64,000 nucleotides of DNA from a virus (IMGVR_UViG_3300045581_000334:12695-76694); one strand, 5' to 3'; counted from the stretch's first letter, positions 1-64,000 are shown. Notes: generated by a model from the letters alone, not told the origin. Translations and numbers: made by a program.

Positions 1-123
1 ATAAACCCAGGCAAAAGTTAAACCATAATCCGTATCTGGCACAAACCCAGTAAAAACTAAATCAATATACTTACCATCAGAAGATTTAGTTTGAGTGGGA
101 TCTAGGTCAAAAAAATTAGCCAT
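1..123 (-). CDS. Partial tail protein (5' end; runs off window)
   Basis: ATG at 123, 2 nt after the stop of 126..983. Open to position 1 (MANFFDLDPTQTKSSDGKYIDLVFTGFVPDTDYGLTFAWVY). Confidence 0.6.
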   Translation of the reverse strand, partial: MANFFDLDPTQTKSSDGKYIDLVFTGFVPDTDYGLTFAWVY

Positions 124-125
124 TG

Positions 126-983
126 CTATGCACCAAAGTCTAAGTCCAATTTATATTCTATAATTAATTCTCTACCTGCAACCTTTTCTACTTCAGCTAT
201 ATTAGATCTTGCTATCATTCCATATGCTGGATCAAATGTGTCTTCGTCATTAACCCTAAGTCCATCTACGGTAATAGATGTTGCGGAAGTAGTAGGAACC
301 ACCACAATTCCTAATTTACTAATAGATGATCTTTGTGGATTTCCAACAGCTGTCATATCTGCAAATGCAACATCTTTTATATTCCATCCAACAGAATGCC
401 CTGTAAAATTAAATTCAAAATAATCAGATTCAGAGCTATACATTCTTACCTTAACTGAAGAAAGATTTGCGTCATTTGCCTTATATGAAAATGATATTGT
501 GTCAAAATTGCTGTATCCAGAAATATCAAAGCTTGGAATTATAGCAACATATTCTTGTTGAGATGTACCGTTTGAATCTAAATCTAAAGAGCTATTTCCT
601 ACCCTATAATCATTTTCATTTAATGTAGGAGATGGGCTCCATTCAAATGAGGATTCAAATGTAGTTATAAATCTATTGTCATATGAGTTATTAGATATTC
701 TTCTACCAGGATATAATGCTATCTCATTAATTTTACCCGCCAAATTTGTTGGCAACTTGCTACTATAGATTGCTGTATATGTGTATGGGGTTGTAGATGT
801 ATCAACATCTATTCCACCAAACAATACTGGAACACTGTAGAATTCAAATCCTAATCTTGAATTTGTATCGTTTAATGAATACTCAGAATTTGTAGCTATC
901 CCTACAGACAACACCTTATCAAAGAAGGATCTATTGCCAGCAATATAATCAATTAAAAACCTTTTTCCAAATCTAGTTATCAT
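126..983 (-). CDS. Minor tail / baseplate-type protein
   Basis: N-terminal MITxxG motif and EIALY motif typical of tail structural proteins; lies in the tail module. Confidence 0.6.
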   Translation of the reverse strand: MITRFGKRFLIDYIAGNRSFFDKVLSVGIATNSEYSLNDTNSRLGFEFYSVPVLFGGIDVDTSTTPYTYTAIYSSKLPTNLAGKINEIALYPGRRISNNSYDNRFITTFESSFEWSPSPTLNENDYRVGNSSLDLDSNGTSQQEYVAIIPSFDISGYSNFDTISFSYKANDANLSSVKVRMYSSESDYFEFNFTGHSVGWNIKDVAFADMTAVGNPQRSSISKLGIVVVPTTSATSITVDGLRVNDEDTFDPAYGMIARSNIAEVEKVAGRELIIEYKLDLDFGA

Positions 984-1339
984 GCTGTTCCCCCCTGTGA
1001 AACTGGCTTAGTGCTTTTTACCTGAAACTTTTTAACAGGTTCTTCTGTTGATATATAAATTCTCATAGAGACCTTTACTTTTGCAACATTGTTTTCATAA
1101 TAAATTTCTTGACTAATTGGCTTTTGAATGTCGTCTAGTTGAGGTCTGTCTTTTGGAGGCGGAGGTGGTGGAGGTGGTGGAGGTGGATTACCCCCTCCAG
1201 TAGATCCAAATGGGGTAACGATTCCAGCCCTTGTTACATCCTTAACATCTGCCAACCATACTTTATTTAAATAGTATTTATCAATATCATCACCTATGAT
1301 AGGCGTTGATATTCCAGGAACACTATTTTTTTCTGCCAT
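980..1339 (-). CDS. Small tail-module protein with a poly-proline tract
   Basis: ORF with a run of ten Pro (GGGNP10K); TGGTATAAT lies 6 nt upstream of the ATG. Confidence 0.65.
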   Translation of the reverse strand: MAEKNSVPGISTPIIGDDIDKYYLNKVWLADVKDVTRAGIVTPFGSTGGGNPPPPPPPPPPPKDRPQLDDIQKPISQEIYYENNVAKVKVSMRIYISTEEPVKKFQVKSTKPVSQGGTA

Positions 1340-1362
1340 TTATTTATTATACCATTTGAGTA

Positions 1363-4300
1363 TTAAATAGCTCTACAGCTAATACTCGTAGTAACCCCCT
1401 CTAAAAATCCTAATCTTACTCCAGTAACAATATATTTTTTATCTGTATGAGATAAATCTTGAAGCGGGTAGTGTACTCCAATTATGTCTCCTGGCTCAAT
1501 AAGTGGGTTTCCAAACACTTCCATCTCAACACTTCTTCCTTTATTTAATTGTGTTGAAACAATCCAGTCAGCTAATCTTTTCGCATCAGTTTGAGATTGT
1601 ATCCAGCTTGAGTCAAACTGTACTGGATATTTTTTAGCTCTGCTATCTGGGTTGTCTGTTGAATATTCAACGACTCCGCCATCCATAATTGGTGTTCCAA
1701 TAACTTGAAATGTATTATATTCTCCATCATGCAGGTTTACAGTTCCAGAAGTATTATTCATAACTAACATTTCTGCAGTAAACGGCTGAAGTTTATCTGC
1801 CATTATTGTTACATTTTTATTTTGTCCTCTTGATAAGTATAATGGGATTGCTGGATTTGCACTGTCGTATCTGACTTTTATTTTTTTAATTTGTCTTACA
1901 ACTGATCCAAATTCTACAAGGGTTCCGTTTCTAGATTCTCTTGTTTCTCCTGAACTATATATCAAATCGCCAAACAATAGGGATATTGTGTCGTCTGAAA
2001 ATACTCCGTTATACTGATAAGATCCTTTTGAATTTAAAGTAGCATAATCCATTGTTGAAGTAGCATCTTTTTCTTTTATGTCCATGCCATATACATAATC
2101 ATAATAAACTATTCCTTGACCACATAAAAGTCCGACCTTATTTGAAGGAGCCAGAGGCTGGCCATACTTTGCCGCATCATCATCTTCACAATCTATTCTA
2201 AATCCATTAATAAAAATAGTTAGTGTGTTTTTTATTAATACATTAGAACTATTATATGTGGACTTTATTAATACATCTAGATTATAAGACTGAGCTGCAT
2301 AGACTCCAGCAAATTCACTGGCTGCAGAAGTTTGAGATGTTTTTAACTCTCTAGTAACTCCACTAACATTAGTTTTTAAAATTTTAATGTCTTTTGCAGA
2401 TTTAGCTCCAGCTGTAGTGGAAATAATAATGTGGTACCCTTTCTTGCCAGTATCTCCAGCAAAAACAGTAATACCTCCTACTTGATCAGTTGAATATGAA
2501 TCTTGAAGTCCAGTATCAAATTCATTGTCAAAAAACATTCTGGTTCCCATAGAAAAACAACCTGGCTTATTTGTAATATTCATTCCGTTAAAAGGTATTA
2601 CTCCAGAAGTATAATGAGTTTTGCTTTTATCAAAATTTGTAATTGGCAAGAAAGCCTTACCTATCTTTGGAGCCTTTGCTTCCCACGAGTTCTTAGCAGA
2701 ATTATATAGGCTGGTTAAGCTTCCTTTAAAGGGCGGTTCATTGGCTACAGTTAAGTCTACTGGTCCATATGTAGGAACACCATAACTAGAAATTACTTCA
2801 TGTGACTTGGCGCTTGTTCCTAAAGCACCTCTCTTTTTAATTTTATACCTTCCTGTTGGCTTAAAGGTATTTATATTTTGTGCATCTGTCACAGCTAGAG
2901 AATAGTGTTTCCAAAAATCTGAAGAATCTTTAACCACTACTGTTGCTCTTGTAGAATCAGATTGTTTATAATAAGAAAATTCAATGCCTTCGTATTCTAT
3001 AATTTCAGTATTTATTAAAAGATATCCTGAAAAGTCTGGAACAATTAAATACTCATCTATTAGCTGATCAACGCTTTGTAGATTAAGAGAAATAAAGTCA
3101 GCTTCAGATGCCGTTAAATTTTGAGACAATGTTCCAGCTGCTAGTGCATCGTCTGATGATATCCAGACAGGTGCAGCATTATTGGCAACATATCCACTGG
3201 TTCCAGGGGCTGACCACAAAACCTTTACGGAATTTCCAGCAACCTTTTCTTTTTTATTTAACCTAATAATATTTGGTATGTAGGAAACTGATCCCCCAGA
3301 CGATATGTCTTCATTGGTAAAAATCCAATCTTGAACTCTGGTTGGACTGTATATTGAATCTCTTGTATAAATTTGTAAAGTATCATTATTGTCTACAAAC
3401 ATATTTATCTGTGCGTCTCTACATAATGCCTGTAATGATTCCCACACAGTTTCCCCATCTTTTGTCCAAAAATATCTAATCGTAGGAACTGATGTGTCAT
3501 TTTCAATAATATTAATATTATAGTTTGTAAATCCAATTGACTCTAATACTCTTCTTATGATTGCAGTTACTGGAGTATCTTCAACTAATAATAGTGGGGC
3601 AATAGTGTCTTGTAATATTTTACTTGAATCAAGGCATCTTATTGAAGCCGATCCAAATTCAGACAACGACCAATCTACCATATAATATTTACCCTGTGGG
3701 ATTTTAACATCATTGGTTCCATCGTTAACAACAATATATGGCTCAACAATTGCATTTTTGTCAAGGTATATCTTAGATGAGTCAAAGGATTGGTTTCTAT
3801 TATATTCTGTTATTGTGTTGTCCGCCTCATTAAATTTTGTTATATTAATGCTTAATAAATTTGATGTTAAGCTTCCGACTGGCAAAATAGAATCATCATC
3901 TATAGTTGTCTGTTTTTCAATATCAAAATTTTGAATGTCTGAACTTATATCTATTACCCATCTAGGACTAAACTCGATAACTCCTATAAATTTACCAGTG
4001 TTAGAATTACTAGCAGTAAGGTTTATTTTTTTAAATGATTGAGTACTTGTGTAAGAAGTTGGTGGAGTTTTTGACCAAGTGGTTCCATTATAATATATTG
4101 CAGCTTGTCCATTTTGCAAATCAGACGAGCTTCCAGTAACAGATATTGTGGTGTTATCAGATTTAGTTGCAGTAATTGTCCAACTAGTTGGCGTATCATG
4201 ACCCGTTTCAAATCTTGCAATAATTTTGTTACAGGGAAATAGTTTTACAGCAGGAGTTTCTTGATTATCAAAATATTCTATGTCTATATTTATGGGAGCA

Positions 4301-4677
4301 TTCTTTGGCCCCACCCAATATTTATAAGATGAGTCTGGTCCTGGATAATATAATCTTGGCTTAGTTGGCATTCCAATAGATCTTGGGCTCTCAAAAGAAT
4401 TCTTTGGGGTGTCTGTTTGATCTCCATAAGGAGACAATTGAGAAGTATAAATATAATATTTAATTCCTGGTCTTAATGGCCTGTTAGCCGAGTATATTGT
4501 ATCTATTGGAAATAAATTTTTAAATGCATTAGATAGCGCATGGTCTGTTCCGTTAGATTTGGCTACAATTTTATCTATCATTAAATTTAAATTATATTCA
4601 ATGGTTCCGCCCGTTGAAACTTGAATTGAATTATTCTTTTTAAATAAATTCTGAATTGTACTTGAGGCGGTTATCAT
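1363..4677 (-). CDS. Large minor tail protein (tail tip/hub-like)
   Basis: 1104 aa, second gene after the tape measure. C-terminal GNPLIEPGDII...YIVTGV motif is typical of hub/Tal proteins. Confidence 0.75.
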   Translation of the reverse strand: MITASSTIQNLFKKNNSIQVSTGGTIEYNLNLMIDKIVAKSNGTDHALSNAFKNLFPIDTIYSANRPLRPGIKYYIYTSQLSPYGDQTDTPKNSFESPRSIGMPTKPRLYYPGPDSSYKYWVGPKNAPINIDIEYFDNQETPAVKLFPCNKIIARFETGHDTPTSWTITATKSDNTTISVTGSSSDLQNGQAAIYYNGTTWSKTPPTSYTSTQSFKKINLTASNSNTGKFIGVIEFSPRWVIDISSDIQNFDIEKQTTIDDDSILPVGSLTSNLLSINITKFNEADNTITEYNRNQSFDSSKIYLDKNAIVEPYIVVNDGTNDVKIPQGKYYMVDWSLSEFGSASIRCLDSSKILQDTIAPLLLVEDTPVTAIIRRVLESIGFTNYNINIIENDTSVPTIRYFWTKDGETVWESLQALCRDAQINMFVDNNDTLQIYTRDSIYSPTRVQDWIFTNEDISSGGSVSYIPNIIRLNKKEKVAGNSVKVLWSAPGTSGYVANNAAPVWISSDDALAAGTLSQNLTASEADFISLNLQSVDQLIDEYLIVPDFSGYLLINTEIIEYEGIEFSYYKQSDSTRATVVVKDSSDFWKHYSLAVTDAQNINTFKPTGRYKIKKRGALGTSAKSHEVISSYGVPTYGPVDLTVANEPPFKGSLTSLYNSAKNSWEAKAPKIGKAFLPITNFDKSKTHYTSGVIPFNGMNITNKPGCFSMGTRMFFDNEFDTGLQDSYSTDQVGGITVFAGDTGKKGYHIIISTTAGAKSAKDIKILKTNVSGVTRELKTSQTSAASEFAGVYAAQSYNLDVLIKSTYNSSNVLIKNTLTIFINGFRIDCEDDDAAKYGQPLAPSNKVGLLCGQGIVYYDYVYGMDIKEKDATSTMDYATLNSKGSYQYNGVFSDDTISLLFGDLIYSSGETRESRNGTLVEFGSVVRQIKKIKVRYDSANPAIPLYLSRGQNKNVTIMADKLQPFTAEMLVMNNTSGTVNLHDGEYNTFQVIGTPIMDGGVVEYSTDNPDSRAKKYPVQFDSSWIQSQTDAKRLADWIVSTQLNKGRSVEMEVFGNPLIEPGDIIGVHYPLQDLSHTDKKYIVTGVRLGFLEGVTTSISCRAI

Positions 4678-5252
4678 ACCTGCTCCAATGAAATATTAAC
4701 GCTCCAATATGGCTGAAGACCTCTTTTAACTAGAGTGCAATCAAAGCCACTAAATACTACTGTGTATATATTTGAAGTAGAAGAGTTTGCTGCAGAAGCT
4801 GATTCCGATGTATTTATTTTAATTCTAAATGATGTTCTTCCTGCTAAACTTTCATAGAATGTTTTTAGGTCTTCCGCTCCCCAAGCTCCGTCTACTGTTT
4901 CATTTCTAAACGAAGGCAACATTGACCATGAAGTAGAAAACGTTTTCTTGTCTGCAATAATAAATTCTCTTAATGTTCCATTAGCCATTCTTGTAGACTG
5001 CTTAATTCTATTTGTGTTGATAGATAAATCTGATCTATTATGTTCTGTTACTCTTCTAAAAGCTAAAGAGTCTTTGTTAGATACAATTAAATTATTTGTA
5101 GTAGCTACCGAAAGCGGATAAGTTTGGCCTCCAGCTGTTCTATCTGTAGTTTCTCCAGGATATCTAAAAGCAGTTGAGCCTGGAGTCATAAACAGTAGAT
5201 CTTTTGCTTCTATGTATAGGACTGAGCCTTTGGGTAAATTTTCAAAACTCAT
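4674..5252 (-). CDS. Distal tail (Dit-like) protein
   Basis: Directly downstream of the tape measure; RMANGTLR...FSTSWS motif. Confidence 0.65.
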   Translation of the reverse strand: MSFENLPKGSVLYIEAKDLLFMTPGSTAFRYPGETTDRTAGGQTYPLSVATTNNLIVSNKDSLAFRRVTEHNRSDLSINTNRIKQSTRMANGTLREFIIADKKTFSTSWSMLPSFRNETVDGAWGAEDLKTFYESLAGRTSFRIKINTSESASAANSSTSNIYTVVFSGFDCTLVKRGLQPYWSVNISLEQV

Positions 5253-8200
5253 CTAATCACCTTTACTTGTCCGCCCATTTGCAAGTTTCTATTTGACATA
5301 ACTGCAAACACTTCTTGTGCTGCTGCTCTAGCTAATGCTCTTTCATCCATTCCTGGAGCTGCATTAATAACTATATCACCTATTGTAACATTACCCATTA
5401 CTGGACCAGCTGTAGAGTACATTCTTCTTGGAGGGTTTCCAACAGTTCCTCCAGTTGCAAATCTAGGTATTCTTATATCTGTGCCCTTAAACAATCTAAA
5501 TCCGCCCATGTATTTAGAATTTTCAGTAAGCTGTGGATTTGCCTTTATAATACTATTTAAGGAAACTCCAAATCTTCTTGCTATTCCAAATAATGTATCT
5601 CCTCTGTTAACAGAGTAATCTTTTGCATTTCCTAAATTATGTGGTGCAAGGTCTCCGCCTACAAGGTCTGTTGTTTTTGTTGCATCTCTATAATCTGGTC
5701 TTCCGAAGCCTCTTGTATATATACCAGCTCTAGGATTATATGGACCAAACTTTCTATTCTTTACTGCAACCATTCCACCATTTGTTTGATTTGACCCTGA
5801 AGTATTTCCTTCAATTGTTCTTATAACATTCTTGCTAACTATTCTAGAAACTAAACCAACATGGTCTGTTATATTTTTATTTCTTCCAAAGTCAAAGAAG
5901 ACTAAATCTCCTGGTTCTGGGTTTTGATATAGCCTCTTCTTGGACCTAAATGATGAGTATCCAGCTGCAGTTCCAACAACATTTGGAATTTTAACTCCAG
6001 CTAAACTTGATACCCAATTAATAAATCTACCGCACCATAAATCAAAGGATGGGAGTACTCTAGATATTGCTCCTGTAAGAGCTTTAGCCACTGGATTGTT
6101 GGTTGCCTTTTCTATATAACCAATCGCCTTTTCCGCAACTCTGAGCATTGCAGACTTAGTTCCCATTTCTAAATTCATTCCAAATATGTTTTTAAGATCT
6201 GGATCTCCGCCAGCTCCAAATCTACCTACAGGGCCACCATCTTTCATTCTGTTCAAGCGGTCTAAATTTTCATATCCTATGTTGGCAGCAGAGGCAGCAT
6301 TTATTACATACTCTCCATTAGAAAGCATTGCTGGAATAGAATCTGATGTTCCAGTTCCAGGCCCAGTAACTGCTCCACCTGTAACAAAATTCTTTACCCT
6401 ATTTCCTTTAGTTTTTAATACATCGCTATAGTCATAAACTTCACCAGTACTTCCTACTGGAGAAGCATATCTTTTACCCTTATAGGTAAATACGTTATAA
6501 ACTATTCCGTCTATCTGAACTCTTTCTGGTTGCTTTGCTCCTGCCTCAGCATCTCTAGCAGCAGTATAAAGATCCTTAGATTTAGAGACATCTTTAGGTT
6601 TTGTTCCTGGGTTTACGGTTACTCCAGCAGATCCTGTTGGGGTAAATTGATTGCCCATATCTCTGCTTATGGATTCTGCTAATTGCTTAATAGTCATTCC
6701 GCCAGTAATTAGCATAGCTTGAGATCTCACTAACTCTAAATCTCTATTAAGGACATCCCCCATTTTTCCTTTAGTAAATACACTATTTAACTGTAATCCT
6801 GTCTTGGGATCATATGTTGGGGCTTGAGATACTGAATCAAAATTTAAAGCTTTTCCAGAACTATCAAAGAATTTTCCAAAGGCTTTCTTGATATCTCCAG
6901 CAATATCAAATCCCTTATTTCCTTTTGTTACAAGGCCAGCTGCCTGTATCTCTTTCACTAAAGACTTTAATTGATTGTCTGTTTGTCTTTGTGCATCTAC
7001 TCTTAGTTTAGGATCTTGTATAAATTCATTTGTTTGTTTTTGTAAAAGTAAATCTTTATACTGCTGTGTGTAATTTTGTATTTTAGCCATAGCTTCTTGA
7101 GCTCTGGCAGCTTCAGCTTGAGCATCTTGAAACTCTCTTTGTCTCTTCTTTTCTTCTTCTGCATTTTTCTTTTGTTGATCTTGTAAAGCTTTTTCTTTTC
7201 TTGCAGCGTCTTCTTGAATAGCTAATCTGGCTTGCTCTGCCTGGTATGTCTTTTGTAATTGAATTAAATCTAAACGTGCTCTTTCAGCAGTTTGGAAGTC
7301 ACCCTTTGCAATAGCTGCTTGGTAATCTAGTCTTGCTTTTTGTATTTGTAGTTCATACGATTCTCTTTTTTCAGTGGCATCCAAAGCTTTTAATTTCTCA
7401 TTAGCAGCTTCTCTAATTAAATCTATTTGCTTCTGAAGTTTCTCATTTTGATCTTCCGCTGCACGTGAAGCTTTTTGTTGAGCTAAAGCGGCCTCTCTTC
7501 CAGTCTTGTCGATTATAGATTGTAAATTTGCCATGGTGAAACCAATTTGTTTAAAGGTTCCATCCATTCCAGAAAGTCCAAGACCAGTACTGAATGCTTT
7601 CTTTCCAGCATCAATTAGTTTATCTTGAGCTGCAGTAAATGCTGTTAAATATCTATCAAGCTGGGCTGCTGTTTCAGAACTTAATCCCTTAAGGTCTACC
7701 TGTACACCTTTAACATAAAGTCTCCACTTTGCGTATATTCCTGCAATAGTATCGCTTTCTTTAGCAATTGCCTGTAACTCTGATGGAAGTTTTTGGAATG
7801 CTTCTATTCCTACAACTTGATCAAATCCCTGAGACTTCATCTTATTTGTAACTTCAACTAAGGCTGCATATTCTCCCTTAACTTCTCCAAGAGCATTCTT
7901 TTGGCCAGATATTGAAACTATTGACTTATCAGTTAAATCAATTACAGAACTCATTCCTTCTATAACTTTAGTCTTATACTGATCTACTTCCTTATCTCCA
8001 GCCTTAATTGTTTGAGATAAATGTTTTACAGAATACTCTGCAGCAGTTGATGAATCTTTTACGCCTGCAAATGCTGAATTAGTCATAACATTTATAGCCA
8101 ATTTAGAATTCTTTGATGCTGCTATCATTCCCATTATTTTCTTATTAGCTTCTTCTACGCTCATTCCAGCAGCAATAAATTGAGCTTTTATATTTGTAGC

Positions 8201-11200
8201 AAGCTCTGCAATATTACTTGCATCTGCTCTATCAAATGATGCTACGAACTCTCCCATATTTTCTTTAGCAAATTCTTTAGCCTGCTTTAATTCTTCCATT
8301 GACATATTTAATCCAGAAATTCCACCCATTCCAGATTTGCCAGCATTTTGTAATTGAGTTTGTCTTTGTGCAATAAGCTTCATCTTATCTGCAAGACTTG
8401 TATATTGAATTCCTGCTTGCTCCGCCGCCTTGGCATTCATTCCAAATCTTAACTGTGCGTCTCTATTCCATTCACGTGTTTTCTTTATAAGTACGCCTAT
8501 GCCTACAGTCAATGCTGCTATTCCAGCTAGCGGACCAACAAATAGAGCTTTAGATAAAACTACACGGAGTACATTCATAACTTTTGCAAACGTGCTTGCA
8601 GAAGCTCCAGCTGATGAGAATGCCCCCTTCATCGCAGTAAGGCCTTTTCCTACTCCAGCAATTCCTTTACCAATTCCAGGCAACATCATTGGCAACATAG
8701 ATCCGCCCATCATGACTGCCATACCTAATCCAGTTTGTCCTTTTGCCATTAATGCAGAGCCTGCTGCCATTCCAGCCATGCTTGCGCCCATATTCATTCC
8801 CATGCTTGATCCACCACGAGACATTGCTCCCTGGAATCTTTGCATTGCAGTTGGCGCACTTAATCCAGCAGCTCTTGCTGCAGAAGCGGACATCTGCGTT
8901 ACTTGTCCAGTCGCAGAATCTCTTAATGCAATCTGCTCTCTTCTAAATCCTAAAGGTCCAGCTTTTCTAGAAAGAACTTCCTTTCCGTCATGCATACGCA
9001 TAGCACCTTCAGCGCCAACCTGTGGTGTCCAAGCAGTTAAACCTACTGGACCTATATATCTCTGTAAAGCATTTTTAGCTCCAGCTAAATGTTGTAAATG
9101 AGGTGGAAGCATTGATGGGGTAGCATTATAATAACCCATCTTTGCAAAATCATGAGTAGCTCCCCTTCTTAGTATTTGTGTAGTTTTATCAATTCCTCTT
9201 TTTATAATAGCTGCTGAATCTGTTACATAAGATTTCATTCCGTTAGCGAGTGACACTCCTGCAGATTTAAATGACGCCACTGCATATTTGGCAGAAGCAA
9301 GACTTTGAATTGCTAAAGCATTCATTCCTTGTTTAAGGGCTACGCCAGCATTTTTAATTACAGCCTGCATGTATTGTGCTTGCTGAGCGAGTCTACTTGT
9401 GAATGGGTCTATTAATGAGCTTCTAAGATATGCTCCTGGATTGTAAAAGCTTGTAGTTCCTTGTCTAACTGCTTCTCTACCAAGTCCTGTAGTTAATGCT
9501 TGTTGACCATAAATTTGATGAGATGCAGCACGAGATCTTTCGGCTTCCATTTCTCTAATTCGTTTTTGACGTTGCTCGGCTTCCCATTTTGCTCTTGCTG
9601 CAGGATTTCCTGGTCTACCGTAATTGCTTCTTCCAGAAACAATTCTGCCTCCTCCAATTAATCCTCCACGATTAAATGCTGGGTTTGCATGAATTGGTTG
9701 ATACTTACTCCAATTAACATTCATTCCATCTTCAAGTCTTGAAAGCATTGAAATATATGGAGCTCTGTCTGACTCTGGTAAAGAATTTATAAATGCTCTA
9801 AGTTTCGGATGCATTGCTTTCATTGCAGCCTTCATCTTGGCCCCATATTGTCTTGGAGACATTCCTGCTGCAACTGGAGCTGTATTATATGCAAAATCTT
9901 TTCTAGCGCCACCACGAACAGCAAGTAGGTTTATCATTGCCTGCTTTTCCATTGAATTCATTGATGCTGCGTATTCTGTATTCATGGAGGCTCTTGGGAA
10001 AACCCCTGCAGGACCAACGTCAGCTAATACATTTCCAAAAACATTAGACTTTGACAAATCTTTATTTCCAAGCAAGAGGGATGCTATTGTTTGTCTAATC
10101 ATTTGATCTTCTGTAAACTTAGTTCCACCTGCTGCAAATTTTGGATCAAATGGTGACTCCAATCCCAGCAACTTACTCTTTCCGCTTGGGTCATAAGGAT
10201 TTTTTACAGCTCTTACAGTTTGAACTGGAGAGTCTAATCCAAAAACTTCTCTTGACATTCTTGTTCCATACATTTCAGATTTAGCAGTTATTGCATTTGG
10301 AACACCTTTTAAGAAAACTAATTCTCCATTTTCGTTTCTATAAACTCCAGAAACTCCAGGAATAGGATAGCTCTTTCCAGAACTTGGTGCAATTTGATGA
10401 CTATATGGAGTTACAGGAAGGTTAGAGAATTCTCCTAAAGATTTCTTTGAGCTAAGTTGTTTTGATGTGTTTAATACTCTAAGTATTTTTTCTGGAGTTA
10501 AAAGAGGAACAATGTTTCCATAGTTACGTCTTCCACCTGATATTGATCCTCCAGGAATACTACCTCCAGAATTAAATGATGCAAGAACTGGGGTCATAAT
10601 AGGAGGTCTTCCTCTTGGAACCATAACCCAACGTTTTCTTTCAGTTATTGCTTGCAACAACATCTTCAAAGACTGCTTCTGTTGTGGTGTCGCCCTAGAT
10701 GGCAATGCCTTTCCAGCTTTTATGTCGGCAAGTTCTTTTTTACTTGGGAATCTATTTCCTGGATCAGACAATGCCACAGCAATGTCATCTAACGTTGTCA
10801 TTCTAGACATTCCAGCTTTCTTAATCATATCTGATAATGATTCCTCAGCGTCTGCCTTTGTTAAGTGTAAAACATCTCCTCTTAGTTTAATTTGATCTAG
10901 TCTATTCATCAAAGAGTTTAGTTCTGAATCAATTACCGCAGCGACTCCCATGTGTCCACGTGTGGCATGCCCTACTTGATCATGTCTCAATAAGTGGCCT
11001 CTTGCTACACCGACCTTTGTTCCTTGATCATCTCTCATCTCTAAATATGGAACTCCGCCTGTATTTAAAACTTTTGGATCAAATAATTTCATTTGTTTCA
11101 ATTCATTTGAGACATTTGCAAATCTTGGATCATCAGCCATAAATTTCTGCAACATAAATATATGTTTATTTAAAGCTGAACTGCTTGGAGTTCTTGTTGC

Positions 11201-14200
11201 AGCTCTATTTGGATGACTTAATTTAGGATATTTCTTTTCTAAGTCCTTTACCTGATTAATTCTATGTTTAATAAATGAATCTAGATTACCTCCAGATTTT
11301 GTTTTAGCAGCATTAAAATTATCAAATGCGACTTTTACAGCCTGGTCTTTTGGCATTCCAGCATATTCCATTAATTCTGCAGCATCCAACATAACCATTC
11401 TCATTCTTACAGAATCTTCATAGAAAGGATTTTTTATAAATTTAACTAACTGGCCTAATTGTTTTCTATAGTAAGCAGGAGTTTCTCTATACTTTTCTCC
11501 ATAGTTACCTTTGTTTTTCATTACTTGCCCGCCAAAATTATATCCGTTATTAGCAGCTTCTAGTGCATCATATAACCCTGGAATTCTATTTATCTTTGGG
11601 CCAAAGACAACTTCTCCTGGAGTAAGAGCTGCTGTTATTTCTCCGCCACCCTCGAATGTATATGGAGCCATAGCAATCAAATCCTTATTTTGTGGATCTA
11701 ACGAAGCTCCTTGATTTAGTACATAACCTCCCAATGGGACTGTTCCAAGCCTATCGTCATAATTTATTGAAGTTGATCCAGATACAGTTGTCTTGTTTGG
11801 TCCAAAAGATTCTACCATTCCACCATCATTAAATTTAGGAAGTCTTGTTGTCTGTATGCTGTATGGCGCACCAAATGTTCTTACTCCACGGAGTCTACCA
11901 AACTCCTCCATGACAGCCCTGTTGCCTTCTTTTTTGTATAGATCTCTTAATGTGAATTGTCCATTAGCATCAACTACTGGCTGATTCATCAATGGGGCTT
12001 TTGTAAAATCAATTGTTCTTCCACGAGCTGCGGCAAATGCTCCTAGCTCAGATCTCATTGCAGATTCTAATTGTGCATTTATAGCTATGATTTCTGCTTT
12101 AGCTTGATCAACAGTCATTTTGCCAGCACGTAATTGTGATACTATTGCTGCAGATTGTGTCGCAGCATTATCTGCTAATCTAGTCGTAATTGGCAGAATA
12201 TCATCAAAAGTATCTAGTAGTTCGCTGCTTACTGTACCGCCTAAAGCTATAGTCTTTTTTAATGTTGCCACTTCTGCTTCTGTTTGCATAGCAAGTGTAG
12301 ATAGTAGTGCATGATATCTTGCAGCTTCTCCTGAAACTATTCCTGTAGAAACTCCCTTTACTTCTGTTAATCCTGGAATTCCTGGAAGTCTTTCATGCAT
12401 GTATATCTGTGGAGTTCTTCCAATCTTTTGATTAACAGGAATTGCTCCTGGAACTCCGCCTAAAAATGTAGCTGGATTATTTGGGTCTCTTGGATTAATA
12501 TGAGACATTGCTCTTGTATTTAAATCTCCAGAATATGGATCGTTTGGATCAACAACTCTTCTTCCTCCAGCCATTACTGTTGAGCCAGCTACCGTGGTAA
12601 CTGCTGGATTTACTGGGATTGTACCTTTAGCCATTGCTGACTGTAGGTTCATGTAATCTCCAACTAGTTTAGTTAAAGCTCCGTGTAAAACTTCTGCAGC
12701 TTTTGCATCTGAATAAAAAGCTTTTTCCACCATTTGAGAAGCTTTTTCTGCAGCAATTATTTCTGGAGTAAGCATCTTCCATCCCTTTGATCCTTGGAAG
12801 AGTGCTTTTAATGAAACTATACCCTTAGTTACATAACCAAAGAAGTTAGCTAGCACACCAGTTAACATAATTATTGGACCAATAACTGCCGTAAATCCTC
12901 CTAGGTATGTGACTGCTTTTTTAATTGGTTCTGGTAAATTAGTAAAGAAATCTAATACTTTAGTAAATGCATTTATAAACTTTGTTGCGACACCTAAGAA
13001 GTCTTCTCCAACATCTGCAAGGCTAGCTCTTAATCCTTCAATAGCTCTTTTATATTTACCAGAAGCAGATTCAGTTACTAATGTTAATTCTCGACCAGCT
13101 ATTTCTGCAAGTTGCGATGCGCTTGCATTCATTAAATTCATTACCTGTAATGTTTGGCTACCTTCTTTGCCCAAGTTATTAAACAGTGCAGCCATTCTAG
13201 CAAATTGGAATTTACCAAACATTTGCTCAAGTGCTCTTGCTTTACTTAATGGATCTAATCCGTCTAAAGCTTTTTGTAAACCTACTATCATTCCAGTTGT
13301 ATTGCCAACGTTTTGCTGAACTAATCCCATTATGTCTATGCCGAATTCTGACATAACTCCAACTGTTTGCTTTGTCGGATTAATCATGGAGGCAAGACCA
13401 GACTTTAGTGCGTTAGCTGCCTCTGAGGCATTAACTCCACCTTCACGCATGGCAGTCAAATATAATGCTAAATCTTGTACGTCACCGCCTAATTGTTTTA
13501 CAACGGTACCAGCTTTTGGAATTGCTTCAACAAGGTCGTTTAGTGTTGTGGATGTCTGGTTTTCTACAGCGTTTAAAAAGTTAATTGATTCAGTTAATTC
13601 TTGAGTGTTTGATTTGAAAGCTGTTTGAATTGCTAATGTAGCCTTCATTGCTTCTGCTCTATCTACTTCACCAAGAACTGCTAGCCTTGTTGTTTCTTTT
13701 AATGAAGATAGTAGCTGTTCGCCTTGCTGCCCAGTTGCTGCAATATCAGCGGCTAATCCAATTGTTTCTTTAAAATTAACTCCCATTGCATTAGACAATT
13801 CTTTAGATGTATCAACAACATCTTGTCTAATTTTTTTCAAGTCTGCAGAAGCTGTTCCAGCAATATCTCCATAAACCTTAACTAGTCTTGTTAGTTCTTG
13901 ATCTGCTTCTCTAAAAGCTCTAGCAGCTTGCGATCCAAACATTGCTAATGGTACTGTTAAACCTACTGTTAACTGACGACCAGCCCATTGAGTATTTTTA
14001 CCCCAATTAATTAAAGATGTGGCACCTTCAGATAATGCACGATTCATTATCTGTAATTCCATTCTGGCCAACTGGGTTCCATTTCTTACGGAATCTAGTC
14101 CTCTTGGAATCATTACATTGTATTGCATTAAACCTTGAGCGTTTCTACCCAGAGGCTGCATTACTGCATTTTGTAACATTACCTGCTCTTGAGCAAGTTC

Positions 14201-14527
14201 TCTAATTAATCCTTTAGATGTTTTTACATGTGTTCTAAATGTTGAAAAATAATCTCTTAATTTTAATCTACCTGCATCGAGGTTTTTACCAAATTTATCT
14301 ACATCGGATTGTAAATTTACAAAGTGGCTTGAATACATTCCGCTTCCGACAAGCGTATCTCTGAACATATTGTTAGCAATTTTTGTTGCGGAAGCAATTG
14401 ATTTGTTAGATGTTACTAGTTCTCTTTGAAGTTGTTGTAGACTAGCCGTAGCCCTGTGTACTTCGGACACAAGGCTAGACAAGTCAGCTTTGGCGACTAT
14501 ACTCGTTACAATTTGTTCGTCTGCCAC
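5249..14527 (-). CDS. Tape measure protein with internal cargo domains and C-terminal CHAP + LysM
   Basis: 3092 aa directly after the tail chaperones. TP901-like TMP core (EGGVNASEAANALKS), CHAP (WCGRF...HVGLV...IEGN) and LysM (YSVNRGDTLFGIARRFGVS). Confidence 0.95.
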   Translation of the reverse strand: MADEQIVTSIVAKADLSSLVSEVHRATASLQQLQRELVTSNKSIASATKIANNMFRDTLVGSGMYSSHFVNLQSDVDKFGKNLDAGRLKLRDYFSTFRTHVKTSKGLIRELAQEQVMLQNAVMQPLGRNAQGLMQYNVMIPRGLDSVRNGTQLARMELQIMNRALSEGATSLINWGKNTQWAGRQLTVGLTVPLAMFGSQAARAFREADQELTRLVKVYGDIAGTASADLKKIRQDVVDTSKELSNAMGVNFKETIGLAADIAATGQQGEQLLSSLKETTRLAVLGEVDRAEAMKATLAIQTAFKSNTQELTESINFLNAVENQTSTTLNDLVEAIPKAGTVVKQLGGDVQDLALYLTAMREGGVNASEAANALKSGLASMINPTKQTVGVMSEFGIDIMGLVQQNVGNTTGMIVGLQKALDGLDPLSKARALEQMFGKFQFARMAALFNNLGKEGSQTLQVMNLMNASASQLAEIAGRELTLVTESASGKYKRAIEGLRASLADVGEDFLGVATKFINAFTKVLDFFTNLPEPIKKAVTYLGGFTAVIGPIIMLTGVLANFFGYVTKGIVSLKALFQGSKGWKMLTPEIIAAEKASQMVEKAFYSDAKAAEVLHGALTKLVGDYMNLQSAMAKGTIPVNPAVTTVAGSTVMAGGRRVVDPNDPYSGDLNTRAMSHINPRDPNNPATFLGGVPGAIPVNQKIGRTPQIYMHERLPGIPGLTEVKGVSTGIVSGEAARYHALLSTLAMQTEAEVATLKKTIALGGTVSSELLDTFDDILPITTRLADNAATQSAAIVSQLRAGKMTVDQAKAEIIAINAQLESAMRSELGAFAAARGRTIDFTKAPLMNQPVVDANGQFTLRDLYKKEGNRAVMEEFGRLRGVRTFGAPYSIQTTRLPKFNDGGMVESFGPNKTTVSGSTSINYDDRLGTVPLGGYVLNQGASLDPQNKDLIAMAPYTFEGGGEITAALTPGEVVFGPKINRIPGLYDALEAANNGYNFGGQVMKNKGNYGEKYRETPAYYRKQLGQLVKFIKNPFYEDSVRMRMVMLDAAELMEYAGMPKDQAVKVAFDNFNAAKTKSGGNLDSFIKHRINQVKDLEKKYPKLSHPNRAATRTPSSSALNKHIFMLQKFMADDPRFANVSNELKQMKLFDPKVLNTGGVPYLEMRDDQGTKVGVARGHLLRHDQVGHATRGHMGVAAVIDSELNSLMNRLDQIKLRGDVLHLTKADAEESLSDMIKKAGMSRMTTLDDIAVALSDPGNRFPSKKELADIKAGKALPSRATPQQKQSLKMLLQAITERKRWVMVPRGRPPIMTPVLASFNSGGSIPGGSISGGRRNYGNIVPLLTPEKILRVLNTSKQLSSKKSLGEFSNLPVTPYSHQIAPSSGKSYPIPGVSGVYRNENGELVFLKGVPNAITAKSEMYGTRMSREVFGLDSPVQTVRAVKNPYDPSGKSKLLGLESPFDPKFAAGGTKFTEDQMIRQTIASLLLGNKDLSKSNVFGNVLADVGPAGVFPRASMNTEYAASMNSMEKQAMINLLAVRGGARKDFAYNTAPVAAGMSPRQYGAKMKAAMKAMHPKLRAFINSLPESDRAPYISMLSRLEDGMNVNWSKYQPIHANPAFNRGGLIGGGRIVSGRSNYGRPGNPAARAKWEAEQRQKRIREMEAERSRAASHQIYGQQALTTGLGREAVRQGTTSFYNPGAYLRSSLIDPFTSRLAQQAQYMQAVIKNAGVALKQGMNALAIQSLASAKYAVASFKSAGVSLANGMKSYVTDSAAIIKRGIDKTTQILRRGATHDFAKMGYYNATPSMLPPHLQHLAGAKNALQRYIGPVGLTAWTPQVGAEGAMRMHDGKEVLSRKAGPLGFRREQIALRDSATGQVTQMSASAARAAGLSAPTAMQRFQGAMSRGGSSMGMNMGASMAGMAAGSALMAKGQTGLGMAVMMGGSMLPMMLPGIGKGIAGVGKGLTAMKGAFSSAGASASTFAKVMNVLRVVLSKALFVGPLAGIAALTVGIGVLIKKTREWNRDAQLRFGMNAKAAEQAGIQYTSLADKMKLIAQRQTQLQNAGKSGMGGISGLNMSMEELKQAKEFAKENMGEFVASFDRADASNIAELATNIKAQFIAAGMSVEEANKKIMGMIAASKNSKLAINVMTNSAFAGVKDSSTAAEYSVKHLSQTIKAGDKEVDQYKTKVIEGMSSVIDLTDKSIVSISGQKNALGEVKGEYAALVEVTNKMKSQGFDQVVGIEAFQKLPSELQAIAKESDTIAGIYAKWRLYVKGVQVDLKGLSSETAAQLDRYLTAFTAAQDKLIDAGKKAFSTGLGLSGMDGTFKQIGFTMANLQSIIDKTGREAALAQQKASRAAEDQNEKLQKQIDLIREAANEKLKALDATEKRESYELQIQKARLDYQAAIAKGDFQTAERARLDLIQLQKTYQAEQARLAIQEDAARKEKALQDQQKKNAEEEKKRQREFQDAQAEAARAQEAMAKIQNYTQQYKDLLLQKQTNEFIQDPKLRVDAQRQTDNQLKSLVKEIQAAGLVTKGNKGFDIAGDIKKAFGKFFDSSGKALNFDSVSQAPTYDPKTGLQLNSVFTKGKMGDVLNRDLELVRSQAMLITGGMTIKQLAESISRDMGNQFTPTGSAGVTVNPGTKPKDVSKSKDLYTAARDAEAGAKQPERVQIDGIVYNVFTYKGKRYASPVGSTGEVYDYSDVLKTKGNRVKNFVTGGAVTGPGTGTSDSIPAMLSNGEYVINAASAANIGYENLDRLNRMKDGGPVGRFGAGGDPDLKNIFGMNLEMGTKSAMLRVAEKAIGYIEKATNNPVAKALTGAISRVLPSFDLWCGRFINWVSSLAGVKIPNVVGTAAGYSSFRSKKRLYQNPEPGDLVFFDFGRNKNITDHVGLVSRIVSKNVIRTIEGNTSGSNQTNGGMVAVKNRKFGPYNPRAGIYTRGFGRPDYRDATKTTDLVGGDLAPHNLGNAKDYSVNRGDTLFGIARRFGVSLNSIIKANPQLTENSKYMGGFRLFKGTDIRIPRFATGGTVGNPPRRMYSTAGPVMGNVTIGDIVINAAPGMDERALARAAAQEVFAVMSNRNLQMGGQVKVIR

Positions 14528-14530
14528 TAA

Positions 14531-14896
14531 TTACTCCTTAGAGTATCCTAACCCCATTCCGATTCCAAAACCTGCATCTTGTGCAAAACTTCCTTGTAGT
14601 GAAACGACGTCGTCTCCACTAGCTGTTATGCCAAGAGCCCTTCTTTGGATATCATCAAAAGTAGGACCTTCTTTTGTTTCTGCTTCATCATCAATTTGTA
14701 TTCCTTTTAATGATGCTGCAAATTTTCGCTGGTTATGCTCCTTCTCGTGCATTGTTTTTAGCGTCTGAAGAAGCTCAGGCATTGATAAATTTTCTTCTAA
14801 CTCTTCGTAATTCTTCCAATGCCCCAGAAGAAATACTTCACCTAATAATGCGGCTAGATCTAGTTCTGACCAGCTAGAACCGCTGCCGCTATCAGG
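14531..14896 (-). CDS. Tail assembly chaperone, -1 frameshifted (GT-type) C-terminal part
   Basis: The frame of ORF 14531..14782 is open upstream to the slippery site at 14896-14902 (PDSGSGSSWSELDLAALLGEVF...MPELLQ). Confidence 0.8.
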   Translation of the reverse strand, partial: PDSGSGSSWSELDLAALLGEVFLLGHWKNYEELEENLSMPELLQTLKTMHEKEHNQRKFAASLKGIQIDDEAETKEGPTFDDIQRRALGITASGDDVVSLQGSFAQDAGFGIGMGLGYSKE

Positions 14897-15192
14897 TTTG
14901 GGTCGTCCATCTTAATTCCGCCGCAAACTTCAAGGATGCGATTGATTGTTGGAACGTCCAATGCGTCTTCTAATTTTTCTCTATCAGCAGCAAGTTCTGG
15001 CAACTGTGTTTCCAGTGCTACTGCACATGCTTCGACTAGAATTCCTAATGTGACATTTTCATCATTAGAATCTTGTGTCTTTTTTACAACTTCCATAAAC
15101 TTACGTAGTTGCTTGATTGATAATGGCTTTAACTTTACCTTAGCGCCATTCTGTAATTCAATTTCTTCTACATCATATACTTTTGTAGCCAA
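14860..15192 (-). CDS. Tail assembly chaperone (gpG-like)
   Basis: Lies between the major tail protein and the tape measure; contains a slippery heptamer near its 3' end. Confidence 0.85.
   Translation of the reverse strand: MATKVYDVEEIELQNGAKVKLKPLSIKQLRKFMEVVKKTQDSNDENVTLGILVEACAVALETQLPELAADREKLEDALDVPTINRILEVCGGIKMDDPNLIAAAVLAGQN
14896..14902 (-). other. -1 ribosomal frameshift slippery site C CCA AAC
   Basis: X XXY YYZ heptamer in the correct frame; the -1 frame joins the downstream ORF. Confidence 0.8.
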
Positions 15193-15248
15193 TTTATCCT
15201 CCTTTAGGATTCTAAATTATTATAGCATAAGGAGTATGCAGATACAAT

Positions 15249-15278
15249 AAATAAGCCCCCATTTCTGGGGGCTTATTT
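15249..15278 (-). terminator. Intrinsic terminator after the major tail gene
   Basis: AAATAAGCCCCC-N6-GGGGGCTTATTT perfect hairpin. Confidence 0.8.
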
Positions 15279-15299
15279 GTTAATAATTAAAATTAATTA

Positions 15300-16007
15300 T
15301 TATGCTACTAGTACACGGTCAATAATCTTGCCGTATTCTGTACCAGTTTCATTAGCATCTGGAAGCAGACGGAATGTTACTGGGAATGTAGTTGGAGTCG
15401 TACGAGCAAGTGAGAATTGTGACTGTTGAACAGACAATACTCGACGTGCATAATAAATACGCTCCGATAATGTGCTATTTGCTGTTGGAGCCTGTCCAAC
15501 TGCAATTAACTGACGCTCTGTTGGCGCTTCGCCAAGAGCTCCAGCAACAAGACCAAGAGTGTCTACCTTAGTAGCTCCTGTTCCTGTTGATGTCAAAGAA
15601 CCTGATTGCTGTCCGAAAACAGTTACAACGTTTTCTAGTGTACCTTCGGACATTTCTGTTGCGATCATAACCTCCATCGCTGACTTGAACAGCTTAGCTG
15701 TATCAAGAAGCTGATCTACGGTTACAGAATCATATGTTGGATTATAAGTAATTTGAAGACCATTGTTAGTAAAACCAACGTTACGGTATCCAAATTTACC
15801 TGCTTCCTGATCAACGCCATTTAGAGTAGTCGTGTACGATACTCCTGATGCAAATGCTGGGACGCCTACTGTTCCTGCGCCTGAAGCAATTGCTGAACCT
15901 GGTTCTGCGTTTGTGATGTAGTCTGCATCGTTAATATCAATATTTGATAAGAACAACGGTGACGCACCAACAAGAATATTTTTAGCATTACCTACGGATT
16001 GTGCCAT
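15300..16007 (-). CDS. Major tail (tube) protein
   Basis: Position in the tail module; NILVGA and GFTNNGLQITY motifs; followed by a terminator. Confidence 0.85.
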   Translation of the reverse strand: MAQSVGNAKNILVGASPLFLSNIDINDADYITNAEPGSAIASGAGTVGVPAFASGVSYTTTLNGVDQEAGKFGYRNVGFTNNGLQITYNPTYDSVTVDQLLDTAKLFKSAMEVMIATEMSEGTLENVVTVFGQQSGSLTSTGTGATKVDTLGLVAGALGEAPTERQLIAVGQAPTANSTLSERIYYARRVLSVQQSQFSLARTTPTTFPVTFRLLPDANETGTEYGKIIDRVLVA

Positions 16008-16112
16008 GAGTTTTTATCCTCCTATTTCATGAAATTAATATATATATATATTTGGCTGGCTAGGCCCTTTCCTCTATGTCTAATTATAGGGTAATAGATA
16101 GTCTAAAGCAAA

Positions 16113-16622
16113 CTAGGCAAACCTGCCATTATTGTCTGTAATCCTTGAATATTTGACCTCTAATATTACGTCCGCCGCAAAGAAGCCCTGTAGCTCCTCG
16201 GATGGGGCTGTTGGAGAAATGTCTGCTATAAATATGCTATGGAATTTAAACTTGTTTGAAAGCTTATCCCAATAATTTACATCCCTAGCTGAATCATCCA
16301 TTCTTCTAAATTGGTCTGTCATGAAGTTTCTTATTTCTACTATATCTATAACCTCTGTAGAATATATTGTGAATAAGATTTGCTCACAGCAAATAAGCCA
16401 GTTGTTCTCGTATGATAACCCTATCTTGTCATAGACTATGTGCTTCTTACCGCTCAAAAATTGATTCATCTCTGGAGCCTGCTGAATTGGCAATATTGGG
16501 ATAATAGTCTCGTCTAAATTGTCACTATAATAATCATTAGGATTAAATATATTAGCCGCCTTTAGCTTTTCCCATAAAAACTTTCTAAGTTCAAACACTG
16601 CGTCTAGTTTATAGTTAGGCAT
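16113..16622 (-). CDS. Tail terminator / neck protein
   Basis: Synteny (directly upstream of the major tail gene) and size. Confidence 0.55.
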   Translation of the reverse strand: MPNYKLDAVFELRKFLWEKLKAANIFNPNDYYSDNLDETIIPILPIQQAPEMNQFLSGKKHIVYDKIGLSYENNWLICCEQILFTIYSTEVIDIVEIRNFMTDQFRRMDDSARDVNYWDKLSNKFKFHSIFIADISPTAPSEELQGFFAADVILEVKYSRITDNNGRFA

Positions 16623-17406
16623 TAGATACCCCCGTAAAAGCCGCTAGAAGGGCCGCATCAGCCTCGCTGGCAACACTATTAGGTGAGAACTTATACTTAA
16701 CCGTTTTAATCTGTACAGGGACCGTCAGAGCCTTTGTCATGGCAGAATTAAACAGTCTTTGAAAGCCAGACTTTTTAATAGACATATTGACTAATTGTCC
16801 TGTAAAAAAATATTTATAAGAAGATAAAAATGAATTTTTAGTTGCTGCTCCACCTGGCTTATTTACTGTAACTGATTGCCCTTTAGGCATAAACACAGTA
16901 TAACCATTTACATCAAAAACTAATCGTTCAGATTTTCTGGGACTAATTACAACTGTTTTGCCCTGCTCCATAATAAAAGCTTTTTTAACAAATACATGTT
17001 TATGATTTGAATTTTCTGAAGGCACAAAAGATTTTGAATCTAGCAGCTCATAATTTAATTTAAATGATAATCCATCTTGGACCAACTTATTTAACTTAAA
17101 CAGTCTTGCTTCTTTTGTTCCAGCCTGATCCCACTCATAAACATGGTGAAAAGATTTTGGATTAGTTCTAGCTTTTGCATCTATGTATTCTCCAAAGTCT
17201 TTGTCTATCTGCCTAAATAATGTTTTACTGAATGAATTTTGAAATGCTAAATTGGAAGAAAGTTTAGCCAGCACATTTGTTTTATAGAATATGGCAGCAG
17301 ATATCTGAGCTACAGTGCTATCTTTTATTGCACCGCTAATTGGCTGTCCAGCCATTAGATTAACTAATCCGCTAGCAGCCTGAAGGGCCATTGCTTCAGA
17401 AGCCAA
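16615..17406 (-). CDS. Neck / tail completion protein
   Basis: Synteny in the head-tail module; HHVYEW motif. Confidence 0.5.
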   Translation of the reverse strand: MASEAMALQAASGLVNLMAGQPISGAIKDSTVAQISAAIFYKTNVLAKLSSNLAFQNSFSKTLFRQIDKDFGEYIDAKARTNPKSFHHVYEWDQAGTKEARLFKLNKLVQDGLSFKLNYELLDSKSFVPSENSNHKHVFVKKAFIMEQGKTVVISPRKSERLVFDVNGYTVFMPKGQSVTVNKPGGAATKNSFLSSYKYFFTGQLVNMSIKKSGFQRLFNSAMTKALTVPVQIKTVKYKFSPNSVASEADAALLAAFTGVSNA

Positions 17407-17824
17407 TTTGCTGATTCTCCGATCTTTTTACTGATGAATTGTATCCAATAACTTTTCCAAAAGGATCTGTTATAGGAGTAGTGCCCATTATTTCAAACAC
17501 TGTTGGTGTATCATTTGGTGAGTTTATTTCTGTCCATATATAATTGTTGTTAGCATCTCTAATGTTTGTTATTTTTTCTCTCAAGGTTAGTCTTTGTGCA
17601 GTTCTAATTTGTAAAACCTGATCATTATAATACTTGTTTCCCATAACCTGTTTGTCGCTTGTTCTGGTAGATGATGAGTTACTTATTACTCCCTTTGCGT
17701 GACATGGCAAAGTTTTGTAAAATATCCATTGCTTTTTAATTGCTCCAGTATCTGGATCTTGCTCATCTGTTTGTCTGTAAACATCTAACTTCATAGACAA
17801 GACTGCATCTACGATTGTGTTCAT
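17396..17824 (-). CDS. Head closure (stopper) protein
   Basis: QDPDTGAIKKQW motif, size and synteny. Confidence 0.6.
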   Translation of the reverse strand: MNTIVDAVLSMKLDVYRQTDEQDPDTGAIKKQWIFYKTLPCHAKGVISNSSSTRTSDKQVMGNKYYNDQVLQIRTAQRLTLREKITNIRDANNNYIWTEINSPNDTPTVFEIMGTTPITDPFGKVIGYNSSVKRSENQQIGF

Positions 17825-18801
17825 TAGATTATTGCCGCACCAGATAATACGTAGTCTGCCAGTAATTTATCGGCATAAGCATTTCCAGTTCCTCTAAATA
17901 CATCTACATTGTACTCAAAATCCCAATCGAAAGTAGACATATTTTTTATGTAGTTATTCTTCCAGTTAATATCATTTGAGAAATAATCTTTCATAAGCTC
18001 TATTCCAGCAAGCTCTACGCTATCGGGAACCTTTTCCCAACCAAATCTGCCATTAACTTCGTAAGTTGTATCTGATCTAAATACTCCGCTAGAATCATGT
18101 ATGCTGGGAGGAACCATACCGTTTGCAGTATAAACAGTATTGTCTAACATAGCAGCACGATTTATTCTTAATCCATATCCTGTTGTAACAATTTCTACAT
18201 TGTAGTTCCAATTATTAATACCTTGAATATTATTTACTAGCAATATATCGTTTGCATATAGTTCATGAAGATCATACATTTTTGCTGGCAAGGGGAGTAC
18301 GTCTGAGTTGTATCCAGTTATTGAATAAGACTCATCATATAAATAAAACTTTTGATGGGTATATTCCTCTATACGCTTTCTAGCATACTTTTCTGCACGA
18401 CATAACTCTTTATATGATTTATAGTTTGGATCAGAAGGATCTATGCTAATCCCTAAATCTTCTATATGGTTAAAATCCACATATGGAGTTACTACAAAAA
18501 CCTCATCCTCTTTATATACAAATTTTTCTCCAATATAATATTCCCACTTTAATCTCAGTGTTTTATTTCTATTGGTGTGGTTTAACGGTATATAAACAGT
18601 ATAAGACCCAGGATTAGTTTCATCCGCCACCGCCGTCAATGTTTCTAAAAGTGTTGTTGGTGCAATTGGAGGATTTATTGCTGGGTCGTTTGTAACATCG
18701 TAAACTTTTACGATAGGATCATTTTCTGGAACTGCTATATCGCCATTCCAGAATATTTGATGCGTTACTGGAGATTGTGAATTTAATAATATCTCTGCCA
18801 T
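17824..18801 (-). CDS. Head-tail adaptor protein
   Basis: ARKRIEEYT...FGWEKVPDSVELA pattern of gp6/gp15-like adaptors. Confidence 0.7.
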   Translation of the reverse strand: MAEILLNSQSPVTHQIFWNGDIAVPENDPIVKVYDVTNDPAINPPIAPTTLLETLTAVADETNPGSYTVYIPLNHTNRNKTLRLKWEYYIGEKFVYKEDEVFVVTPYVDFNHIEDLGISIDPSDPNYKSYKELCRAEKYARKRIEEYTHQKFYLYDESYSITGYNSDVLPLPAKMYDLHELYANDILLVNNIQGINNWNYNVEIVTTGYGLRINRAAMLDNTVYTANGMVPPSIHDSSGVFRSDTTYEVNGRFGWEKVPDSVELAGIELMKDYFSNDINWKNNYIKNMSTFDWDFEYNVDVFRGTGNAYADKLLADYVLSGAAII

Positions 18802-18810
18802 TTAGCAGGT

Positions 18811-19209
18811 TTAGTTGTAGTACTCCTGTACCTCTCTTGGCGTAGCCAACCTAAACCCTTCCTCCTTATCAAAAATTTGCTGTGCTTTTTCAGGCTTCAT
18901 AGCAACAAAAGGATGTTCCTTTGTAAACGTATGTCCTGCAATATCATATCTATAATTTGCACGTGTCATTCTAACCAAAACCATGTCGTCTTCTAACTCT
19001 TGGTTAGGGTCAAACTTTGGTAAAACTTCTGGTGCTTCTTCTTTTGAGTCTTCTATGTTTTTTAGTGTGCTTTGATAGACTGACCAAGTTACGCCTTCTT
19101 CTGCCAATGCGGCAATAATATCTGCTTTATTTTTTAGTCCATCTGTTTCTACGGCAAAATCGCCAGCAATTTGCTTTAGCTCTTTTACCTTCAGTGTGTC
19201 AAATGACAT
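18811..19209 (-). CDS. Head-module protein with N-terminal SAP/Rho-N-like helix-extension-helix
   Basis: LKVKELKQIA...GLKNKADIIAAL; directly after the major capsid gene. Confidence 0.55.
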   Translation of the reverse strand: MSFDTLKVKELKQIAGDFAVETDGLKNKADIIAALAEEGVTWSVYQSTLKNIEDSKEEAPEVLPKFDPNQELEDDMVLVRMTRANYRYDIAGHTFTKEHPFVAMKPEKAQQIFDKEEGFRLATPREVQEYYN

Positions 19210-19259
19210 ATTTACTCCTTTGGTATGTAAATAAATTATAGCATTAGTAGGTTAAAAGG

Positions 19260-19290
19260 AAAAGCCCCCAAAAATAATTTGAGGGCTTTT
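19260..19290 (-). terminator. Terminator after the major capsid gene
   Basis: AAAAGCCC...GGGCTTTT hairpin with T run on the minus strand. Confidence 0.7.
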
Positions 19291-19316
19291 CAGCAGTTTT
19301 AATTCCTATTTATTAA

Positions 19317-20351
19317 TTAGGAAGCAACTTTAACGTTCTTAACAACAACCCACGCATCTGCCTGCTCGATTTGGCATCCAACACGAGTATACATTGTATA
19401 TTCGATGGAGTCCTTCTTCGGCCAGAAGAAGCGATAAACTGTCACGTCACGCTTAATACCAATAACTACGTTATTTGGGAATGTCAAGTGGACATCTCCG
19501 AGATCATTGTCAGCACCCTGGGTTTCCTTCAATAGAGGAACTTCGACAATTGGAATACCAAATGCGAATGGAGCTGTGAATCCAGCTGGACCACCAAGAC
19601 CTGCGGTCTCACCACGGATAATGCTTGCAGCAATATCTTGTGGGTTGACGTTAGAAATATTCTGTGATGTAGAATATAAATAATCTTGGATCAAGTTAGA
19701 TCCTGACAAGAAGCGAAGATCTGGTCTACGCTGCTTGTACTTACGTGGCATAGCCTTAAGTGCGCTATTGAAGATAGAGCGATCAATGACTGCTCCATCT
19801 GCATCAACGACATGGCCGTTAGCCTTAGCAATCTTTACAATGCCGTCAAAAGCCTTGTATAGGTTGTCTGAGCTAAGAGCAGTATCTCCATTAAGGACTA
19901 CGTCCTCAAGGTCGTTACCTGCCTGTGTTGCCATAAGTCTTGCAATATGATCTTCGAGATCGGCACCTTCAATGTTATCTTCTAGAGACTCTGTTGAAAG
20001 CTCCCAATCTAAACGAAGCTTCTTTGTTGTGAGAGAAATCTTTGAGAACTGTACGGCAGAATTTGTGCCAGTGTTCTCGGCTTCAGCGGCAAGCTTCATA
20101 AGCTTTTCGCCAACTCCAATACGATCTATCTCAGTGGTATCAGCTCGCATGCGAACTGTACGTGCTAGCTTTCCGACTACTGTTGCATCGAACATGTAAT
20201 CAAGGAATCTTGCGGACTGCTCAGGATTGAGCAAGCCACCCTTACCCTCGGAACCGACATGGATTCCATCGGTGGGGTTAGCTGCTCCAACCATACTACC
20301 TGTTAGGGTTGTATCTGCTGCAGCCGCTTTAGCTAATAGTTCATTACTCAT
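19317..20351 (-). CDS. Major capsid protein (HK97 fold)
   Basis: GGLLNPEQ, ESLEDNIEG and DLEDVVLNGD motifs; follows the protease gene; biased codon use. Confidence 0.92.
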   Translation of the reverse strand: MSNELLAKAAAADTTLTGSMVGAANPTDGIHVGSEGKGGLLNPEQSARFLDYMFDATVVGKLARTVRMRADTTEIDRIGVGEKLMKLAAEAENTGTNSAVQFSKISLTTKKLRLDWELSTESLEDNIEGADLEDHIARLMATQAGNDLEDVVLNGDTALSSDNLYKAFDGIVKIAKANGHVVDADGAVIDRSIFNSALKAMPRKYKQRRPDLRFLSGSNLIQDYLYSTSQNISNVNPQDIAASIIRGETAGLGGPAGFTAPFAFGIPIVEVPLLKETQGADNDLGDVHLTFPNNVVIGIKRDVTVYRFFWPKKDSIEYTMYTRVGCQIEQADAWVVVKNVKVAS

Positions 20352-20369
20352 TAGTTATTTCACCTACCC

Positions 20370-21788
20370 TTATTTTATCAATTCACTAACGGAACCGAGG
20401 AAAGTGCCGTTCCATTTTGATTTCTTTATTGTTACTTCCTGAGACCCGCCAAGGTCTGAGGACTTCTTAATTGCAGTCTCTGATTCGACTGCGTCTACTC
20501 TCTTCTCAACACCATCAATGGTATTTTTGATCGCATTTACTGCTTCTGAGAGTGCTGTGTGCTTTTCTGCTAATTCTGAAATTCTAGCATCTACGCCCTT
20601 GCTGAAAGTTTCAACTGTTTCTTTAATAGCTGAGACCTGAGCGGCGTTTGCCTCAGAGGCTTTTTCCAAAGTCTCCGAGAAGAACCCCTTAAGGTCGCCT
20701 AGCATCTTTGCAAAATCAGGTTCACTAACTTCAGCTTCTGATACGTCGGCTGCTTTTTCCAGAACTTCGGCAGAAGTGTTTTCTTCTGTAGTATTCTCTA
20801 CCTCTTCAGACTTATTCAGATCAGCTGCAGGAGCTTGCGCTACTGGTGCTTCAGGAGCTTGCGCTACTGGTGCTGCTGGTGCTGCTGGTGCTTTTGCTGC
20901 TTGTGCCTTTGCATTTTGTTCTGCAAGTACATCTTTAGCATCACGAGCTTTCTCCAAAGTCTCTTCGGTAGTTGTTGTGGTATCTACGTTATTTTCCACT
21001 TCATTACCTCCTTCTGCGTTTGCCTGTTTTGCAATTGTTTGTGTATCAGGCAACGTTTGCAATCTTGATTTATATGAATCAAGAATCTTATCTATTTCTT
21101 TTGACTTGTTAGTGTCATTTGATTCCACCCAACCAATAAGTTCTGTCTTCTTACCAGTAACTGGTGAAATATACTCAGACTCTGTTGACATAAATACAGA
21201 ATCACTTTCTGCACAATAAAAAATATTCTCCATTTTTACATCTGCAGCAATGCCCTTGAAAATCATTTGACCATTGACTTTTTCAATAGACAATATGTTA
21301 CAGAGTTCATTTGCTGGAGAATCAACTATTGATAATTCAACAAGTGAGTAATCTTTAATGAAACGGACGCTTTGTCCTGTAGACTTATTTACTTCCGTAT
21401 CTGAGTCTATAATTTTTCCGCCGATTGAAAATCCTGTAAGTGTTCCATCAAGAACTTTTTCCCAAGTATCTTGTGCGCCTTTTGAAATGTATGCATCAAC
21501 ATACACTCCGTTATAAAATTCTTTTGTTTTTGGATCATAATAAGTTTCTGGTCTAAAAGATGCAACTTTGCCAACCGCCATCGGCTGATGCATTTCTCTT
21601 AGATTTCCACGGAAGCTTTCAAATGCTTTCATGCTTGCTTCTTGCGTGACCACATCACCAGTCTGATCTAGGTTATCAAGTGTTGCGAAACCTGAGACTG
21701 TTCTCTTTTCTCTGTTGACCTTCGTAAATGGAACTGATAAATTAATAGCATTTCCATTCGAAGACCAATGTGATTTTTCAATGGTCAT
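20370..21788 (-). CDS. Prohead protease fused to a scaffold-like region
   Basis: REMH...GFSIGG...ELSIVDSPAN HK97-type protease motifs; acidic, Ala/Pro-rich coiled C-terminus. Confidence 0.9.
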   Translation of the reverse strand: MTIEKSHWSSNGNAINLSVPFTKVNREKRTVSGFATLDNLDQTGDVVTQEASMKAFESFRGNLREMHQPMAVGKVASFRPETYYDPKTKEFYNGVYVDAYISKGAQDTWEKVLDGTLTGFSIGGKIIDSDTEVNKSTGQSVRFIKDYSLVELSIVDSPANELCNILSIEKVNGQMIFKGIAADVKMENIFYCAESDSVFMSTESEYISPVTGKKTELIGWVESNDTNKSKEIDKILDSYKSRLQTLPDTQTIAKQANAEGGNEVENNVDTTTTTEETLEKARDAKDVLAEQNAKAQAAKAPAAPAAPVAQAPEAPVAQAPAADLNKSEEVENTTEENTSAEVLEKAADVSEAEVSEPDFAKMLGDLKGFFSETLEKASEANAAQVSAIKETVETFSKGVDARISELAEKHTALSEAVNAIKNTIDGVEKRVDAVESETAIKKSSDLGGSQEVTIKKSKWNGTFLGSVSELIK

Positions 21789-21843
21789 ATGTGTATATTA
21801 TAGGCTTTTATATATCTAAAGGCAAATAACTAGTTGAGTAGGA

Positions 21844-23424
21844 CTACTCGACTTGTCTGCCGTCGCCCTTTGCGTTCCTGCCCTCCCCTGAATTATCTGG
21901 GGAATTTGCGGCACGTTCTCCGTCCCTAGTTCTGCTTTGCATAGCCTGAGCTTTAATTTCAGCAGCTTTAGCGGCTAAATCGACTACTTCATCTCCGCCT
22001 TCTCTTGGAACCATACCCTTTCTAATTCTAATTTCATTAGGGGTAATTACTTGTAATCTCAAATATCTTTCATCAATCTTAGACTGAGTATCTTCATCGG
22101 TCAAGCTTAATTCATTAAATTTAAGAACTAAGGCATCCGTCATTTCTTGAATAACCTTATTTAATTTCTTTTCAAGAATATCCTGCGCTGGTGCACAAAC
22201 TTGCTCTTTAAATGTTTTATCAGCATCTCTAGCATTTGCCAATGATATTCCAGTAGCCGTTCCAACCTTATTAATTGGAACTCTGTGAGCCATTAATATT
22301 TCATCTCTATTTGCTTGGCGATAAACATTAAATGATGACTCTTGTGCTCCCGCCTCAATTGGCTCCATTTTAAATTCAGTTTTAGAATCTGGAGAATCTG
22401 GTGGTAGCGGAATATATAAAGATCTGTGGTTTTTGCCACGAAGACCTACTTGGAAAAACTCTAATAATTTACGCTCAGACTCAGGTGATAATTTAGCACC
22501 CTTTACAGTAATAATATATCTTGGGACTGCCTTATTCTCAAAATAATCTAAGTTATATTTGCCAGCAAATTCATTACCAGCCATTGCATTCTGTGCGGCA
22601 ATGATATCTGGAATTCCATAATAGTTATTCTTAGGAGTATATTTCTTCAAATGAATAATTTCATTTGGACGGTCTGTCGCCCCTGCAATTGGATTGGGGG
22701 TTTCAGTATCTCCAAAGTTGCGGAAGAATACAGCCTTGCCATACAGCAACTGCACAAAACCGTCTCTGAGGCGTCTTACACGCATTGTCTTTGAAGGGAT
22801 GTGTCCGATGTACCCTATCTTTCCAGCAGTCGTTCTACCGACCTCTAGATAGCCATTACCAGTGGCCTCTACGTCAGTATAGAACTTAATTAGGGTCTCT
22901 TTAAATGTCTCTTCCTCATTACAGTCCTCAAGCCACTGATGTAAATCTTGTTTAATTCTATTTAATTTTCTACGTGCTCTTTCTAATTGCTTCTCATCAT
23001 CAATTGAATCTAATAAATCTGTAGTCTTTCTACTTTCAATAAAGTCAAATCCTAGGCCAACGATATTAGAAACCTTAGCATTAATTGCTGCATAATTGTA
23101 TGGAGAAATTTCATATATCGTAGATAGATAATCTAAATTATATTCAGGTTGAACAAGATCAAATAATGCGTATCCGCTTACCGCCTGCTGTATCAATAAC
23201 TGCTGTGTTCCAGATCCATCTGTACCAACAAACTTTTTCTGAATGTCTCTGCTTGCTTTTCTTCTTAATGCTGGGCTAAGACCAGAGAGCTTTAATATCT
23301 CTTCGCCTTCTAGAGAAAATGGGTCATCATTCTTTTGTGTTATAGTAGAATTAAATCTAACCCAGTCTGCAGCGTTAGATATTTCTACATTGTTTGAAGG
23401 TGTGTCTTCTTCATACTCAATCAT
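21844..23424 (-). CDS. Portal protein (PBSX-like)
   Basis: TGNGYLEV, EIIHLK, YYGIPD, EILMAHRVP and ITPNEIR motifs. Confidence 0.92.
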   Translation of the reverse strand: MIEYEEDTPSNNVEISNAADWVRFNSTITQKNDDPFSLEGEEILKLSGLSPALRRKASRDIQKKFVGTDGSGTQQLLIQQAVSGYALFDLVQPEYNLDYLSTIYEISPYNYAAINAKVSNIVGLGFDFIESRKTTDLLDSIDDEKQLERARRKLNRIKQDLHQWLEDCNEEETFKETLIKFYTDVEATGNGYLEVGRTTAGKIGYIGHIPSKTMRVRRLRDGFVQLLYGKAVFFRNFGDTETPNPIAGATDRPNEIIHLKKYTPKNNYYGIPDIIAAQNAMAGNEFAGKYNLDYFENKAVPRYIITVKGAKLSPESERKLLEFFQVGLRGKNHRSLYIPLPPDSPDSKTEFKMEPIEAGAQESSFNVYRQANRDEILMAHRVPINKVGTATGISLANARDADKTFKEQVCAPAQDILEKKLNKVIQEMTDALVLKFNELSLTDEDTQSKIDERYLRLQVITPNEIRIRKGMVPREGGDEVVDLAAKAAEIKAQAMQSRTRDGERAANSPDNSGEGRNAKGDGRQVE

Positions 23425-23765
23425 TTGTTGCCCTTCCTCAATTTAGCCATTTCATCTTTGTGAACACCTATATCCAGAGGATCTGGAGTAAGCCCCCATC
23501 TCAGTCTTTGTTTTTGATACTCAAACTCTTCATCATCAATTTGTCTGCTTCCTTCAAGGAACTTCGGGTTGCCCTCCGAAATTCCATATCCTCTTACCGC
23601 CTTGGCTAATAAATTTATTCTATCTCTGTTATCTTTCATGGAGGCTATAGAAAGAAAGTTGCCTTCGTCATCGCCGATCCATCGACCATCAGGCATTTCC
23701 CAGACATATACTCCAAGCCTGGTTTCATTTTCTTTAAATTTAGCGTTTGTCTTTTTAATATCCAT
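23421..23765 (-). CDS. Hypothetical protein upstream of the portal
   Basis: ORF overlapping the portal start; TGGTAAAAT just upstream. Confidence 0.7.
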   Translation of the reverse strand: MDIKKTNAKFKENETRLGVYVWEMPDGRWIGDDEGNFLSIASMKDNRDRINLLAKAVRGYGISEGNPKFLEGSRQIDDEEFEYQKQRLRWGLTPDPLDIGVHKDEMAKLRKGNK

Positions 23766-23828
23766 AGGTAATTATTTTACCACTTTCAATGCCTCAAGTC
23801 CAGCTTTTTGTCAACTTAAATGACAAAA

Positions 23829-25592
23829 CTATGCGTTATCTAAAACCACCCAGTCAAAATCATAGGTCTTAGGGCCAAGATCTGTCAGTGTGAAGGCAGA
23901 ATCATCTGCTACCAACACCTCATCCCCTATATAGAAATTATAATTAGTTAAATGATTTACATTTGGGTCTTCATAAATTGCTATTATGTTATATAGATTA
24001 TTTGGCAAGGACCCAGACCTGACACCATTATCTGACTTTGTATTAAACCAAATCTGACCAGTTATGGCTGAGGGTGTTTTGATCATAATATAATTTGGCT
24101 CTCCTATATTTATATACTGTGATATATTTGTAATAGAAGAAACGTCTTGTCCATTTATGTATAGCCCTGATATATTTGATTTGGATAATACTCCTCCTGC
24201 CGCCCAAGACAAGCTATACTCCTGTCCGCCAGTTTCATTATAAAATAGATATCCAGATGATAAAGATTCTGGGACAATAAATAGCTCTAAAGATCTTATA
24301 TCATCTATGGTTTCCAAATAGAACCCAGCGCCTAAAGGTCTTATGCCGTTGTCATAGTTTCTCGATATTATCTGATACTCTCTGTTTGAAAAATCTACAT
24401 CCCAATTAGATCCAGAAGAAGGTTGAGATACCGAAATAAATGATCTTCCGTTATGAGAAAATAATTTTTTGTCTTCATAAAGATATGCGCCCATATAGTA
24501 TATTTCTGGAACATGTGTGTTTATATCATGTGTTTCAAACACTACCTTAAAGTATATTTGTTTTTCATTTAAGAATGTTTCGCCTAATTCTATACCTGGT
24601 ATTACAGATCCGTTGGTGCATTCTTCCCATACTGTATTTTCACCATCATAATCTAATGAAGAATACACAGAAATACCTTCAGTTCCAAACCATTCTATTT
24701 TTGAAGAAACATAGTCTTTATATGGAAGTGGAGCAATCGAAGTTTCGAAGTAATATCCTGAAGCTCCCTTTAAATACAGACTATTTTTTTCTCTTCTAAA
24801 ACCAATATTGTCATTTTCAAAAAGTGTAAATGGTATATAAGCTGGCCAGGAAAATTGATCTGGCTGGTCTTGATGCTGTAGGGTAGATTTAAATAGTTGT
24901 CCAAAATTACTTTTAACTATTTGAACATTTGTGTTTATTGGAATATGTTGATAATGAGATTGTATTTTGTTAATATTAAGAGCATACCTGTATATTGCTG
25001 GAGCATCTATTAAAAAATATTCTGATGTGTTTGCTGGGCCGCTTTCGATCTCAAGAGACGGATTTGTAAATGTCACACCTCCTACATATTTAGATGCAAC
25101 TAATTCTGAATCAACATATAGCTTAAGAGAATTTATTTCATATACTGCAACAACATGAAATGCTTTATCCCTATATGGAACGCCGTAATCTACTCTTTCA
25201 TTTTCTAACTTAAATACAATGTTTCCTTTTTCCCAATATATTCCTACCCCATTTTGATCCGCAAATATAGGAGTTAATGTAGTAATGTTTTTAGGATGAA
25301 ACCAAATTTCTAATGAGAAATCATTATCTTCTGTTTTTTCAATTCCAAATCCGCCTACTCCAGTTTGACCAGAAAAATCTTTTGTTATTGGAAAAGATAT
25401 TGTATTTGTGTTTGTTATTTTATTAGAATGTGCCCCATTTGGCACTAAAGGAATATCTACTAGGTTTATAGTTCCAGAGTACGTAGCATTGTTTCCACAT
25501 CCAGAGGAATCGTAAGCTATGGTTCCAGACGACTCATCCAGCTTCCAAAATCCGACTGGAGAATCTTTTAATATCGCACTATAGTATGACAT
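23829..25592 (-). CDS. LamG/concanavalin-like domain virion protein
   Basis: PVGFWKLDESSG, FSLEIWF, FHVVAVY, LYVD and AIYRYAL motifs. Confidence 0.75.
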   Translation of the reverse strand: MSYYSAILKDSPVGFWKLDESSGTIAYDSSGCGNNATYSGTINLVDIPLVPNGAHSNKITNTNTISFPITKDFSGQTGVGGFGIEKTEDNDFSLEIWFHPKNITTLTPIFADQNGVGIYWEKGNIVFKLENERVDYGVPYRDKAFHVVAVYEINSLKLYVDSELVASKYVGGVTFTNPSLEIESGPANTSEYFLIDAPAIYRYALNINKIQSHYQHIPINTNVQIVKSNFGQLFKSTLQHQDQPDQFSWPAYIPFTLFENDNIGFRREKNSLYLKGASGYYFETSIAPLPYKDYVSSKIEWFGTEGISVYSSLDYDGENTVWEECTNGSVIPGIELGETFLNEKQIYFKVVFETHDINTHVPEIYYMGAYLYEDKKLFSHNGRSFISVSQPSSGSNWDVDFSNREYQIISRNYDNGIRPLGAGFYLETIDDIRSLELFIVPESLSSGYLFYNETGGQEYSLSWAAGGVLSKSNISGLYINGQDVSSITNISQYINIGEPNYIMIKTPSAITGQIWFNTKSDNGVRSGSLPNNLYNIIAIYEDPNVNHLTNYNFYIGDEVLVADDSAFTLTDLGPKTYDFDWVVLDNA

Positions 25593-25604
25593 GATTTTAT
25601 TATA

Positions 25605-26171
25605 TCAGGCAAACAGTTCTGGGTTTAGTTTAGTAGGAAGCTCTGTTGTGCCTCTAACAAATACAGTGGTGAAATATCTTATATCGTCACTTAGGACGGG
25701 AAGTGAGCCGTGAACTATATGTCCTCCATGTATAAATAGCGAATTAGCTTTTGGCTTTATGGTAATTCCTAGATCAGGGTAGTCCAATTCTCCACCCTCA
25801 TAGTCATCATTAAAATATAAACACAATCCATACCCAATATAATAGTCTATATCAGTTCTCCACTGATCAGCATGATGCTGTATAAAATCTCCCTTTTTAT
25901 ACCTTTGTAAAATCATACCAGTAGGATAATACGAATAAGATTCAAATAAGGATTCCATTTTTTTATTTGCTCTTGAGAATACATTTTCTTCTTCAAAGAC
26001 TATCTGTTTGCCAAACCAGAAATCGGGAATTTGATTTTTAACTCTCATCTCTTCATTATTCCAGTCTTCTTCAGAAAAACTGTTTATAATTTTTTTTACT
26101 TCTTCAAATTCTGAGTCTGTTAGGAAATTTTCTACCTCATAAACATCATCGTATATCTTGTTTATCTTCAT
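25605..26171 (-). CDS. 2OG-Fe(II) oxygenase (prolyl 4-hydroxylase-like)
   Basis: HAD...YFNDDYEGGEL...HGS...RY. Confidence 0.88.
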   Translation of the reverse strand: MKINKIYDDVYEVENFLTDSEFEEVKKIINSFSEEDWNNEEMRVKNQIPDFWFGKQIVFEEENVFSRANKKMESLFESYSYYPTGMILQRYKKGDFIQHHADQWRTDIDYYIGYGLCLYFNDDYEGGELDYPDLGITIKPKANSLFIHGGHIVHGSLPVLSDDIRYFTTVFVRGTTELPTKLNPELFA

Positions 26172-26177
26172 AAATTC

Positions 26178-26846
26178 CTAATTATATTTATTATTATTTA
26201 TGTGACTTATCTCTATATGGTTTATATTTACATGACTAGGTAAAGATCCTACCCATCTAATTGTTTCAGCCATATCTGCAGCAGTTAAAGCGTTATCCTT
26301 TTTCTCTAACTGTGTGTCTATTGTTCCTGGGCACACTTCCGTAACCTTAATTCCATATGCTGGGAATTCCATTCTCATAGTGTCTATTAATCCCATTTCT
26401 CCACGTTTAGCATTTGAATAATTTCCGCTTCCACGGTATGGTACTTTTCCACACAAGGAAGTGACAAAAACAATAGTCGGAGATTCAGAATTTTTCATTG
26501 CTGGTACAAACAATTGAGACAAATACATTGGTCCAGAAACATTGATATCATACGCTCTTCTAAAGTTTTCCATAGTTTCGTTTATTAGATATGTTGGCCC
26601 TGCTCCACCGCCAGCATTATTTACTAATAGATCTAAAGTTATATCTTTATATTTATCGTAGAATGCCTTGATGGCTTTTTCATCAGTAATGTCTAAGCTG
26701 TATGTCTCTATGTTGTCAGAAGCAATCTCTGCCAACTTAGATAAATTACGTGACACAGCAATAACTTTGTACCCATTTTGGGATAAAACTTTTACTGTTT
26801 CGTAACCTACGCCCTTGCTAGCTCCAGTAACTATGGCGGTTTTCAT
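26178..26846 (-). CDS. Short-chain dehydrogenase/reductase
   Basis: TGASKGVG, NNAG and YSNAK motifs. Confidence 0.92.
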   Translation of the reverse strand: MKTAIVTGASKGVGYETVKVLSQNGYKVIAVSRNLSKLAEIASDNIETYSLDITDEKAIKAFYDKYKDITLDLLVNNAGGGAGPTYLINETMENFRRAYDINVSGPMYLSQLFVPAMKNSESPTIVFVTSLCGKVPYRGSGNYSNAKRGEMGLIDTMRMEFPAYGIKVTEVCPGTIDTQLEKKDNALTAADMAETIRWVGSLPSHVNINHIEISHINNNKYN

Positions 26847-26848
26847 AT

Positions 26849-27547
26849 TTACATCGTTGGATTATTTACTGGCTCCATGGTTCTATACCAATGAAGTGGT
26901 ACCATATACTTAAATCCGCTCTTAACTAAGTGTGCGGTGTGATGATATGGTGGAGATGATGGGAATATAATAACGCTCCCTGCCTCTGGCTTAATGGCTA
27001 TAGTAACTCTGTTTCCATCTTTTGCTACGGCAAAATCTTCTTCTGGCTTGCCCTGTATGATTGGTGCGTCTGGAGATTCAATGGTAAATGAAAGTTCTCC
27101 ACCCTCGTAATCATCGTTTAAATAAAACACAAGTGAGTACTTTAATCTAGTGTCTCCTTCTTGCTGATCAAAGTGTGCTCCCATGTAGGTTCCTGGGCTA
27201 TACTTCTTAATATCAAATAATGGGAAATTGATGGGAGTTTCGTTGTCTCCGTGAGCTTCCGCATAATCTTTACAAACGGCATAGAAGGCATCCATGATGG
27301 TGTTATAAATGTATCCAGCCTTATTGTCTGTTGTTTTAATTACTCTCTCTTCATCAGATGGGTTTACAGTTTTTTGAGCTCCGTAAAGATACATCTCTCC
27401 ACTACAGGCTGTCCACTCATTCCATTTAGTAACTGAATTACCCCATTCCTCATTTTCTGTGGAATCAATCATCTCCACAAACTTTTTTGGATCTGGTATT
27501 ACGTTCTTGTAATAGTAAACATTTTCTTCTAATATTTCTTTTTCCAT
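26849..27547 (-). CDS. 2OG-Fe(II) oxygenase (prolyl 4-hydroxylase-like)
   Basis: HFD...YLNDDYEGGEL...HTA...KY. Confidence 0.9.
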   Translation of the reverse strand: MEKEILEENVYYYKNVIPDPKKFVEMIDSTENEEWGNSVTKWNEWTACSGEMYLYGAQKTVNPSDEERVIKTTDNKAGYIYNTIMDAFYAVCKDYAEAHGDNETPINFPLFDIKKYSPGTYMGAHFDQQEGDTRLKYSLVFYLNDDYEGGELSFTIESPDAPIIQGKPEEDFAVAKDGNRVTIAIKPEAGSVIIFPSSPPYHHTAHLVKSGFKYMVPLHWYRTMEPVNNPTM

Positions 27548-27548
27548 G

Positions 27549-28292
27549 TCAATCTCCTATTTTATATTTCTTACCATTTGGATCAATCTTATAACCTTCT
27601 TTAAGAAGATCTTGCCACTCCGCCTTTTCTACTGCTTGCTGATCTCTAATCTTCTGCATTTCTTCTGCCCAAGCATCTCTGACTTCTTGTGGATAATCTG
27701 ATTCTTCTCTATCGTCCCAGAAAGACCCTAGAGTGTATCTAACTCCTGAAGTTATCATACTTACTTCATGCATGTTATTAAATCCGCCATCAAATGCAGC
27801 TAACAATCCAGTCTTAGGCTGTATGCTAATATCTTGTGATGGAAACTTAAGCATACCACCCTCAAAATTATCATTCAAATATAAGAAGGCTGCGTATCTA
27901 CTTCTTGCAAATGGCCCAGTGTTTCCTTTTTCATCTGTGTTGTCTGAATGTATTCTTGCATATGCTCCAGGCTCCCACTTTTGAGTATGGTATCCAATTT
28001 GAACTACCTTTTTAGGATCTAGTCCATGAACTGAAGCAACAGCATCTATAATTCCAGATCTAATTTGAGAAAATATGTCTGACTCCAAGCCAAACTCTTC
28101 TATCTCTGGATCTCCATCTTGTGGCAAAACCGATGAGTAAGATTCATAAAAAGAAATTGGAGTCCATGATAGTTTTTCTGTTTCAGCCTGCTTGTCTAAA
28201 ACTTTTATTAAAGCAGCGCACTGCTCTTCAGTTAAAAAGTTTTCATAAAGGACTATGTCCTTAGTCAATCTATTTTGATTATTTAAATTCAT
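27549..28292 (-). CDS. 2OG-Fe(II) oxygenase (prolyl 4-hydroxylase-like)
   Basis: HSD...YLNDNFEGG...HEV...RY. Confidence 0.9.
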   Translation of the reverse strand: MNLNNQNRLTKDIVLYENFLTEEQCAALIKVLDKQAETEKLSWTPISFYESYSSVLPQDGDPEIEEFGLESDIFSQIRSGIIDAVASVHGLDPKKVVQIGYHTQKWEPGAYARIHSDNTDEKGNTGPFARSRYAAFLYLNDNFEGGMLKFPSQDISIQPKTGLLAAFDGGFNNMHEVSMITSGVRYTLGSFWDDREESDYPQEVRDAWAEEMQKIRDQQAVEKAEWQDLLKEGYKIDPNGKKYKIGD

Positions 28293-29200
28293 TTTATCCT
28301 CACTAATCCATCTAGGTTTTTCTTTTGTACCTTTTCCTGGTACTCTGCCATTATTTCACCTTGCATTGATATCCACTTATCTCTGCCATACTTCTCTTCA
28401 TTCTCAAACCATTCTTTATCGCCAAGGTCATACTTTTGCCAATACATTCTAGTAAAAAGTTTTTCTCCGTTTAAGTTATTTGTAACTCCGTGTAGGTATA
28501 CCTTTCCATCTTCTGTAAGAATTTCTGGGTGCCCTGAAGGAAAAACTAAAAAATCTCCAGCTTTAGGCTTGTAAGAAAATATTTTATTATTAATAATAAA
28601 TTCAACTTCTCCGCCATCATAGTCGTCGTTTAGGTATGTAGTAGTTGTAATTGCAAATTTATATCCTGGGGTCTTAATAGGCTCTCTAATAAAGTCAGAA
28701 TGATAATTCATTGCCAATGGGTGTCCTTTTCCTGCATCATCAAAATACTTGCATAGGCTTGGACCAGTCCATCTCCAGGTGCTTATCTCAGAAACTACAG
28801 ATTGCTCAGAGTTATAAGTTTCTGAGTACAAGGAGTTTACTGGATTAGAGACATGAGTAGGATCAACATCTAGGTTAAACCTATTAATAAAATCATTATT
28901 TACTTTATGAAAACCTTTAACTAGCTCACAAATAAAATATTTTTGATCTCTTCCCTTATCGGTTGTAGGCTCTTCATGATCCCAGGCAAACTTCATTTCT
29001 CTATCGGATTTGTTAAAATTTATTCCGAACTTTTCTACTTTTTCTCCAAATTCGTACCATGGTTTCCAGTCTTCAAATATTCCTGTTTCTGAACTTCCAA
29101 TATCTTTAGCTATCCTATACATCTTGTCAACATCTTCTAATACGCCGTTATAAACTATAATATATGGATATATTTCTTCGCTATACATTCTTATCTCCAT
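28289..29200 (-). CDS. 2OG-Fe(II) oxygenase (prolyl 4-hydroxylase-like)
   Basis: HSD...YLNDDYDGGEV...HGV...K. Confidence 0.88.
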   Translation of the reverse strand: MEIRMYSEEIYPYIIVYNGVLEDVDKMYRIAKDIGSSETGIFEDWKPWYEFGEKVEKFGINFNKSDREMKFAWDHEEPTTDKGRDQKYFICELVKGFHKVNNDFINRFNLDVDPTHVSNPVNSLYSETYNSEQSVVSEISTWRWTGPSLCKYFDDAGKGHPLAMNYHSDFIREPIKTPGYKFAITTTTYLNDDYDGGEVEFIINNKIFSYKPKAGDFLVFPSGHPEILTEDGKVYLHGVTNNLNGEKLFTRMYWQKYDLGDKEWFENEEKYGRDKWISMQGEIMAEYQEKVQKKNLDGLVRIK

Positions 29201-29909
29201 CTATTAAAACCCTATAGTACTTCTTATCAGGTTCTGGCTTAACTTCTCCAGTATGTTCTAATATAGTCCAAAAGAATGGAACTGTATATCTTATGCTACC
29301 TTTTATTTCTGTTACACCGTGAATATAATTCATATCTCCAGGGAAAAAGTAGGCAGCACCTCTTTTAGGCTTAAATTGAATTCCTTGATTAGGGAAATAT
29401 AACTCTCCGCCTTCATAATCATCATTTAAATAAAACAAGCTAGCTAAATCATACCATGGAAAATCATTGGACAATCCAGCATCTGGCCCTTCATGTAATT
29501 CTTTGTCTGCGTGTGGTCTTTGGAATTGACCAGGTAGCCACCTAACGATTGTCTGCCCAGTTGGCTGAGCTTTTACCTTATAAAAATCTTCTATGATTGG
29601 CTGTAGTCTTTGAAAGAGTCCAACTATAACTGGAACAATGTTTGGATCATTTTTGTTTAAAGATGGAGCACTACAAACTCTGTCTTTCCAATAACTTGAA
29701 TCATATATAACTGTTCCATTTTCATTTACATGATCTTCTGTGTAGTCCCAAATTGTAATCTTTTTAGCAGCTGACTCAAGGAAGTTTATCTCATCTTCAG
29801 TCATAAAATTTTCTAGTTCAACAATCATATCCTTGCTGTACCCAAAAAATCCAGATGGGGTTATTGATTTCGGTGCGTGTAAGTGTATGTCTTTGTTTAC
29901 AATTTCCAT
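29181..29909 (-). CDS. 2OG-Fe(II) oxygenase (prolyl 4-hydroxylase-like)
   Basis: HAD...YLNDDYEGGELYF...HGV...RY. Confidence 0.9.
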   Translation of the reverse strand: MEIVNKDIHLHAPKSITPSGFFGYSKDMIVELENFMTEDEINFLESAAKKITIWDYTEDHVNENGTVIYDSSYWKDRVCSAPSLNKNDPNIVPVIVGLFQRLQPIIEDFYKVKAQPTGQTIVRWLPGQFQRPHADKELHEGPDAGLSNDFPWYDLASLFYLNDDYEGGELYFPNQGIQFKPKRGAAYFFPGDMNYIHGVTEIKGSIRYTVPFFWTILEHTGEVKPEPDKKYYRVLIDGDKNV

Positions 29910-29915
29910 ACTTAA

Positions 29916-30635
29916 TTATACCATTCCATTAGAAGCAGTATTATCATTTACAGATAACCTCAAAGTCTTAGTTTCATGAGAACCTAAAGAATTACCGTTC
30001 TCATCTACAGCGTCTCTATACCAATCCGTCCAGTTTCCAGAAGAATTTATAACCTGTGCGGCTTCTCCATAAGACATATTAGCATTGTGTCTAGACCTGT
30101 CATCATCTCTATACTGAACGATCTCTATAACTGAATTGTTTAAGTTACTCAAAGATATTGGAATTATTGTAGCTATTGGAGTACCAGCCTTGATTACAGT
30201 TTCTACATTTGCCTTTTTAGCTTTGATTGCTAAAGGCAATGGATTATCATAAAAAGATGTGCTCATTAAATTAGACATTGTTTCAAAATCTTCATTAAAA
30301 TAATTTACTGGATTTATTGTCCATATACTAACATCTGGGTCTGTCCTAAAAACCATACCTGTATTTAGACTTATTGTAGACTGTCCTCGTCCAGAGTAAG
30401 CATCAGCAGGTTTAGTTATCTTTACATGCTGGTCTGTCTGATCATTTATTCCATCCCAAGTAAAAATTATATCTTCTGTGCAGGATAAGTTCCATCCTAC
30501 TACGTTGGCCTGTGTTACTGGAAAACATCTGTAGGCATGCTTTTCTGAGGTAACATCCATCCATTCTCTTTTAATAGACATTGGATCTATTTTAAACTTA
30601 CACCCTTGCATTTTTTCTACCGATATATTAATCAT
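29916..30635 (-). CDS. DUF6065-like protein
   Basis: REWMD...HAYRCFPVTQANVVGW and KAGTPIATIIP motifs. Confidence 0.7.
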   Translation of the reverse strand: MINISVEKMQGCKFKIDPMSIKREWMDVTSEKHAYRCFPVTQANVVGWNLSCTEDIIFTWDGINDQTDQHVKITKPADAYSGRGQSTISLNTGMVFRTDPDVSIWTINPVNYFNEDFETMSNLMSTSFYDNPLPLAIKAKKANVETVIKAGTPIATIIPISLSNLNNSVIEIVQYRDDDRSRHNANMSYGEAAQVINSSGNWTDWYRDAVDENGNSLGSHETKTLRLSVNDNTASNGMV

Positions 30636-31318
30636 TATTCATTATCCCACTTTGGATCATACATATCTGGCGTATGATATTTTTTGCTATAATCAAGCAT
30701 TGTAACTATTGAATGTTTAGTTCCACTAGTTACTGGCATAGCTCTATGAGGATACATAAAATTAGAAGGAAATATATACAGGTCTCCAGCTTTTGGCTTT
30801 ATGTTTAAACCCTGAAGTCTAAAAAATAGCTCTCCGCCTTCGTAATCATCGTTTGGGTATGCTACAAGTGACACAGTACAGTTATAAGAATATCCATGAT
30901 CATGATGTTCTTGAAAGTGTTGGCCTGGTCCATATTTAATAAAATTAAAAGCTTCCCAATATTTTAATGGCATAATGTTAAACATTCTACGATAATCTTC
31001 AACTGCAGGATTTTGGGCATCATACACATCTTGCCACAAAGACTGTAGCTTTAATGATTCTTCGCTTTTATCTGCCTCTATGTCTGTTTTTTTAAACTTA
31101 AAATCTACACAATCTCTATAGTCTGGCATAAGTTGTTGGTATCCAACATAAGCTGGATTCCAGTGGTATCTTTTGCCATCTGGAGATAATTGTCCCCATG
31201 GGGCAACCTCTCCCAATACGCTGTCAAGTCTGTTTATAACATCAATTTCTGGTTTTATAACGTCTCTATAAACAACAATTCCTGTAGCCACTTCTTCTTT
31301 GCTAGACCATGTTTGCAT
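30635..31318 (-). CDS. 2OG-Fe(II) oxygenase (prolyl 4-hydroxylase-like)
   Basis: HHD...YPNDDYEGGEL...FPSNFMYPH...K. Confidence 0.9.
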   Translation of the reverse strand: MQTWSSKEEVATGIVVYRDVIKPEIDVINRLDSVLGEVAPWGQLSPDGKRYHWNPAYVGYQQLMPDYRDCVDFKFKKTDIEADKSEESLKLQSLWQDVYDAQNPAVEDYRRMFNIMPLKYWEAFNFIKYGPGQHFQEHHDHGYSYNCTVSLVAYPNDDYEGGELFFRLQGLNIKPKAGDLYIFPSNFMYPHRAMPVTSGTKHSIVTMLDYSKKYHTPDMYDPKWDNE

Positions 31319-32079
31319 TACTTGTACTCTCTTCTTGACCAGACATTCTTTATGTATACCCCACCGTCGGGAACCCTATACTTTTTCATGTTGTCATTCA
31401 TTTTAGCATAAATGTCATTTTGAGACAATAGCTCTATTTCACTTTCCCAATCTTCTCTTTTAAATGGGATAATTTGCATATATGGGGTTCCAGCTTTAAT
31501 TGTGCCTTCATATCCATCAACAACAAAAAATGGGAATGTTCCAGACAAATGAACTTTATCGTTATCTACAATCCCAGTAGTATTTAAAAATGGAAGATCG
31601 AATCTATTCATTGGTGTCATATATATACAGCTGTATCCTTCTGGAACCTCTAGACCCCAATCTGGCTGCCAAGCAAAGTGATACTTGTAGTAACCCTTTG
31701 GGTGCTCAAACTGTGGCATGGGTGGCCTTCTTGATACGAAGTCTCTGCAGTTTAATTCTGAAACCTTGACATCAATATTTCCCTGACTGTCTTTAAAAAA
31801 TGTTATGTCGCATGGTGTTTTTAAAACGTAACCTGTTGAGAACCCATCCATAATTGCTGGGCAAGCTTTCCAAGTTGGGATCTTGCCATAATCATCCTTA
31901 GTTCCTTCTTTTGGAAATGGACAAACCGCTTTAGGAGCTTTAAAATAATCTCCGTTTGGCATCTTAGCAAATCTGTCTGCCTCCTTGTACCACTTTGGCA
32001 TCACGGAGTGTGTTGTGGCAGGAGTTGACTTGCTATCTTTTTTTAACCAGGGCCTGAATGACCTAAAAATTATTTTCAT
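31318..32079 (-). CDS. DUF6065-like (dUTPase-like beta fold) protein
   Basis: PKWYK, KACP..MDG..TGY, PMNRFDLPF, GIVD.D and IKAGTP.MQIIPFKRE motifs. Confidence 0.65.
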   Translation of the reverse strand: MKIIFRSFRPWLKKDSKSTPATTHSVMPKWYKEADRFAKMPNGDYFKAPKAVCPFPKEGTKDDYGKIPTWKACPAIMDGFSTGYVLKTPCDITFFKDSQGNIDVKVSELNCRDFVSRRPPMPQFEHPKGYYKYHFAWQPDWGLEVPEGYSCIYMTPMNRFDLPFLNTTGIVDNDKVHLSGTFPFFVVDGYEGTIKAGTPYMQIIPFKREDWESEIELLSQNDIYAKMNDNMKKYRVPDGGVYIKNVWSRREYK

Positions 32080-32789
32080 TACTTATGACCGATTTCATTA
32101 ATGTCTGTCATAATAACAACACAATACTTAGTTCCCTCTTTCATTGGCAATGACGCATGTTCATAAATATAGTTTGATGGGAATATTGCAATATCTCCAA
32201 CTTTTGGGGTATGAATATGATTATCTAATCTTGGAAATTGTATCTCTCCACCCTCGTAGTCATCGTTAATATAAATTACTGCAGATACAGTACAATTATA
32301 TGCTGGCCCATGGTCGGCATGAATTCTAAAATGCTTACCTTCTCCTTCATACTTTACAAAGTTAAATGCTTCATAATATACAACATTTATCCCCCAGTAT
32401 CTTGCGTAATCATCAATACAAAATTTTAACTTCTCATAAATTTCATTATGTAAATCAATTAATGGAGCATTAAATTCATTTTTAGGGCCAAGGTTTTCTG
32501 GCTTAAATTTAAAATCTACGCAGTCCCTTGCCTTTTTAATCGGAACTACAGAATTTGTTACTTGAGCCTCTGACCATCTATATCTGGCCCCATTAGTTAA
32601 GTTGTCTTCAAGTATCTTTATATATCTTTCTGCGTCCTCTTTTGAAAAAGTATTATGATAAATGTTTAGACCTAATCCTGGATTAGTAGTTGTAATAGTA
32701 CTGTTAACTCTTCTTTCTGGCAGCCTATTAGAAGCTGTCTCAGATCTATCTTTATTAAACCAGTGGTCTTGTGGGTCTTGATAATTCAT
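32079..32789 (-). CDS. 2OG-Fe(II) oxygenase (prolyl 4-hydroxylase-like)
   Basis: HAD...YINDDYEGGEI...FPSNYIYEH...KY. Close paralogue of 30635..31318. Start moved to the ATG behind an AGGA RBS. Confidence 0.9.
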   Translation of the reverse strand: MNYQDPQDHWFNKDRSETASNRLPERRVNSTITTTNPGLGLNIYHNTFSKEDAERYIKILEDNLTNGARYRWSEAQVTNSVVPIKKARDCVDFKFKPENLGPKNEFNAPLIDLHNEIYEKLKFCIDDYARYWGINVVYYEAFNFVKYEGEGKHFRIHADHGPAYNCTVSAVIYINDDYEGGEIQFPRLDNHIHTPKVGDIAIFPSNYIYEHASLPMKEGTKYCVVIMTDINEIGHK

Positions 32790-32846
32790 TGTTTTTCCTA
32801 CCTTTACAAACACATTGTATCATAATAAATATTTTATTATGTTTAA

Positions 32847-33893
32847 TCAGGAAACTCTTGTTCCTGATTCTTTTACTGACTGACTAGAAACTATTATAAA
32901 CTTACAATTCTCACGAAAATCTTTTAGGTTGTGAGATCCGCAATACGACATTCCGCTTGTCAAGTTATTAATCATTTGATTAATTGTATCCTCAACACTG
33001 CCTCTTTTTTCTACTTTGCCATGAACACCCTCTACATGCAAACGACTTGCATCTTCTGGCTTTTTATCCATTAAATCTAGTTGTAAGCTAAGAGATGCCG
33101 TTCCTCTAAATTCATTACTTGCACATTCTTCATGACCCGCAAACATGGATCCCATCATTACTGCACTTGCGCCTGCGGCTAAAGCTTTTACAATGTCGCC
33201 AGTTTGCTTTACTGCGCCATCTGAAATCAATCCGTTTATTTCATTTGATTTAATATTGTTATAAACATCCATAACTGACGCAAGAACTGGAACTCCAAAT
33301 CCAGTAGCAAATCTGGTATTGCATGCTGCTCCGCCACCGATACCTACTCGTACTGAATCTGCTCCAGAATTCATTAAATCATCATATGCTTCATAGGAAG
33401 AAACATTTCCAATCATTATATGAGTGTCATTTGGAACAGATGATCTAAGTTGTTTTACAGCATTTATACAAATATCTGTGTGGGCAAATGCCGTATCTAT
33501 TAGTAATGTTTTTATGTTATGAGATAAAATATTATTAATAAAATCAGAATTGTTTGCCTCTTCAATATTTACAGAGAATCCTAATTTATTGTTTGATGGC
33601 AACAACCTAGACAATTCTTTTAGCTGACTAAATCTATTTGCAGAATTCTGCCACCTATTTATAAACCCCATCCCGCCTCTATTAATTATTTTATAAATCA
33701 TTTCATTGGTACTTATAAAATCCATTGGTGCCATTAAAAATGGAATATCTAAATTAATATGCGCTGCTGGGTTATTTGGATTTCCTAATTTTGTTTTAAC
33801 ATCAACACTAGACCTACTAACAACACTTGATTTTTTAGGAACAAGTAAGACGTCGTCAAAACAAACGCTGTTAGTAGCAGTGTCTAGATGCAT
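32847..33893 (-). CDS. IMP dehydrogenase / GMP reductase family protein (no CBS domains)
   Basis: FDDVLLVP, APMD, GIGGGAAC.TR catalytic Cys loop, DIVKALAAGA..VMMGSMFAG and SGMSYCG. Confidence 0.9.
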   Translation of the reverse strand: MHLDTATNSVCFDDVLLVPKKSSVVSRSSVDVKTKLGNPNNPAAHINLDIPFLMAPMDFISTNEMIYKIINRGGMGFINRWQNSANRFSQLKELSRLLPSNNKLGFSVNIEEANNSDFINNILSHNIKTLLIDTAFAHTDICINAVKQLRSSVPNDTHIMIGNVSSYEAYDDLMNSGADSVRVGIGGGAACNTRFATGFGVPVLASVMDVYNNIKSNEINGLISDGAVKQTGDIVKALAAGASAVMMGSMFAGHEECASNEFRGTASLSLQLDLMDKKPEDASRLHVEGVHGKVEKRGSVEDTINQMINNLTSGMSYCGSHNLKDFRENCKFIIVSSQSVKESGTRVS

Positions 33894-33894
33894 C

Positions 33895-34365
33895 TTAGTC
33901 TTTTAAAGATTTCCAAGGGTTTGGAGGTAGTTTTAAACTTGATTCCAGAAACCAATTCCATTCTTGATGCTTAGATAACCTTTGAGATAAATGTTGAACA
34001 AGTCCGTGCTCACCAAATCTGATTGCGGTTGATATTAATATTTTTATTTCTTCAATCATTTTTTTATTTATTGGAACTAAATGAACAGCCATTTCGACTC
34101 CACAATAAGTGTCTGGCTTTACATTTCCCAAGGTCTGGTATTCGGCATACTGTTCTAAAGTATATAATGCTTCTATGTTTAACTTCCTTAACCAATTGGA
34201 AGTTTCATCTACTGCCTTTTCTGAATCTTCATAAATATCTCTATATACAATTCTAGATTGTCTCATCAAAACCGACTCTGTGTTCCAAACAAATCCCCGA
34301 ACAAGATTTGTGAACACAATAGAGTTAGCCTGAAATGTTTTTAATGGCTTGCTTAATTCATCCAC
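33895..34365 (-). CDS. Dps/ferritin-like protein (divergent)
   Basis: GFVWN, IYED...VDE and H..W.WFL.S four-helix pattern. Confidence 0.6.
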   Translation of the reverse strand: MDELSKPLKTFQANSIVFTNLVRGFVWNTESVLMRQSRIVYRDIYEDSEKAVDETSNWLRKLNIEALYTLEQYAEYQTLGNVKPDTYCGVEMAVHLVPINKKMIEEIKILISTAIRFGEHGLVQHLSQRLSKHQEWNWFLESSLKLPPNPWKSLKD

Positions 34366-34429
34366 TATTAATTACCCTTCTAATAATAAGAGGTTATAAT
34401 AATAACACATTAAAAAAAATGTGTCAATA

Positions 34430-34972
34430 CTAGATGTTTAAAAACTGACTAATTTTATTTATTAAATCTGGATCGTCGTAATCAATTTTAATAAAATTAG
34501 GATTGCTTGACAGATTACTGTTAATGCTGCTAACGTGAGCATCATATATTGTAGAAAGCTCTTCATTCGTTAGATCAAGCATATTTGTTTTGCCTGTTTG
34601 CTGATAAAAGTTGCAGAAAAATTCTTCAAATAAATAATCAGGCACATGGCTAACATAAAGGTCTTTTACATAATTCATTTTTTCAAGCCAAGCTTCTTTG
34701 CTTATATCAATAAAAATAAACTTAGTATTATTATCTTTTTCAAAAGCATACTGGTGTATAAAAGAAGATGGGAATTCTATAAAAGCATCAACATTTGCGT
34801 ATTTAGAATCAAAGTATTCTTTTGCACCATTGATATTTTCTTCATATTTACCTAAAGAGGTTTGATAACCTATTCCTTTAAAAAAATATTCATAGCTTAT
34901 ATTCTTAAGAGAAAAAAGAGATGCAATCTCTTCTCCTCTGGACATGTTTAATGACACTACGCAAATTTTCAT
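34430..34972 (-). CDS. Divergent sulfotransferase-like (P-loop) protein
   Basis: MKICVVSL...DAFIEFP...KFI...EAWLEK resembles family-4 sulfotransferases; the PAPS loop is degenerate. Confidence 0.45.
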   Translation of the reverse strand: MKICVVSLNMSRGEEIASLFSLKNISYEYFFKGIGYQTSLGKYEENINGAKEYFDSKYANVDAFIEFPSSFIHQYAFEKDNNTKFIFIDISKEAWLEKMNYVKDLYVSHVPDYLFEEFFCNFYQQTGKTNMLDLTNEELSTIYDAHVSSINSNLSSNPNFIKIDYDDPDLINKISQFLNI

Positions 34973-35070
34973 GTATCTATTATATCATTTTCATTATTAT
35001 TGTCAACTGAATCTGTGGGTCTATCATTACCTAATCCGACGTGATCAGCGCATCCACACATCCAACACAT
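34969..35070 (-). CDS. 33-aa peptide MCWMCGCADH... (not in the ORF track)
   Basis: ATG abuts the upstream TAA (TAAATG) and the stop overlaps the downstream start (ATGA). Confidence 0.6.
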   Translation of the reverse strand: MCWMCGCADHVGLGNDRPTDSVDNNNENDIIDT

Positions 35071-36129
35071 TTATCCAACCACCTTTTCTATGGAATATTT
35101 TATATCATTCCATATATCTTCCATGTCTTCACACCCTACAGACAGTCTAATCAGGTTGTGGGGGACCAGGGGACTCTCTAGTGGCCAACGCCTTCTTCTT
35201 TCCCACAAAGACTCTACGCTTCCAAGGCTTGTAGCATATCCTATTAGTTTTGAAGAATAACATATCTCATCAACTTCGATTTCTGTTGCATCAATTTCAA
35301 AAGATACGACTCCTCCAAATCCAGGATAATATACTTTGTTAACTTTAGGATGGTTTTGTAGTCTCCAAACCAATCCTCTTGCGTTATTCTCAGACTTTTT
35401 AAATCTTAAAGGGAAAGTTCTTATGCCTCTCAAAGAAAGCCAGGATTCAAATGGTGCTGCTATAGTTCCGTTTATTTTTCTTTCAAACTCTATCTTCTCA
35501 AAAAGGTCATTGTTATTTGTAGATATAGATCCAATTAATACGTCGCTATGACCCGATAAATATTTTGTAACGGAATGTAATGAAATATCTGCACCCAGTT
35601 TAAGTGGCTGCTGATTAATTGGTGTCGCAAATGTATTATCCACTACAACAATAATATTTGATTGTTTAGCGCAATTTATTAAAGTTTCTAATTCTGCAAT
35701 ATCTAACATTGGGTTTGTAGGAGATTCTATCCACAACATATATGCACCTGCAAGATTTTCTATAACTTCTTCTGTATTTGCTATATCTACAAATCTTGCA
35801 ATTATTTTATTTTCATCATTTAGTTTTTTTAATGTGGCGTTTACTCCAGCATAACCTTGGTTTGATGCAACCACAATATTTCCAACTGGTACCGTTGATA
35901 AAATAGAACTCACTGCAGACATCCCAGAGCTAAAAGCTAATGTCTTTCCGCCCTCTAAAGATGATATTGCATTTTCTAAATCTTTACAGTTTTCATTTCC
36001 ATATCTTGCATAGCCAATATCTCCTCCAGCATAATATGTAGAGTTAAGAGATATTGGAGTATTGAATGGACCATCTGGACTTCTATCTGGTCTTCCAGAA
36101 TGTATAGATCTAGTATTAAATCCTGTCAT
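35071..36129 (-). CDS. Cys/Met metabolism PLP enzyme (cystathionine gamma-synthase/lyase-like)
   Basis: YARYGN, FSSGMSA, ESPTNP, VDNTFA, HSVTKYLSGHSD (PLP Lys) and LIRLSVGCED. Confidence 0.92.
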   Translation of the reverse strand: MTGFNTRSIHSGRPDRSPDGPFNTPISLNSTYYAGGDIGYARYGNENCKDLENAISSLEGGKTLAFSSGMSAVSSILSTVPVGNIVVASNQGYAGVNATLKKLNDENKIIARFVDIANTEEVIENLAGAYMLWIESPTNPMLDIAELETLINCAKQSNIIVVVDNTFATPINQQPLKLGADISLHSVTKYLSGHSDVLIGSISTNNNDLFEKIEFERKINGTIAAPFESWLSLRGIRTFPLRFKKSENNARGLVWRLQNHPKVNKVYYPGFGGVVSFEIDATEIEVDEICYSSKLIGYATSLGSVESLWERRRRWPLESPLVPHNLIRLSVGCEDMEDIWNDIKYSIEKVVG

Positions 36130-36130
36130 T

Positions 36131-37129
36131 TTATCCCCATATCGCTGCCGAGCATTTTGTACACATGTCTGAATACGACTTAAGTATCATATCAGATCTT
36201 TCTTTACTATTCCAAATATCTTTTAGGCTAGTAGAATTTACGTTTCCATATACAGTTTCAAAATCATAGTCTGCACAACAAATAAACAGATCTCCGTTTG
36301 GATTTATGTGTACCCACTCATTTGTCCTGCTTCTTATTTCTATTCCGCCATTACACCCTATAACCTTTTTATTATCAGACTTTAAATATTTATCAATGGC
36401 AAACCTTTGCGTAAGTATTCCATATTTTTCTAAGTGTGCAGCTCTGTCATATAAATGATGAGAGGTGCTAATATCTAAACCTGGAAACATTATTTTAAAC
36501 TGTTCTGCATCTCTTGCCAACTCTCCGTTATCATCATCTAGGTCTACTTTTGGCGCATTGCTTAAAAGGTCTAACCATCCACCATTTTTTGTTAGAGATG
36601 AATTATTTACCCCATTTACCATAAGGTGCAAATAAGGATTAAAAAGACCACTATTCTTTTTTTCATTTAAATATTTAACATTAGACACAACTTTATCAAA
36701 AAGTTTTATGTTCATATTAACGTATCTAGACCATCTTTCTGGTTCGGAAGCTGGTATGTTTAACAAGATTCCGTTAATAACGTCTTGATACTCTATAAGT
36801 AAATCAACTTTTTTCGGAGTTAACGCTACCCCGTTTGTTAAAATATTTGTTTTAAATCCATACTTTTTATAAACCTGCAGCATTTCTTCAAGGTGCTTAT
36901 AAAGTAAAACTTCATTATAATTTGCAGAGTATGCTAAGTTTAAATTTGGATCTACAAAGTCTCCCTTGCCTTCTGTCAACTGTCTCAATATATTATCTAA
37001 TTCAGATATCTCCATGTCTCTTATTGCTGATTTAGGGTTTCCCGCATAAGAAACTGGGCAGAACCAACAGCCAGCATTACAAAGTCCATTGACATCAATT
37101 TGAACTGCTTTAATCATATAATTATTCAT
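36131..37129 (-). CDS. Radical SAM protein with SPASM/twitch domain
   Basis: CNAGCWFC, LTNG and C-terminal GC...NGDLFICC...GNV...IWNS...CTKC. Confidence 0.9.
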   Translation of the reverse strand: MNNYMIKAVQIDVNGLCNAGCWFCPVSYAGNPKSAIRDMEISELDNILRQLTEGKGDFVDPNLNLAYSANYNEVLLYKHLEEMLQVYKKYGFKTNILTNGVALTPKKVDLLIEYQDVINGILLNIPASEPERWSRYVNMNIKLFDKVVSNVKYLNEKKNSGLFNPYLHLMVNGVNNSSLTKNGGWLDLLSNAPKVDLDDDNGELARDAEQFKIMFPGLDISTSHHLYDRAAHLEKYGILTQRFAIDKYLKSDNKKVIGCNGGIEIRSRTNEWVHINPNGDLFICCADYDFETVYGNVNSTSLKDIWNSKERSDMILKSYSDMCTKCSAAIWG

Positions 37130-37727
37130 ACTGTTTTCTATCCCAATAATATTTTTTATAAAAATTATTTTCTTTATATTTATTATTTCTAGTATCACAT
37201 TCTTCTAAAAGATTTTCATTTAATTCCATTGTCCATTGTTCTCTCATAAAAGGAATTATTTGAAATATAGGAGTTCCAGCTTTAATTATTCCTTCGAACC
37301 CCTCTTTTATAAAAAATGGAAGATTTCCTTTTGGCATTATAGAGTCTGAATCTACAATAGCCGACAAGGTTGTAAATGGCAAATCGTATCTGTTTATTGG
37401 ATGACAAATTAATATACTATAATCTTTAGGAGTTTTTATAATGTACGGATTTTTCCATAAAAATTGTCTGCTATCATGATTAAATGGTATTGGCATATTT
37501 CCAATACTGCTACTATCACGCAATCCAATAACATCTAAATCATTGTTTAAATCTATGTCTTGTTTTAAAACCATAGAGTATCCAGAAATAAATCCATCTA
37601 TAAAAGGCATGCAATGTTTTAGCATTAATGAACTTGGTTCATCTTTATACCATTGTGGTATTATTTTTTTTGCAGGTACAAGACTCATCTTTGTCTCATT
37701 TTCTTGACAGTAAAATTCAAGCTGCAT
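37122..37727 (-). CDS. DUF6065-like protein, paralogue of 31318..32079
   Basis: PQWYK, KHCMPFIDG..SGY, PINRYDLPF and IKAGTPIFQIIPF.RE.W. Confidence 0.65.
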   Translation of the reverse strand: MQLEFYCQENETKMSLVPAKKIIPQWYKDEPSSLMLKHCMPFIDGFISGYSMVLKQDIDLNNDLDVIGLRDSSSIGNMPIPFNHDSRQFLWKNPYIIKTPKDYSILICHPINRYDLPFTTLSAIVDSDSIMPKGNLPFFIKEGFEGIIKAGTPIFQIIPFMREQWTMELNENLLEECDTRNNKYKENNFYKKYYWDRKQYE

Positions 37728-37734
37728 GTTAAGA

Positions 37735-38358
37735 TTATATCTTATAGACTAATGCTTGTCCAGTAGGTAATTCTAAAATATTATCTACTCCAAAGAAATC
37801 ATTCATTGCTTTTCGTGCTCCTGGGGTTTTATCTGATCCATAATCGTCACATATCAATACCCCGCCTTTAATTAGTCTTGGCCAAAAATATTCTATAGAA
37901 TTTTTGGTGGGGTCATATAAATCAACATCTATATTAACATAGGAATATTGTTCATCATTAAGTTTATCAAATACCTCTGGGATCCAGCCTTTATATAAAT
38001 CTACATTATCAAAGTTTTTTAATATTTTCTCTGCAAATGATATACTTATAGATAATTTTTTAGACTTAAAATAATCGCTATCATATTCACCAGGTTCTGA
38101 GACACCCTCAAAAGAATCTACCCCTATGAATTTGTTTTTACAAAGATCCGCTACAAAAAACATAGACATTCCAGCATAAACACCGCACTCAGCAAAATTT
38201 CCTTTGTCTTTTTGCTGAGTGGCTAGTTGTCTTAATATGTATAATCTGGCATATAAAGAATTATTAATTTCATTATTTATTCCTGCTAGAATGTTAAATT
38301 GATTAAACAATGAAACAAACTTAGCATCTTGTTGCCAAGATGAGATATATGAATCCAC
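37735..38358 (-). CDS. TylF/MycF-family O-methyltransferase
   Basis: AECGVYAG, DSFEG, KGW, IDVDLY and GGVLICDDY motifs. Confidence 0.9.
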   Translation of the reverse strand: MDSYISSWQQDAKFVSLFNQFNILAGINNEINNSLYARLYILRQLATQQKDKGNFAECGVYAGMSMFFVADLCKNKFIGVDSFEGVSEPGEYDSDYFKSKKLSISISFAEKILKNFDNVDLYKGWIPEVFDKLNDEQYSYVNIDVDLYDPTKNSIEYFWPRLIKGGVLICDDYGSDKTPGARKAMNDFFGVDNILELPTGQALVYKI

Positions 38359-38359
38359 G

Positions 38360-39838
38360 TTACGAAATTACTAAATAATTTCCAACTAGGAACCAAGCAT
38401 GTGGGGCTGTTCTAATTTCATAAACATCTCCCTCATCAAGTATTTCAATCTTTTCAACTGGAACATATGAAACCTTTCCAGAGTTGCTATCAATATTTAC
38501 AAGAATATCTCCTACAACAATATCTTTAGGTTCTTTAGTACCAATTCCAACTTCATTTTTAATAAAGATTGGCTGATATGGTGAGAATAAATTTTCACCA
38601 TCATTTAATTTAATTAACTGCTTTTGGCTTAACTCGCTCTTAACAACTTCTGTTTCAATAAATTCAACATTATCAGATATTGACACGTTGTTTAGTGTAT
38701 CAGAATTTGTTAAATAACTTGGGTCAACTGTAAGCAAAATATCTCCTACCTTAATGTCTTCAGCATTAACATATCCATTGCTGGTAAGGATTTTAGATTT
38801 TGCATAGACACACTTATATCCCTTAGAGAAAGTTGGGAAGTATGGTGGGAAGAATGGGAAGAATGGGAAGTACGGGAAGAAAGGTGGGAAGAATGGGAAG
38901 AATGGGAAGTACGGGAAGAACGGTGGGAAGAATGGGAAGAATGGGAAGTACGGGAAGAACGGTGGGAAGAATGGGAAGAATGGGAAGTACGGGAAGAACG
39001 GTGGGAAGAATGGGAAGAATGGGAAGAATGGGAAGAACGGTGGGAAGAATGGGAAGAATGGGAAGAACGGGAAGAACGGTGGGAAGAATGGTGGGAAGAA
39101 CGGGAAGAACGGTGGGAAGAATGGGAAGAACGGTGGGAAGAATGGTGGGAAGAACGGTGGGAAGAACGGGAAAAACGGTGGGAAGAACGGTGGGAAGAAC
39201 GGTGGGAAGAACGGTGGAAAGAACGGTGGGAAGAACGGAGCTAAAGTTGTTATGCTGCTAGTTGTTGCTCCAGCAGAAGGCCCATTAGCGTTTGTTGCGG
39301 TAACAGTATAAGTTTGCGAAGTTCCTGCGGTATCTGAAATTACTACTGATGTTGCTGAGGCTGACAAGTCTCCTGAAGAAGATCCATCGCTACCAGTAAC
39401 ATTGTGTTTAGTTATTGCTTTTCCTCCGTTTGCCCCAATAGTCCAGCTAATTGTATTTTGATTAATTCCAGCTGTAGCAGTAACTGATTGTGGAGACTGA
39501 GGAACTGTAGTAATTGGAACAGATGAACTTGTTGTAGGAGAAGAAGATCCAGCATTATTTGATGCAACTACGGTGAATGTATAACTACCTGCAGATAAGC
39601 CAGTAAATGTATAAGATGTATTAGTGGTTGTTTGGCTTGATGATGCAGGAGTTGTAGTAATTGTATAAAGAGTTGCTGGTGGAGATGCTGCTGGCAAAGA
39701 CCAGCTTAAAGAAGCGGCTCCATTTCCGTATGGTCTACCTGTTCCTACGTCGGAAGCAGATAATCCAGTTACAGCATTTGGCTCTAAGAAATTATCTTGA
39801 GCTGAAGACTTTCTTCCTCTTCTTTTACTTGATGCCAT
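38360..39838 (-). CDS. FN3 x2 + Phe/Pro repeat + C-terminal Hint domain protein
   Basis: Two FN3 domains (LSWSLP...YTFTGL...YTFTVVASNNAG), a ~135-residue F/P/Y-only tract, then a Hint domain beginning CVYAKSKILT. Confidence 0.85.
   Translation of the reverse strand: MASSKRRGRKSSAQDNFLEPNAVTGLSASDVGTGRPYGNGAASLSWSLPAASPPATLYTITTTPASSSQTTTNTSYTFTGLSAGSYTFTVVASNNAGSSSPTTSSSVPITTVPQSPQSVTATAGINQNTISWTIGANGGKAITKHNVTGSDGSSSGDLSASATSVVISDTAGTSQTYTVTATNANGPSAGATTSSITTLAPFFPPFFPPFFPPFFPPFFPPFFPFFPPFFPPFFPPFFPFFPPFFPFFPPFFPPFFPFFPFFPFFPPFFPFFPFFPFFPPFFPYFPFFPFFPPFFPYFPFFPFFPPFFPYFPFFPFFPPFFPYFPFFPFFPPYFPTFSKGYKCVYAKSKILTSNGYVNAEDIKVGDILLTVDPSYLTNSDTLNNVSISDNVEFIETEVVKSELSQKQLIKLNDGENLFSPYQPIFIKNEVGIGTKEPKDIVVGDILVNIDSNSGKVSYVPVEKIEILDEGDVYEIRTAPHAWFLVGNYLVIS
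38363..38812 (-). other. Hint (intein-like) autoprocessing domain
   Basis: Block A C...ILTSNGYVNAEDIKVGD, KDIVVGD repeat and block F VEKIE...VYEIRT...FLVGNYLV; no terminal His-Asn. Confidence 0.8.
38828..39239 (-). repeat. Tandem 9/12-nt coding repeats (FFP / FFPP / YFP)
   Basis: Plus strand shows GGGAAGAA(C/T) and GGTGGGAAGAA units for ~410 nt. Confidence 0.97.
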
Positions 39839-39864
39839 CTTCTTCTCCTTTTATATTAATTCTA

Positions 39865-42800
39865 TTAGGCTGACAAATCTCCAGCTAGCAACCAAGTATT
39901 TGTTGCTACTTTTGTTAATGTTGCCGATGAATAAGTTGTTCTTAACTTTAGCCCTGGTGTAGCTAGAATTGAAACTGTACCGTCTGCGGCTGCAAAACTT
40001 GCACCCGTTCCTGCAGATTGATAAAAATCAATTGAAGTTCCTACTGGGTAGGCTGTTGTTGAATTTGTTGGTACTGTTATTACATATGTTCCAGATACTG
40101 GTATTAATTGATCTCTTAATGAGAGTCCTCCAGTTGACAAATTGTATGCTGCTGAAATTGTTGTACCAATTGTAGTAAGTGAAGGAACGCCTTGTTTTGT
40201 CTGAGTTCCATCAGTAAATACTACGCCTGCAACTTCAACGTTATTTACTGCAAGATTGTCTAGAGATCCCTGTCCAAAATTTACAGTTGTTGCTGGCTCA
40301 TCTGCTACATCCTTGAAAATCTTCCACTTGGAATCAGAAACGTCTCTTACAATACCTGCGTGTTTTGCTGTGCCGTCTGTATATGCTACAACAAGACCAA
40401 GGTCTACGGTATTTGCCGCATTTTGATGAGCAAGCTGAACCATGTTATCTTCAATAACAATAGATGTTGAGCTTGCATTAAATGTTGTACCATTTACTGT
40501 TAAATTTCCGTCAACAGTCATATTGCCGTCAACTTCTAGGTTTCCAGTAAATGTTTGATTAGCAGCATTCTTATATGCTAATTGTGATGTATCAGAAATT
40601 CCGTGTACTGATGTTGTTGCTGAAGTATGAGATGTTACAGTAGAAGAAGCAGCCTTAGCATCAATCTGTGTTTGTACTGCTGAGGTTACTCCATCTAAAT
40701 ATCCTATTTCAGTTGAGCTAACATTTCCAACAGATGTTGTGGACGGAAGTACTACCGTACCAGTAAATGTTGGAGAAGCGATTGGTGCATAAGTTGAAGC
40801 AGCTGTTGCTGATGCAAGCTTAGTGTCAATCTGTGCCTGAATTCCAGAAGTCACTCCATCTAGATATCCAATTTCTGTTGAGCTAACATTTCCAATTGCT
40901 GTGGTGCCAGGAAGTGTTACCGTACCAGTAAATGTTGGGCCAGAAGAAGGAGCCTTGGATCCAAGATCTGATACCAGGTTGGCAATCTTAGACTGTTCAA
41001 TTTCTGCTGAAGCATTAATATCAGCATTTACAATTGTTCCATTTGCAATCTTTGCAGAAGTTACTGCTCCGTCATTAATTTTTTCAGTTGTTACAGCCAA
41101 GTCATTGATCTTGGCAGTTTCTACTGCCGAAGATGCTAATTGTGCTGCAGCAACTGCTGAGTCTGCAATTTTATCAGATGTTACCGCATCATTTGCAATT
41201 TTAGCTGTTGTAACATTTAAATCTGTAATTTTTACAGTAGTTACAGAATCTGCAGCAAGTTTATCTACTGTCACAGAAGTGTCTGCAATTTTTGCTGTAG
41301 ATACAGAACCTGCAGCAAGCTTATCGCTGGTTACAGATAAATCATTTATCTTTCCTGTAGTTACAGCCAAATCAACAATTTTTGCTGTAGAAACTGTATT
41401 GTCTGTTGGAGTTCTGGTATCAGACAAACGAGCATCATCTGTATACACAAGATTTGCTGTATTTGTTATACCATGTATGCTGGTTGTATCATCAGCATGT
41501 GATGTTAAAGCTGTCCCAGCAGTTGTTTCTGCAGCAGATTGAGCTGCTGATGCAGCATTATCTGCATAAGACTTGGTTGCCAAATCTGCAGTATTTGAAA
41601 TACCATGTACGCTAGTTGTGTCTGCGCTGTGATTGCTTAATTCTGTTGCTGCAACTGTGCCAACATTATCTGCATAAGCTTTTGTTGCAAGAAGAGAAGT
41701 ATCTGCTATTCCGTGAACATTATAAATAGTATTATTATGTCCAGTTAAATTAGACGATGCAGTATTCCCATATCCTTCTATTAAATTATCTACATATGCT
41801 TTATTGGTAGCATGCAAAGCTCCTACTGGATCGCCGCTTAGTGTTAAAGCTCCAGTCATCGTATCCCCAGCCTTAGAAACCTTAGTTCCAATGCTGTTGC
41901 TTACAGTAGTCGCAAAACTTGGATCGTCTCCAAGTGCTGCTGCCAACTCATTAAGAGTATTTAATGCAGCTGGTGAAGAATCTACTAAATCTGCAACCTT
42001 TTGGTCAGCGTATGCCTTAGCATCCACCTCAGCTTGATCTGCGTAAGCTTCATAAGCATTAGTAATTGCTGTTTCACGACCAGCAACATAAGCTTCATAA
42101 GCAGTGGTGATTGCTGTCTCACGAGCATCAGTGTAAGCTTTAGCATCTACTTCAGCTTGATCTGCGTAAGCTTGATAAGCGGTGGTAATTAACCCTTCAC
42201 GTGTATCTGTATAAGCTTTAGCATCTCCTTCTGCCTGATCTGCATAAGCTTCATAAGCAGTGGTGATTGCTGTCTCACGAGCATCAGTGTAAGCTTTAGC
42301 ATCTACTTCAGCTTGATCTGCGTAAGCTTTTGTAGCAAGGTCAGCTGTATTTGCTATACCATGTACGTTAGTTGAATCATTTTCGTGATTCGAAAGATTT
42401 GTTGCAACAGTTGTAAAGAATGTAGGGTCATCTCCAATTGCTGCTGCTAATTCATTTAAGGTATTTAATGCACCTGGTGCTCCATCTAGCATGGCAGTTA
42501 CTGCCGCATTTACTGCGTCATTAATTGCTTGAGTTGCTGTTAGCTCTTTCCAGTTTGCATTTGTGCTTGCAGGGGTTGATTGAAGCACATATGATGTTCC
42601 ATTGTCTGACTGAATTGCAATATCGCCTGGTTCAACAGTAAGGGCAAGACGAGCTGCTTGGTCTGCAACAGAATGAACTGTAATTTTTGCAAGTGGCGGC
42701 AAGTTCTGAGCTTTAATGTAGCCACTGGCATCTAATTGTGGCACTCCGTCTGGCTGGCCATAATCATCTGTAGTTAATGGTGTACCATCATTATTGACGA

Positions 42801-42957
42801 TAGCATAATCTAGATTTCTCCAGTTAGTTGAGCCATCACCAATCTTAATTCTATTTGTGTCTGTTTCAATAGCAAGCTCGCCTGCTGCTAATTGTGGATT
42901 TGCGTCATACCAATCTTGGTACTCGCCTCGTCTAAGTTGAATTCTTACTGTTGCCAT
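39865..42957 (-). CDS. Long tail fibre-like protein
   Basis: N-terminal IQLRRG...NPQLAAGE...KIGDG.T.W, two LNTLNELAAA-DDP motifs, 10-aa VTTAKIAD repeats and C-terminal PGLKLR...WLLAGDLS. Confidence 0.85.
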   Translation of the reverse strand: MATVRIQLRRGEYQDWYDANPQLAAGELAIETDTNRIKIGDGSTNWRNLDYAIVNNDGTPLTTDDYGQPDGVPQLDASGYIKAQNLPPLAKITVHSVADQAARLALTVEPGDIAIQSDNGTSYVLQSTPASTNANWKELTATQAINDAVNAAVTAMLDGAPGALNTLNELAAAIGDDPTFFTTVATNLSNHENDSTNVHGIANTADLATKAYADQAEVDAKAYTDARETAITTAYEAYADQAEGDAKAYTDTREGLITTAYQAYADQAEVDAKAYTDARETAITTAYEAYVAGRETAITNAYEAYADQAEVDAKAYADQKVADLVDSSPAALNTLNELAAALGDDPSFATTVSNSIGTKVSKAGDTMTGALTLSGDPVGALHATNKAYVDNLIEGYGNTASSNLTGHNNTIYNVHGIADTSLLATKAYADNVGTVAATELSNHSADTTSVHGISNTADLATKSYADNAASAAQSAAETTAGTALTSHADDTTSIHGITNTANLVYTDDARLSDTRTPTDNTVSTAKIVDLAVTTGKINDLSVTSDKLAAGSVSTAKIADTSVTVDKLAADSVTTVKITDLNVTTAKIANDAVTSDKIADSAVAAAQLASSAVETAKINDLAVTTEKINDGAVTSAKIANGTIVNADINASAEIEQSKIANLVSDLGSKAPSSGPTFTGTVTLPGTTAIGNVSSTEIGYLDGVTSGIQAQIDTKLASATAASTYAPIASPTFTGTVVLPSTTSVGNVSSTEIGYLDGVTSAVQTQIDAKAASSTVTSHTSATTSVHGISDTSQLAYKNAANQTFTGNLEVDGNMTVDGNLTVNGTTFNASSTSIVIEDNMVQLAHQNAANTVDLGLVVAYTDGTAKHAGIVRDVSDSKWKIFKDVADEPATTVNFGQGSLDNLAVNNVEVAGVVFTDGTQTKQGVPSLTTIGTTISAAYNLSTGGLSLRDQLIPVSGTYVITVPTNSTTAYPVGTSIDFYQSAGTGASFAAADGTVSILATPGLKLRTTYSSATLTKVATNTWLLAGDLSA
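42000..42330 (-). repeat. 66-nt tandem coding repeat (AYADQAEVDAKAYTDARETAITT)
   Basis: About 4-5 near-identical copies visible at DNA and protein level. Confidence 0.85.
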
Positions 42958-43003
42958 TTTATTTTATACCCCTATATTAGAATTATACCACTTGCTTATT
43001 TTA

Positions 43004-43324
43004 CTAGGAAATGACTCCTGAATCAAACGTAAGAGCAAATGATGTACTGCTTGGGGAACCGCCATCGGCATATTTCGTAGCCTCAGTCACTACCCCGTCT
43101 CCACCAACTGAATATATTGGTGAACCATTATAATCAATAGCCAAGCCAATATCATTGAATCCTATATCATTTGAGTCTGATATATCAATCCATTGACCAT
43201 TAACCTGAATTCTTAATTTATTATTATCTGTATTAAATACTAGGGGTACTGAACCTAGTGTAACCTGTCCAGACTGGACTACTAGATTATTCTTAACCTT
43301 AAAATCTCTATTTGTTGTTGCCAC
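43004..43324 (-). CDS. Small fibre-associated structural protein
   Basis: N-terminus MATTNRDFKVKNNLVV shared with 43392..45002; DGGSP motif. Confidence 0.65.
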   Translation of the reverse strand: MATTNRDFKVKNNLVVQSGQVTLGSVPLVFNTDNNKLRIQVNGQWIDISDSNDIGFNDIGLAIDYNGSPIYSVGGDGVVTEATKYADGGSPSSTSFALTFDSGVIS

Positions 43325-43348
43325 GAGTTCAATATCCCCCGAATTTTA

Positions 43349-43373
43349 GGTGGGGGATTTTGTGTCCCCCACC
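43349..43373 (-). terminator. GC-rich hairpin after 43392..45002
   Basis: GGTGGGGGA-N7-TCCCCCACC. Confidence 0.65.
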
Positions 43374-43391
43374 AATTTAATTATTTAGTTG

Positions 43392-45002
43392 TTATGCTAT
43401 TAATGTTCCAGCAATTGTTACAGTGCTGTTGTTATTTAGAGTTGTTACTCTAATTCTAAAATGAGTTCCATCATGATCTGCTGTAATTGTTGACAAAGAT
43501 CCGTTTGTTCCAACAACTCCATATTCTGTCATATGAACATTATTGCTTGTATCTGAAGTTACAAGGATTTCAGATAACTCTGTGTGGGTACCATTTGCAA
43601 TTTTAACGGTGAATTTACCGCTCTTATAAGCTGTATGGTTCCATTGATAAGCAGTTACTGTACTAGCTGTAGGTACAGAGACTGTGGCTGCAACATTTTT
43701 AGCAACACCATTAAAGTCAATTGCTGCATATACTGGTTCTGCTACTGCATTACCAGCAAGTATTGCTCCGTCTGTATAAGAATTTGCTGAAGCAACTGCA
43801 TCAGATTCTGCTTGATCTACATACTGCTTTGTAGCTGCCTCAAGAGCATTTACTGGATCTGCATGTAGTACCAGAGCGCCAGTCATTGTTCCGCCAGCTG
43901 TTGCTAGCTTAGTTGCAATGCTGTTTGCTACTGTAGTAAAGTAATTTGCATCATCATTAATTGCTGCTGCAATTTCATTTAATGTATCAAGAAGTGCTGG
44001 GGCACCATCTACAAGAGCTGAAATTTGGCTGCTAACCCATGTCTTATCAGCAGTAACTGTTGTATCAATTGAGAATTCACCAGTTCCTGAATTGTATGAT
44101 AAACCATTACCAGCATTTACTGATCCACGAGCACGAGTATCTGTATAGTAAAGATTGGATGCACCCTCTTCAATATCATCTGTGTCTAAGGCATTTATTG
44201 CGCTATCTGTATAAGAAGCAGCGTTTCCTTCAGCTGTAGATGCTGCGCCATATGCATCATATGTATTTGCAGATACATTAATAATTCCGTCTGCGGCATT
44301 ATATGTTATTCCAGTTCCTGCAGATACTGCATTTCTTGCACGACCATTTGTAAAGTATAAATTAGATGAACCTTCTTCAATGTCATCTGAATCTAAAGCA
44401 TCTACTACTGTACTTACTGCATTATCGGCGTAGGTTTTTGTAGCAATTGTATTATCTACAGAAATTACACCTGTTGAGTTGTCATAGCTAATTCCTGTTC
44501 CGCCAGAAACTGCTTGACGAGCTCTTGTGTCAGTAAAGTATAAATTAGATGTTCCCTCTGCTAAATCATCAGTATCAGAATCTGCTACTCCGTTTTCAGC
44601 AGTAATTGTAAGACCAGCACCAGTGCCAGTAATTGTAATATTTGTTAAGTTAGCATTTGTTAATAAATCTGCTGCAGAAGTTTTAGCACGAGCATCCGTA
44701 AAATATTGATTTGTACCTTCTGCTAAATCACCAGTATCATGATTTGAAATATCTGAAACTGTACCTGTTACGTTACCAGTTAGATTTGCTGTAATTGTTC
44801 CAGCTGAAAAATTACCAGAACCGTCACGCTTAACAACCTTGTTAGCTTCATTTGCGGAGGTTGCGGTACCGCCAATAAGATCGATAATATAATTTTGATC
44901 ATCGGTCTTCTTTGTTAATATATCAAAACCGCCTACGGTAGCGCTACTTCCTTCAACTACCAGGCCATTTTTTACTCTAAAATTTTTATTTACTGTTGCC
45001 AC
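43392..45002 (-). CDS. Fibre/whisker-like virion protein
   Basis: Repeated DTDDLAEGxxNLYFTDxRAR units; LDTLNEIAAA motif. Confidence 0.8.
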   Translation of the reverse strand: MATVNKNFRVKNGLVVEGSSATVGGFDILTKKTDDQNYIIDLIGGTATSANEANKVVKRDGSGNFSAGTITANLTGNVTGTVSDISNHDTGDLAEGTNQYFTDARAKTSAADLLTNANLTNITITGTGAGLTITAENGVADSDTDDLAEGTSNLYFTDTRARQAVSGGTGISYDNSTGVISVDNTIATKTYADNAVSTVVDALDSDDIEEGSSNLYFTNGRARNAVSAGTGITYNAADGIINVSANTYDAYGAASTAEGNAASYTDSAINALDTDDIEEGASNLYYTDTRARGSVNAGNGLSYNSGTGEFSIDTTVTADKTWVSSQISALVDGAPALLDTLNEIAAAINDDANYFTTVANSIATKLATAGGTMTGALVLHADPVNALEAATKQYVDQAESDAVASANSYTDGAILAGNAVAEPVYAAIDFNGVAKNVAATVSVPTASTVTAYQWNHTAYKSGKFTVKIANGTHTELSEILVTSDTSNNVHMTEYGVVGTNGSLSTITADHDGTHFRIRVTTLNNNSTVTIAGTLIA

Positions 45003-45019
45003 TCTGACAACCCCCTTAT

Positions 45020-45571
45020 TTAAGCCTTAAGCGCAGTCCGCACAAATCTGGCTGTAACAGCCGAAGTTGTGGGGGTCACGCATAAACTAATTATACCTGA
45101 ATTTACTTCAAATGTGATGTCAGCTAAACTATTTGAAGTATTTGATATGATGTTGGATTCTGATACATTAATATCAGTTCCATCATTCAATAGCAGGTAG
45201 TCAGATGAAACATATTCACTACCTTTTGTTATTTGTAAGCTGTATTTAATTGTTCTATAAAGGCTAGCAGACCAATTATCTATAGCTGTTTTGTTTTCTA
45301 TTCCAGTTATAGTTAAATCGTTATTGCCTTCCAGCCCTAATAATTCTAAAGTCGCATCTGATTGATTGTCTAAATCAAAAAGTTGTGACTCTAAAGATGA
45401 TATTTTATAGTCTAAAGATGTAGTTACATTTGAGCCATCTACTCCAACTTTAGCTTGTAATGCTTCTAACGCATCGTTTACATTTCCATGCAAAGCGGCA
45501 TGGCCTGCCATGCTGTCTGTGCCTTGTGGATTATTTAAATTATCTAAACTTGCTGGAAAATTAGTTGCCAA
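45020..45571 (-). CDS. Virion structural protein
   Basis: MATNFPASLD...NDALEALQAKVG; C-terminal domain similar to that of 43392..45002. Confidence 0.7.
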   Translation of the reverse strand: MATNFPASLDNLNNPQGTDSMAGHAALHGNVNDALEALQAKVGVDGSNVTTSLDYKISSLESQLFDLDNQSDATLELLGLEGNNDLTITGIENKTAIDNWSASLYRTIKYSLQITKGSEYVSSDYLLLNDGTDINVSESNIISNTSNSLADITFEVNSGIISLCVTPTTSAVTARFVRTALKA

Positions 45572-45890
45572 CTTGGCCTCCGTCTAGCAACGTCAAGTTT
45601 GCAAAACTTGGATCGCTATATACTGAATCTGGATCACCGCCATCAAGTCCAATTATAACAGGAATTGTTTCATCTACAGACTCAATGTTGTTGATATCAT
45701 ATGTAAAATTAATTGTTTCTTGTATATCTATAGTATGAACGTCTCCGTCATAACTATGGGTATGCATGTAAAATGGAGCAGGCTGTTTGTCCATAGACAG
45801 CTCCCAAACTTGCCCGTTCCATTTCCATGAAACATTGCCACTTGTATGCTTTTGGTTAAGTGTTGGATTTAAAGGAAAAATTGTGGGCAT
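45561..45890 (-). CDS. Small structural protein
   Basis: FPLNP...WKWNGQVW, HTHSYDG and DGG motifs. Confidence 0.6.
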   Translation of the reverse strand: MPTIFPLNPTLNQKHTSGNVSWKWNGQVWELSMDKQPAPFYMHTHSYDGDVHTIDIQETINFTYDINNIESVDETIPVIIGLDGGDPDSVYSDPSFANLTLLDGGQVGN

Positions 45891-45917
45891 CTTCTAATTA
45901 TACCTCTAAATATATTA

Positions 45918-46205
45918 TTACCACTTATTAAGTGGACATTTTGCATCTTTTAATTTAGTTTTTAAAAACATAAAGCATCCACATTGCTTACAGGTAGATG
46001 TTTCTTTTATTAATTCAGGGCAAGAAAGGCATGTATTAAATCTTTGTGACGACTCTTCTTCTGAAGATGTAGAAACTGATGGGTCAACTTTATGCCAGGG
46101 CATACCGTAATTATTAGATAAATTTAAAGCCTCTAAATCTTTTTCTATTTCATCAGGCTTTTTAGGCTCTAAAAAATACTCAGATAGATCTATACTGTTT
46201 TCCAT
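45918..46205 (-). CDS. Cys-rich small protein (DUF6171-like)
   Basis: RxxxCxxCP...CKxCGCxMxxK...CPLxKW. Confidence 0.7.
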   Translation of the reverse strand: MENSIDLSEYFLEPKKPDEIEKDLEALNLSNNYGMPWHKVDPSVSTSSEEESSQRFNTCLSCPELIKETSTCKQCGCFMFLKTKLKDAKCPLNKW

Positions 46206-46233
46206 AATTAAATTATATCATTCTGTAATATGT

Positions 46234-46998
46234 CTAGCAAGGGTAGTTTCCTCCTCCGCCTCCGCAAGATCTGACATCTGAAGTTATGCATGACCCAAAT
46301 CCTATAAATGTAGGAGAGGAACATATTTGATATGTTCCATCTGAACAAAGTTTCCTGGTTCCCTCATAAATTCCTTGATATGAGTCCTCGCCATTACATG
46401 TAGGAATAATAACTTGATATGGCTCGCAATTTCCACAACTAAAAGATTGGAATGATGGTGGGAAGAATGGCGGGAAGAATGGGAATGATGGTGGGAAGAA
46501 TGGCGGGAAGAATGGGAATGATGGTGGGAAGAATGGCGGGAAGAATGGGAATGATGGTGGGAAGAATGGCGGGAAGAATGGGAATGATGGTGGGAAGAAT
46601 GGTGGGAAGAATGGGAATGATGGTGGGAAGAATGGCGGGAAGAACGGTGCAAAGTAAGGTGGGAAGAACGGCGGGAAGAATGGGAAGTACGGCGGGAAGA
46701 ACGGTGGGAAGAACGGGAAGAATGGGAAGAACGGTGGGAAGAACGGCGGGAAGAATGGAGGCGCTACATATCTATAATAGACAAAAGGAACAGTATCTCC
46801 CAATAAAGAAACTGAGTTTTCTGAAACTCCTTGACTTTGAATTAAATTATCAAGATTAATATTTGCAGTATCTATATATGATTCTGTATAATTTAACCCT
46901 AAAGAATTTAAATCGTTTTTAGCTTGAGACCTAGATTTTCCAGATAAATTTGGAACATTTCTTTTTCTTCTTCCGTGTCTACCAAATAGACTAAACAT
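46234..46998 (-). CDS. PASTA-like + Phe/Pro repeat + Cys-rich tip protein
   Basis: VPNLSGKSRSQAKNDLNSLGL (PASTA-like), a ~105-aa F/P tract, then an 8-Cys C-terminus. Confidence 0.8.
   Translation of the reverse strand: MFSLFGRHGRRKRNVPNLSGKSRSQAKNDLNSLGLNYTESYIDTANINLDNLIQSQGVSENSVSLLGDTVPFVYYRYVAPPFFPPFFPPFFPFFPFFPPFFPPYFPFFPPFFPPYFAPFFPPFFPPSFPFFPPFFPPSFPFFPPFFPPSFPFFPPFFPPSFPFFPPFFPPSFPFFPPFFPPSFQSFSCGNCEPYQVIIPTCNGEDSYQGIYEGTRKLCSDGTYQICSSPTFIGFGSCITSDVRSCGGGGGNYPC
46446..46759 (-). repeat. Tandem coding repeats including 33-nt units (PFFPPFFPPSF)
   Basis: GGGAATGATGGTGGGAAGAATGGCGGGAAGAAT repeated about 5-6 times. Confidence 0.97.
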
Positions 46999-46999
46999 A

Positions 47000-48991
47000 T
47001 CATACGCTCAAATCGCCCATGGCGACCCAAGAATTTAATGCTCTTTTCACCAGGGTTGCTGAACTCCATTTAGCTCTCAATTTCAATCCAGGAGTTGCGT
47101 CTATGGTAAATCCAGATCCTCTAAGAGTAACCTGAGAATCACCTGTTTGTAATATATTAACCGTAAACCCTACTGCAAATGAAGATGAGTCTACTATGTC
47201 TAAAAATCCTCCGCCAGACATTTCAATAAGTTTTCCTAAATCTCCAGGAACAACAATATAGGTTGCTGCCTGTGGATTTCTTACTGTAAGCTTATCAAGC
47301 TTAGTGTCAAGTGCTGTTTGTGTGGCAGTTGAAACTGGTTTGTTAGCATCAGATGTATTGTCTACATTTTCAAGACCAACCATTGATTTTGTAATTCCAG
47401 AAACTGTACCAGTAAAGGTCGGAGAAGATAGTGGAGCATAAGTAGCAATTGCGTTGGATTGAGTCAAGTATGTAGAAGAAGCTAAAGAAGAATCTAATTT
47501 ATTTCCTATAGCATTACTTATTGTTGTAGCGTAATTAGGATCATCTCCTAATGCTGCCGCCAACTCATTAAGAGTATTTAAAGTTTCTGGAGCGGAGTCT
47601 ACAAGATTAGATATTGCAGTATTGACATAAGTTTCAGTAGCATATCCAGTCAAGCTAGGTATTACTGGCTTATCCGTTAAATCATTATAGCTAGTTATAA
47701 TCTCTGTATCTCTTGCAATTGAATCTGGAATTTGAATGTCTGGTATCTTTGCGTTTCCGTCTAATGTTGCAACTCCATCTTGAACTCCTCTTTGGGATAA
47801 TGGAATAAACTCACCAGTTGTATTAGACAAGTTAAATGCTAAGTCGTCTAATTGTTCTTGAACTGAACTTGTTGTGCCGCTTAGTCTTTCTACATCTATA
47901 GATGTTAAATTAGCAGAAGGTAGAGTGTGCCACTCTGTATCATAATCGATTGCAGAAGATTTTATTAAAAATTGTCCAGCAGTTCCACCTTCTGATACGC
48001 CTGGTCCAGATTCACCTTGAATGCCTTGTGGGCCTTGTAAACCTTGCTCACCCTGAATTCCTTGTGGCCCTTGTAATCCTTGCTCACCCTGAATTCCTTG
48101 TTGACCTTGAATACCTTGTGGACCAGGTTCGCCTTGCTCTCCTTGAATACCTTGTGGACCCTGGTCTCCTTGTGGACCCTGAATTCCTTGTAATCCTTGT
48201 GGTCCAATTTCTCCTTGTATCCCTTGAGGTCCCTGTGGGCCAACTTCACCCTGAATACCTTGTTCTCCTTGGATTCCTTGCGGTCCTTGAGGTCCTTGTG
48301 GTCCAACAATTTGTCCAACATTATTCCATAGAGATCCGTCCCAAACATAAAGATCTCCGTTATCTTGATTAATATAACTATCACCAATTACATTACCTGT
48401 ATTAGGTAAAGAGGTTTCATTAGTTACAGATCCCTTTAATACTATAGATGTTCCAGCAGAGCCTTGTATTCCTTGCTCTCCCTGAATTCCTTGTGGTCCT
48501 TGAGGTCCCTGTGGGCCAACTTCACCCTGAATACCTTGTGGGCCCTGAATGCCTTGTGGACCAGATTCACCTTGTTCGCCTTGAATTCCTTGCGGTCCTT
48601 GAATTCCTTGTAATCCTTGTGGTCCCTGTAAACCTTGTTCACCTTGTGGCCCCTGCGGTCCTGGTATTCCTTGAGTGCCACCTGCTGGTCCCGCTGGACC
48701 TGCTGGGCCTTCTGGACCAAGGGAAACTTCTACCCAGTATGTGCCATCATAAACATAAAGTTTAGCGTCATCATTGTCGTACCAGATTTTTCCTTCATAA
48801 GATATTTCTGGAGATGGCAGTGTTGAACTTACATGTGCAAATGCTTGTGCACCTAAATCCTGCCATTGATTTCCTGAGTAATATCTTGCTTTTTGAGATA
48901 CTGTATTAAAATACAGATCTCCCTCAGAGGCAGATAAAGGGTCAAACTCTAGTCCAGATAAGTTTAATGGGACTTTAAATTTACGAGCCAC
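47000..48991 (-). CDS. Collagen-like tail fibre protein
   Basis: Two (G-x-Q)n collagen tracts, LNTLNELAAA motif and C-terminal PGLKLR...WVAMGDLS. Confidence 0.9.
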   Translation of the reverse strand: MARKFKVPLNLSGLEFDPLSASEGDLYFNTVSQKARYYSGNQWQDLGAQAFAHVSSTLPSPEISYEGKIWYDNDDAKLYVYDGTYWVEVSLGPEGPAGPAGPAGGTQGIPGPQGPQGEQGLQGPQGLQGIQGPQGIQGEQGESGPQGIQGPQGIQGEVGPQGPQGPQGIQGEQGIQGSAGTSIVLKGSVTNETSLPNTGNVIGDSYINQDNGDLYVWDGSLWNNVGQIVGPQGPQGPQGIQGEQGIQGEVGPQGPQGIQGEIGPQGLQGIQGPQGDQGPQGIQGEQGEPGPQGIQGQQGIQGEQGLQGPQGIQGEQGLQGPQGIQGESGPGVSEGGTAGQFLIKSSAIDYDTEWHTLPSANLTSIDVERLSGTTSSVQEQLDDLAFNLSNTTGEFIPLSQRGVQDGVATLDGNAKIPDIQIPDSIARDTEIITSYNDLTDKPVIPSLTGYATETYVNTAISNLVDSAPETLNTLNELAAALGDDPNYATTISNAIGNKLDSSLASSTYLTQSNAIATYAPLSSPTFTGTVSGITKSMVGLENVDNTSDANKPVSTATQTALDTKLDKLTVRNPQAATYIVVPGDLGKLIEMSGGGFLDIVDSSSFAVGFTVNILQTGDSQVTLRGSGFTIDATPGLKLRAKWSSATLVKRALNSWVAMGDLSV

Positions 48992-49001
48992 TATTAAACT
49001 C

Positions 49002-50456
49002 CTATCCGATTACTACTACTCTATACTCTCCAGCTGAAGGTGCTACAGCAAATTTAATAGTTACCGCCGACGTTGAAGTGTGTTCAACATCTGCTTCTAT
49101 TTGGGCATATGGAGAAGCAACCTCATAAATTTGAACAACAACATCTTTTGTGCCGAGGTTGTGTGTTACTGTATATGTTGTAGCTGATGTGCTAAGTGTT
49201 TCTTTATATTTTCTTGTTATCTCGTGATAGTTTGTTCCATCATTTGATAATGTCCACTGATCAGATGTTTCATTCCAAAGGATCTGTACATCGTCTTCTG
49301 TGCCTCTATGAACCTTTATGCCTGCATCTACAGAGGGAGCCTGAGTATGAGGCATATCGCTATTCAAATTAATTATATTGTCTGATATATTAACCTGAGT
49401 AGTATTTACAGAGTTAATAGAGCCTGTTACATTTAAGCTTCCATTAACTTGAAGGTTTCCGCCTATTGTTGTATCTCCAGTAACGTCTAACCCACCATTT
49501 AGGTCAGTAGATCCTGTTACTTCAAGATTGGATACTGCAGTAACTTCACCATTAAATGTGGCTGTGCCATCAACAACAATAGACGAATTGAATGTGGCTG
49601 CACCAGTTACGTCTAAAGTGCTTGCAAAGTCTGCTGCTCCTGTAACATCTAATGTTCCAGAAACATCTGAGTTTCCATTTAAATCGAGATTTCCATTAAT
49701 TTGAACATCATCATTAAATGTTGATGTTGAGTTGGCTGTAAATATTCCATTAACAGTAGAAGTAGAATTTGCTGTTACTGCACCATCAAATTGAGATGAT
49801 CCATCTACCTCTAAAGTAGAATCAAGTTTTACAGCTCCACCAACATCTAAAGTACCTGTTGTTATGTCAACATTTCCATTTAATGATGTATTTCCAGAAA
49901 CTGTAAGTGTATTATTTAGTGTTGTTGCGCCATCAACATCTAGTGTTGATTGTAATTCTGTTGCACCATCAACATGTAATGTGCTATTTAAGTTTGCAGA
50001 ACCATTTAATGTAGTTCCACCCGTAACTTCTAAAGTTCCGCCAATGTCTACATTGCCAGTTGTGTCTAATGTATCAGCATCAATATTTGTTACATTAAGT
50101 TGCGATGGAAGAGAAAGGGTTGCATCTCCATTAGCAGCTTTTGTAACAGTAATTTGATTTGCTGTGCCAATAATATCGGCAACATCATGCTTATGATCAG
50201 CATGTGCAACATAAGGTGAAGATCCATGACTTACAGAATCTCCAAATTTTATTCTAGTTGTATAATTACTATCTCCAAAATCACCAGAGGCTGTTAGCCA
50301 TTCTGTTCCATTCCAAAAATATAAAAGATTATCGTTTGAGTTATAATAAATTTGACCAGTAACTGGATTGCTTGGTGCAGTTCCTAAGTTCTGGATTCTG
50401 GCATTGAGTAGTTCATTCTTATTTAGGTCAATGCTAACCAAAAATTTTCTTGCCAT
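49002..50456 (-). CDS. Fibre protein with beta-helix-like repeats
   Basis: 12-aa LxVxG repeats; THNLGT C-terminal motif. Confidence 0.75.
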
Positions 50457-50468
50457 TTTTCACTCCCT

Positions 50469-50903
50469 TTAAGACAGATGTGCTGTCCCTGAAAACGGCT
50501 GTGCCATTATCAGTGTAATTGTATTAAGACTATTATAGTCTATTCCCGTTTCTAATATGTCGCCAGAGCTAGACTTAACTGTTACATTTGGGTGGAACCC
50601 TAAATTATGGGATATAGCTATTTTATAAACATCCCCATCTAACACCAATTGAGCCATTTCCCATGAGGCTGTCAAGGATATCTGCTTATCTAAAATAAAG
50701 CTATTAGATATATTCCAAGTATTTGTAGAAGAATCTTTAGGACCCCAGAATCTAGTAGTGGTTTTATCAAAATAGAAGTCTCCAGGAACCCCAAGAGAAT
50801 TGGATGGGTTTCCCTCTCCGCTAATAATTGTTCGTCCTGGTGCACCAGAAGCCCTGACAACTACTAAGGGGTTATCTTCGTTTACTATTAACCGTGTTCC
50901 CAT
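50469..50903 (-). CDS. Small structural protein
   Basis: GDFYFD...WGPK and SHNLG motifs. Confidence 0.65.
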   Translation of the reverse strand: MGTRLIVNEDNPLVVVRASGAPGRTIISGEGNPSNSLGVPGDFYFDKTTTRFWGPKDSSTNTWNISNSFILDKQISLTASWEMAQLVLDGDVYKIAISHNLGFHPNVTVKSSSGDILETGIDYNSLNTITLIMAQPFSGTAHLS

Positions 50904-51247
50904 TAAATTGTCACCGCTCTATTTAAAGTCATATATCCTTCTAAAAGTCTTGTCTTATTTACACTTGGGTCAATTAAAATTAAATCATATGCTGATTTTG
51001 GATAAAACATTTTATTAGTTCTGTCTGCTGATATAGAAATTGAAAGTTTTCCTTCTGTAGGGCTTATTGTTATTCCGTCGGATTCTGTTAATGTAAAAGC
51101 TATTTTTTTTCCACCCTGAGTATCTCTTACCTGCATTTTTGCTGTATGAAAATTAAGCTGTATCGGGTTCTCATCTTCATCAAGATATTGAACCTCAAAA
51201 TTAAAAGTTGCATTTTGATCAACTTGAAAATTTTTCTGTGCAGCCAT
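50903..51247 (-). CDS. BppU-N-like baseplate/fibre adaptor
   Basis: DQNATF...AKMQVR...YDL...TRLLEG. Confidence 0.65.
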   Translation of the reverse strand: MAAQKNFQVDQNATFNFEVQYLDEDENPIQLNFHTAKMQVRDTQGGKKIAFTLTESDGITISPTEGKLSISISADRTNKMFYPKSAYDLILIDPSVNKTRLLEGYMTLNRAVTI

Positions 51248-51318
51248 TTAGTACCCCTAAAATAGGAAAACTCCCATGCTCAATTTTAGCATAGGAGTAA
51301 TCCTAATCAACTACTTAA

Positions 51319-51546
51319 TTATGCCTTCTTTGTAAATCCAAAACTTGGCTCGTTTGGATTTAATGCCTTTAAAATAACTGGCAAGCAGGCTGCTATACCA
51401 CCCTTAATTAAATCTCCTGGGTCTGTGTTACCAGTCATGTATAGAGCAATAGCGGCACCTAAAAAGTGACGACCATAGCTTGCTAACGCTGCTAGAATTT
51501 TTTCTTGCATTGTTACCTTTCCATCATTATTAAGATCTTCTTTCAT
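51319..51546 (-). CDS. Putative holin
   Basis: Small protein with two hydrophobic segments and LNPNEPSFG C-terminus. Confidence 0.6.
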   Translation of the reverse strand: MKEDLNNDGKVTMQEKILAALASYGRHFLGAAIALYMTGNTDPGDLIKGGIAACLPVILKALNPNEPSFGFTKKA

Positions 51547-51615
51547 TAAAGACCTCCTTATTTCTGGGTCTTGTACCCAGGAATTTTGGGTGTTAACCCA
51601 ATATTAATTGTACCA

Positions 51616-53550
51616 CTAAGCCGAAATATCTACAATTTCACAATTACCGTCAGAAGTGCAAGCAAGGGTCTGAGTTCCGCTAGTTCCATCTTCTGTTTCA
51701 TAAAATGATAAATCTTCCCATCTAATAGACTTTGGCATTTTTGCAAGAAGCTCTTCGTATTCTTCTTTTGTTACTTCTTGATATGGAGCTTGTTTATATG
51801 AATGATCTGAGTGCGGTAGGAATGAGATTCCAGACACTTCATCAAAATGCTTATATACCCAAGCACCTACTTCCATCCATTCTTCTTCTTTAACAGATAC
51901 AGTAATTGATGGTTTATGTTCACACCAGGAACGTTGATAAACAAGCCAAGTATTTAAATGATCAATTGCAGTTAAATCGTCTCGAACAATAGCGCCTTCT
52001 GGTGCTTTTACTGGAAACGAGAAAACGTATGTATCGTTTGGCTTCATGAAATCGTCTTCTACTGGAATTCCAACTTCTTTTAGAAATGTTGATAATGGAT
52101 CTTTTTTATCACCACGAACTGTACGAATATAGTATTCAGAATGCCATGCATGCATTCCAGAAGATACTCCTACAAGTTGGGACACCGTTCCAGATGGCTT
52201 AACACAAGTAATTGCGGCAGACTCGTTAATTCCAATTCTATCTGCTTCTGCTTTATTAATAAATCTTGCAACATCCCTAATATCTTCTAAAAACTTTCCA
52301 AGCTTTGTCAAATCTTCTTTTCCAGACATAAACTTATGTCCAAACTGACCTGTTAGAGAAACTCCTAATAGTCTTTCTTCTTCAGTATTGTCTTTCCAAA
52401 TTTTACGAAGATATTTGAAATCTGTGAGGGTTGACTGCCACGTTCCAAGAACTGTTGCCAACTTTACCTTATTCTCAATATCCTTTAATGAATCATTTTC
52501 ACGAATTACAACTTCGGATAAATTACAGAACTGATAAGGGCGAAGGATAATTTCTGAGCATGGGTTAGTTCCATAGTGGATTTCTGGATCTCTGCGTCCC
52601 CATCTTGCTGCTTGCTTTTGAGCAGCGGCAACATTGTATATGCCACGCTCACCTGATTTTGAGTCATATAAATTTTTCCATTCCGCAATAAACTGCTCCA
52701 TTTCTGGTTTGCGAGAATATGCTACTGAATTATTTGATAGTGCTCGTTGTGTGTTATTTTCCCACCAGTTACCAGACTTTGCTGCAGCCATTTCAATGTC
52801 ATTAATATTGGACAAAGAAATCATTGCAGACCTTCGGACTCCGCCAACAACTACAACTTCGCCTATCTTACACATTATATCGTGTGCCTCAATAGGCTTC
52901 AACTGGCGACCTGCTGCTGACTTAAACTTTGCAATAGTAAAATCAAAAAGATTAATCAATGGCTGAGGTCCAGAAGATCTTCCACCCATTGTCTTAAGAC
53001 GTGCACCTGCTGGACGAAGCTTAGATACATCTACAGATGGAATCTGTCCTGCCCATAGCATTGCAAGAAGTTCACGATATGCTTTTGCCCAACCAGTTTT
53101 AGAGTCTTCTACTACAATTGTCGTAGTAGATTTCTCAAATGATTCTGGAACGGCAGGTAGCTTATTAACATACTTGTATTCTACTGAGAACCCAACACCA
53201 GTTCCACACATTAAGATATACATAGTTTCATCAAACGATCTTGGCGAATCAACTGGAACAAATGAGCAGTTGTATCCTGCTACATGATCTCTGTCGAGGG
53301 CAGCACCAGCAGTCATTACTGCTCTCATTGATGGCATAACATTTCTGTCGTATACTGCTTCTTTTAATTCGTCTACAAGTTTTTTATCTGGTGAATAGTT
53401 AAAGTTTTTCTGTAGGTGGCTTAACATAAAATCAAAATATCGGTCTACAGTTTCTCCCCATTTTTCACGACGGTTCTCATCTGGTATCCATCTTGCATAT
53501 CTAGATAATGCAATAAAATTTTCATAGGGGTTTTCAATAACTTTCGACAT
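51616..53550 (-). CDS. nrdJ: Adenosylcobalamin-dependent class II ribonucleotide reductase
   Basis: YNCS, GGVRRSA, TNPCSEI, VKPSGTVS and a C-terminal Cys pair; no small subunit nearby. Confidence 0.93.
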   Translation of the reverse strand: MSKVIENPYENFIALSRYARWIPDENRREKWGETVDRYFDFMLSHLQKNFNYSPDKKLVDELKEAVYDRNVMPSMRAVMTAGAALDRDHVAGYNCSFVPVDSPRSFDETMYILMCGTGVGFSVEYKYVNKLPAVPESFEKSTTTIVVEDSKTGWAKAYRELLAMLWAGQIPSVDVSKLRPAGARLKTMGGRSSGPQPLINLFDFTIAKFKSAAGRQLKPIEAHDIMCKIGEVVVVGGVRRSAMISLSNINDIEMAAAKSGNWWENNTQRALSNNSVAYSRKPEMEQFIAEWKNLYDSKSGERGIYNVAAAQKQAARWGRRDPEIHYGTNPCSEIILRPYQFCNLSEVVIRENDSLKDIENKVKLATVLGTWQSTLTDFKYLRKIWKDNTEEERLLGVSLTGQFGHKFMSGKEDLTKLGKFLEDIRDVARFINKAEADRIGINESAAITCVKPSGTVSQLVGVSSGMHAWHSEYYIRTVRGDKKDPLSTFLKEVGIPVEDDFMKPNDTYVFSFPVKAPEGAIVRDDLTAIDHLNTWLVYQRSWCEHKPSITVSVKEEEWMEVGAWVYKHFDEVSGISFLPHSDHSYKQAPYQEVTKEEYEELLAKMPKSIRWEDLSFYETEDGTSGTQTLACTSDGNCEIVDISA

Positions 53551-53705
53551 ATAGCACCTTTTCTCCGCCTTGCGGTTTATTTTAAAATTAGTAAGAAGAT
53601 AATTCTACCAAAGAAAAATCTAGAAGGGAAGTAGTTTGATTGTTTTTATAGTAAATAAACTATAACATTATTAGTTAACTATAAATATTTTTTTAGTCAA
53701 CTAAC

Positions 53706-53735
53706 TTGACATATATTATAAAACAATGTTATTAT
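53706..53735 (+). promoter_or_regulatory. Sigma70-type promoter TTGACA-N18-TATTAT
   Basis: Upstream of the GGAGG RBS of the transglycosylase gene. Confidence 0.55.
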
Positions 53736-53768
53736 TATAGTCCGTTATCTCTAATGGAGGAAATGCCA

Positions 53769-54326
53769 ATGGAGAATATAAAAGAAAAACTTAGTGATGT
53801 AATACATCATTATGTTGCAATAGCGGTTGGTTTAATGTTTTTATTTTCTGGTACGCCAGTTATTAACATTCCGCCCGCCGAAGCTCTGCCCGCAAAGGTG
53901 GAGTCTAAGACAGAAGCACAACTGAAAAGAGAAACGCTGGAAAAATTCAGCAATACTGTATACAAACCTTCGGAAATGTTAACAGATAAAGAGCTAATAA
54001 AACTTTTACAATCTGTTGGTTTTGAAGGAAGCGCCCTTAAAATGGCGTGGGCCATTGCCAAAGCGGAGTCCAATGGACGCCCTATGGCATACAATGGCAA
54101 CAGGAATACTGGAGACAGTTCCTACGGAATTTTTCAGATCAATATGCTGGGAACTCTTGGCACAGATCGTAAAGAGAAATTCGAATTGAGATCAAATGTA
54201 CTATTATTTGATCCAGTCATAAACGCAGAGATAACGTATTATATGACTCAAGGCGGAAAGAATTGGTCATCATGGCCAAATTCTATACCAAAAGCAAAGA
54301 AATTGATTACTCAATTTCCAAAGTAG
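53769..54326 (+). CDS. Secreted/membrane-anchored lytic transglycosylase (SLT-like)
   Basis: N-terminal hydrophobic segment; AIAKAES, SYGIFQIN, LFDP..NA and WSSW. Start chosen behind GGAGG. Confidence 0.85.
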   Translation: MENIKEKLSDVIHHYVAIAVGLMFLFSGTPVINIPPAEALPAKVESKTEAQLKRETLEKFSNTVYKPSEMLTDKELIKLLQSVGFEGSALKMAWAIAKAESNGRPMAYNGNRNTGDSSYGIFQINMLGTLGTDRKEKFELRSNVLLFDPVINAEITYYMTQGGKNWSSWPNSIPKAKKLITQFPK

Positions 54327-54354
54327 TTAGGAGATAAATATTAAGATACAGATA

Positions 54355-54546
54355 GTGTCTAAATATTTAACTCTCGCAAGAGAGGGTCTTGTTCCACAGA
54401 TGGATTGCCCACTGGACCAAGGCCTTCTTTTTGCAAATGAGGACGGGGAAGAACAAATATTTGTATACTGCCTTTCCTGTGACTATAAAAAATATATTGG
54501 AATTCACCTTTATAAAAATATGGAAGGTTTAATAAATGGAAAGTAA
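54355..54546 (+). CDS. Zn-ribbon hypothetical protein
   Basis: CPLD...CLSC. Confidence 0.6.
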   Translation: MSKYLTLAREGLVPQMDCPLDQGLLFANEDGEEQIFVYCLSCDYKKYIGIHLYKNMEGLINGK

Positions 54547-54730
54547 GTTTAATAAAGATTTAGTTCTAAATTTGTCTATGGTAATTCCATGTGTTCATAT
54601 ACCTAGAAGCTTTATTGCTGAAAAAGCAATTAATTATTTTGTTACATATTTAGAAAAGGCGAAATCTGAAGGCAAGACCATAGAAGAAATTTTGACTGAC
54701 ATAAATGCAGTAGAACAAAACAATGGATGA
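54536..54730 (+). CDS. Hypothetical protein
   Basis: Overlapping, operon-like arrangement. Confidence 0.55.
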   Translation: MESKFNKDLVLNLSMVIPCVHIPRSFIAEKAINYFVTYLEKAKSEGKTIEEILTDINAVEQNNG

Positions 54731-54935
54731 GCCACAAAATTTAGAAGATAACCTGCCTATGGTTAACTATATTATGCTTCATAGAATATACGATGTTTTA
54801 ATGCTAGTAGCTAATTCTTTAGCAAAAGATGAAGACTCTAGACTTCAAATATCCAAAATGGTAGAATATCACAAAGAAGGATTTTTGCTGGGACCCTCCC
54901 CAGCATTTAGAGCGGAAGAGGATAAGAATGACTAG
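54723..54935 (+). CDS. Hypothetical protein
   Basis: Overlapping, operon-like arrangement. Confidence 0.6.
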   Translation: MDEPQNLEDNLPMVNYIMLHRIYDVLMLVANSLAKDEDSRLQISKMVEYHKEGFLLGPSPAFRAEEDKND

Positions 54936-55116
54936 AGACGAAGTTGTAGCAATTATGACTGAAACCTTTAATGAAAGTAATAAGGGTATGGCGTTACAAG
55001 CTGGCATGTCTGAAGAAGAAGTTGCTAAGCTTATTGACCAAAGTACTCCTTCAATTAATTTTTCTTTAGGTTTAGTTTATGATGCTTTAGTTCAAAAAGA
55101 TATTATAAAACAATAA
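54928..55116 (+). CDS. Hypothetical protein
   Basis: GAGGA RBS; overlaps the previous gene. Confidence 0.6.
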   Translation: MTRDEVVAIMTETFNESNKGMALQAGMSEEEVAKLIDQSTPSINFSLGLVYDALVQKDIIKQ

Positions 55117-55135
55117 AAAGTGGTATAATTATTAT

Positions 55136-55288
55136 ATGCCAAGAAACTTTGCCAAAAGAATTTATGGGCCATACTTTCCATATAATCATGGCTCAAAGCA
55201 CCAGCCTGGTGAAAATGGCAAGCAGGACCTAGAGTCTAAAATAGAGCTAGCCTGGTTTAAATTAATATCTGTATTTAAAAAGAAGTAG
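55136..55288 (+). CDS. 50-aa hypothetical protein (leaderless)
   Basis: TGGTATAAT-N6-ATG; MPRNFAKRIYGPYF...FKKK. Confidence 0.55.
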   Translation: MPRNFAKRIYGPYFPYNHGSKHQPGENGKQDLESKIELAWFKLISVFKKK

Positions 55289-55319
55289 CACGGGTCGAGC
55301 AAGTCTCCCCTTGTTATAG

Positions 55320-55355
55320 AATATCCCAATCGGATCCGCCTCTGATTGGGATATT
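55320..55355 (+). terminator. Hairpin / probable terminator
   Basis: AATATCCCAATC...GATTGGGATATT inverted repeat. Confidence 0.55.
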
Positions 55356-55387
55356 TGCTATAATAGTCAATATCACTTAAGGAGGAT

Positions 55388-55657
55388 ATGCATATGTCAG
55401 AAAATTATTTTCAAGATACAGACAATAAGGAATTACAGTCTAAGTATATGATAAGTCTTGTAGAAGGCCTTGTTGAAGAAAAAGGACTTGTCGTAAGCCC
55501 TGAAGAAAAAAATGAAGTTGGTATTAAGCTTAGCATGGAGTGGGAAGAAGGAAAGACTGACTTAGATAAGTCTGATATTCTTTTTGAAAAATTTGGAACA
55601 GAAGAGGAAAAAGCAGCTTACGCAGCTTGGAAGACAGAAAAAGCCAACAAGGGATAA
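55388..55657 (+). CDS. Acidic hypothetical protein
   Basis: AAGGAGG RBS. Confidence 0.65.
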   Translation: MHMSENYFQDTDNKELQSKYMISLVEGLVEEKGLVVSPEEKNEVGIKLSMEWEEGKTDLDKSDILFEKFGTEEEKAAYAAWKTEKANKG

Positions 55658-55660
55658 TAA

Positions 55661-56314
55661 ATGACATTCTTGAAAAAAGAATTAGTCGAAGCTGGATTTA
55701 ATCCATCCGAGCCAGTTGAAGGCATACTGGTAGTAGAAAATTTTATATCCGAACAAGAACTCGAACAGTTTTGGGATATCATAAATACAACACCAGAAGA
55801 TGATTGGTATATACATTACAGAAACCAGCTTAAAACTTTTTGCATGGAAAAGTTTGGTAGAGACGATGTAGAAAATCTTGTAAAAGAAGGAAAATATGAA
55901 ATCACACAAGGGTGGGATGACAAAAATCTTCATATAAGCAAGTACAAGATATCTATGGTTGTTACAGAAAGATTATTAAACTTAGTTAAAAAAGTAAATC
56001 CAGAACTACATCTGTCATTTGGAATATTTCAAAGAATGCAAGAAGGAGTGGAGTTAAAAGCTCACACAGATCAACATACTGACCCAAGCATATTTTTTGC
56101 AGCCGTTTTATACTTAAATGATGATTATGTTGACGGAGAAGTTTTTTGGCCAAATAAAAACTTATCATTAAGGCCTAAGCCTGGAACCTTAATAATGTTC
56201 CCTGGAACAGATGAATACAATCATGGAGTTAAGCATGTAGGTAAAGGCCCAATTAGATATGTTATGCCAGCATTTATAAAAGAAGTTGGCTTTTACGAAA
56301 GAAACAAATACTAA
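55661..56314 (+). CDS. 2OG-Fe(II) oxygenase (prolyl 4-hydroxylase-like)
   Basis: HTD...YLNDDYVDGEV...HGV...RY. Confidence 0.88.
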   Translation: MTFLKKELVEAGFNPSEPVEGILVVENFISEQELEQFWDIINTTPEDDWYIHYRNQLKTFCMEKFGRDDVENLVKEGKYEITQGWDDKNLHISKYKISMVVTERLLNLVKKVNPELHLSFGIFQRMQEGVELKAHTDQHTDPSIFFAAVLYLNDDYVDGEVFWPNKNLSLRPKPGTLIMFPGTDEYNHGVKHVGKGPIRYVMPAFIKEVGFYERNKY

Positions 56315-57153
56315 GGATTTTCTTTCATGTATCTAGCAGTAAAATAAATAAGATTTTCTCTTTCCTTTTCAGAATAAGAGTTAAACAAAACCTCTTTAAT
56401 TCCATCAGATTCTAGTTTTTTTATGAAAACATCAAAGTCTTCGTAAGTAAAATATTCTGTGTCTGCGGTAAATCTTTCTCTATCTAAATATTCGGTTCCG
56501 TAATAACTTCTTCGTGAAATATTTTGCGGAAATTCAGAGTCTATTTCCTCTTGTGTATTTCTAATTATTGGAGATACGGCTAGCATAATTTTTTTACCCT
56601 GAATATCTAACTTTTGCCCTGGGATAACTTGCCCATCATCTTTTCTAAAATCAAAGTAACCCTTTTTATAGTCACGATATGGAAGTATTATTTTATTATC
56701 GTAAGATGCGGCTGCATTAAATGAATATGGATTAGTGCAAGATACATAAAAATCCAATTCCGTTTTCATAGAGTTAAGGGAGTCCAAATACTGTATCAAA
56801 TAATTGACTCTGTCCTTCACAGAGGACTTATCATTGACCTCCCCTAGTATTCCCCCAAAATCTACCTCATCGGGCTTTATATGGCCTGCTATGAGGTTTA
56901 CCTGTAATCTACCAGGAGCTATCTTATCAATACTTTGGGCTATCATAGATAAATATTGAGGTGAGATTGTATGTGGACGAATAGCGATCAAGTACTTTAT
57001 CTTTTTTGACTTATCCATGTTGTCGACCATCCAAGTAAACACGTCGCCCTGGTGTGGAACATAAGTAAATAAAACACCTTTAAATCCTAAATCATCTAAA
57101 TTAGTCATTTGATTTTTATCATGTAAGCTACCACCGAAATAATAAAATATCAT
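56311..57153 (-). CDS. Luciferase-like flavin monooxygenase family protein (SsuD-like, shortened)
   Basis: KYLIAIRP..ISPQYL...SIDKIAPGRLQVNLIAG. Confidence 0.75.
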   Translation of the reverse strand: MIFYYFGGSLHDKNQMTNLDDLGFKGVLFTYVPHQGDVFTWMVDNMDKSKKIKYLIAIRPHTISPQYLSMIAQSIDKIAPGRLQVNLIAGHIKPDEVDFGGILGEVNDKSSVKDRVNYLIQYLDSLNSMKTELDFYVSCTNPYSFNAAASYDNKIILPYRDYKKGYFDFRKDDGQVIPGQKLDIQGKKIMLAVSPIIRNTQEEIDSEFPQNISRRSYYGTEYLDRERFTADTEYFTYEDFDVFIKKLESDGIKEVLFNSYSEKERENLIYFTARYMKENP

Positions 57154-57204
57154 ATATAGATCCTAATAAGTGAAAAAAGTGCGGCGGCGGAAGTGAGCCG
57201 AAAA

Positions 57205-57336
57205 TTAGAAGAACTCATCATTCCATTTAATCTCTGGGCCAAATATATATTCTTGAGGAGTCCATGATCCCATATCAATCTTGGCCACATATATCATCAA
57301 TGTTGTTGTATTTACGTAATACACTAATATCACCAT
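57205..57336 (-). CDS. 43-aa hypothetical protein
   Basis: Overlaps the stop of 57330..57521; MVILVYYVNTT...WNDEFF. Confidence 0.35.
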   Translation of the reverse strand: MVILVYYVNTTTLMIYVAKIDMGSWTPQEYIFGPEIKWNDEFF

Positions 57337-57521
57337 TTCCCCAAGGGACATGTGGCATCTTTTAATTTAGCCTTCAAAGGCATAATACAGCCACATTCCT
57401 TGCATTGTTGTGTTAATTGTATCAAACTAGGACATGTATCGCAAATGTCGAGTCTATATGTATATAGTTCTTCTTCTGATCTTTTTTTATTTGGATTGAA
57501 TAGGTCCCAAGGTTTTACCAT
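57330..57521 (-). CDS. Cys-rich small protein, paralogue of 45918..46205
   Basis: RLDICDTCP...CKECGCIMPLKAKLKDATCPLGKW. Confidence 0.75.
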   Translation of the reverse strand: MVKPWDLFNPNKKRSEEELYTYRLDICDTCPSLIQLTQQCKECGCIMPLKAKLKDATCPLGKW

Positions 57522-57708
57522 TATTCCCGCCTTTTTCTTTACTATATATAGTATATATTATATAGTGATATCTGGGGATATTAGATTTTAGGAAAGCCCC
57601 CCTTTCCCCCCAATTGTAAAAATTACAAAAGAGAGATAAGGAGGTTTATTTGTAGCTACATCTGGTACATATTGAGTTTCAGTGTAAGCCCCCCACAAAC
57701 CGATCTAA

Positions 57709-57738
57709 AGTATAGCATTGTAAAAATACTGATGTCAA
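57709..57738 (-). promoter_or_regulatory. Strong promoter TTGACA-N18-TATACT (extended -10)
   Basis: Near-consensus -35 and -10, about 190 nt upstream of the next ORF. Confidence 0.65.
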
Positions 57739-57754
57739 TAGTTATTTTAGTCGA

Positions 57755-58384
57755 CTATATTTTAGTGTACTGCATATTTAAATATAATTCATAACAATCT
57801 TTTAAAGTTTTATCGTCGAAATTTTTTATGTATTCTTCTATTGCCAATCTTGCTTCTGTTTTTTCTCTTGGCATATGTCCATCATGAGAACTCATTAAAT
57901 TTTCTGCTCTTACAGGACCAGGTTGATTAAACATTTCTTTTTCTATCTGATCATAGATATCTTCAAAGGAATTATTTATTGGTAATAGCTCTAAATCAAA
58001 AAATTTTGCTATCTTTTTTAATTCAGCTATAGGATCTTGTATATAGGTTTCAAAGTGACCTACATAGATGTTGTCAAAATTTTCTTTTGCTTTTTCAATG
58101 TAGTGTATGTATTCTTTTGCTGCAGATATGATATCGTTCTTTATTCCCGCCGAATTCGAGTATGTTGGTAGCTCTATATTAGAATCAACTCTTCTTTTCA
58201 CAACCAGAGAAGGGATGCAGTCATATGGATTTCTAAAAAATACAACCTGTTTCTTTGTTTTATCTGAATATAGCTCAGGGTTATGATTTGTTGTAGTAGG
58301 GAAATTTATCATTTTACCAGCCAAAAAGGATGAGAACACATTAGCTGATCTATAGTATGAATTAAATATTAATGGATCTGTCAT
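57755..58384 (-). CDS. Sulfotransferase-like protein
   Basis: SYYRSAN, VFFRNPYDCIPS and FE..IQDP..ELKKIAKFFDL. Confidence 0.7.
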   Translation of the reverse strand: MTDPLIFNSYYRSANVFSSFLAGKMINFPTTTNHNPELYSDKTKKQVVFFRNPYDCIPSLVVKRRVDSNIELPTYSNSAGIKNDIISAAKEYIHYIEKAKENFDNIYVGHFETYIQDPIAELKKIAKFFDLELLPINNSFEDIYDQIEKEMFNQPGPVRAENLMSSHDGHMPREKTEARLAIEEYIKNFDDKTLKDCYELYLNMQYTKI

Positions 58385-58531
58385 GTATTTATTATACCAC
58401 CGCCATATATTCTAGTCGACTACAATTTAGATTTCTAAAAATGTTAATATAGATTTTTTATGTATGATGCACTACTTAGCGAAATCGGACATTTCGGATA
58501 GTGCGCCCATTATTGTGATGTATCTCACTAA

Positions 58532-58547
58532 TGTTTCATGTGAAACA
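58532..58547. promoter_or_regulatory. parS-like site
   Basis: TGTTTCATGTGAAACA, one mismatch to the parS consensus TGTTTCACGTGAAACA. Confidence 0.5.
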
Positions 58548-58642
58548 TATCACAATGTCCGAATTGCCCCGATTTTCGATTTGATATTTGTCAGTCCCCT
58601 ATGATAGTATTTAATTATTAAATAAAGAAAGGAAGTTAAACA

Positions 58643-58819
58643 ATGACTTCACTAACACTAGAGCAAAAGATAATCAAGGCTGCTCACCTTATCGCTGACG
58701 GAAAGTTAGTATCTTTCCGAGGTGCTTCCGCTGATACCTATCTAAAGGTAGAGCGACTCGCTAACCGCATTAAGCAAGAGCGAGAGTTTCCACAATGCCC
58801 TTGTGGAGAGTGTGACTAG
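58643..58819 (+). CDS. 58-aa early protein with C-terminal CPCGEC
   Basis: Promoter motif and RBS. Confidence 0.7.
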   Translation: MTSLTLEQKIIKAAHLIADGKLVSFRGASADTYLKVERLANRIKQEREFPQCPCGECD

Positions 58820-58910
58820 CATCACACACACGACACGGCGTGTCGTCTTGATAATGTCAGTCACCCATGATAGTATTCCATTATTAGAAACTAAAGAAAG
58901 GACATAAAAT

Positions 58911-59105
58911 ATGTCAAACTTATACTCAGTAGAATCTCTCCTAATCGGTAAGGCTTATCGTAGCCAATCTCTAGAAGGTATCATTCAAGATGCCGAGCCT
59001 TATGACAAGGCTTACTATGCTAACGCTAACGCCTATCGTGTGCGTGTTCGCCCTACTAACAGGCTAACAGATACCTATCGTATCGTAGCCGTAGCGTGTG
59101 ATTAG
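58911..59105 (+). CDS. Early hypothetical protein (paralogue of 59932..60162)
   Basis: Promoter motif and RBS; YS.E..L.G..YRS shared with its paralogue. Confidence 0.75.
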   Translation: MSNLYSVESLLIGKAYRSQSLEGIIQDAEPYDKAYYANANAYRVRVRPTNRLTDTYRIVAVACD

Positions 59106-59205
59106 TATCACACGACACGCCTAGCGTGTCACCTTGATAATGTCGGTCATGTGTGATAGTCTAACGACATAACAAAATAAGAACTAACGAAAAGGAATAA
59201 ACAAA

Positions 59206-59349
59206 ATGGATAGATACTTACTAATAGAACTAGGCTCTGACGGAATTGCCTTTGAGACCGCCCAATTCGATTTCTACGCATCATGGCTAGGAATTGGAAT
59301 TGCTATCGTGTCAGTGGTAGCGTATAAGGTATGGAAGAACAGAAAGTAA
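59206..59349 (+). CDS. 47-aa single-pass membrane protein
   Basis: Promoter motif and RBS; WLGIGIAIVSVVAY followed by a basic tail. Confidence 0.7.
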   Translation: MDRYLLIELGSDGIAFETAQFDFYASWLGIGIAIVSVVAYKVWKNRK

Positions 59350-59359
59350 AGGAAATAAA

Positions 59360-59530
59360 ATGTATTCGTTTGATAATAAAGATAACTCATACAAGTATGA
59401 AAGTATTCAACACGGCTATGAAGTTGAATACTATGATGAAGTAGAGGCAGACCCTATTGAATTATCATTAGAGGAAATGCTAGAATTAGAAGATGAAATG
59501 GAATTGGAAGAATTGGCGGAGGCGATATAA
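59360..59530 (+). CDS. 56-aa highly acidic protein
   Basis: AAGGA RBS; 20 Asp/Glu versus 2 Lys. Confidence 0.7.
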   Translation: MYSFDNKDNSYKYESIQHGYEVEYYDEVEADPIELSLEEMLELEDEMELEELAEAI

Positions 59531-59531
59531 A

Positions 59532-59624
59532 ATGAAATGCTCTTTATGCTATGGTAGAAAGGTCATCTATGTAGGTGATCGTCATGAATATACAATAGAG
59601 CCATGTGAGAGGTGTTCTAAGTGA
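59532..59624 (+). CDS. 30-aa Zn-finger peptide
   Basis: CSLCYG...IEPCERC; similar to 60542..60697. Confidence 0.5.
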   Translation: MKCSLCYGRKVIYVGDRHEYTIEPCERCSK

Positions 59625-59931
59625 TACACCTTATCCATGCCGCCGCCCTGCTAGCCCTATGCGTAGGCTTAGGCTTCTGTGTGGCATATATCACACTAAC
59701 CTAACGGCGTGTCGGCTTGACAAAAGCTGCGCCCGCCCGTAACGAGTGTGCGGGCGATTTGTCCTTTATGTCCGATTTTAAAAAACCCTGGAAATTTGCG
59801 ACACACCCGAGATTTTGTGATATTTCCCACACTGCTGAGCGTCTCAAAATATGGAATTACTCGCTAGTAAGTAGAAAAATGTCAGTGGGTTTTGGTAAAA
59901 TTACGGAGTAACAAAATGAAAGGAAAACTAA

Positions 59932-60162
59932 ATGATAAAAAAATACTCTACTGAAAACATTCTCGAGGGAACTTATTATCGTTCCACTAATCGCTATCCG
60001 CAAGACGGACTAATTACTTACGCAACAAAACGCCCAGAAATTTGGGTCGGCGAAAATGCCGAAGCGTATGCTGTAAAGGTTCGCCCTATCTATAATCCTT
60101 CTGACCCTAAAACATGGGGTAAAGATTTTTGGGCTACTATTGCGGTCAGCCATTCCGACTAA
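59932..60162 (+). CDS. Early hypothetical protein
   Basis: Promoter motif and RBS. Confidence 0.75.
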   Translation: MIKKYSTENILEGTYYRSTNRYPQDGLITYATKRPEIWVGENAEAYAVKVRPIYNPSDPKTWGKDFWATIAVSHSD

Positions 60163-60217
60163 ATGTCGGTGGCTTCCGCTATAATCTAACTAAATAAAAA
60201 CACGAAAGGAAAACTAA

Positions 60218-60406
60218 ATGAAAACTTCAATGTCGCTTAGAGAAATCGAGGAATTAGGTTTCTCACTTCAAGAAAATATCTGCGTATTCTGCTCAGAAAC
60301 TATGAGCAAAGAAACCCGAATTTGTTTCGGTTGCGGAGAATATAAAGGTGTCGTAAATATTGTTGAAGCCGTTGGCTACTATGGAAAGGAAATTCTACCT
60401 CTATGA
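60218..60406 (+). CDS. Zn-ribbon early protein
   Basis: CVFC...CFGC; promoter motif and RBS. Confidence 0.75.
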   Translation: MKTSMSLREIEELGFSLQENICVFCSETMSKETRICFGCGEYKGVVNIVEAVGYYGKEILPL

Positions 60407-60540
60407 AACTAGATGAATTCAAGGCGTATGTGATCGCCCAGCGTTTGGCAGAAACTAAAGAAAAACGCTCTAATAACCTAGCCGCTATTTTGTCGGTGGC
60501 TAATGCTACAATTACCGAAACACAACGAAAGGAAAACTAA
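60403..60540 (+). CDS. 45-aa hypothetical protein
   Basis: ATGA overlap with the upstream gene; spans a promoter motif. Confidence 0.45.
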   Translation: MKLDEFKAYVIAQRLAETKEKRSNNLAAILSVANATITETQRKEN

Positions 60541-60541
60541 A

Positions 60542-60697
60542 ATGAAAGTAATAAAAACTCTATCTTTTGACTGCGACACTTGCTACGGCAAGGGTTGGCT
60601 ATTCTATGGCGGAAACGAGGATTATAATATTGAACCTTGCGACTGTAATCCTACTTCTGATTTTGACGGCTCTCTATTTGTAAAGGAAAATGACTAA
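60542..60697 (+). CDS. Zn-finger early protein
   Basis: CDTCYGKG...IEPCDC; start moved to the ATG behind the RBS. Confidence 0.7.
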   Translation: MKVIKTLSFDCDTCYGKGWLFYGGNEDYNIEPCDCNPTSDFDGSLFVKEND

Positions 60698-60849
60698 TGA
60701 AAAAAAATGTTCTAATCTCGTTTATTACTGAGGCGGAAACCGATTTAGAAGCGGTTTTTGCTCTCAATAAAATTCTCTACCAATTGCCTGATAGCGATTT
60801 GGTCAAGTTTGATGTTTTTGATGTTGTGGAGTGTGATTTAGTAAAATGA
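60697..60849 (+). CDS. 50-aa hypothetical protein
   Basis: AAGGA RBS; TAATG coupling. Confidence 0.6.
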   Translation: MKKNVLISFITEAETDLEAVFALNKILYQLPDSDLVKFDVFDVVECDLVK

Positions 60850-61034
60850 TGACTCGTAAAGATTATATCGCTACCGCAGAAATTCTGCGGTATGTTTCAG
60901 ATAAAACTCACCCTGCTGTATTTTCTAAAATGGTAAATGATTTCGCAGAAATGTTTGCGAAAGATAACGACAGATTTGATGTTGTGAAATTTCACAAAGC
61001 CAGCAATTACAAAATTCCAAATTTCAGTAGTTAG
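60846..61034 (+). CDS. Early hypothetical protein
   Basis: MTRKDY...FA.DN.RFD..KF..A pattern that I recall from phage early genes. Confidence 0.75.
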   Translation: MMTRKDYIATAEILRYVSDKTHPAVFSKMVNDFAEMFAKDNDRFDVVKFHKASNYKIPNFSS

Positions 61035-61043
61035 GAAATAAAA

Positions 61044-61190
61044 ATGAAATTACAAAATAAAGAAAGAATAAAAAAAGTTTTGGAAATTCGCCGCAGTAAT
61101 GCGGCGACTCCAATTCCTAGTAAAAAAACTTATTCACGAAAACGAAAACATAAAAAAACCGCAGTCGGTAAAATTATGAATTGGGACTGA
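61044..61190 (+). CDS. 48-aa basic protein with an ArfA/BrfA-like motif
   Basis: AGGA RBS; RRSNAA.PIPSKKTYSRKRKHK. Confidence 0.65.
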   Translation: MKLQNKERIKKVLEIRRSNAATPIPSKKTYSRKRKHKKTAVGKIMNWD

Positions 61191-61360
61191 GCGCCCGCCC
61201 GCAAGAGCTGTGGGGGCGCAGATCGCTTTACGTCAAGTTCAAAACACCCTTGAAATTTGTGAGATTCATCACAAAAATAATTTGCGACACGCCGATACTC
61301 AAATAGAAATTGTCAGTAGTTTAGTTTATAATAGCGACATAACCAAACGAAAGGAAAATA

Positions 61361-61612
61361 ATGCTAAATACAGATAACTGGGCTTCATTCCCATTCTCCG
61401 TAAATGGAGTCAATTTTGTATCTAAGATAGATACTAATGGCTCATTCTATCCTACTTTATCAAAGATGCCAACAGCAATGGTGGACATGATAAATACTCA
61501 GGCTATTACCGAATTAGTAGGGGACCCTACTCTCATGACCACCGCCGAATTGCAAGCGGAATTGGATACTATCAACGCAGGCGCTTCGCAGGCGCTTCTC
61601 TGCCTAGCCTAA
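61361..61612 (+). CDS. Early hypothetical protein
   Basis: Promoter motif and RBS. Confidence 0.75.
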   Translation: MLNTDNWASFPFSVNGVNFVSKIDTNGSFYPTLSKMPTAMVDMINTQAITELVGDPTLMTTAELQAELDTINAGASQALLCLA

Positions 61613-61668
61613 CAATGTCGGTGGGCTAGAGTATAATCTAGCCCACTAACAACAACGAAAGGAAACAA

Positions 61669-61944
61669 ATGTTATCAACCGCAACCGCTCTTATTGAGGC
61701 AGTAGGCGACTCTATTATGGAAGATGAAGTAATAAATGTTGCTCGCATTATTACACAACAGCGCAACGAAATGTCTGAAGATGATTTCGCTAAGGCTATT
61801 TATTTTTATTCAGGTATGCTTGCTTCTGCTACCGCAGATAAAGTTACTAAAGTATTACTAAGCAAAGATGACTTACAGGCTCTTGCCGATACTATTGACG
61901 AAATGGAAATTATGAGAAATGAGGTATTAGAAAATGGGGAGTAA
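61669..61944 (+). CDS. Early hypothetical protein
   Basis: Promoter motif and RBS. Confidence 0.75.
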   Translation: MLSTATALIEAVGDSIMEDEVINVARIITQQRNEMSEDDFAKAIYFYSGMLASATADKVTKVLLSKDDLQALADTIDEMEIMRNEVLENGE

Positions 61945-62197
61945 TTTTGCTAATGATTTAGCGGACTATGATTTAGGATTAGATTTATCTACTGCTATTG
62001 GTATCCACTTATCTTCTAATCACTATCCACCCGTTCCCGCTTCTATGGTAACTCCGTGTATTGAGGCACTAGAGGCTTATTGGGAAGATGAAACAGATCG
62101 AGAGATAAAAATGCCCGAAGGAGTATCTTATAAAGGATTAGATACAGCACCCGCTTGGGCAGTTATTGAACAGCACCACCTAGAGGCGTGGCTATAA
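61934..62197 (+). CDS. Early hypothetical protein
   Basis: HL.SNHYPPVP...HHLEAWL. Confidence 0.75.
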   Translation: MGSNFANDLADYDLGLDLSTAIGIHLSSNHYPPVPASMVTPCIEALEAYWEDETDREIKMPEGVSYKGLDTAPAWAVIEQHHLEAWL

Positions 62198-62247
62198 ATG
62201 TCGGTGGGCTATGGTAAGATAGCCCTCCAAACAACGAAAGGAAATAA

Positions 62248-62397
62248 ATGAGCAACACACTAACAGTAGGTCAAACCTACACAACCACTCAAAGTGGTAT
62301 CACAGGCGTAATCAAGAAAATTGACAAGCACCCTTCTGGTGTAAGTCGTATTCTGCTTGATGTTAGCGGTAAAGACCGCTGGACTAGCGCAAAGTAA
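62248..62397 (+). CDS. 49-aa small beta-rich early protein
   Basis: Promoter motif and RBS; MSNTLTVGQTYTT...RWTSAK. Confidence 0.7.
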   Translation: MSNTLTVGQTYTTTQSGITGVIKKIDKHPSGVSRILLDVSGKDRWTSAK

Positions 62398-62471
62398 TCT
62401 AATAGGGGCGCACCGATAATGTCGGTGCGCCCTGCTATAATTCCCATAACTAACTAACGAAAGGAAAACAA

Positions 62472-62894
62472 ATGGCTAGAAATGGCAAATCCATAAATGT
62501 CAAGATTGCTACAAGCAAAGTAATCAAGGCACTTGAAAATAAGTTAGCGCAAATCCAAAAGGATAAGGCTAACCAAAAAACTAATGAGGAGAAGTTCTCA
62601 AAGGCGCAAGAAAAGTATAACAAGGAGATTGCTAAGTTAGCACTTGATAAAATTGCTAAAGCAACAGACTTGTCTGCTCATACTCGCTACAATGGCGACA
62701 TAAATGTATCTTTCACACTACCAAAGGGAATAATTGACCTTCCTGCTGAACCTGAAAAGGATTTTGACACTTACCATGAGTGGCAATACAAAGAAATGGT
62801 AGATGAAATTGAGAACGCAATTCGTATTCTCAAGATGACAGATGAGGAAACAGTAAGCACCTCAACTTACAACTCTATCGCTCGTTATCTCTAA
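62472..62894 (+). CDS. Early hypothetical protein (coiled-coil)
   Basis: Promoter motif and RBS. Confidence 0.8.
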   Translation: MARNGKSINVKIATSKVIKALENKLAQIQKDKANQKTNEEKFSKAQEKYNKEIAKLALDKIAKATDLSAHTRYNGDINVSFTLPKGIIDLPAEPEKDFDTYHEWQYKEMVDEIENAIRILKMTDEETVSTSTYNSIARYL

Positions 62895-62900
62895 TAAATT

Positions 62901-62926
62901 AGGGGGCTAGACAAAATCTAGCCCCT
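62901..62926 (+). terminator. Hairpin after 62472..62894
   Basis: GGGGCTAGA-CAAAA-TCTAGCCCC. Confidence 0.6.
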
Positions 62927-63020
62927 TATGTTAGAATACTCTAGCGGAAAAGAACCCTCACCTGAGTATGTGAAGTGCTAAACTGCTCAACTAATATCCC
63001 TACTAACAGAAAGTAAGTAA

Positions 63021-63278
63021 ATGAAAAATCGTTTTCGTGTTGAAATCTATGATGCGAATAAACTAAATGACCTAACTATTTATTCCGAACAAGGAATAGA
63101 TAAAGATTACTTGACCGAAATTGTTTTTAGTAATCTGTCAAGGTTTTCTGGTAATGTAAAAGCGTATGTATATGATGAAATAAAGAAAAAGAAAACTGTC
63201 GCTTTGTTTTTACCTGAGCAAACTGTAAATAAATATAAACCTAAGCAATTGACTAGAATTGAATTAGGTTTGATCTAA
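63021..63278 (+). CDS. Hypothetical protein
   Basis: ORF from the track. Confidence 0.7.
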   Translation: MKNRFRVEIYDANKLNDLTIYSEQGIDKDYLTEIVFSNLSRFSGNVKAYVYDEIKKKKTVALFLPEQTVNKYKPKQLTRIELGLI

Positions 63279-63443
63279 AAGCTTGGGGCGGGTTTGAACT
63301 GTGTAATCATCTAGATTCCCGCCCCGCCAAGTTTTTGGCCCGCAAAAGAGTGGGGGCCAAATGTGATTTAAGACACACACGGCGTGTCGCTGGAAATTTG
63401 TCAGTCTAATCTGTTATACTATCGGCATAACGAAAGGATAACT

Positions 63444-63596
63444 ATGAACACTGTTTATTGCGATTTTTATGAGATTTGTGGCACTGCTACCTATGTCAAT
63501 GATAAGGATTTAGAATTTTATAATGACGGCTACAAATGTGCCGAATGTTTTGATCAAATGGATATGGACTTCCTATCTCTTGTCGGTTGGGAGTGA
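63444..63596 (+). CDS. Small Cys-containing early protein
   Basis: Start moved to the ATG behind the promoter motif and CGAAAGGA RBS. Confidence 0.65.
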   Translation: MNTVYCDFYEICGTATYVNDKDLEFYNDGYKCAECFDQMDMDFLSLVGWE

Positions 63597-63600
63597 TATA

Positions 63601-64000
63601 ATGCCTGCTATGTTGAAACGCTCTAAAGATAGGAAAGTGGCTAATGCGGTATCCCCTAATGGAAAGACCCCCACGATTGCGAACACTTTTGGCCTGCCTG
63701 CTGGTAAGCAGTATTCTTGCCCTGGTGCTACTAGTATTTGCGAAAGTGTCTGCTATGCTGGCAAATTAGAAAAAGTATATAAGGGAGTAAAGGCTGTGCT
63801 ATTGCATAACTGGGAGCTCCTACGCAATGCAGATATTGAAACAATGGTCTCTCTTCTAGATGAGATGATTGTAGAATTCAAGGCGGAATGCGATAAGCGT
63901 TCTGCAGATAAACTATTCCGTATTCACTGGGATGGGGATTTCTTCTCCGATACCTATACCTATGCATGGAAGACTGTTATCAATAAACACCCTGATGTTC
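63601..64000 (+). CDS. GP88-family (radical-SAM-like) protein, truncated by the window end
   Basis: FGLPAG...SCPGAT..C...CYA and FRIHWDGDFF motifs. Confidence 0.75.
   Translation, partial: MPAMLKRSKDRKVANAVSPNGKTPTIANTFGLPAGKQYSCPGATSICESVCYAGKLEKVYKGVKAVLLHNWELLRNADIETMVSLLDEMIVEFKAECDKRSADKLFRIHWDGDFFSDTYTYAWKTVINKHPDV

Follow-up and report, generated by a model that had tools for sequence, protein, structure and literature searches.

In Stf/Tfa cassettes (lambda stf-tfa, Mu S-U and P2 H-G), the C-terminus of the fibre and the gene behind it diverge together and are exchanged as a single unit, with the partner protein binding to the end of the fibre. A related gene order is found in the T-even gp37-gp38 system (T2, S16 and PP01; PDB 6f45), where, as in the locus described here, the gene for the tip protein directly follows that for the distal fibre. 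PMC12032242, in line with established knowledge, describes gp38 as holding the fibre end with its N-terminus and as carrying a distal low-complexity extended-helix region and hypervariable host-range segments. Among the XD modules of gp10-like proteins, XD1 is proximal and was described as a spacer without a clear function, the proven docking modules being XD2 and XD3 (PMC8825819). For the knob of the Pa223 capsid spike, the authors propose a possible role as a host-recognition element.

Here, we analyse a stretch of 64,000 nucleotides from an uncultured lake phage (IMGVR_UViG_3300045581_000334:12695-76694, hereafter the window), which was compared with ∼270 related phage fragments. Two fibres encoded in the window share a C-terminal domain, which we call the GDL domain or GDL knob, and the Phe/Pro-repeat proteins encoded downstream of them are referred to as FP1 and FP2. 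We propose, with a probability of about 55%, that each pair makes up a two-polypeptide fibre in which the downstream protein is held on the GDL knob by its N-terminus as the distal tip.

Two gene pairs with a common fibre end

The four open reading frames of both pairs were confirmed, all on the minus strand (Table 1). A six-frame scan of the window found only two F/P-rich and only two GDL-ending reading frames, and these form the two adjacent pairs. As originally predicted, the two fibres have homologous C-termini (BLASTP, 81 columns, 43% identity, E 4e-10) on different shafts, which have only short fibre motifs in common, and each is directly followed by an F/P-repeat gene, with gaps of 26 nt and 1 nt. 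The C-terminal strings quoted in that prediction are present, as are the leaders MASSKRRGRK of FP1 and MFSLFGRHGRRKR of FP2. Fibre 1 matches Pfam Mtd_N (1.2e-13) and many PHROG tail-fibre families, while fibre 2 matches Pfam Collagen (1.6e-28). The repeat is the sole part common to FP1 and FP2.

The fibre 1-FP1 junction reads TAA, 26 nt with AGGAG, ATG, and the fibre 2-FP2 junction reads TGA-T-ATG. No promoter or terminator match was found on the coding strand inside the 26-nt junction, and promoter and terminator scans gave site numbers not above those in shuffled sequence. The downstream gene would be co-transcribed with its fibre gene, and the second pair is probably translationally coupled. 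Against 50,697 cultured phage records, neither megablast of the 10.6-kb region nor tblastn of the FP1 head gave a match; distant relatives among cultured phages were found only for the knob.

Table 1. Features of the two fibre gene pairs, in coordinates of the window
Feature	Position	Strand	Description
Fibre 1 gene	39865-42957	-	1030 aa; Mtd_N-type N-terminus, long repetitive shaft, C-terminal GDL knob
GDL knob of fibre 1	39868..40182	-	last ∼105 aa, ends ...WLLAGDLSA; predicted XD1/TNF-like knob-type β-sandwich
Fibre 1-FP1 junction	39839..39864	-	26 nt; ribosome-binding site AGGAG 7 nt before ATG
FP1 gene	38360-39838	-	492 aa
FP1 leader	39779..39838	-	aa 1-20; type A motif ...G-R-K-S-S-A-Q-D-N-F-L-E-P; begins MASSKRRGRK
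FP1 two FN3 domains	39248..39778	-	aa 21-197
FP1 Phe/Pro tract	38822..39247	-	aa 198-339 (142 aa); F 52%, P 40%; 39-nt period
FP1 Hint domain (intein/BIL-like)	38363..38815	-	C-terminal, begins Cys342
Fibre 2 gene	47000-48991	-	663 aa; collagen-like shaft, C-terminal GDL knob
GDL knob of fibre 2	47003..47317	-	ends ...WVAMGDLSV; BLASTP vs knob 1 E 4e-10
FP2 gene	46234-46998	-	254 aa
FP2 basic N-terminal stub	46960..46998	-	aa 1-13; start 1 nt past fibre 2 stop
FP2 PASTA domain	46780..46959	-	aa ∼14-73
FP2 Phe/Pro tract	46441..46779	-	aa 74-186 (113 aa); F 43%, P 42%; 33-nt period
FP2 Cys-rich tail	46237..46440	-	68 aa, 8 Cys

Domain composition of FP1 and FP2

The FP1 leader has a pLDDT of 51-68 in the AF2 model and is therefore predicted not to fold alone. 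It is followed by two FN3 domains, which match Pfam fn3 (PF00041) at 3e-09 (37.4 bits against a cut-off of 25), appear as two domains with a pLDDT of ∼97 in the model and gave tandem-FnIII matches in Foldseek with E 1.9e-10. The head of FP2 scores 19.6 bits against Pfam PASTA (PF03793), below the cut-off of 23.2; the family is matched by 10 of the 11 aligned homologues (best 1.2e-16), and by this homology the FP2 head is probably a PASTA domain. A literature search for PASTA domains in tail fibres returned nothing relevant. Cys-rich tails comparable to that of FP2 are found in many homologues.

The Phe/Pro repeats are true in-frame tandem arrays of ∼9 copies each, with 89-90% matches. The F/P frame of FP1 is the real one, since the same reading frame encodes the two FN3 domains ahead of the repeat and the Hint domain behind it. 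In the AF2 model the FP1 tract is coil (pLDDT 40-59), and a literature search for the string PFFPPFF found no paper. Given the extreme hydrophobicity of the tract (F and P make up 92% of it in FP1) and the peptidoglycan-type PASTA head of FP2, the F/P proteins could be non-structural, membrane- or wall-active products expressed late with the fibres and acting in lysis, superinfection exclusion or envelope remodelling. We regard this as very improbable: reading the translations by eye, we saw no hydrophobic stretch resembling a signal peptide or membrane anchor in either N-terminus, nor is there one in the FP1 model, and the genes sit within the fibre gene block. A structural role also agrees better with the presence of FN3 domains and with how strictly these proteins are paired with fibre knobs.

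The C-terminal domain of FP1 was matched to 2lwy by phmmer (E 0.011), and a profile of its family searched against PDB sequences gave 2lwy at 3e-11 and several inteins at 1e-8 to 1e-3; the domain is modelled with a pLDDT of ∼93. Position 1 is Cys342, following ...GYK, and a Cys is aligned here in all rows of the FP1 subtype and of the canonical subtype. The block B motif Thr-x-x-His is absent from FP1, where the aligned columns read S-P-Y-Q with Gln replacing the usual His; sister subtypes in relatives have T-E-T-H or S-x-S-H. Also absent from FP1 are the C-terminal His-Asn and a C-extein, the domain ending ...NYLVIS at the stop codon, while the canonical subtype in relatives ends ...THNK. Any self-cleavage by this domain would be a candidate activity. 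A more far-reaching reading, which we consider improbable, is that a stalk of aromatic residues and proline, capped by a reactive or knotted end, makes up a new kind of phage adhesin. The Hint cap would cleave itself off and leave an activated C-terminus on the very hydrophobic Phe/Pro rod, and the rod would become fixed, covalently or hydrophobically, to the fibre or to the envelope of the host. The 2OG-oxygenase, radical-SAM and methyltransferase genes nearby would serve to modify the repeat or the Cys tip, in a loose parallel to hydroxylated Pro/Tyr-rich adhesive proteins, and knob and leader would form a plug-and-socket code in tens of thousands of phage fibres.

Fold and distribution of the GDL knob

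The AF2 model of the fibre 1 knob, calculated as a single chain, has a pLDDT of ∼97 across the last 100 residues. Its best structural match is the knob of Pa223 gp52 (PDB 9ny6; VIA-align Z 13.0, rmsd 1.9 Å, 92 residues), with 11% sequence identity. Residues 80-182 of CBA120 TSP4 (7rej, XD1) align with Z 9.0 and an rmsd of 2.8 Å over 88 residues, and Foldseek returned T4 gp9 (1qex; E 5.7e-3) and, more weakly, 5iv5 and 2fl8. The structural neighbours CpaA (6o38) and StcE (4dny) are those listed for XD1 in PMC8825819. The model thus predicts that the GDL knob shares the XD1-type β-sandwich fold of T4 gp9/gp10 and CBA120 TSP4 over the whole domain. We had considered the TSP4 match as an XD2/XD3 docking fold, and this was rejected, together with the claim of a known docking fold, because residues 80-182 correspond to the XD1 spacer (PMC8825819).

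By sequence, the knob had no match in Pfam (E up to 10) or NCBIfam (E up to 0.1) that would place it in the curated gp9/gp10 families, and the only sign of one comes from the ESM Atlas, where 11% of the members of a neighbour cluster carry PF07880. Searching a knob profile against PDB sequences gave only a weak match, to a crAss-like head fibre (E 0.06). The domain of ∼100 aa occurs in 34,403 protein clusters (50% identity), and a single protein can have as many as 22 copies of it in tandem. The GDL domain is a widespread, unnamed β-sandwich repeat module with a fold like that of an XD1-type spacer or of a distal knob and not that of an established docking domain, and the GDLS domain of the original prediction is not a dedicated socket. 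Internal tandem copies cannot all be sockets, which we count against the tip model. The off-terminal knob matches that we looked at from the representative search were arrays of knobs in tandem, P0101 having two copies and then a different C-terminal domain; no fusion was seen among them, and no natural knob-partner fusion of the Rosetta-stone kind was found among 195 fibre ends. The knob has ∼4 acidic and ∼4 basic residues, as counted from the translation, and with acidic and basic residues about equal a simple charge complementarity with the basic leader is not evident.

Gene order in relatives

With the FP1 leader and first FN3 domain as the query, 77 related loci were retrieved, and a GDL-ending reading frame lies 7-37 nt upstream in all 77. 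In the forward direction, starting from 195 GDL fibre ends, the next gene is of type A in 112, type B in 18 and type C in 16 cases. Among non-redundant knobs, a partner of types A-D, which have four clade-specific N-termini, comes next in 69 of 89, including the non-F/P type D in 7. The neighbourhood survey called for by the original prediction found the adjacency strongly conserved in both directions. An RNR gene ∼150 nt on is the sole follower in 10 of the 89, and 11 have no same-strand downstream gene or only an unclassified non-F/P reading frame, among them the 2OG oxygenase gene of L088. About one-fifth of non-redundant GDL fibres have no adjoining partner gene, and in complete relatives F/P proteins are also seen behind a non-GDL collagen-like protein. 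These two observations, together with a fold of the XD1 spacer type and not of XD2/XD3, were set against the tip model.

Downstream partners have 150-530 aa and combine FN3, PASTA, lectin-like, Cys-knot and Hint modules with hypervariable ends, the Phe/Pro repeats being one flavour of aromatic low-complexity stalk. In the GDIAS knob clade, partners have the leader MILSTHG in common and differ in their globular domains, one with a Pfam match to the arabinofuranosidase-B catalytic domain and another to Gly_rich_2; in PHROGs, these partners align to larger structural proteins, to either their inner or their C-terminal portions. The basic leader emphasized at the outset is present in FP1 and FP2 but is not universal: the type C leader (MPIIPGVSASSDG...) is not basic and FP2 has a basic stub followed by PASTA. 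What is conserved is not the basic character.

A gene that lies directly behind the fibre gene and is tightly coupled to it, with an N-terminus that co-diverges with the fibre C-terminus, is also typical of Stf/Tfa cassettes, as is well established, and one type D partner matches a PHROG annotated "tail fiber assembly" (2.8e-10). The downstream proteins might on these grounds be assembly helpers of the Tfa or T4 gp38 type that bind the knob transiently for folding or trimerisation and are absent from, or incidental in, the mature particle. Their modules, size and hypervariable ends are, however, adhesin-like and not chaperone-like, and no Tfa family was matched by FP1 or FP2 in Pfam, PHROG or NCBIfam, making this explanation quite improbable.

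Co-divergence of knob and leader and exchange of distal ends

Across 50 type A modules, the median pairwise identity is 0.33 for the shaft, 0.59 for the knob, 0.64 for the leader, 0.42 for FN3 and 0.35 for the C-terminus, and the best-conserved parts of the module are thus the knob and the 14-aa leader. Type A leaders have the motif G-[RK]-[KR]-S-x-A-x-[DN]-[ND]-F-[LI]-x-P; its Gly and Pro are invariant in the 59 non-redundant homologues and its Phe is present in 58. The synonymous codons are mixed, and the leader is therefore conserved as protein; a cause at the DNA level, such as a regulatory element or recombination linker, is disfavoured on the same ground.

Identities of knob and leader correlate with r 0.73, and with a partial r of 0.69 when FN3 and shaft are taken out, a value that 0 of 500 permutations reached; the partial r is -0.01 for shaft and leader and 0.09 for knob and FN3. 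The co-divergence of knob and leader is therefore independent of the shaft and FN3 domains on either side. Part of this is accounted for by co-inheritance through linkage, knob and leader being only ∼25 nt apart. On the knob tree, type A requires 4 changes compared to 29.9 for shuffled labels, and types B and D require 2 each. Where a genome has paralogous knobs, as does the window with its two, these group according to the type of their partner and not according to the genome, the fibre 2 knob falling with knobs that precede PASTA-headed proteins.

The downstream protein's distal end is swapped between near-identical modules. Unrelated tips (12-19% identity) were found on modules whose knobs are 100% identical and whose N-terminal halves are 98-99% identical, and in 120 of the 124 close module pairs, those with comparable tips, the median tip identity is 20%. 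The original idea of an exchangeable tip is partly supported: the conserved adjacency and leader, the knob-leader co-divergence and the distal swapping speak for it, and the GDL ends followed by no partner, an unclassified frame, RNR alone or type D speak against it, as do the F/P proteins behind a non-GDL protein.

These data also bear on whether the downstream proteins attach elsewhere, at the baseplate or shaft, or form independent whiskers, with the GDL knob as the receptor-facing end and the adjacency reflecting only co-regulation and cassette linkage. Such an arrangement would agree with the best fold match being a distal knob proposed to recognize the host, with the partnerless GDL fibres and the F/P proteins behind non-GDL proteins, and with the GDL domain being a general repeat module. 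We nevertheless consider it unlikely. Within the fibre, conservation is highest in the knob, contrary to the usual pattern at a receptor-binding end; the divergence of the leader follows that of the knob and not that of the adjoining FN3; and the upstream adjacency holds in all 77 loci.

Proposed architecture and its implications

In the tip model, the fibre gene would provide a proximal anchor, the shaft and the terminal β-sandwich knob, and the downstream product would be the distal piece, its clade-specific short N-terminus holding the knob. Globular spacers would form the first section of this piece (two FN3 domains in FP1, PASTA in FP2), and an aromatic/proline low-complexity stalk the second, probably extended and polyproline-like, with a length that may shift through repeat slippage. 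The third section, formed by a Cys-rich knot in FP2 and by the Hint domain in FP1, would be small and hypervariable; it would be exchanged among phages and most likely contacts the host envelope. Our data establish the gene order and its conservation, the knob-leader co-divergence, the domain identities and the tip swapping; the docking, its stoichiometry, the presence of the downstream protein in the virion, the conformation of the stalk and any Hint self-cleavage are inferred. FN3 domains, like the fold relatives of the knob, come from trimeric virion appendages, which we counted in favour of the tip model.

If the pairing of knob and leader is a real docking interface, the GDL domain would be a very common, unnamed adaptor domain lacking a Pfam or NCBIfam model. 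A rule linking leader type to knob clade could then point to the true host-contact proteins of uncultured phages, for which the receptor-binding gene is usually unknown. A change of specificity would amount to the swap of a tip of 10-170 aa with the fibre kept, and the system would offer a natural scaffold for tip exchange. Undescribed virion chemistry is suggested by the Phe/Pro stalk, by the Hint caps and by the tailoring genes nearby.

Comparison with described systems

The two pairs resemble T-even gp37-gp38 in gene order and in having a hypervariable end, but there is no sequence relation or gp38 family match, and the knob aligns with 6f45 with a Z of only 2.3. The gp38 scaffold is a glycine-rich polyglycine-II sandwich, whereas here Phe/Pro tracts, FN3 or PASTA spacers and Hint or Cys-knot ends are found, and the fibre end is XD1-like in its predicted fold and not a gp37 tip. 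With Stf/Tfa cassettes, the pairs have in common that fibre C-terminus and next gene co-diverge as an exchange unit; Tfa proteins, unlike the FP partners, are chaperones of small size that have no Ig-like, PASTA, repeat or Hint modules. The gp10-like XD modules (T4 gp9/gp10, CBA120 TSP4 and G7C gp66) share the predicted XD1 fold and neighbour list, but XD1 is proximal in branched complexes while the GDL knob is the last fibre domain, can be repeated in tandem and has no Pfam match. The knob of Pa223 gp52 is likewise the terminal domain of a trimeric β-helical appendage, although this appendage is a spike of the capsid rather than a tail fibre, with no partner protein described.

The end of FP1 aligns over its full length with the BIL/Hedgehog-type Hint domain (2lwy) and keeps Cys1, but it has Gln for the block B His and no terminal His-Asn; sister subtypes in relatives either keep TxxH and end in HNK or have Ser1 and an H/Y/F-D end.

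Among cultured phages, the arrangement of a knob and an adjoining partner is found in Gordonia phage Stultus and ∼145 related Gordonia phages. Stultus gp38, a minor tail protein, ends ...WVVAGDLT and has up to 43% identity to the domain, and its gene is overlapped by gene 39, also annotated as a minor tail protein and encoding a short Arg-rich leader. PHROG 7114 matches only the C-terminal half of gp39 and does not match gp38. Unlike FP1 and FP2, gp39 has no F/P repeat, FN3 or Hint; in these cultured phages, the question of docking is directly testable.

Two fibre/F/P-protein gene pairs

Both gene pairs, fibre 1 with FP1 and fibre 2 with FP2, lie inside a minus-strand late-gene block of the source IMG/VR record, which comprises 76,694 nt with an estimated completeness of 64%. 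Checking the ORFs returned all four as first described, and BLASTP showed the fibres to have homologous C-termini and differing shafts: their last ~80 residues are 43% identical (E 4e-10), and outside this region they have just short fibre motifs in common. Both end in a ~100-aa domain terminating in GDLS, here called the GDL domain or knob. The Phe/Pro (F/P) repeats of FP1 and FP2 are in-frame tandem arrays of ~9 copies each, with periods of 39 nt and 33 nt and Phe+Pro contents of 92% and 85%, respectively, and no similarity was found between the two proteins outside the repeat. An F/P-repeat gene does directly follow each GDL fibre, the first junction reading TAA, 26 nt containing AGGAG, ATG and the second TGA-T-ATG (1 nt); a six-frame scan of the 64 kb detected no further F/P-rich ORF and no further GDL-ending ORF.

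Features of the window discussed in the text
Feature	Coordinates	Strand	Description
3092-aa ORF	5249-14527		downstream of head genes; presumably the tape measure
587-aa protein	23829-25592		relatives in Streptomyces phages
PLP enzyme	35071-36129		Cys/Met-metabolism type
Radical-SAM/SPASM enzyme	36131-37198		
201-aa protein			unassigned; between the O-methyltransferase and radical-SAM/SPASM genes
O-methyltransferase	37735-38358		TylF-like; directly after FP1
FP1	38360-39838	-	492 aa
Fibre 1	39865-42957	-	1030 aa; Mtd_N-type N-terminus, repetitive shaft
Fibre-like gene a	43004-43324		begins MATTNRDFKVKNN...
Fibre-like gene b	43392-45002		begins MATVNKNFRVKNG...
Gene after FP2	45918-46205		95-aa Cys-rich DUF6171 protein (Pfam 1.9e-06)
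FP2	46234-46998	-	254 aa
Fibre 2	47000-48991	-	663 aa; collagen-like shaft; begins MARKFKVPLNL...
Fibre-like gene c	49002-50456		N-terminus similar to that of fibre 2

Fibre-like genes a and b are paired by similar N-termini, as are fibre 2 and gene c, and this N-terminal resemblance suggests that the paired genes may encode alternative fibres sharing one proximal attachment site.

Domain architecture of FP1 and FP2

FP1 opens with a leader of 20 aa, followed by a pair of FN3 domains (Pfam 3e-09; AF2 pLDDT ~97; tandem FnIII matched by Foldseek at 1.9e-10). After these come the F/P tract, predicted by AF2 as coil with a pLDDT of 40-59, and a C-terminal Hint domain. A profile built from 23 homologous Hint domains matches 2lwy, a BIL domain of Clostridium thermocellum, at 3e-11, and several inteins. 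FP1 retains Cys1, has Gln at the usual position of the block B His, and reaches its stop codon without a preceding His-Asn. Two further Hint subtypes occur among relatives, Cys1...TxxH...HNK and Ser1...SxxH...(H/Y/F)D, the latter with a short tail of 5-15 aa; many of the caps in L183-L190, L096, L137, L152 and L184 end in ...HNK, where one Lys follows His-Asn, or in ...HNKKGAFQG.... Two IMG/VR contigs 99% identical to the 3' end of FP1 (L001 and L002) start ~100 nt before the Hint domain, within the F/P repeat; this tract is thus a place where assemblies tend to break, and database values for its length may be unreliable.

In FP2, a basic stub of 13 aa leads into a probable PASTA domain, after which come the F/P tract and a tail of 68 aa containing 8 Cys. 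The PASTA assignment is made through homology: FP2 by itself scores under the cut-off, but PASTA is matched by 10 of the 11 homologues in the alignment, at best with 1.2e-16. The low-complexity segment of FP2 relatives is not always Phe/Pro, and YHAP, PYYNPYSN, YYAAPQ or GFSHYAG repeats occupy the same position.

Conservation of the gene order

We scanned IMG/VR with both knobs, a leaderless Hint homologue and the FP1 head, which gave 275 related loci (L004-L278), and classified the gene following 195 GDL fibre ends by its N-terminus. Type A, with the leader ...G-[RK]-[KR]-S-x-A-x-[DN]-[ND]-F-[LI]-x-P followed by FN3, comes next after 112 of these ends (94 F/P-rich); type B, a basic stub plus PASTA whose start codon overlaps the fibre stop or lies 1 nt past it, after 18 (8 F/P-rich); type C, MPIIPGVSASSDG... 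and then FN3, after 16 (15 F/P-rich); and type D, MIL[SA][TS]HG..., after about 16, none with F/P. An RNR gene lies ~150 nt beyond another 16 ends, and 7-10 have no gene on that strand. Of 89 non-redundant fibre ends, 45 are followed by type A, 9 by type B, 8 by type C, 7 by type D, 10 by RNR and 6 by another gene, and 4 by none. In the reverse direction, a GDL-ending ORF stands 7-37 nt upstream in 77/77 loci found by the FP1 leader plus FN3 and with enough upstream DNA. Two complete relatives are exceptions: their sole GDL fibre is followed by RNR, and their FN3x2-F/P protein, which has yet another N-terminus, is encoded at another site, where a collagen-like protein of 236-239 aa that lacks a GDL domain precedes it by 40 nt. 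Taken together, these surveys and exceptions indicate that the adjacency is real and strong and that neither partner strictly depends on the other.

The original prediction of a conserved neighbourhood is thus upheld (77/77 in reverse, 69/89 of types A-D forward). Its view of the F/P repeats as essential cargo needs correcting, and so does that of the basic leader as the determinant.

Fold and distribution of the knob

The last 130 residues of fibre 1 were modeled by AF2 with 52 aligned homologues, giving a pLDDT of ~97 across the final 100. In structure, the model comes closest to the C-terminal knob of gp52, the capsid spike of Pa223 (Z 13.0, rmsd 1.9 Å over 92 residues), followed by a Klebsiella phage KP1 baseplate protein (Z 9.5) and residues 80-182 of CBA120 TSP4 (Z 9.0); CpaA 6o38, StcE 4dny and, by Foldseek, T4 gp9 and gp10 also match. 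TSP4 80-182 is the XD1 module, for which the same list of structural neighbours is given; XD1 is described as a spacer of unclear function, with partner trimers bound by XD2 and XD3 (PMC8825819). These matches place the GDL domain among trimeric phage appendage modules, and the predicted fold is by itself no demonstration of a docking role. In Pa223, the spike is trimeric and the gp52 knob is described as its TNF-like distal end (Pa223 preprint), a position that would suit an arrangement in which our knob is the true tip of the fibre and the downstream protein is attached elsewhere; we regard this as unlikely, with the knob-leader correlation described below on the other side.

A GDL profile search of 1.84 billion representatives retrieved 34,403 proteins with E-values up to 1e-3, 17,827 of them with values up to 1e-10, and neither Pfam nor NCBIfam, both searched, has a model for the domain. 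Single-copy matches stop exactly at the protein C-terminus, and many proteins carry 2-22 tandem copies; the module is thus also a beads-on-a-string shaft element. Very long arrays are seen in P0014-P0017, where one protein of 3206 aa contains 22 copies and another of 2401 aa contains 16. Among PHROGs, families 21510, 8780 (minor tail protein), 21978 and 18179 (virion structural protein) match the domain at their very C-terminal end. The idea of a dedicated socket domain gives way here to a widespread module of XD1-type fold.

Co-divergence of knob and leader

Every type A leader has Gly(-12) and Pro(0), 58/59 have Phe(-3), and synonymous codons are mixed, which argues against a purely nucleic-acid element. 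When 50 non-redundant modules of type A are compared in pairs, the median identity is 0.33 for the shaft, 0.59 for the knob, 0.64 for the leader, 0.42 for FN3 and 0.35 for the C-terminus, peaking on either side of the gene junction. Knob and leader identities correlate with r 0.73, and with a partial r of 0.69 once FN3 and shaft are regressed out (0/500 permutations), compared to -0.01 for shaft-leader and 0.09 for knob-FN3. The leader thus tracks the knob, which lies beyond the intergenic gap, more closely than its own fused FN3, and linkage contributes to this since the two are ~25 nt apart. Partner types cluster on a knob tree of few columns and many open forks, and paralogous knobs of one genome (the window, L093, L183/L184) group on it by partner type and not by genome.

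Exchange of the distal end

In L005, L007 and L010, the knobs are 100% identical, the first 190 residues of the partner 98-99% identical and the F/P tracts equally long, and the tips after the tract are unrelated Cys-rich peptides of 12-19% identity. Across 124 pairs with a knob identity of at least 85%, tips were comparable in 120, with a median identity of 20% and values below 40% in 80% of pairs; F/P tract length differs by a median of 22 residues over the 124 pairs. Cys knots of 4-10 Cys, short Gly/aromatic tails and the three Hint subtypes all occur as tips. Through adjacency, co-divergence and tip swapping, the core of the original prediction, a paired and exchangeable module, finds comparative support, and the prediction as a whole is supported in part.

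Type D partners share a leader and carry different globular domains, among them an arabinofuranosidase-B catalytic domain (Pfam match) in one and Gly_rich_2 in another. In PHROGs, type D domains align to larger structural proteins, either internally or in their C-terminal parts, and we read them from these alignments as putative distal modules split off into a separate gene.

Cultured relatives, host and neighbouring genes

At 31-43% identity, the knob ends minor tail proteins in 145 records of Gordonia phages, in some Brevundimonas phages and in PhiJL001. The Gordonia phage Stultus has a gp38 that terminates in ...WVVAGDLT; its gene is overlapped by gene 39, which is annotated as encoding a minor tail protein and whose product begins with an Arg-rich leader that is short. 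The sole cultured relatives of the 587-aa protein are in Streptomyces phages (24% identity), which, together with the PASTA domain, suggests an actinobacterial host for the window virus.

Four enzyme or protein genes, within 35071-38358, directly follow FP1, and in L088 the start of a gene for a 2OG-Fe(II) oxygenase lies 3 nt past a GDL fibre. Such enzymes are possible candidates for tailoring Pro-rich or Cys-rich proteins.

A putative two-polypeptide fibre

We consider it quite improbable that the downstream protein acts as an assembly chaperone, and very improbable that it is a non-structural, envelope-active protein. The explanation we favor, at a probability of roughly 55%, is a putative fibre of two polypeptides, a conserved terminal knob and a distal protein encoded downstream. 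The knob would hold the distal protein via its clade-specific N-terminus, and the latter would present spacers, an aromatic/proline stalk whose length varies, and a hypervariable end swapped between phages. Such a fibre would work like the T-even gp37-gp38 adhesin tip and the Stf/Tfa exchange cassettes, without being a member of either family.
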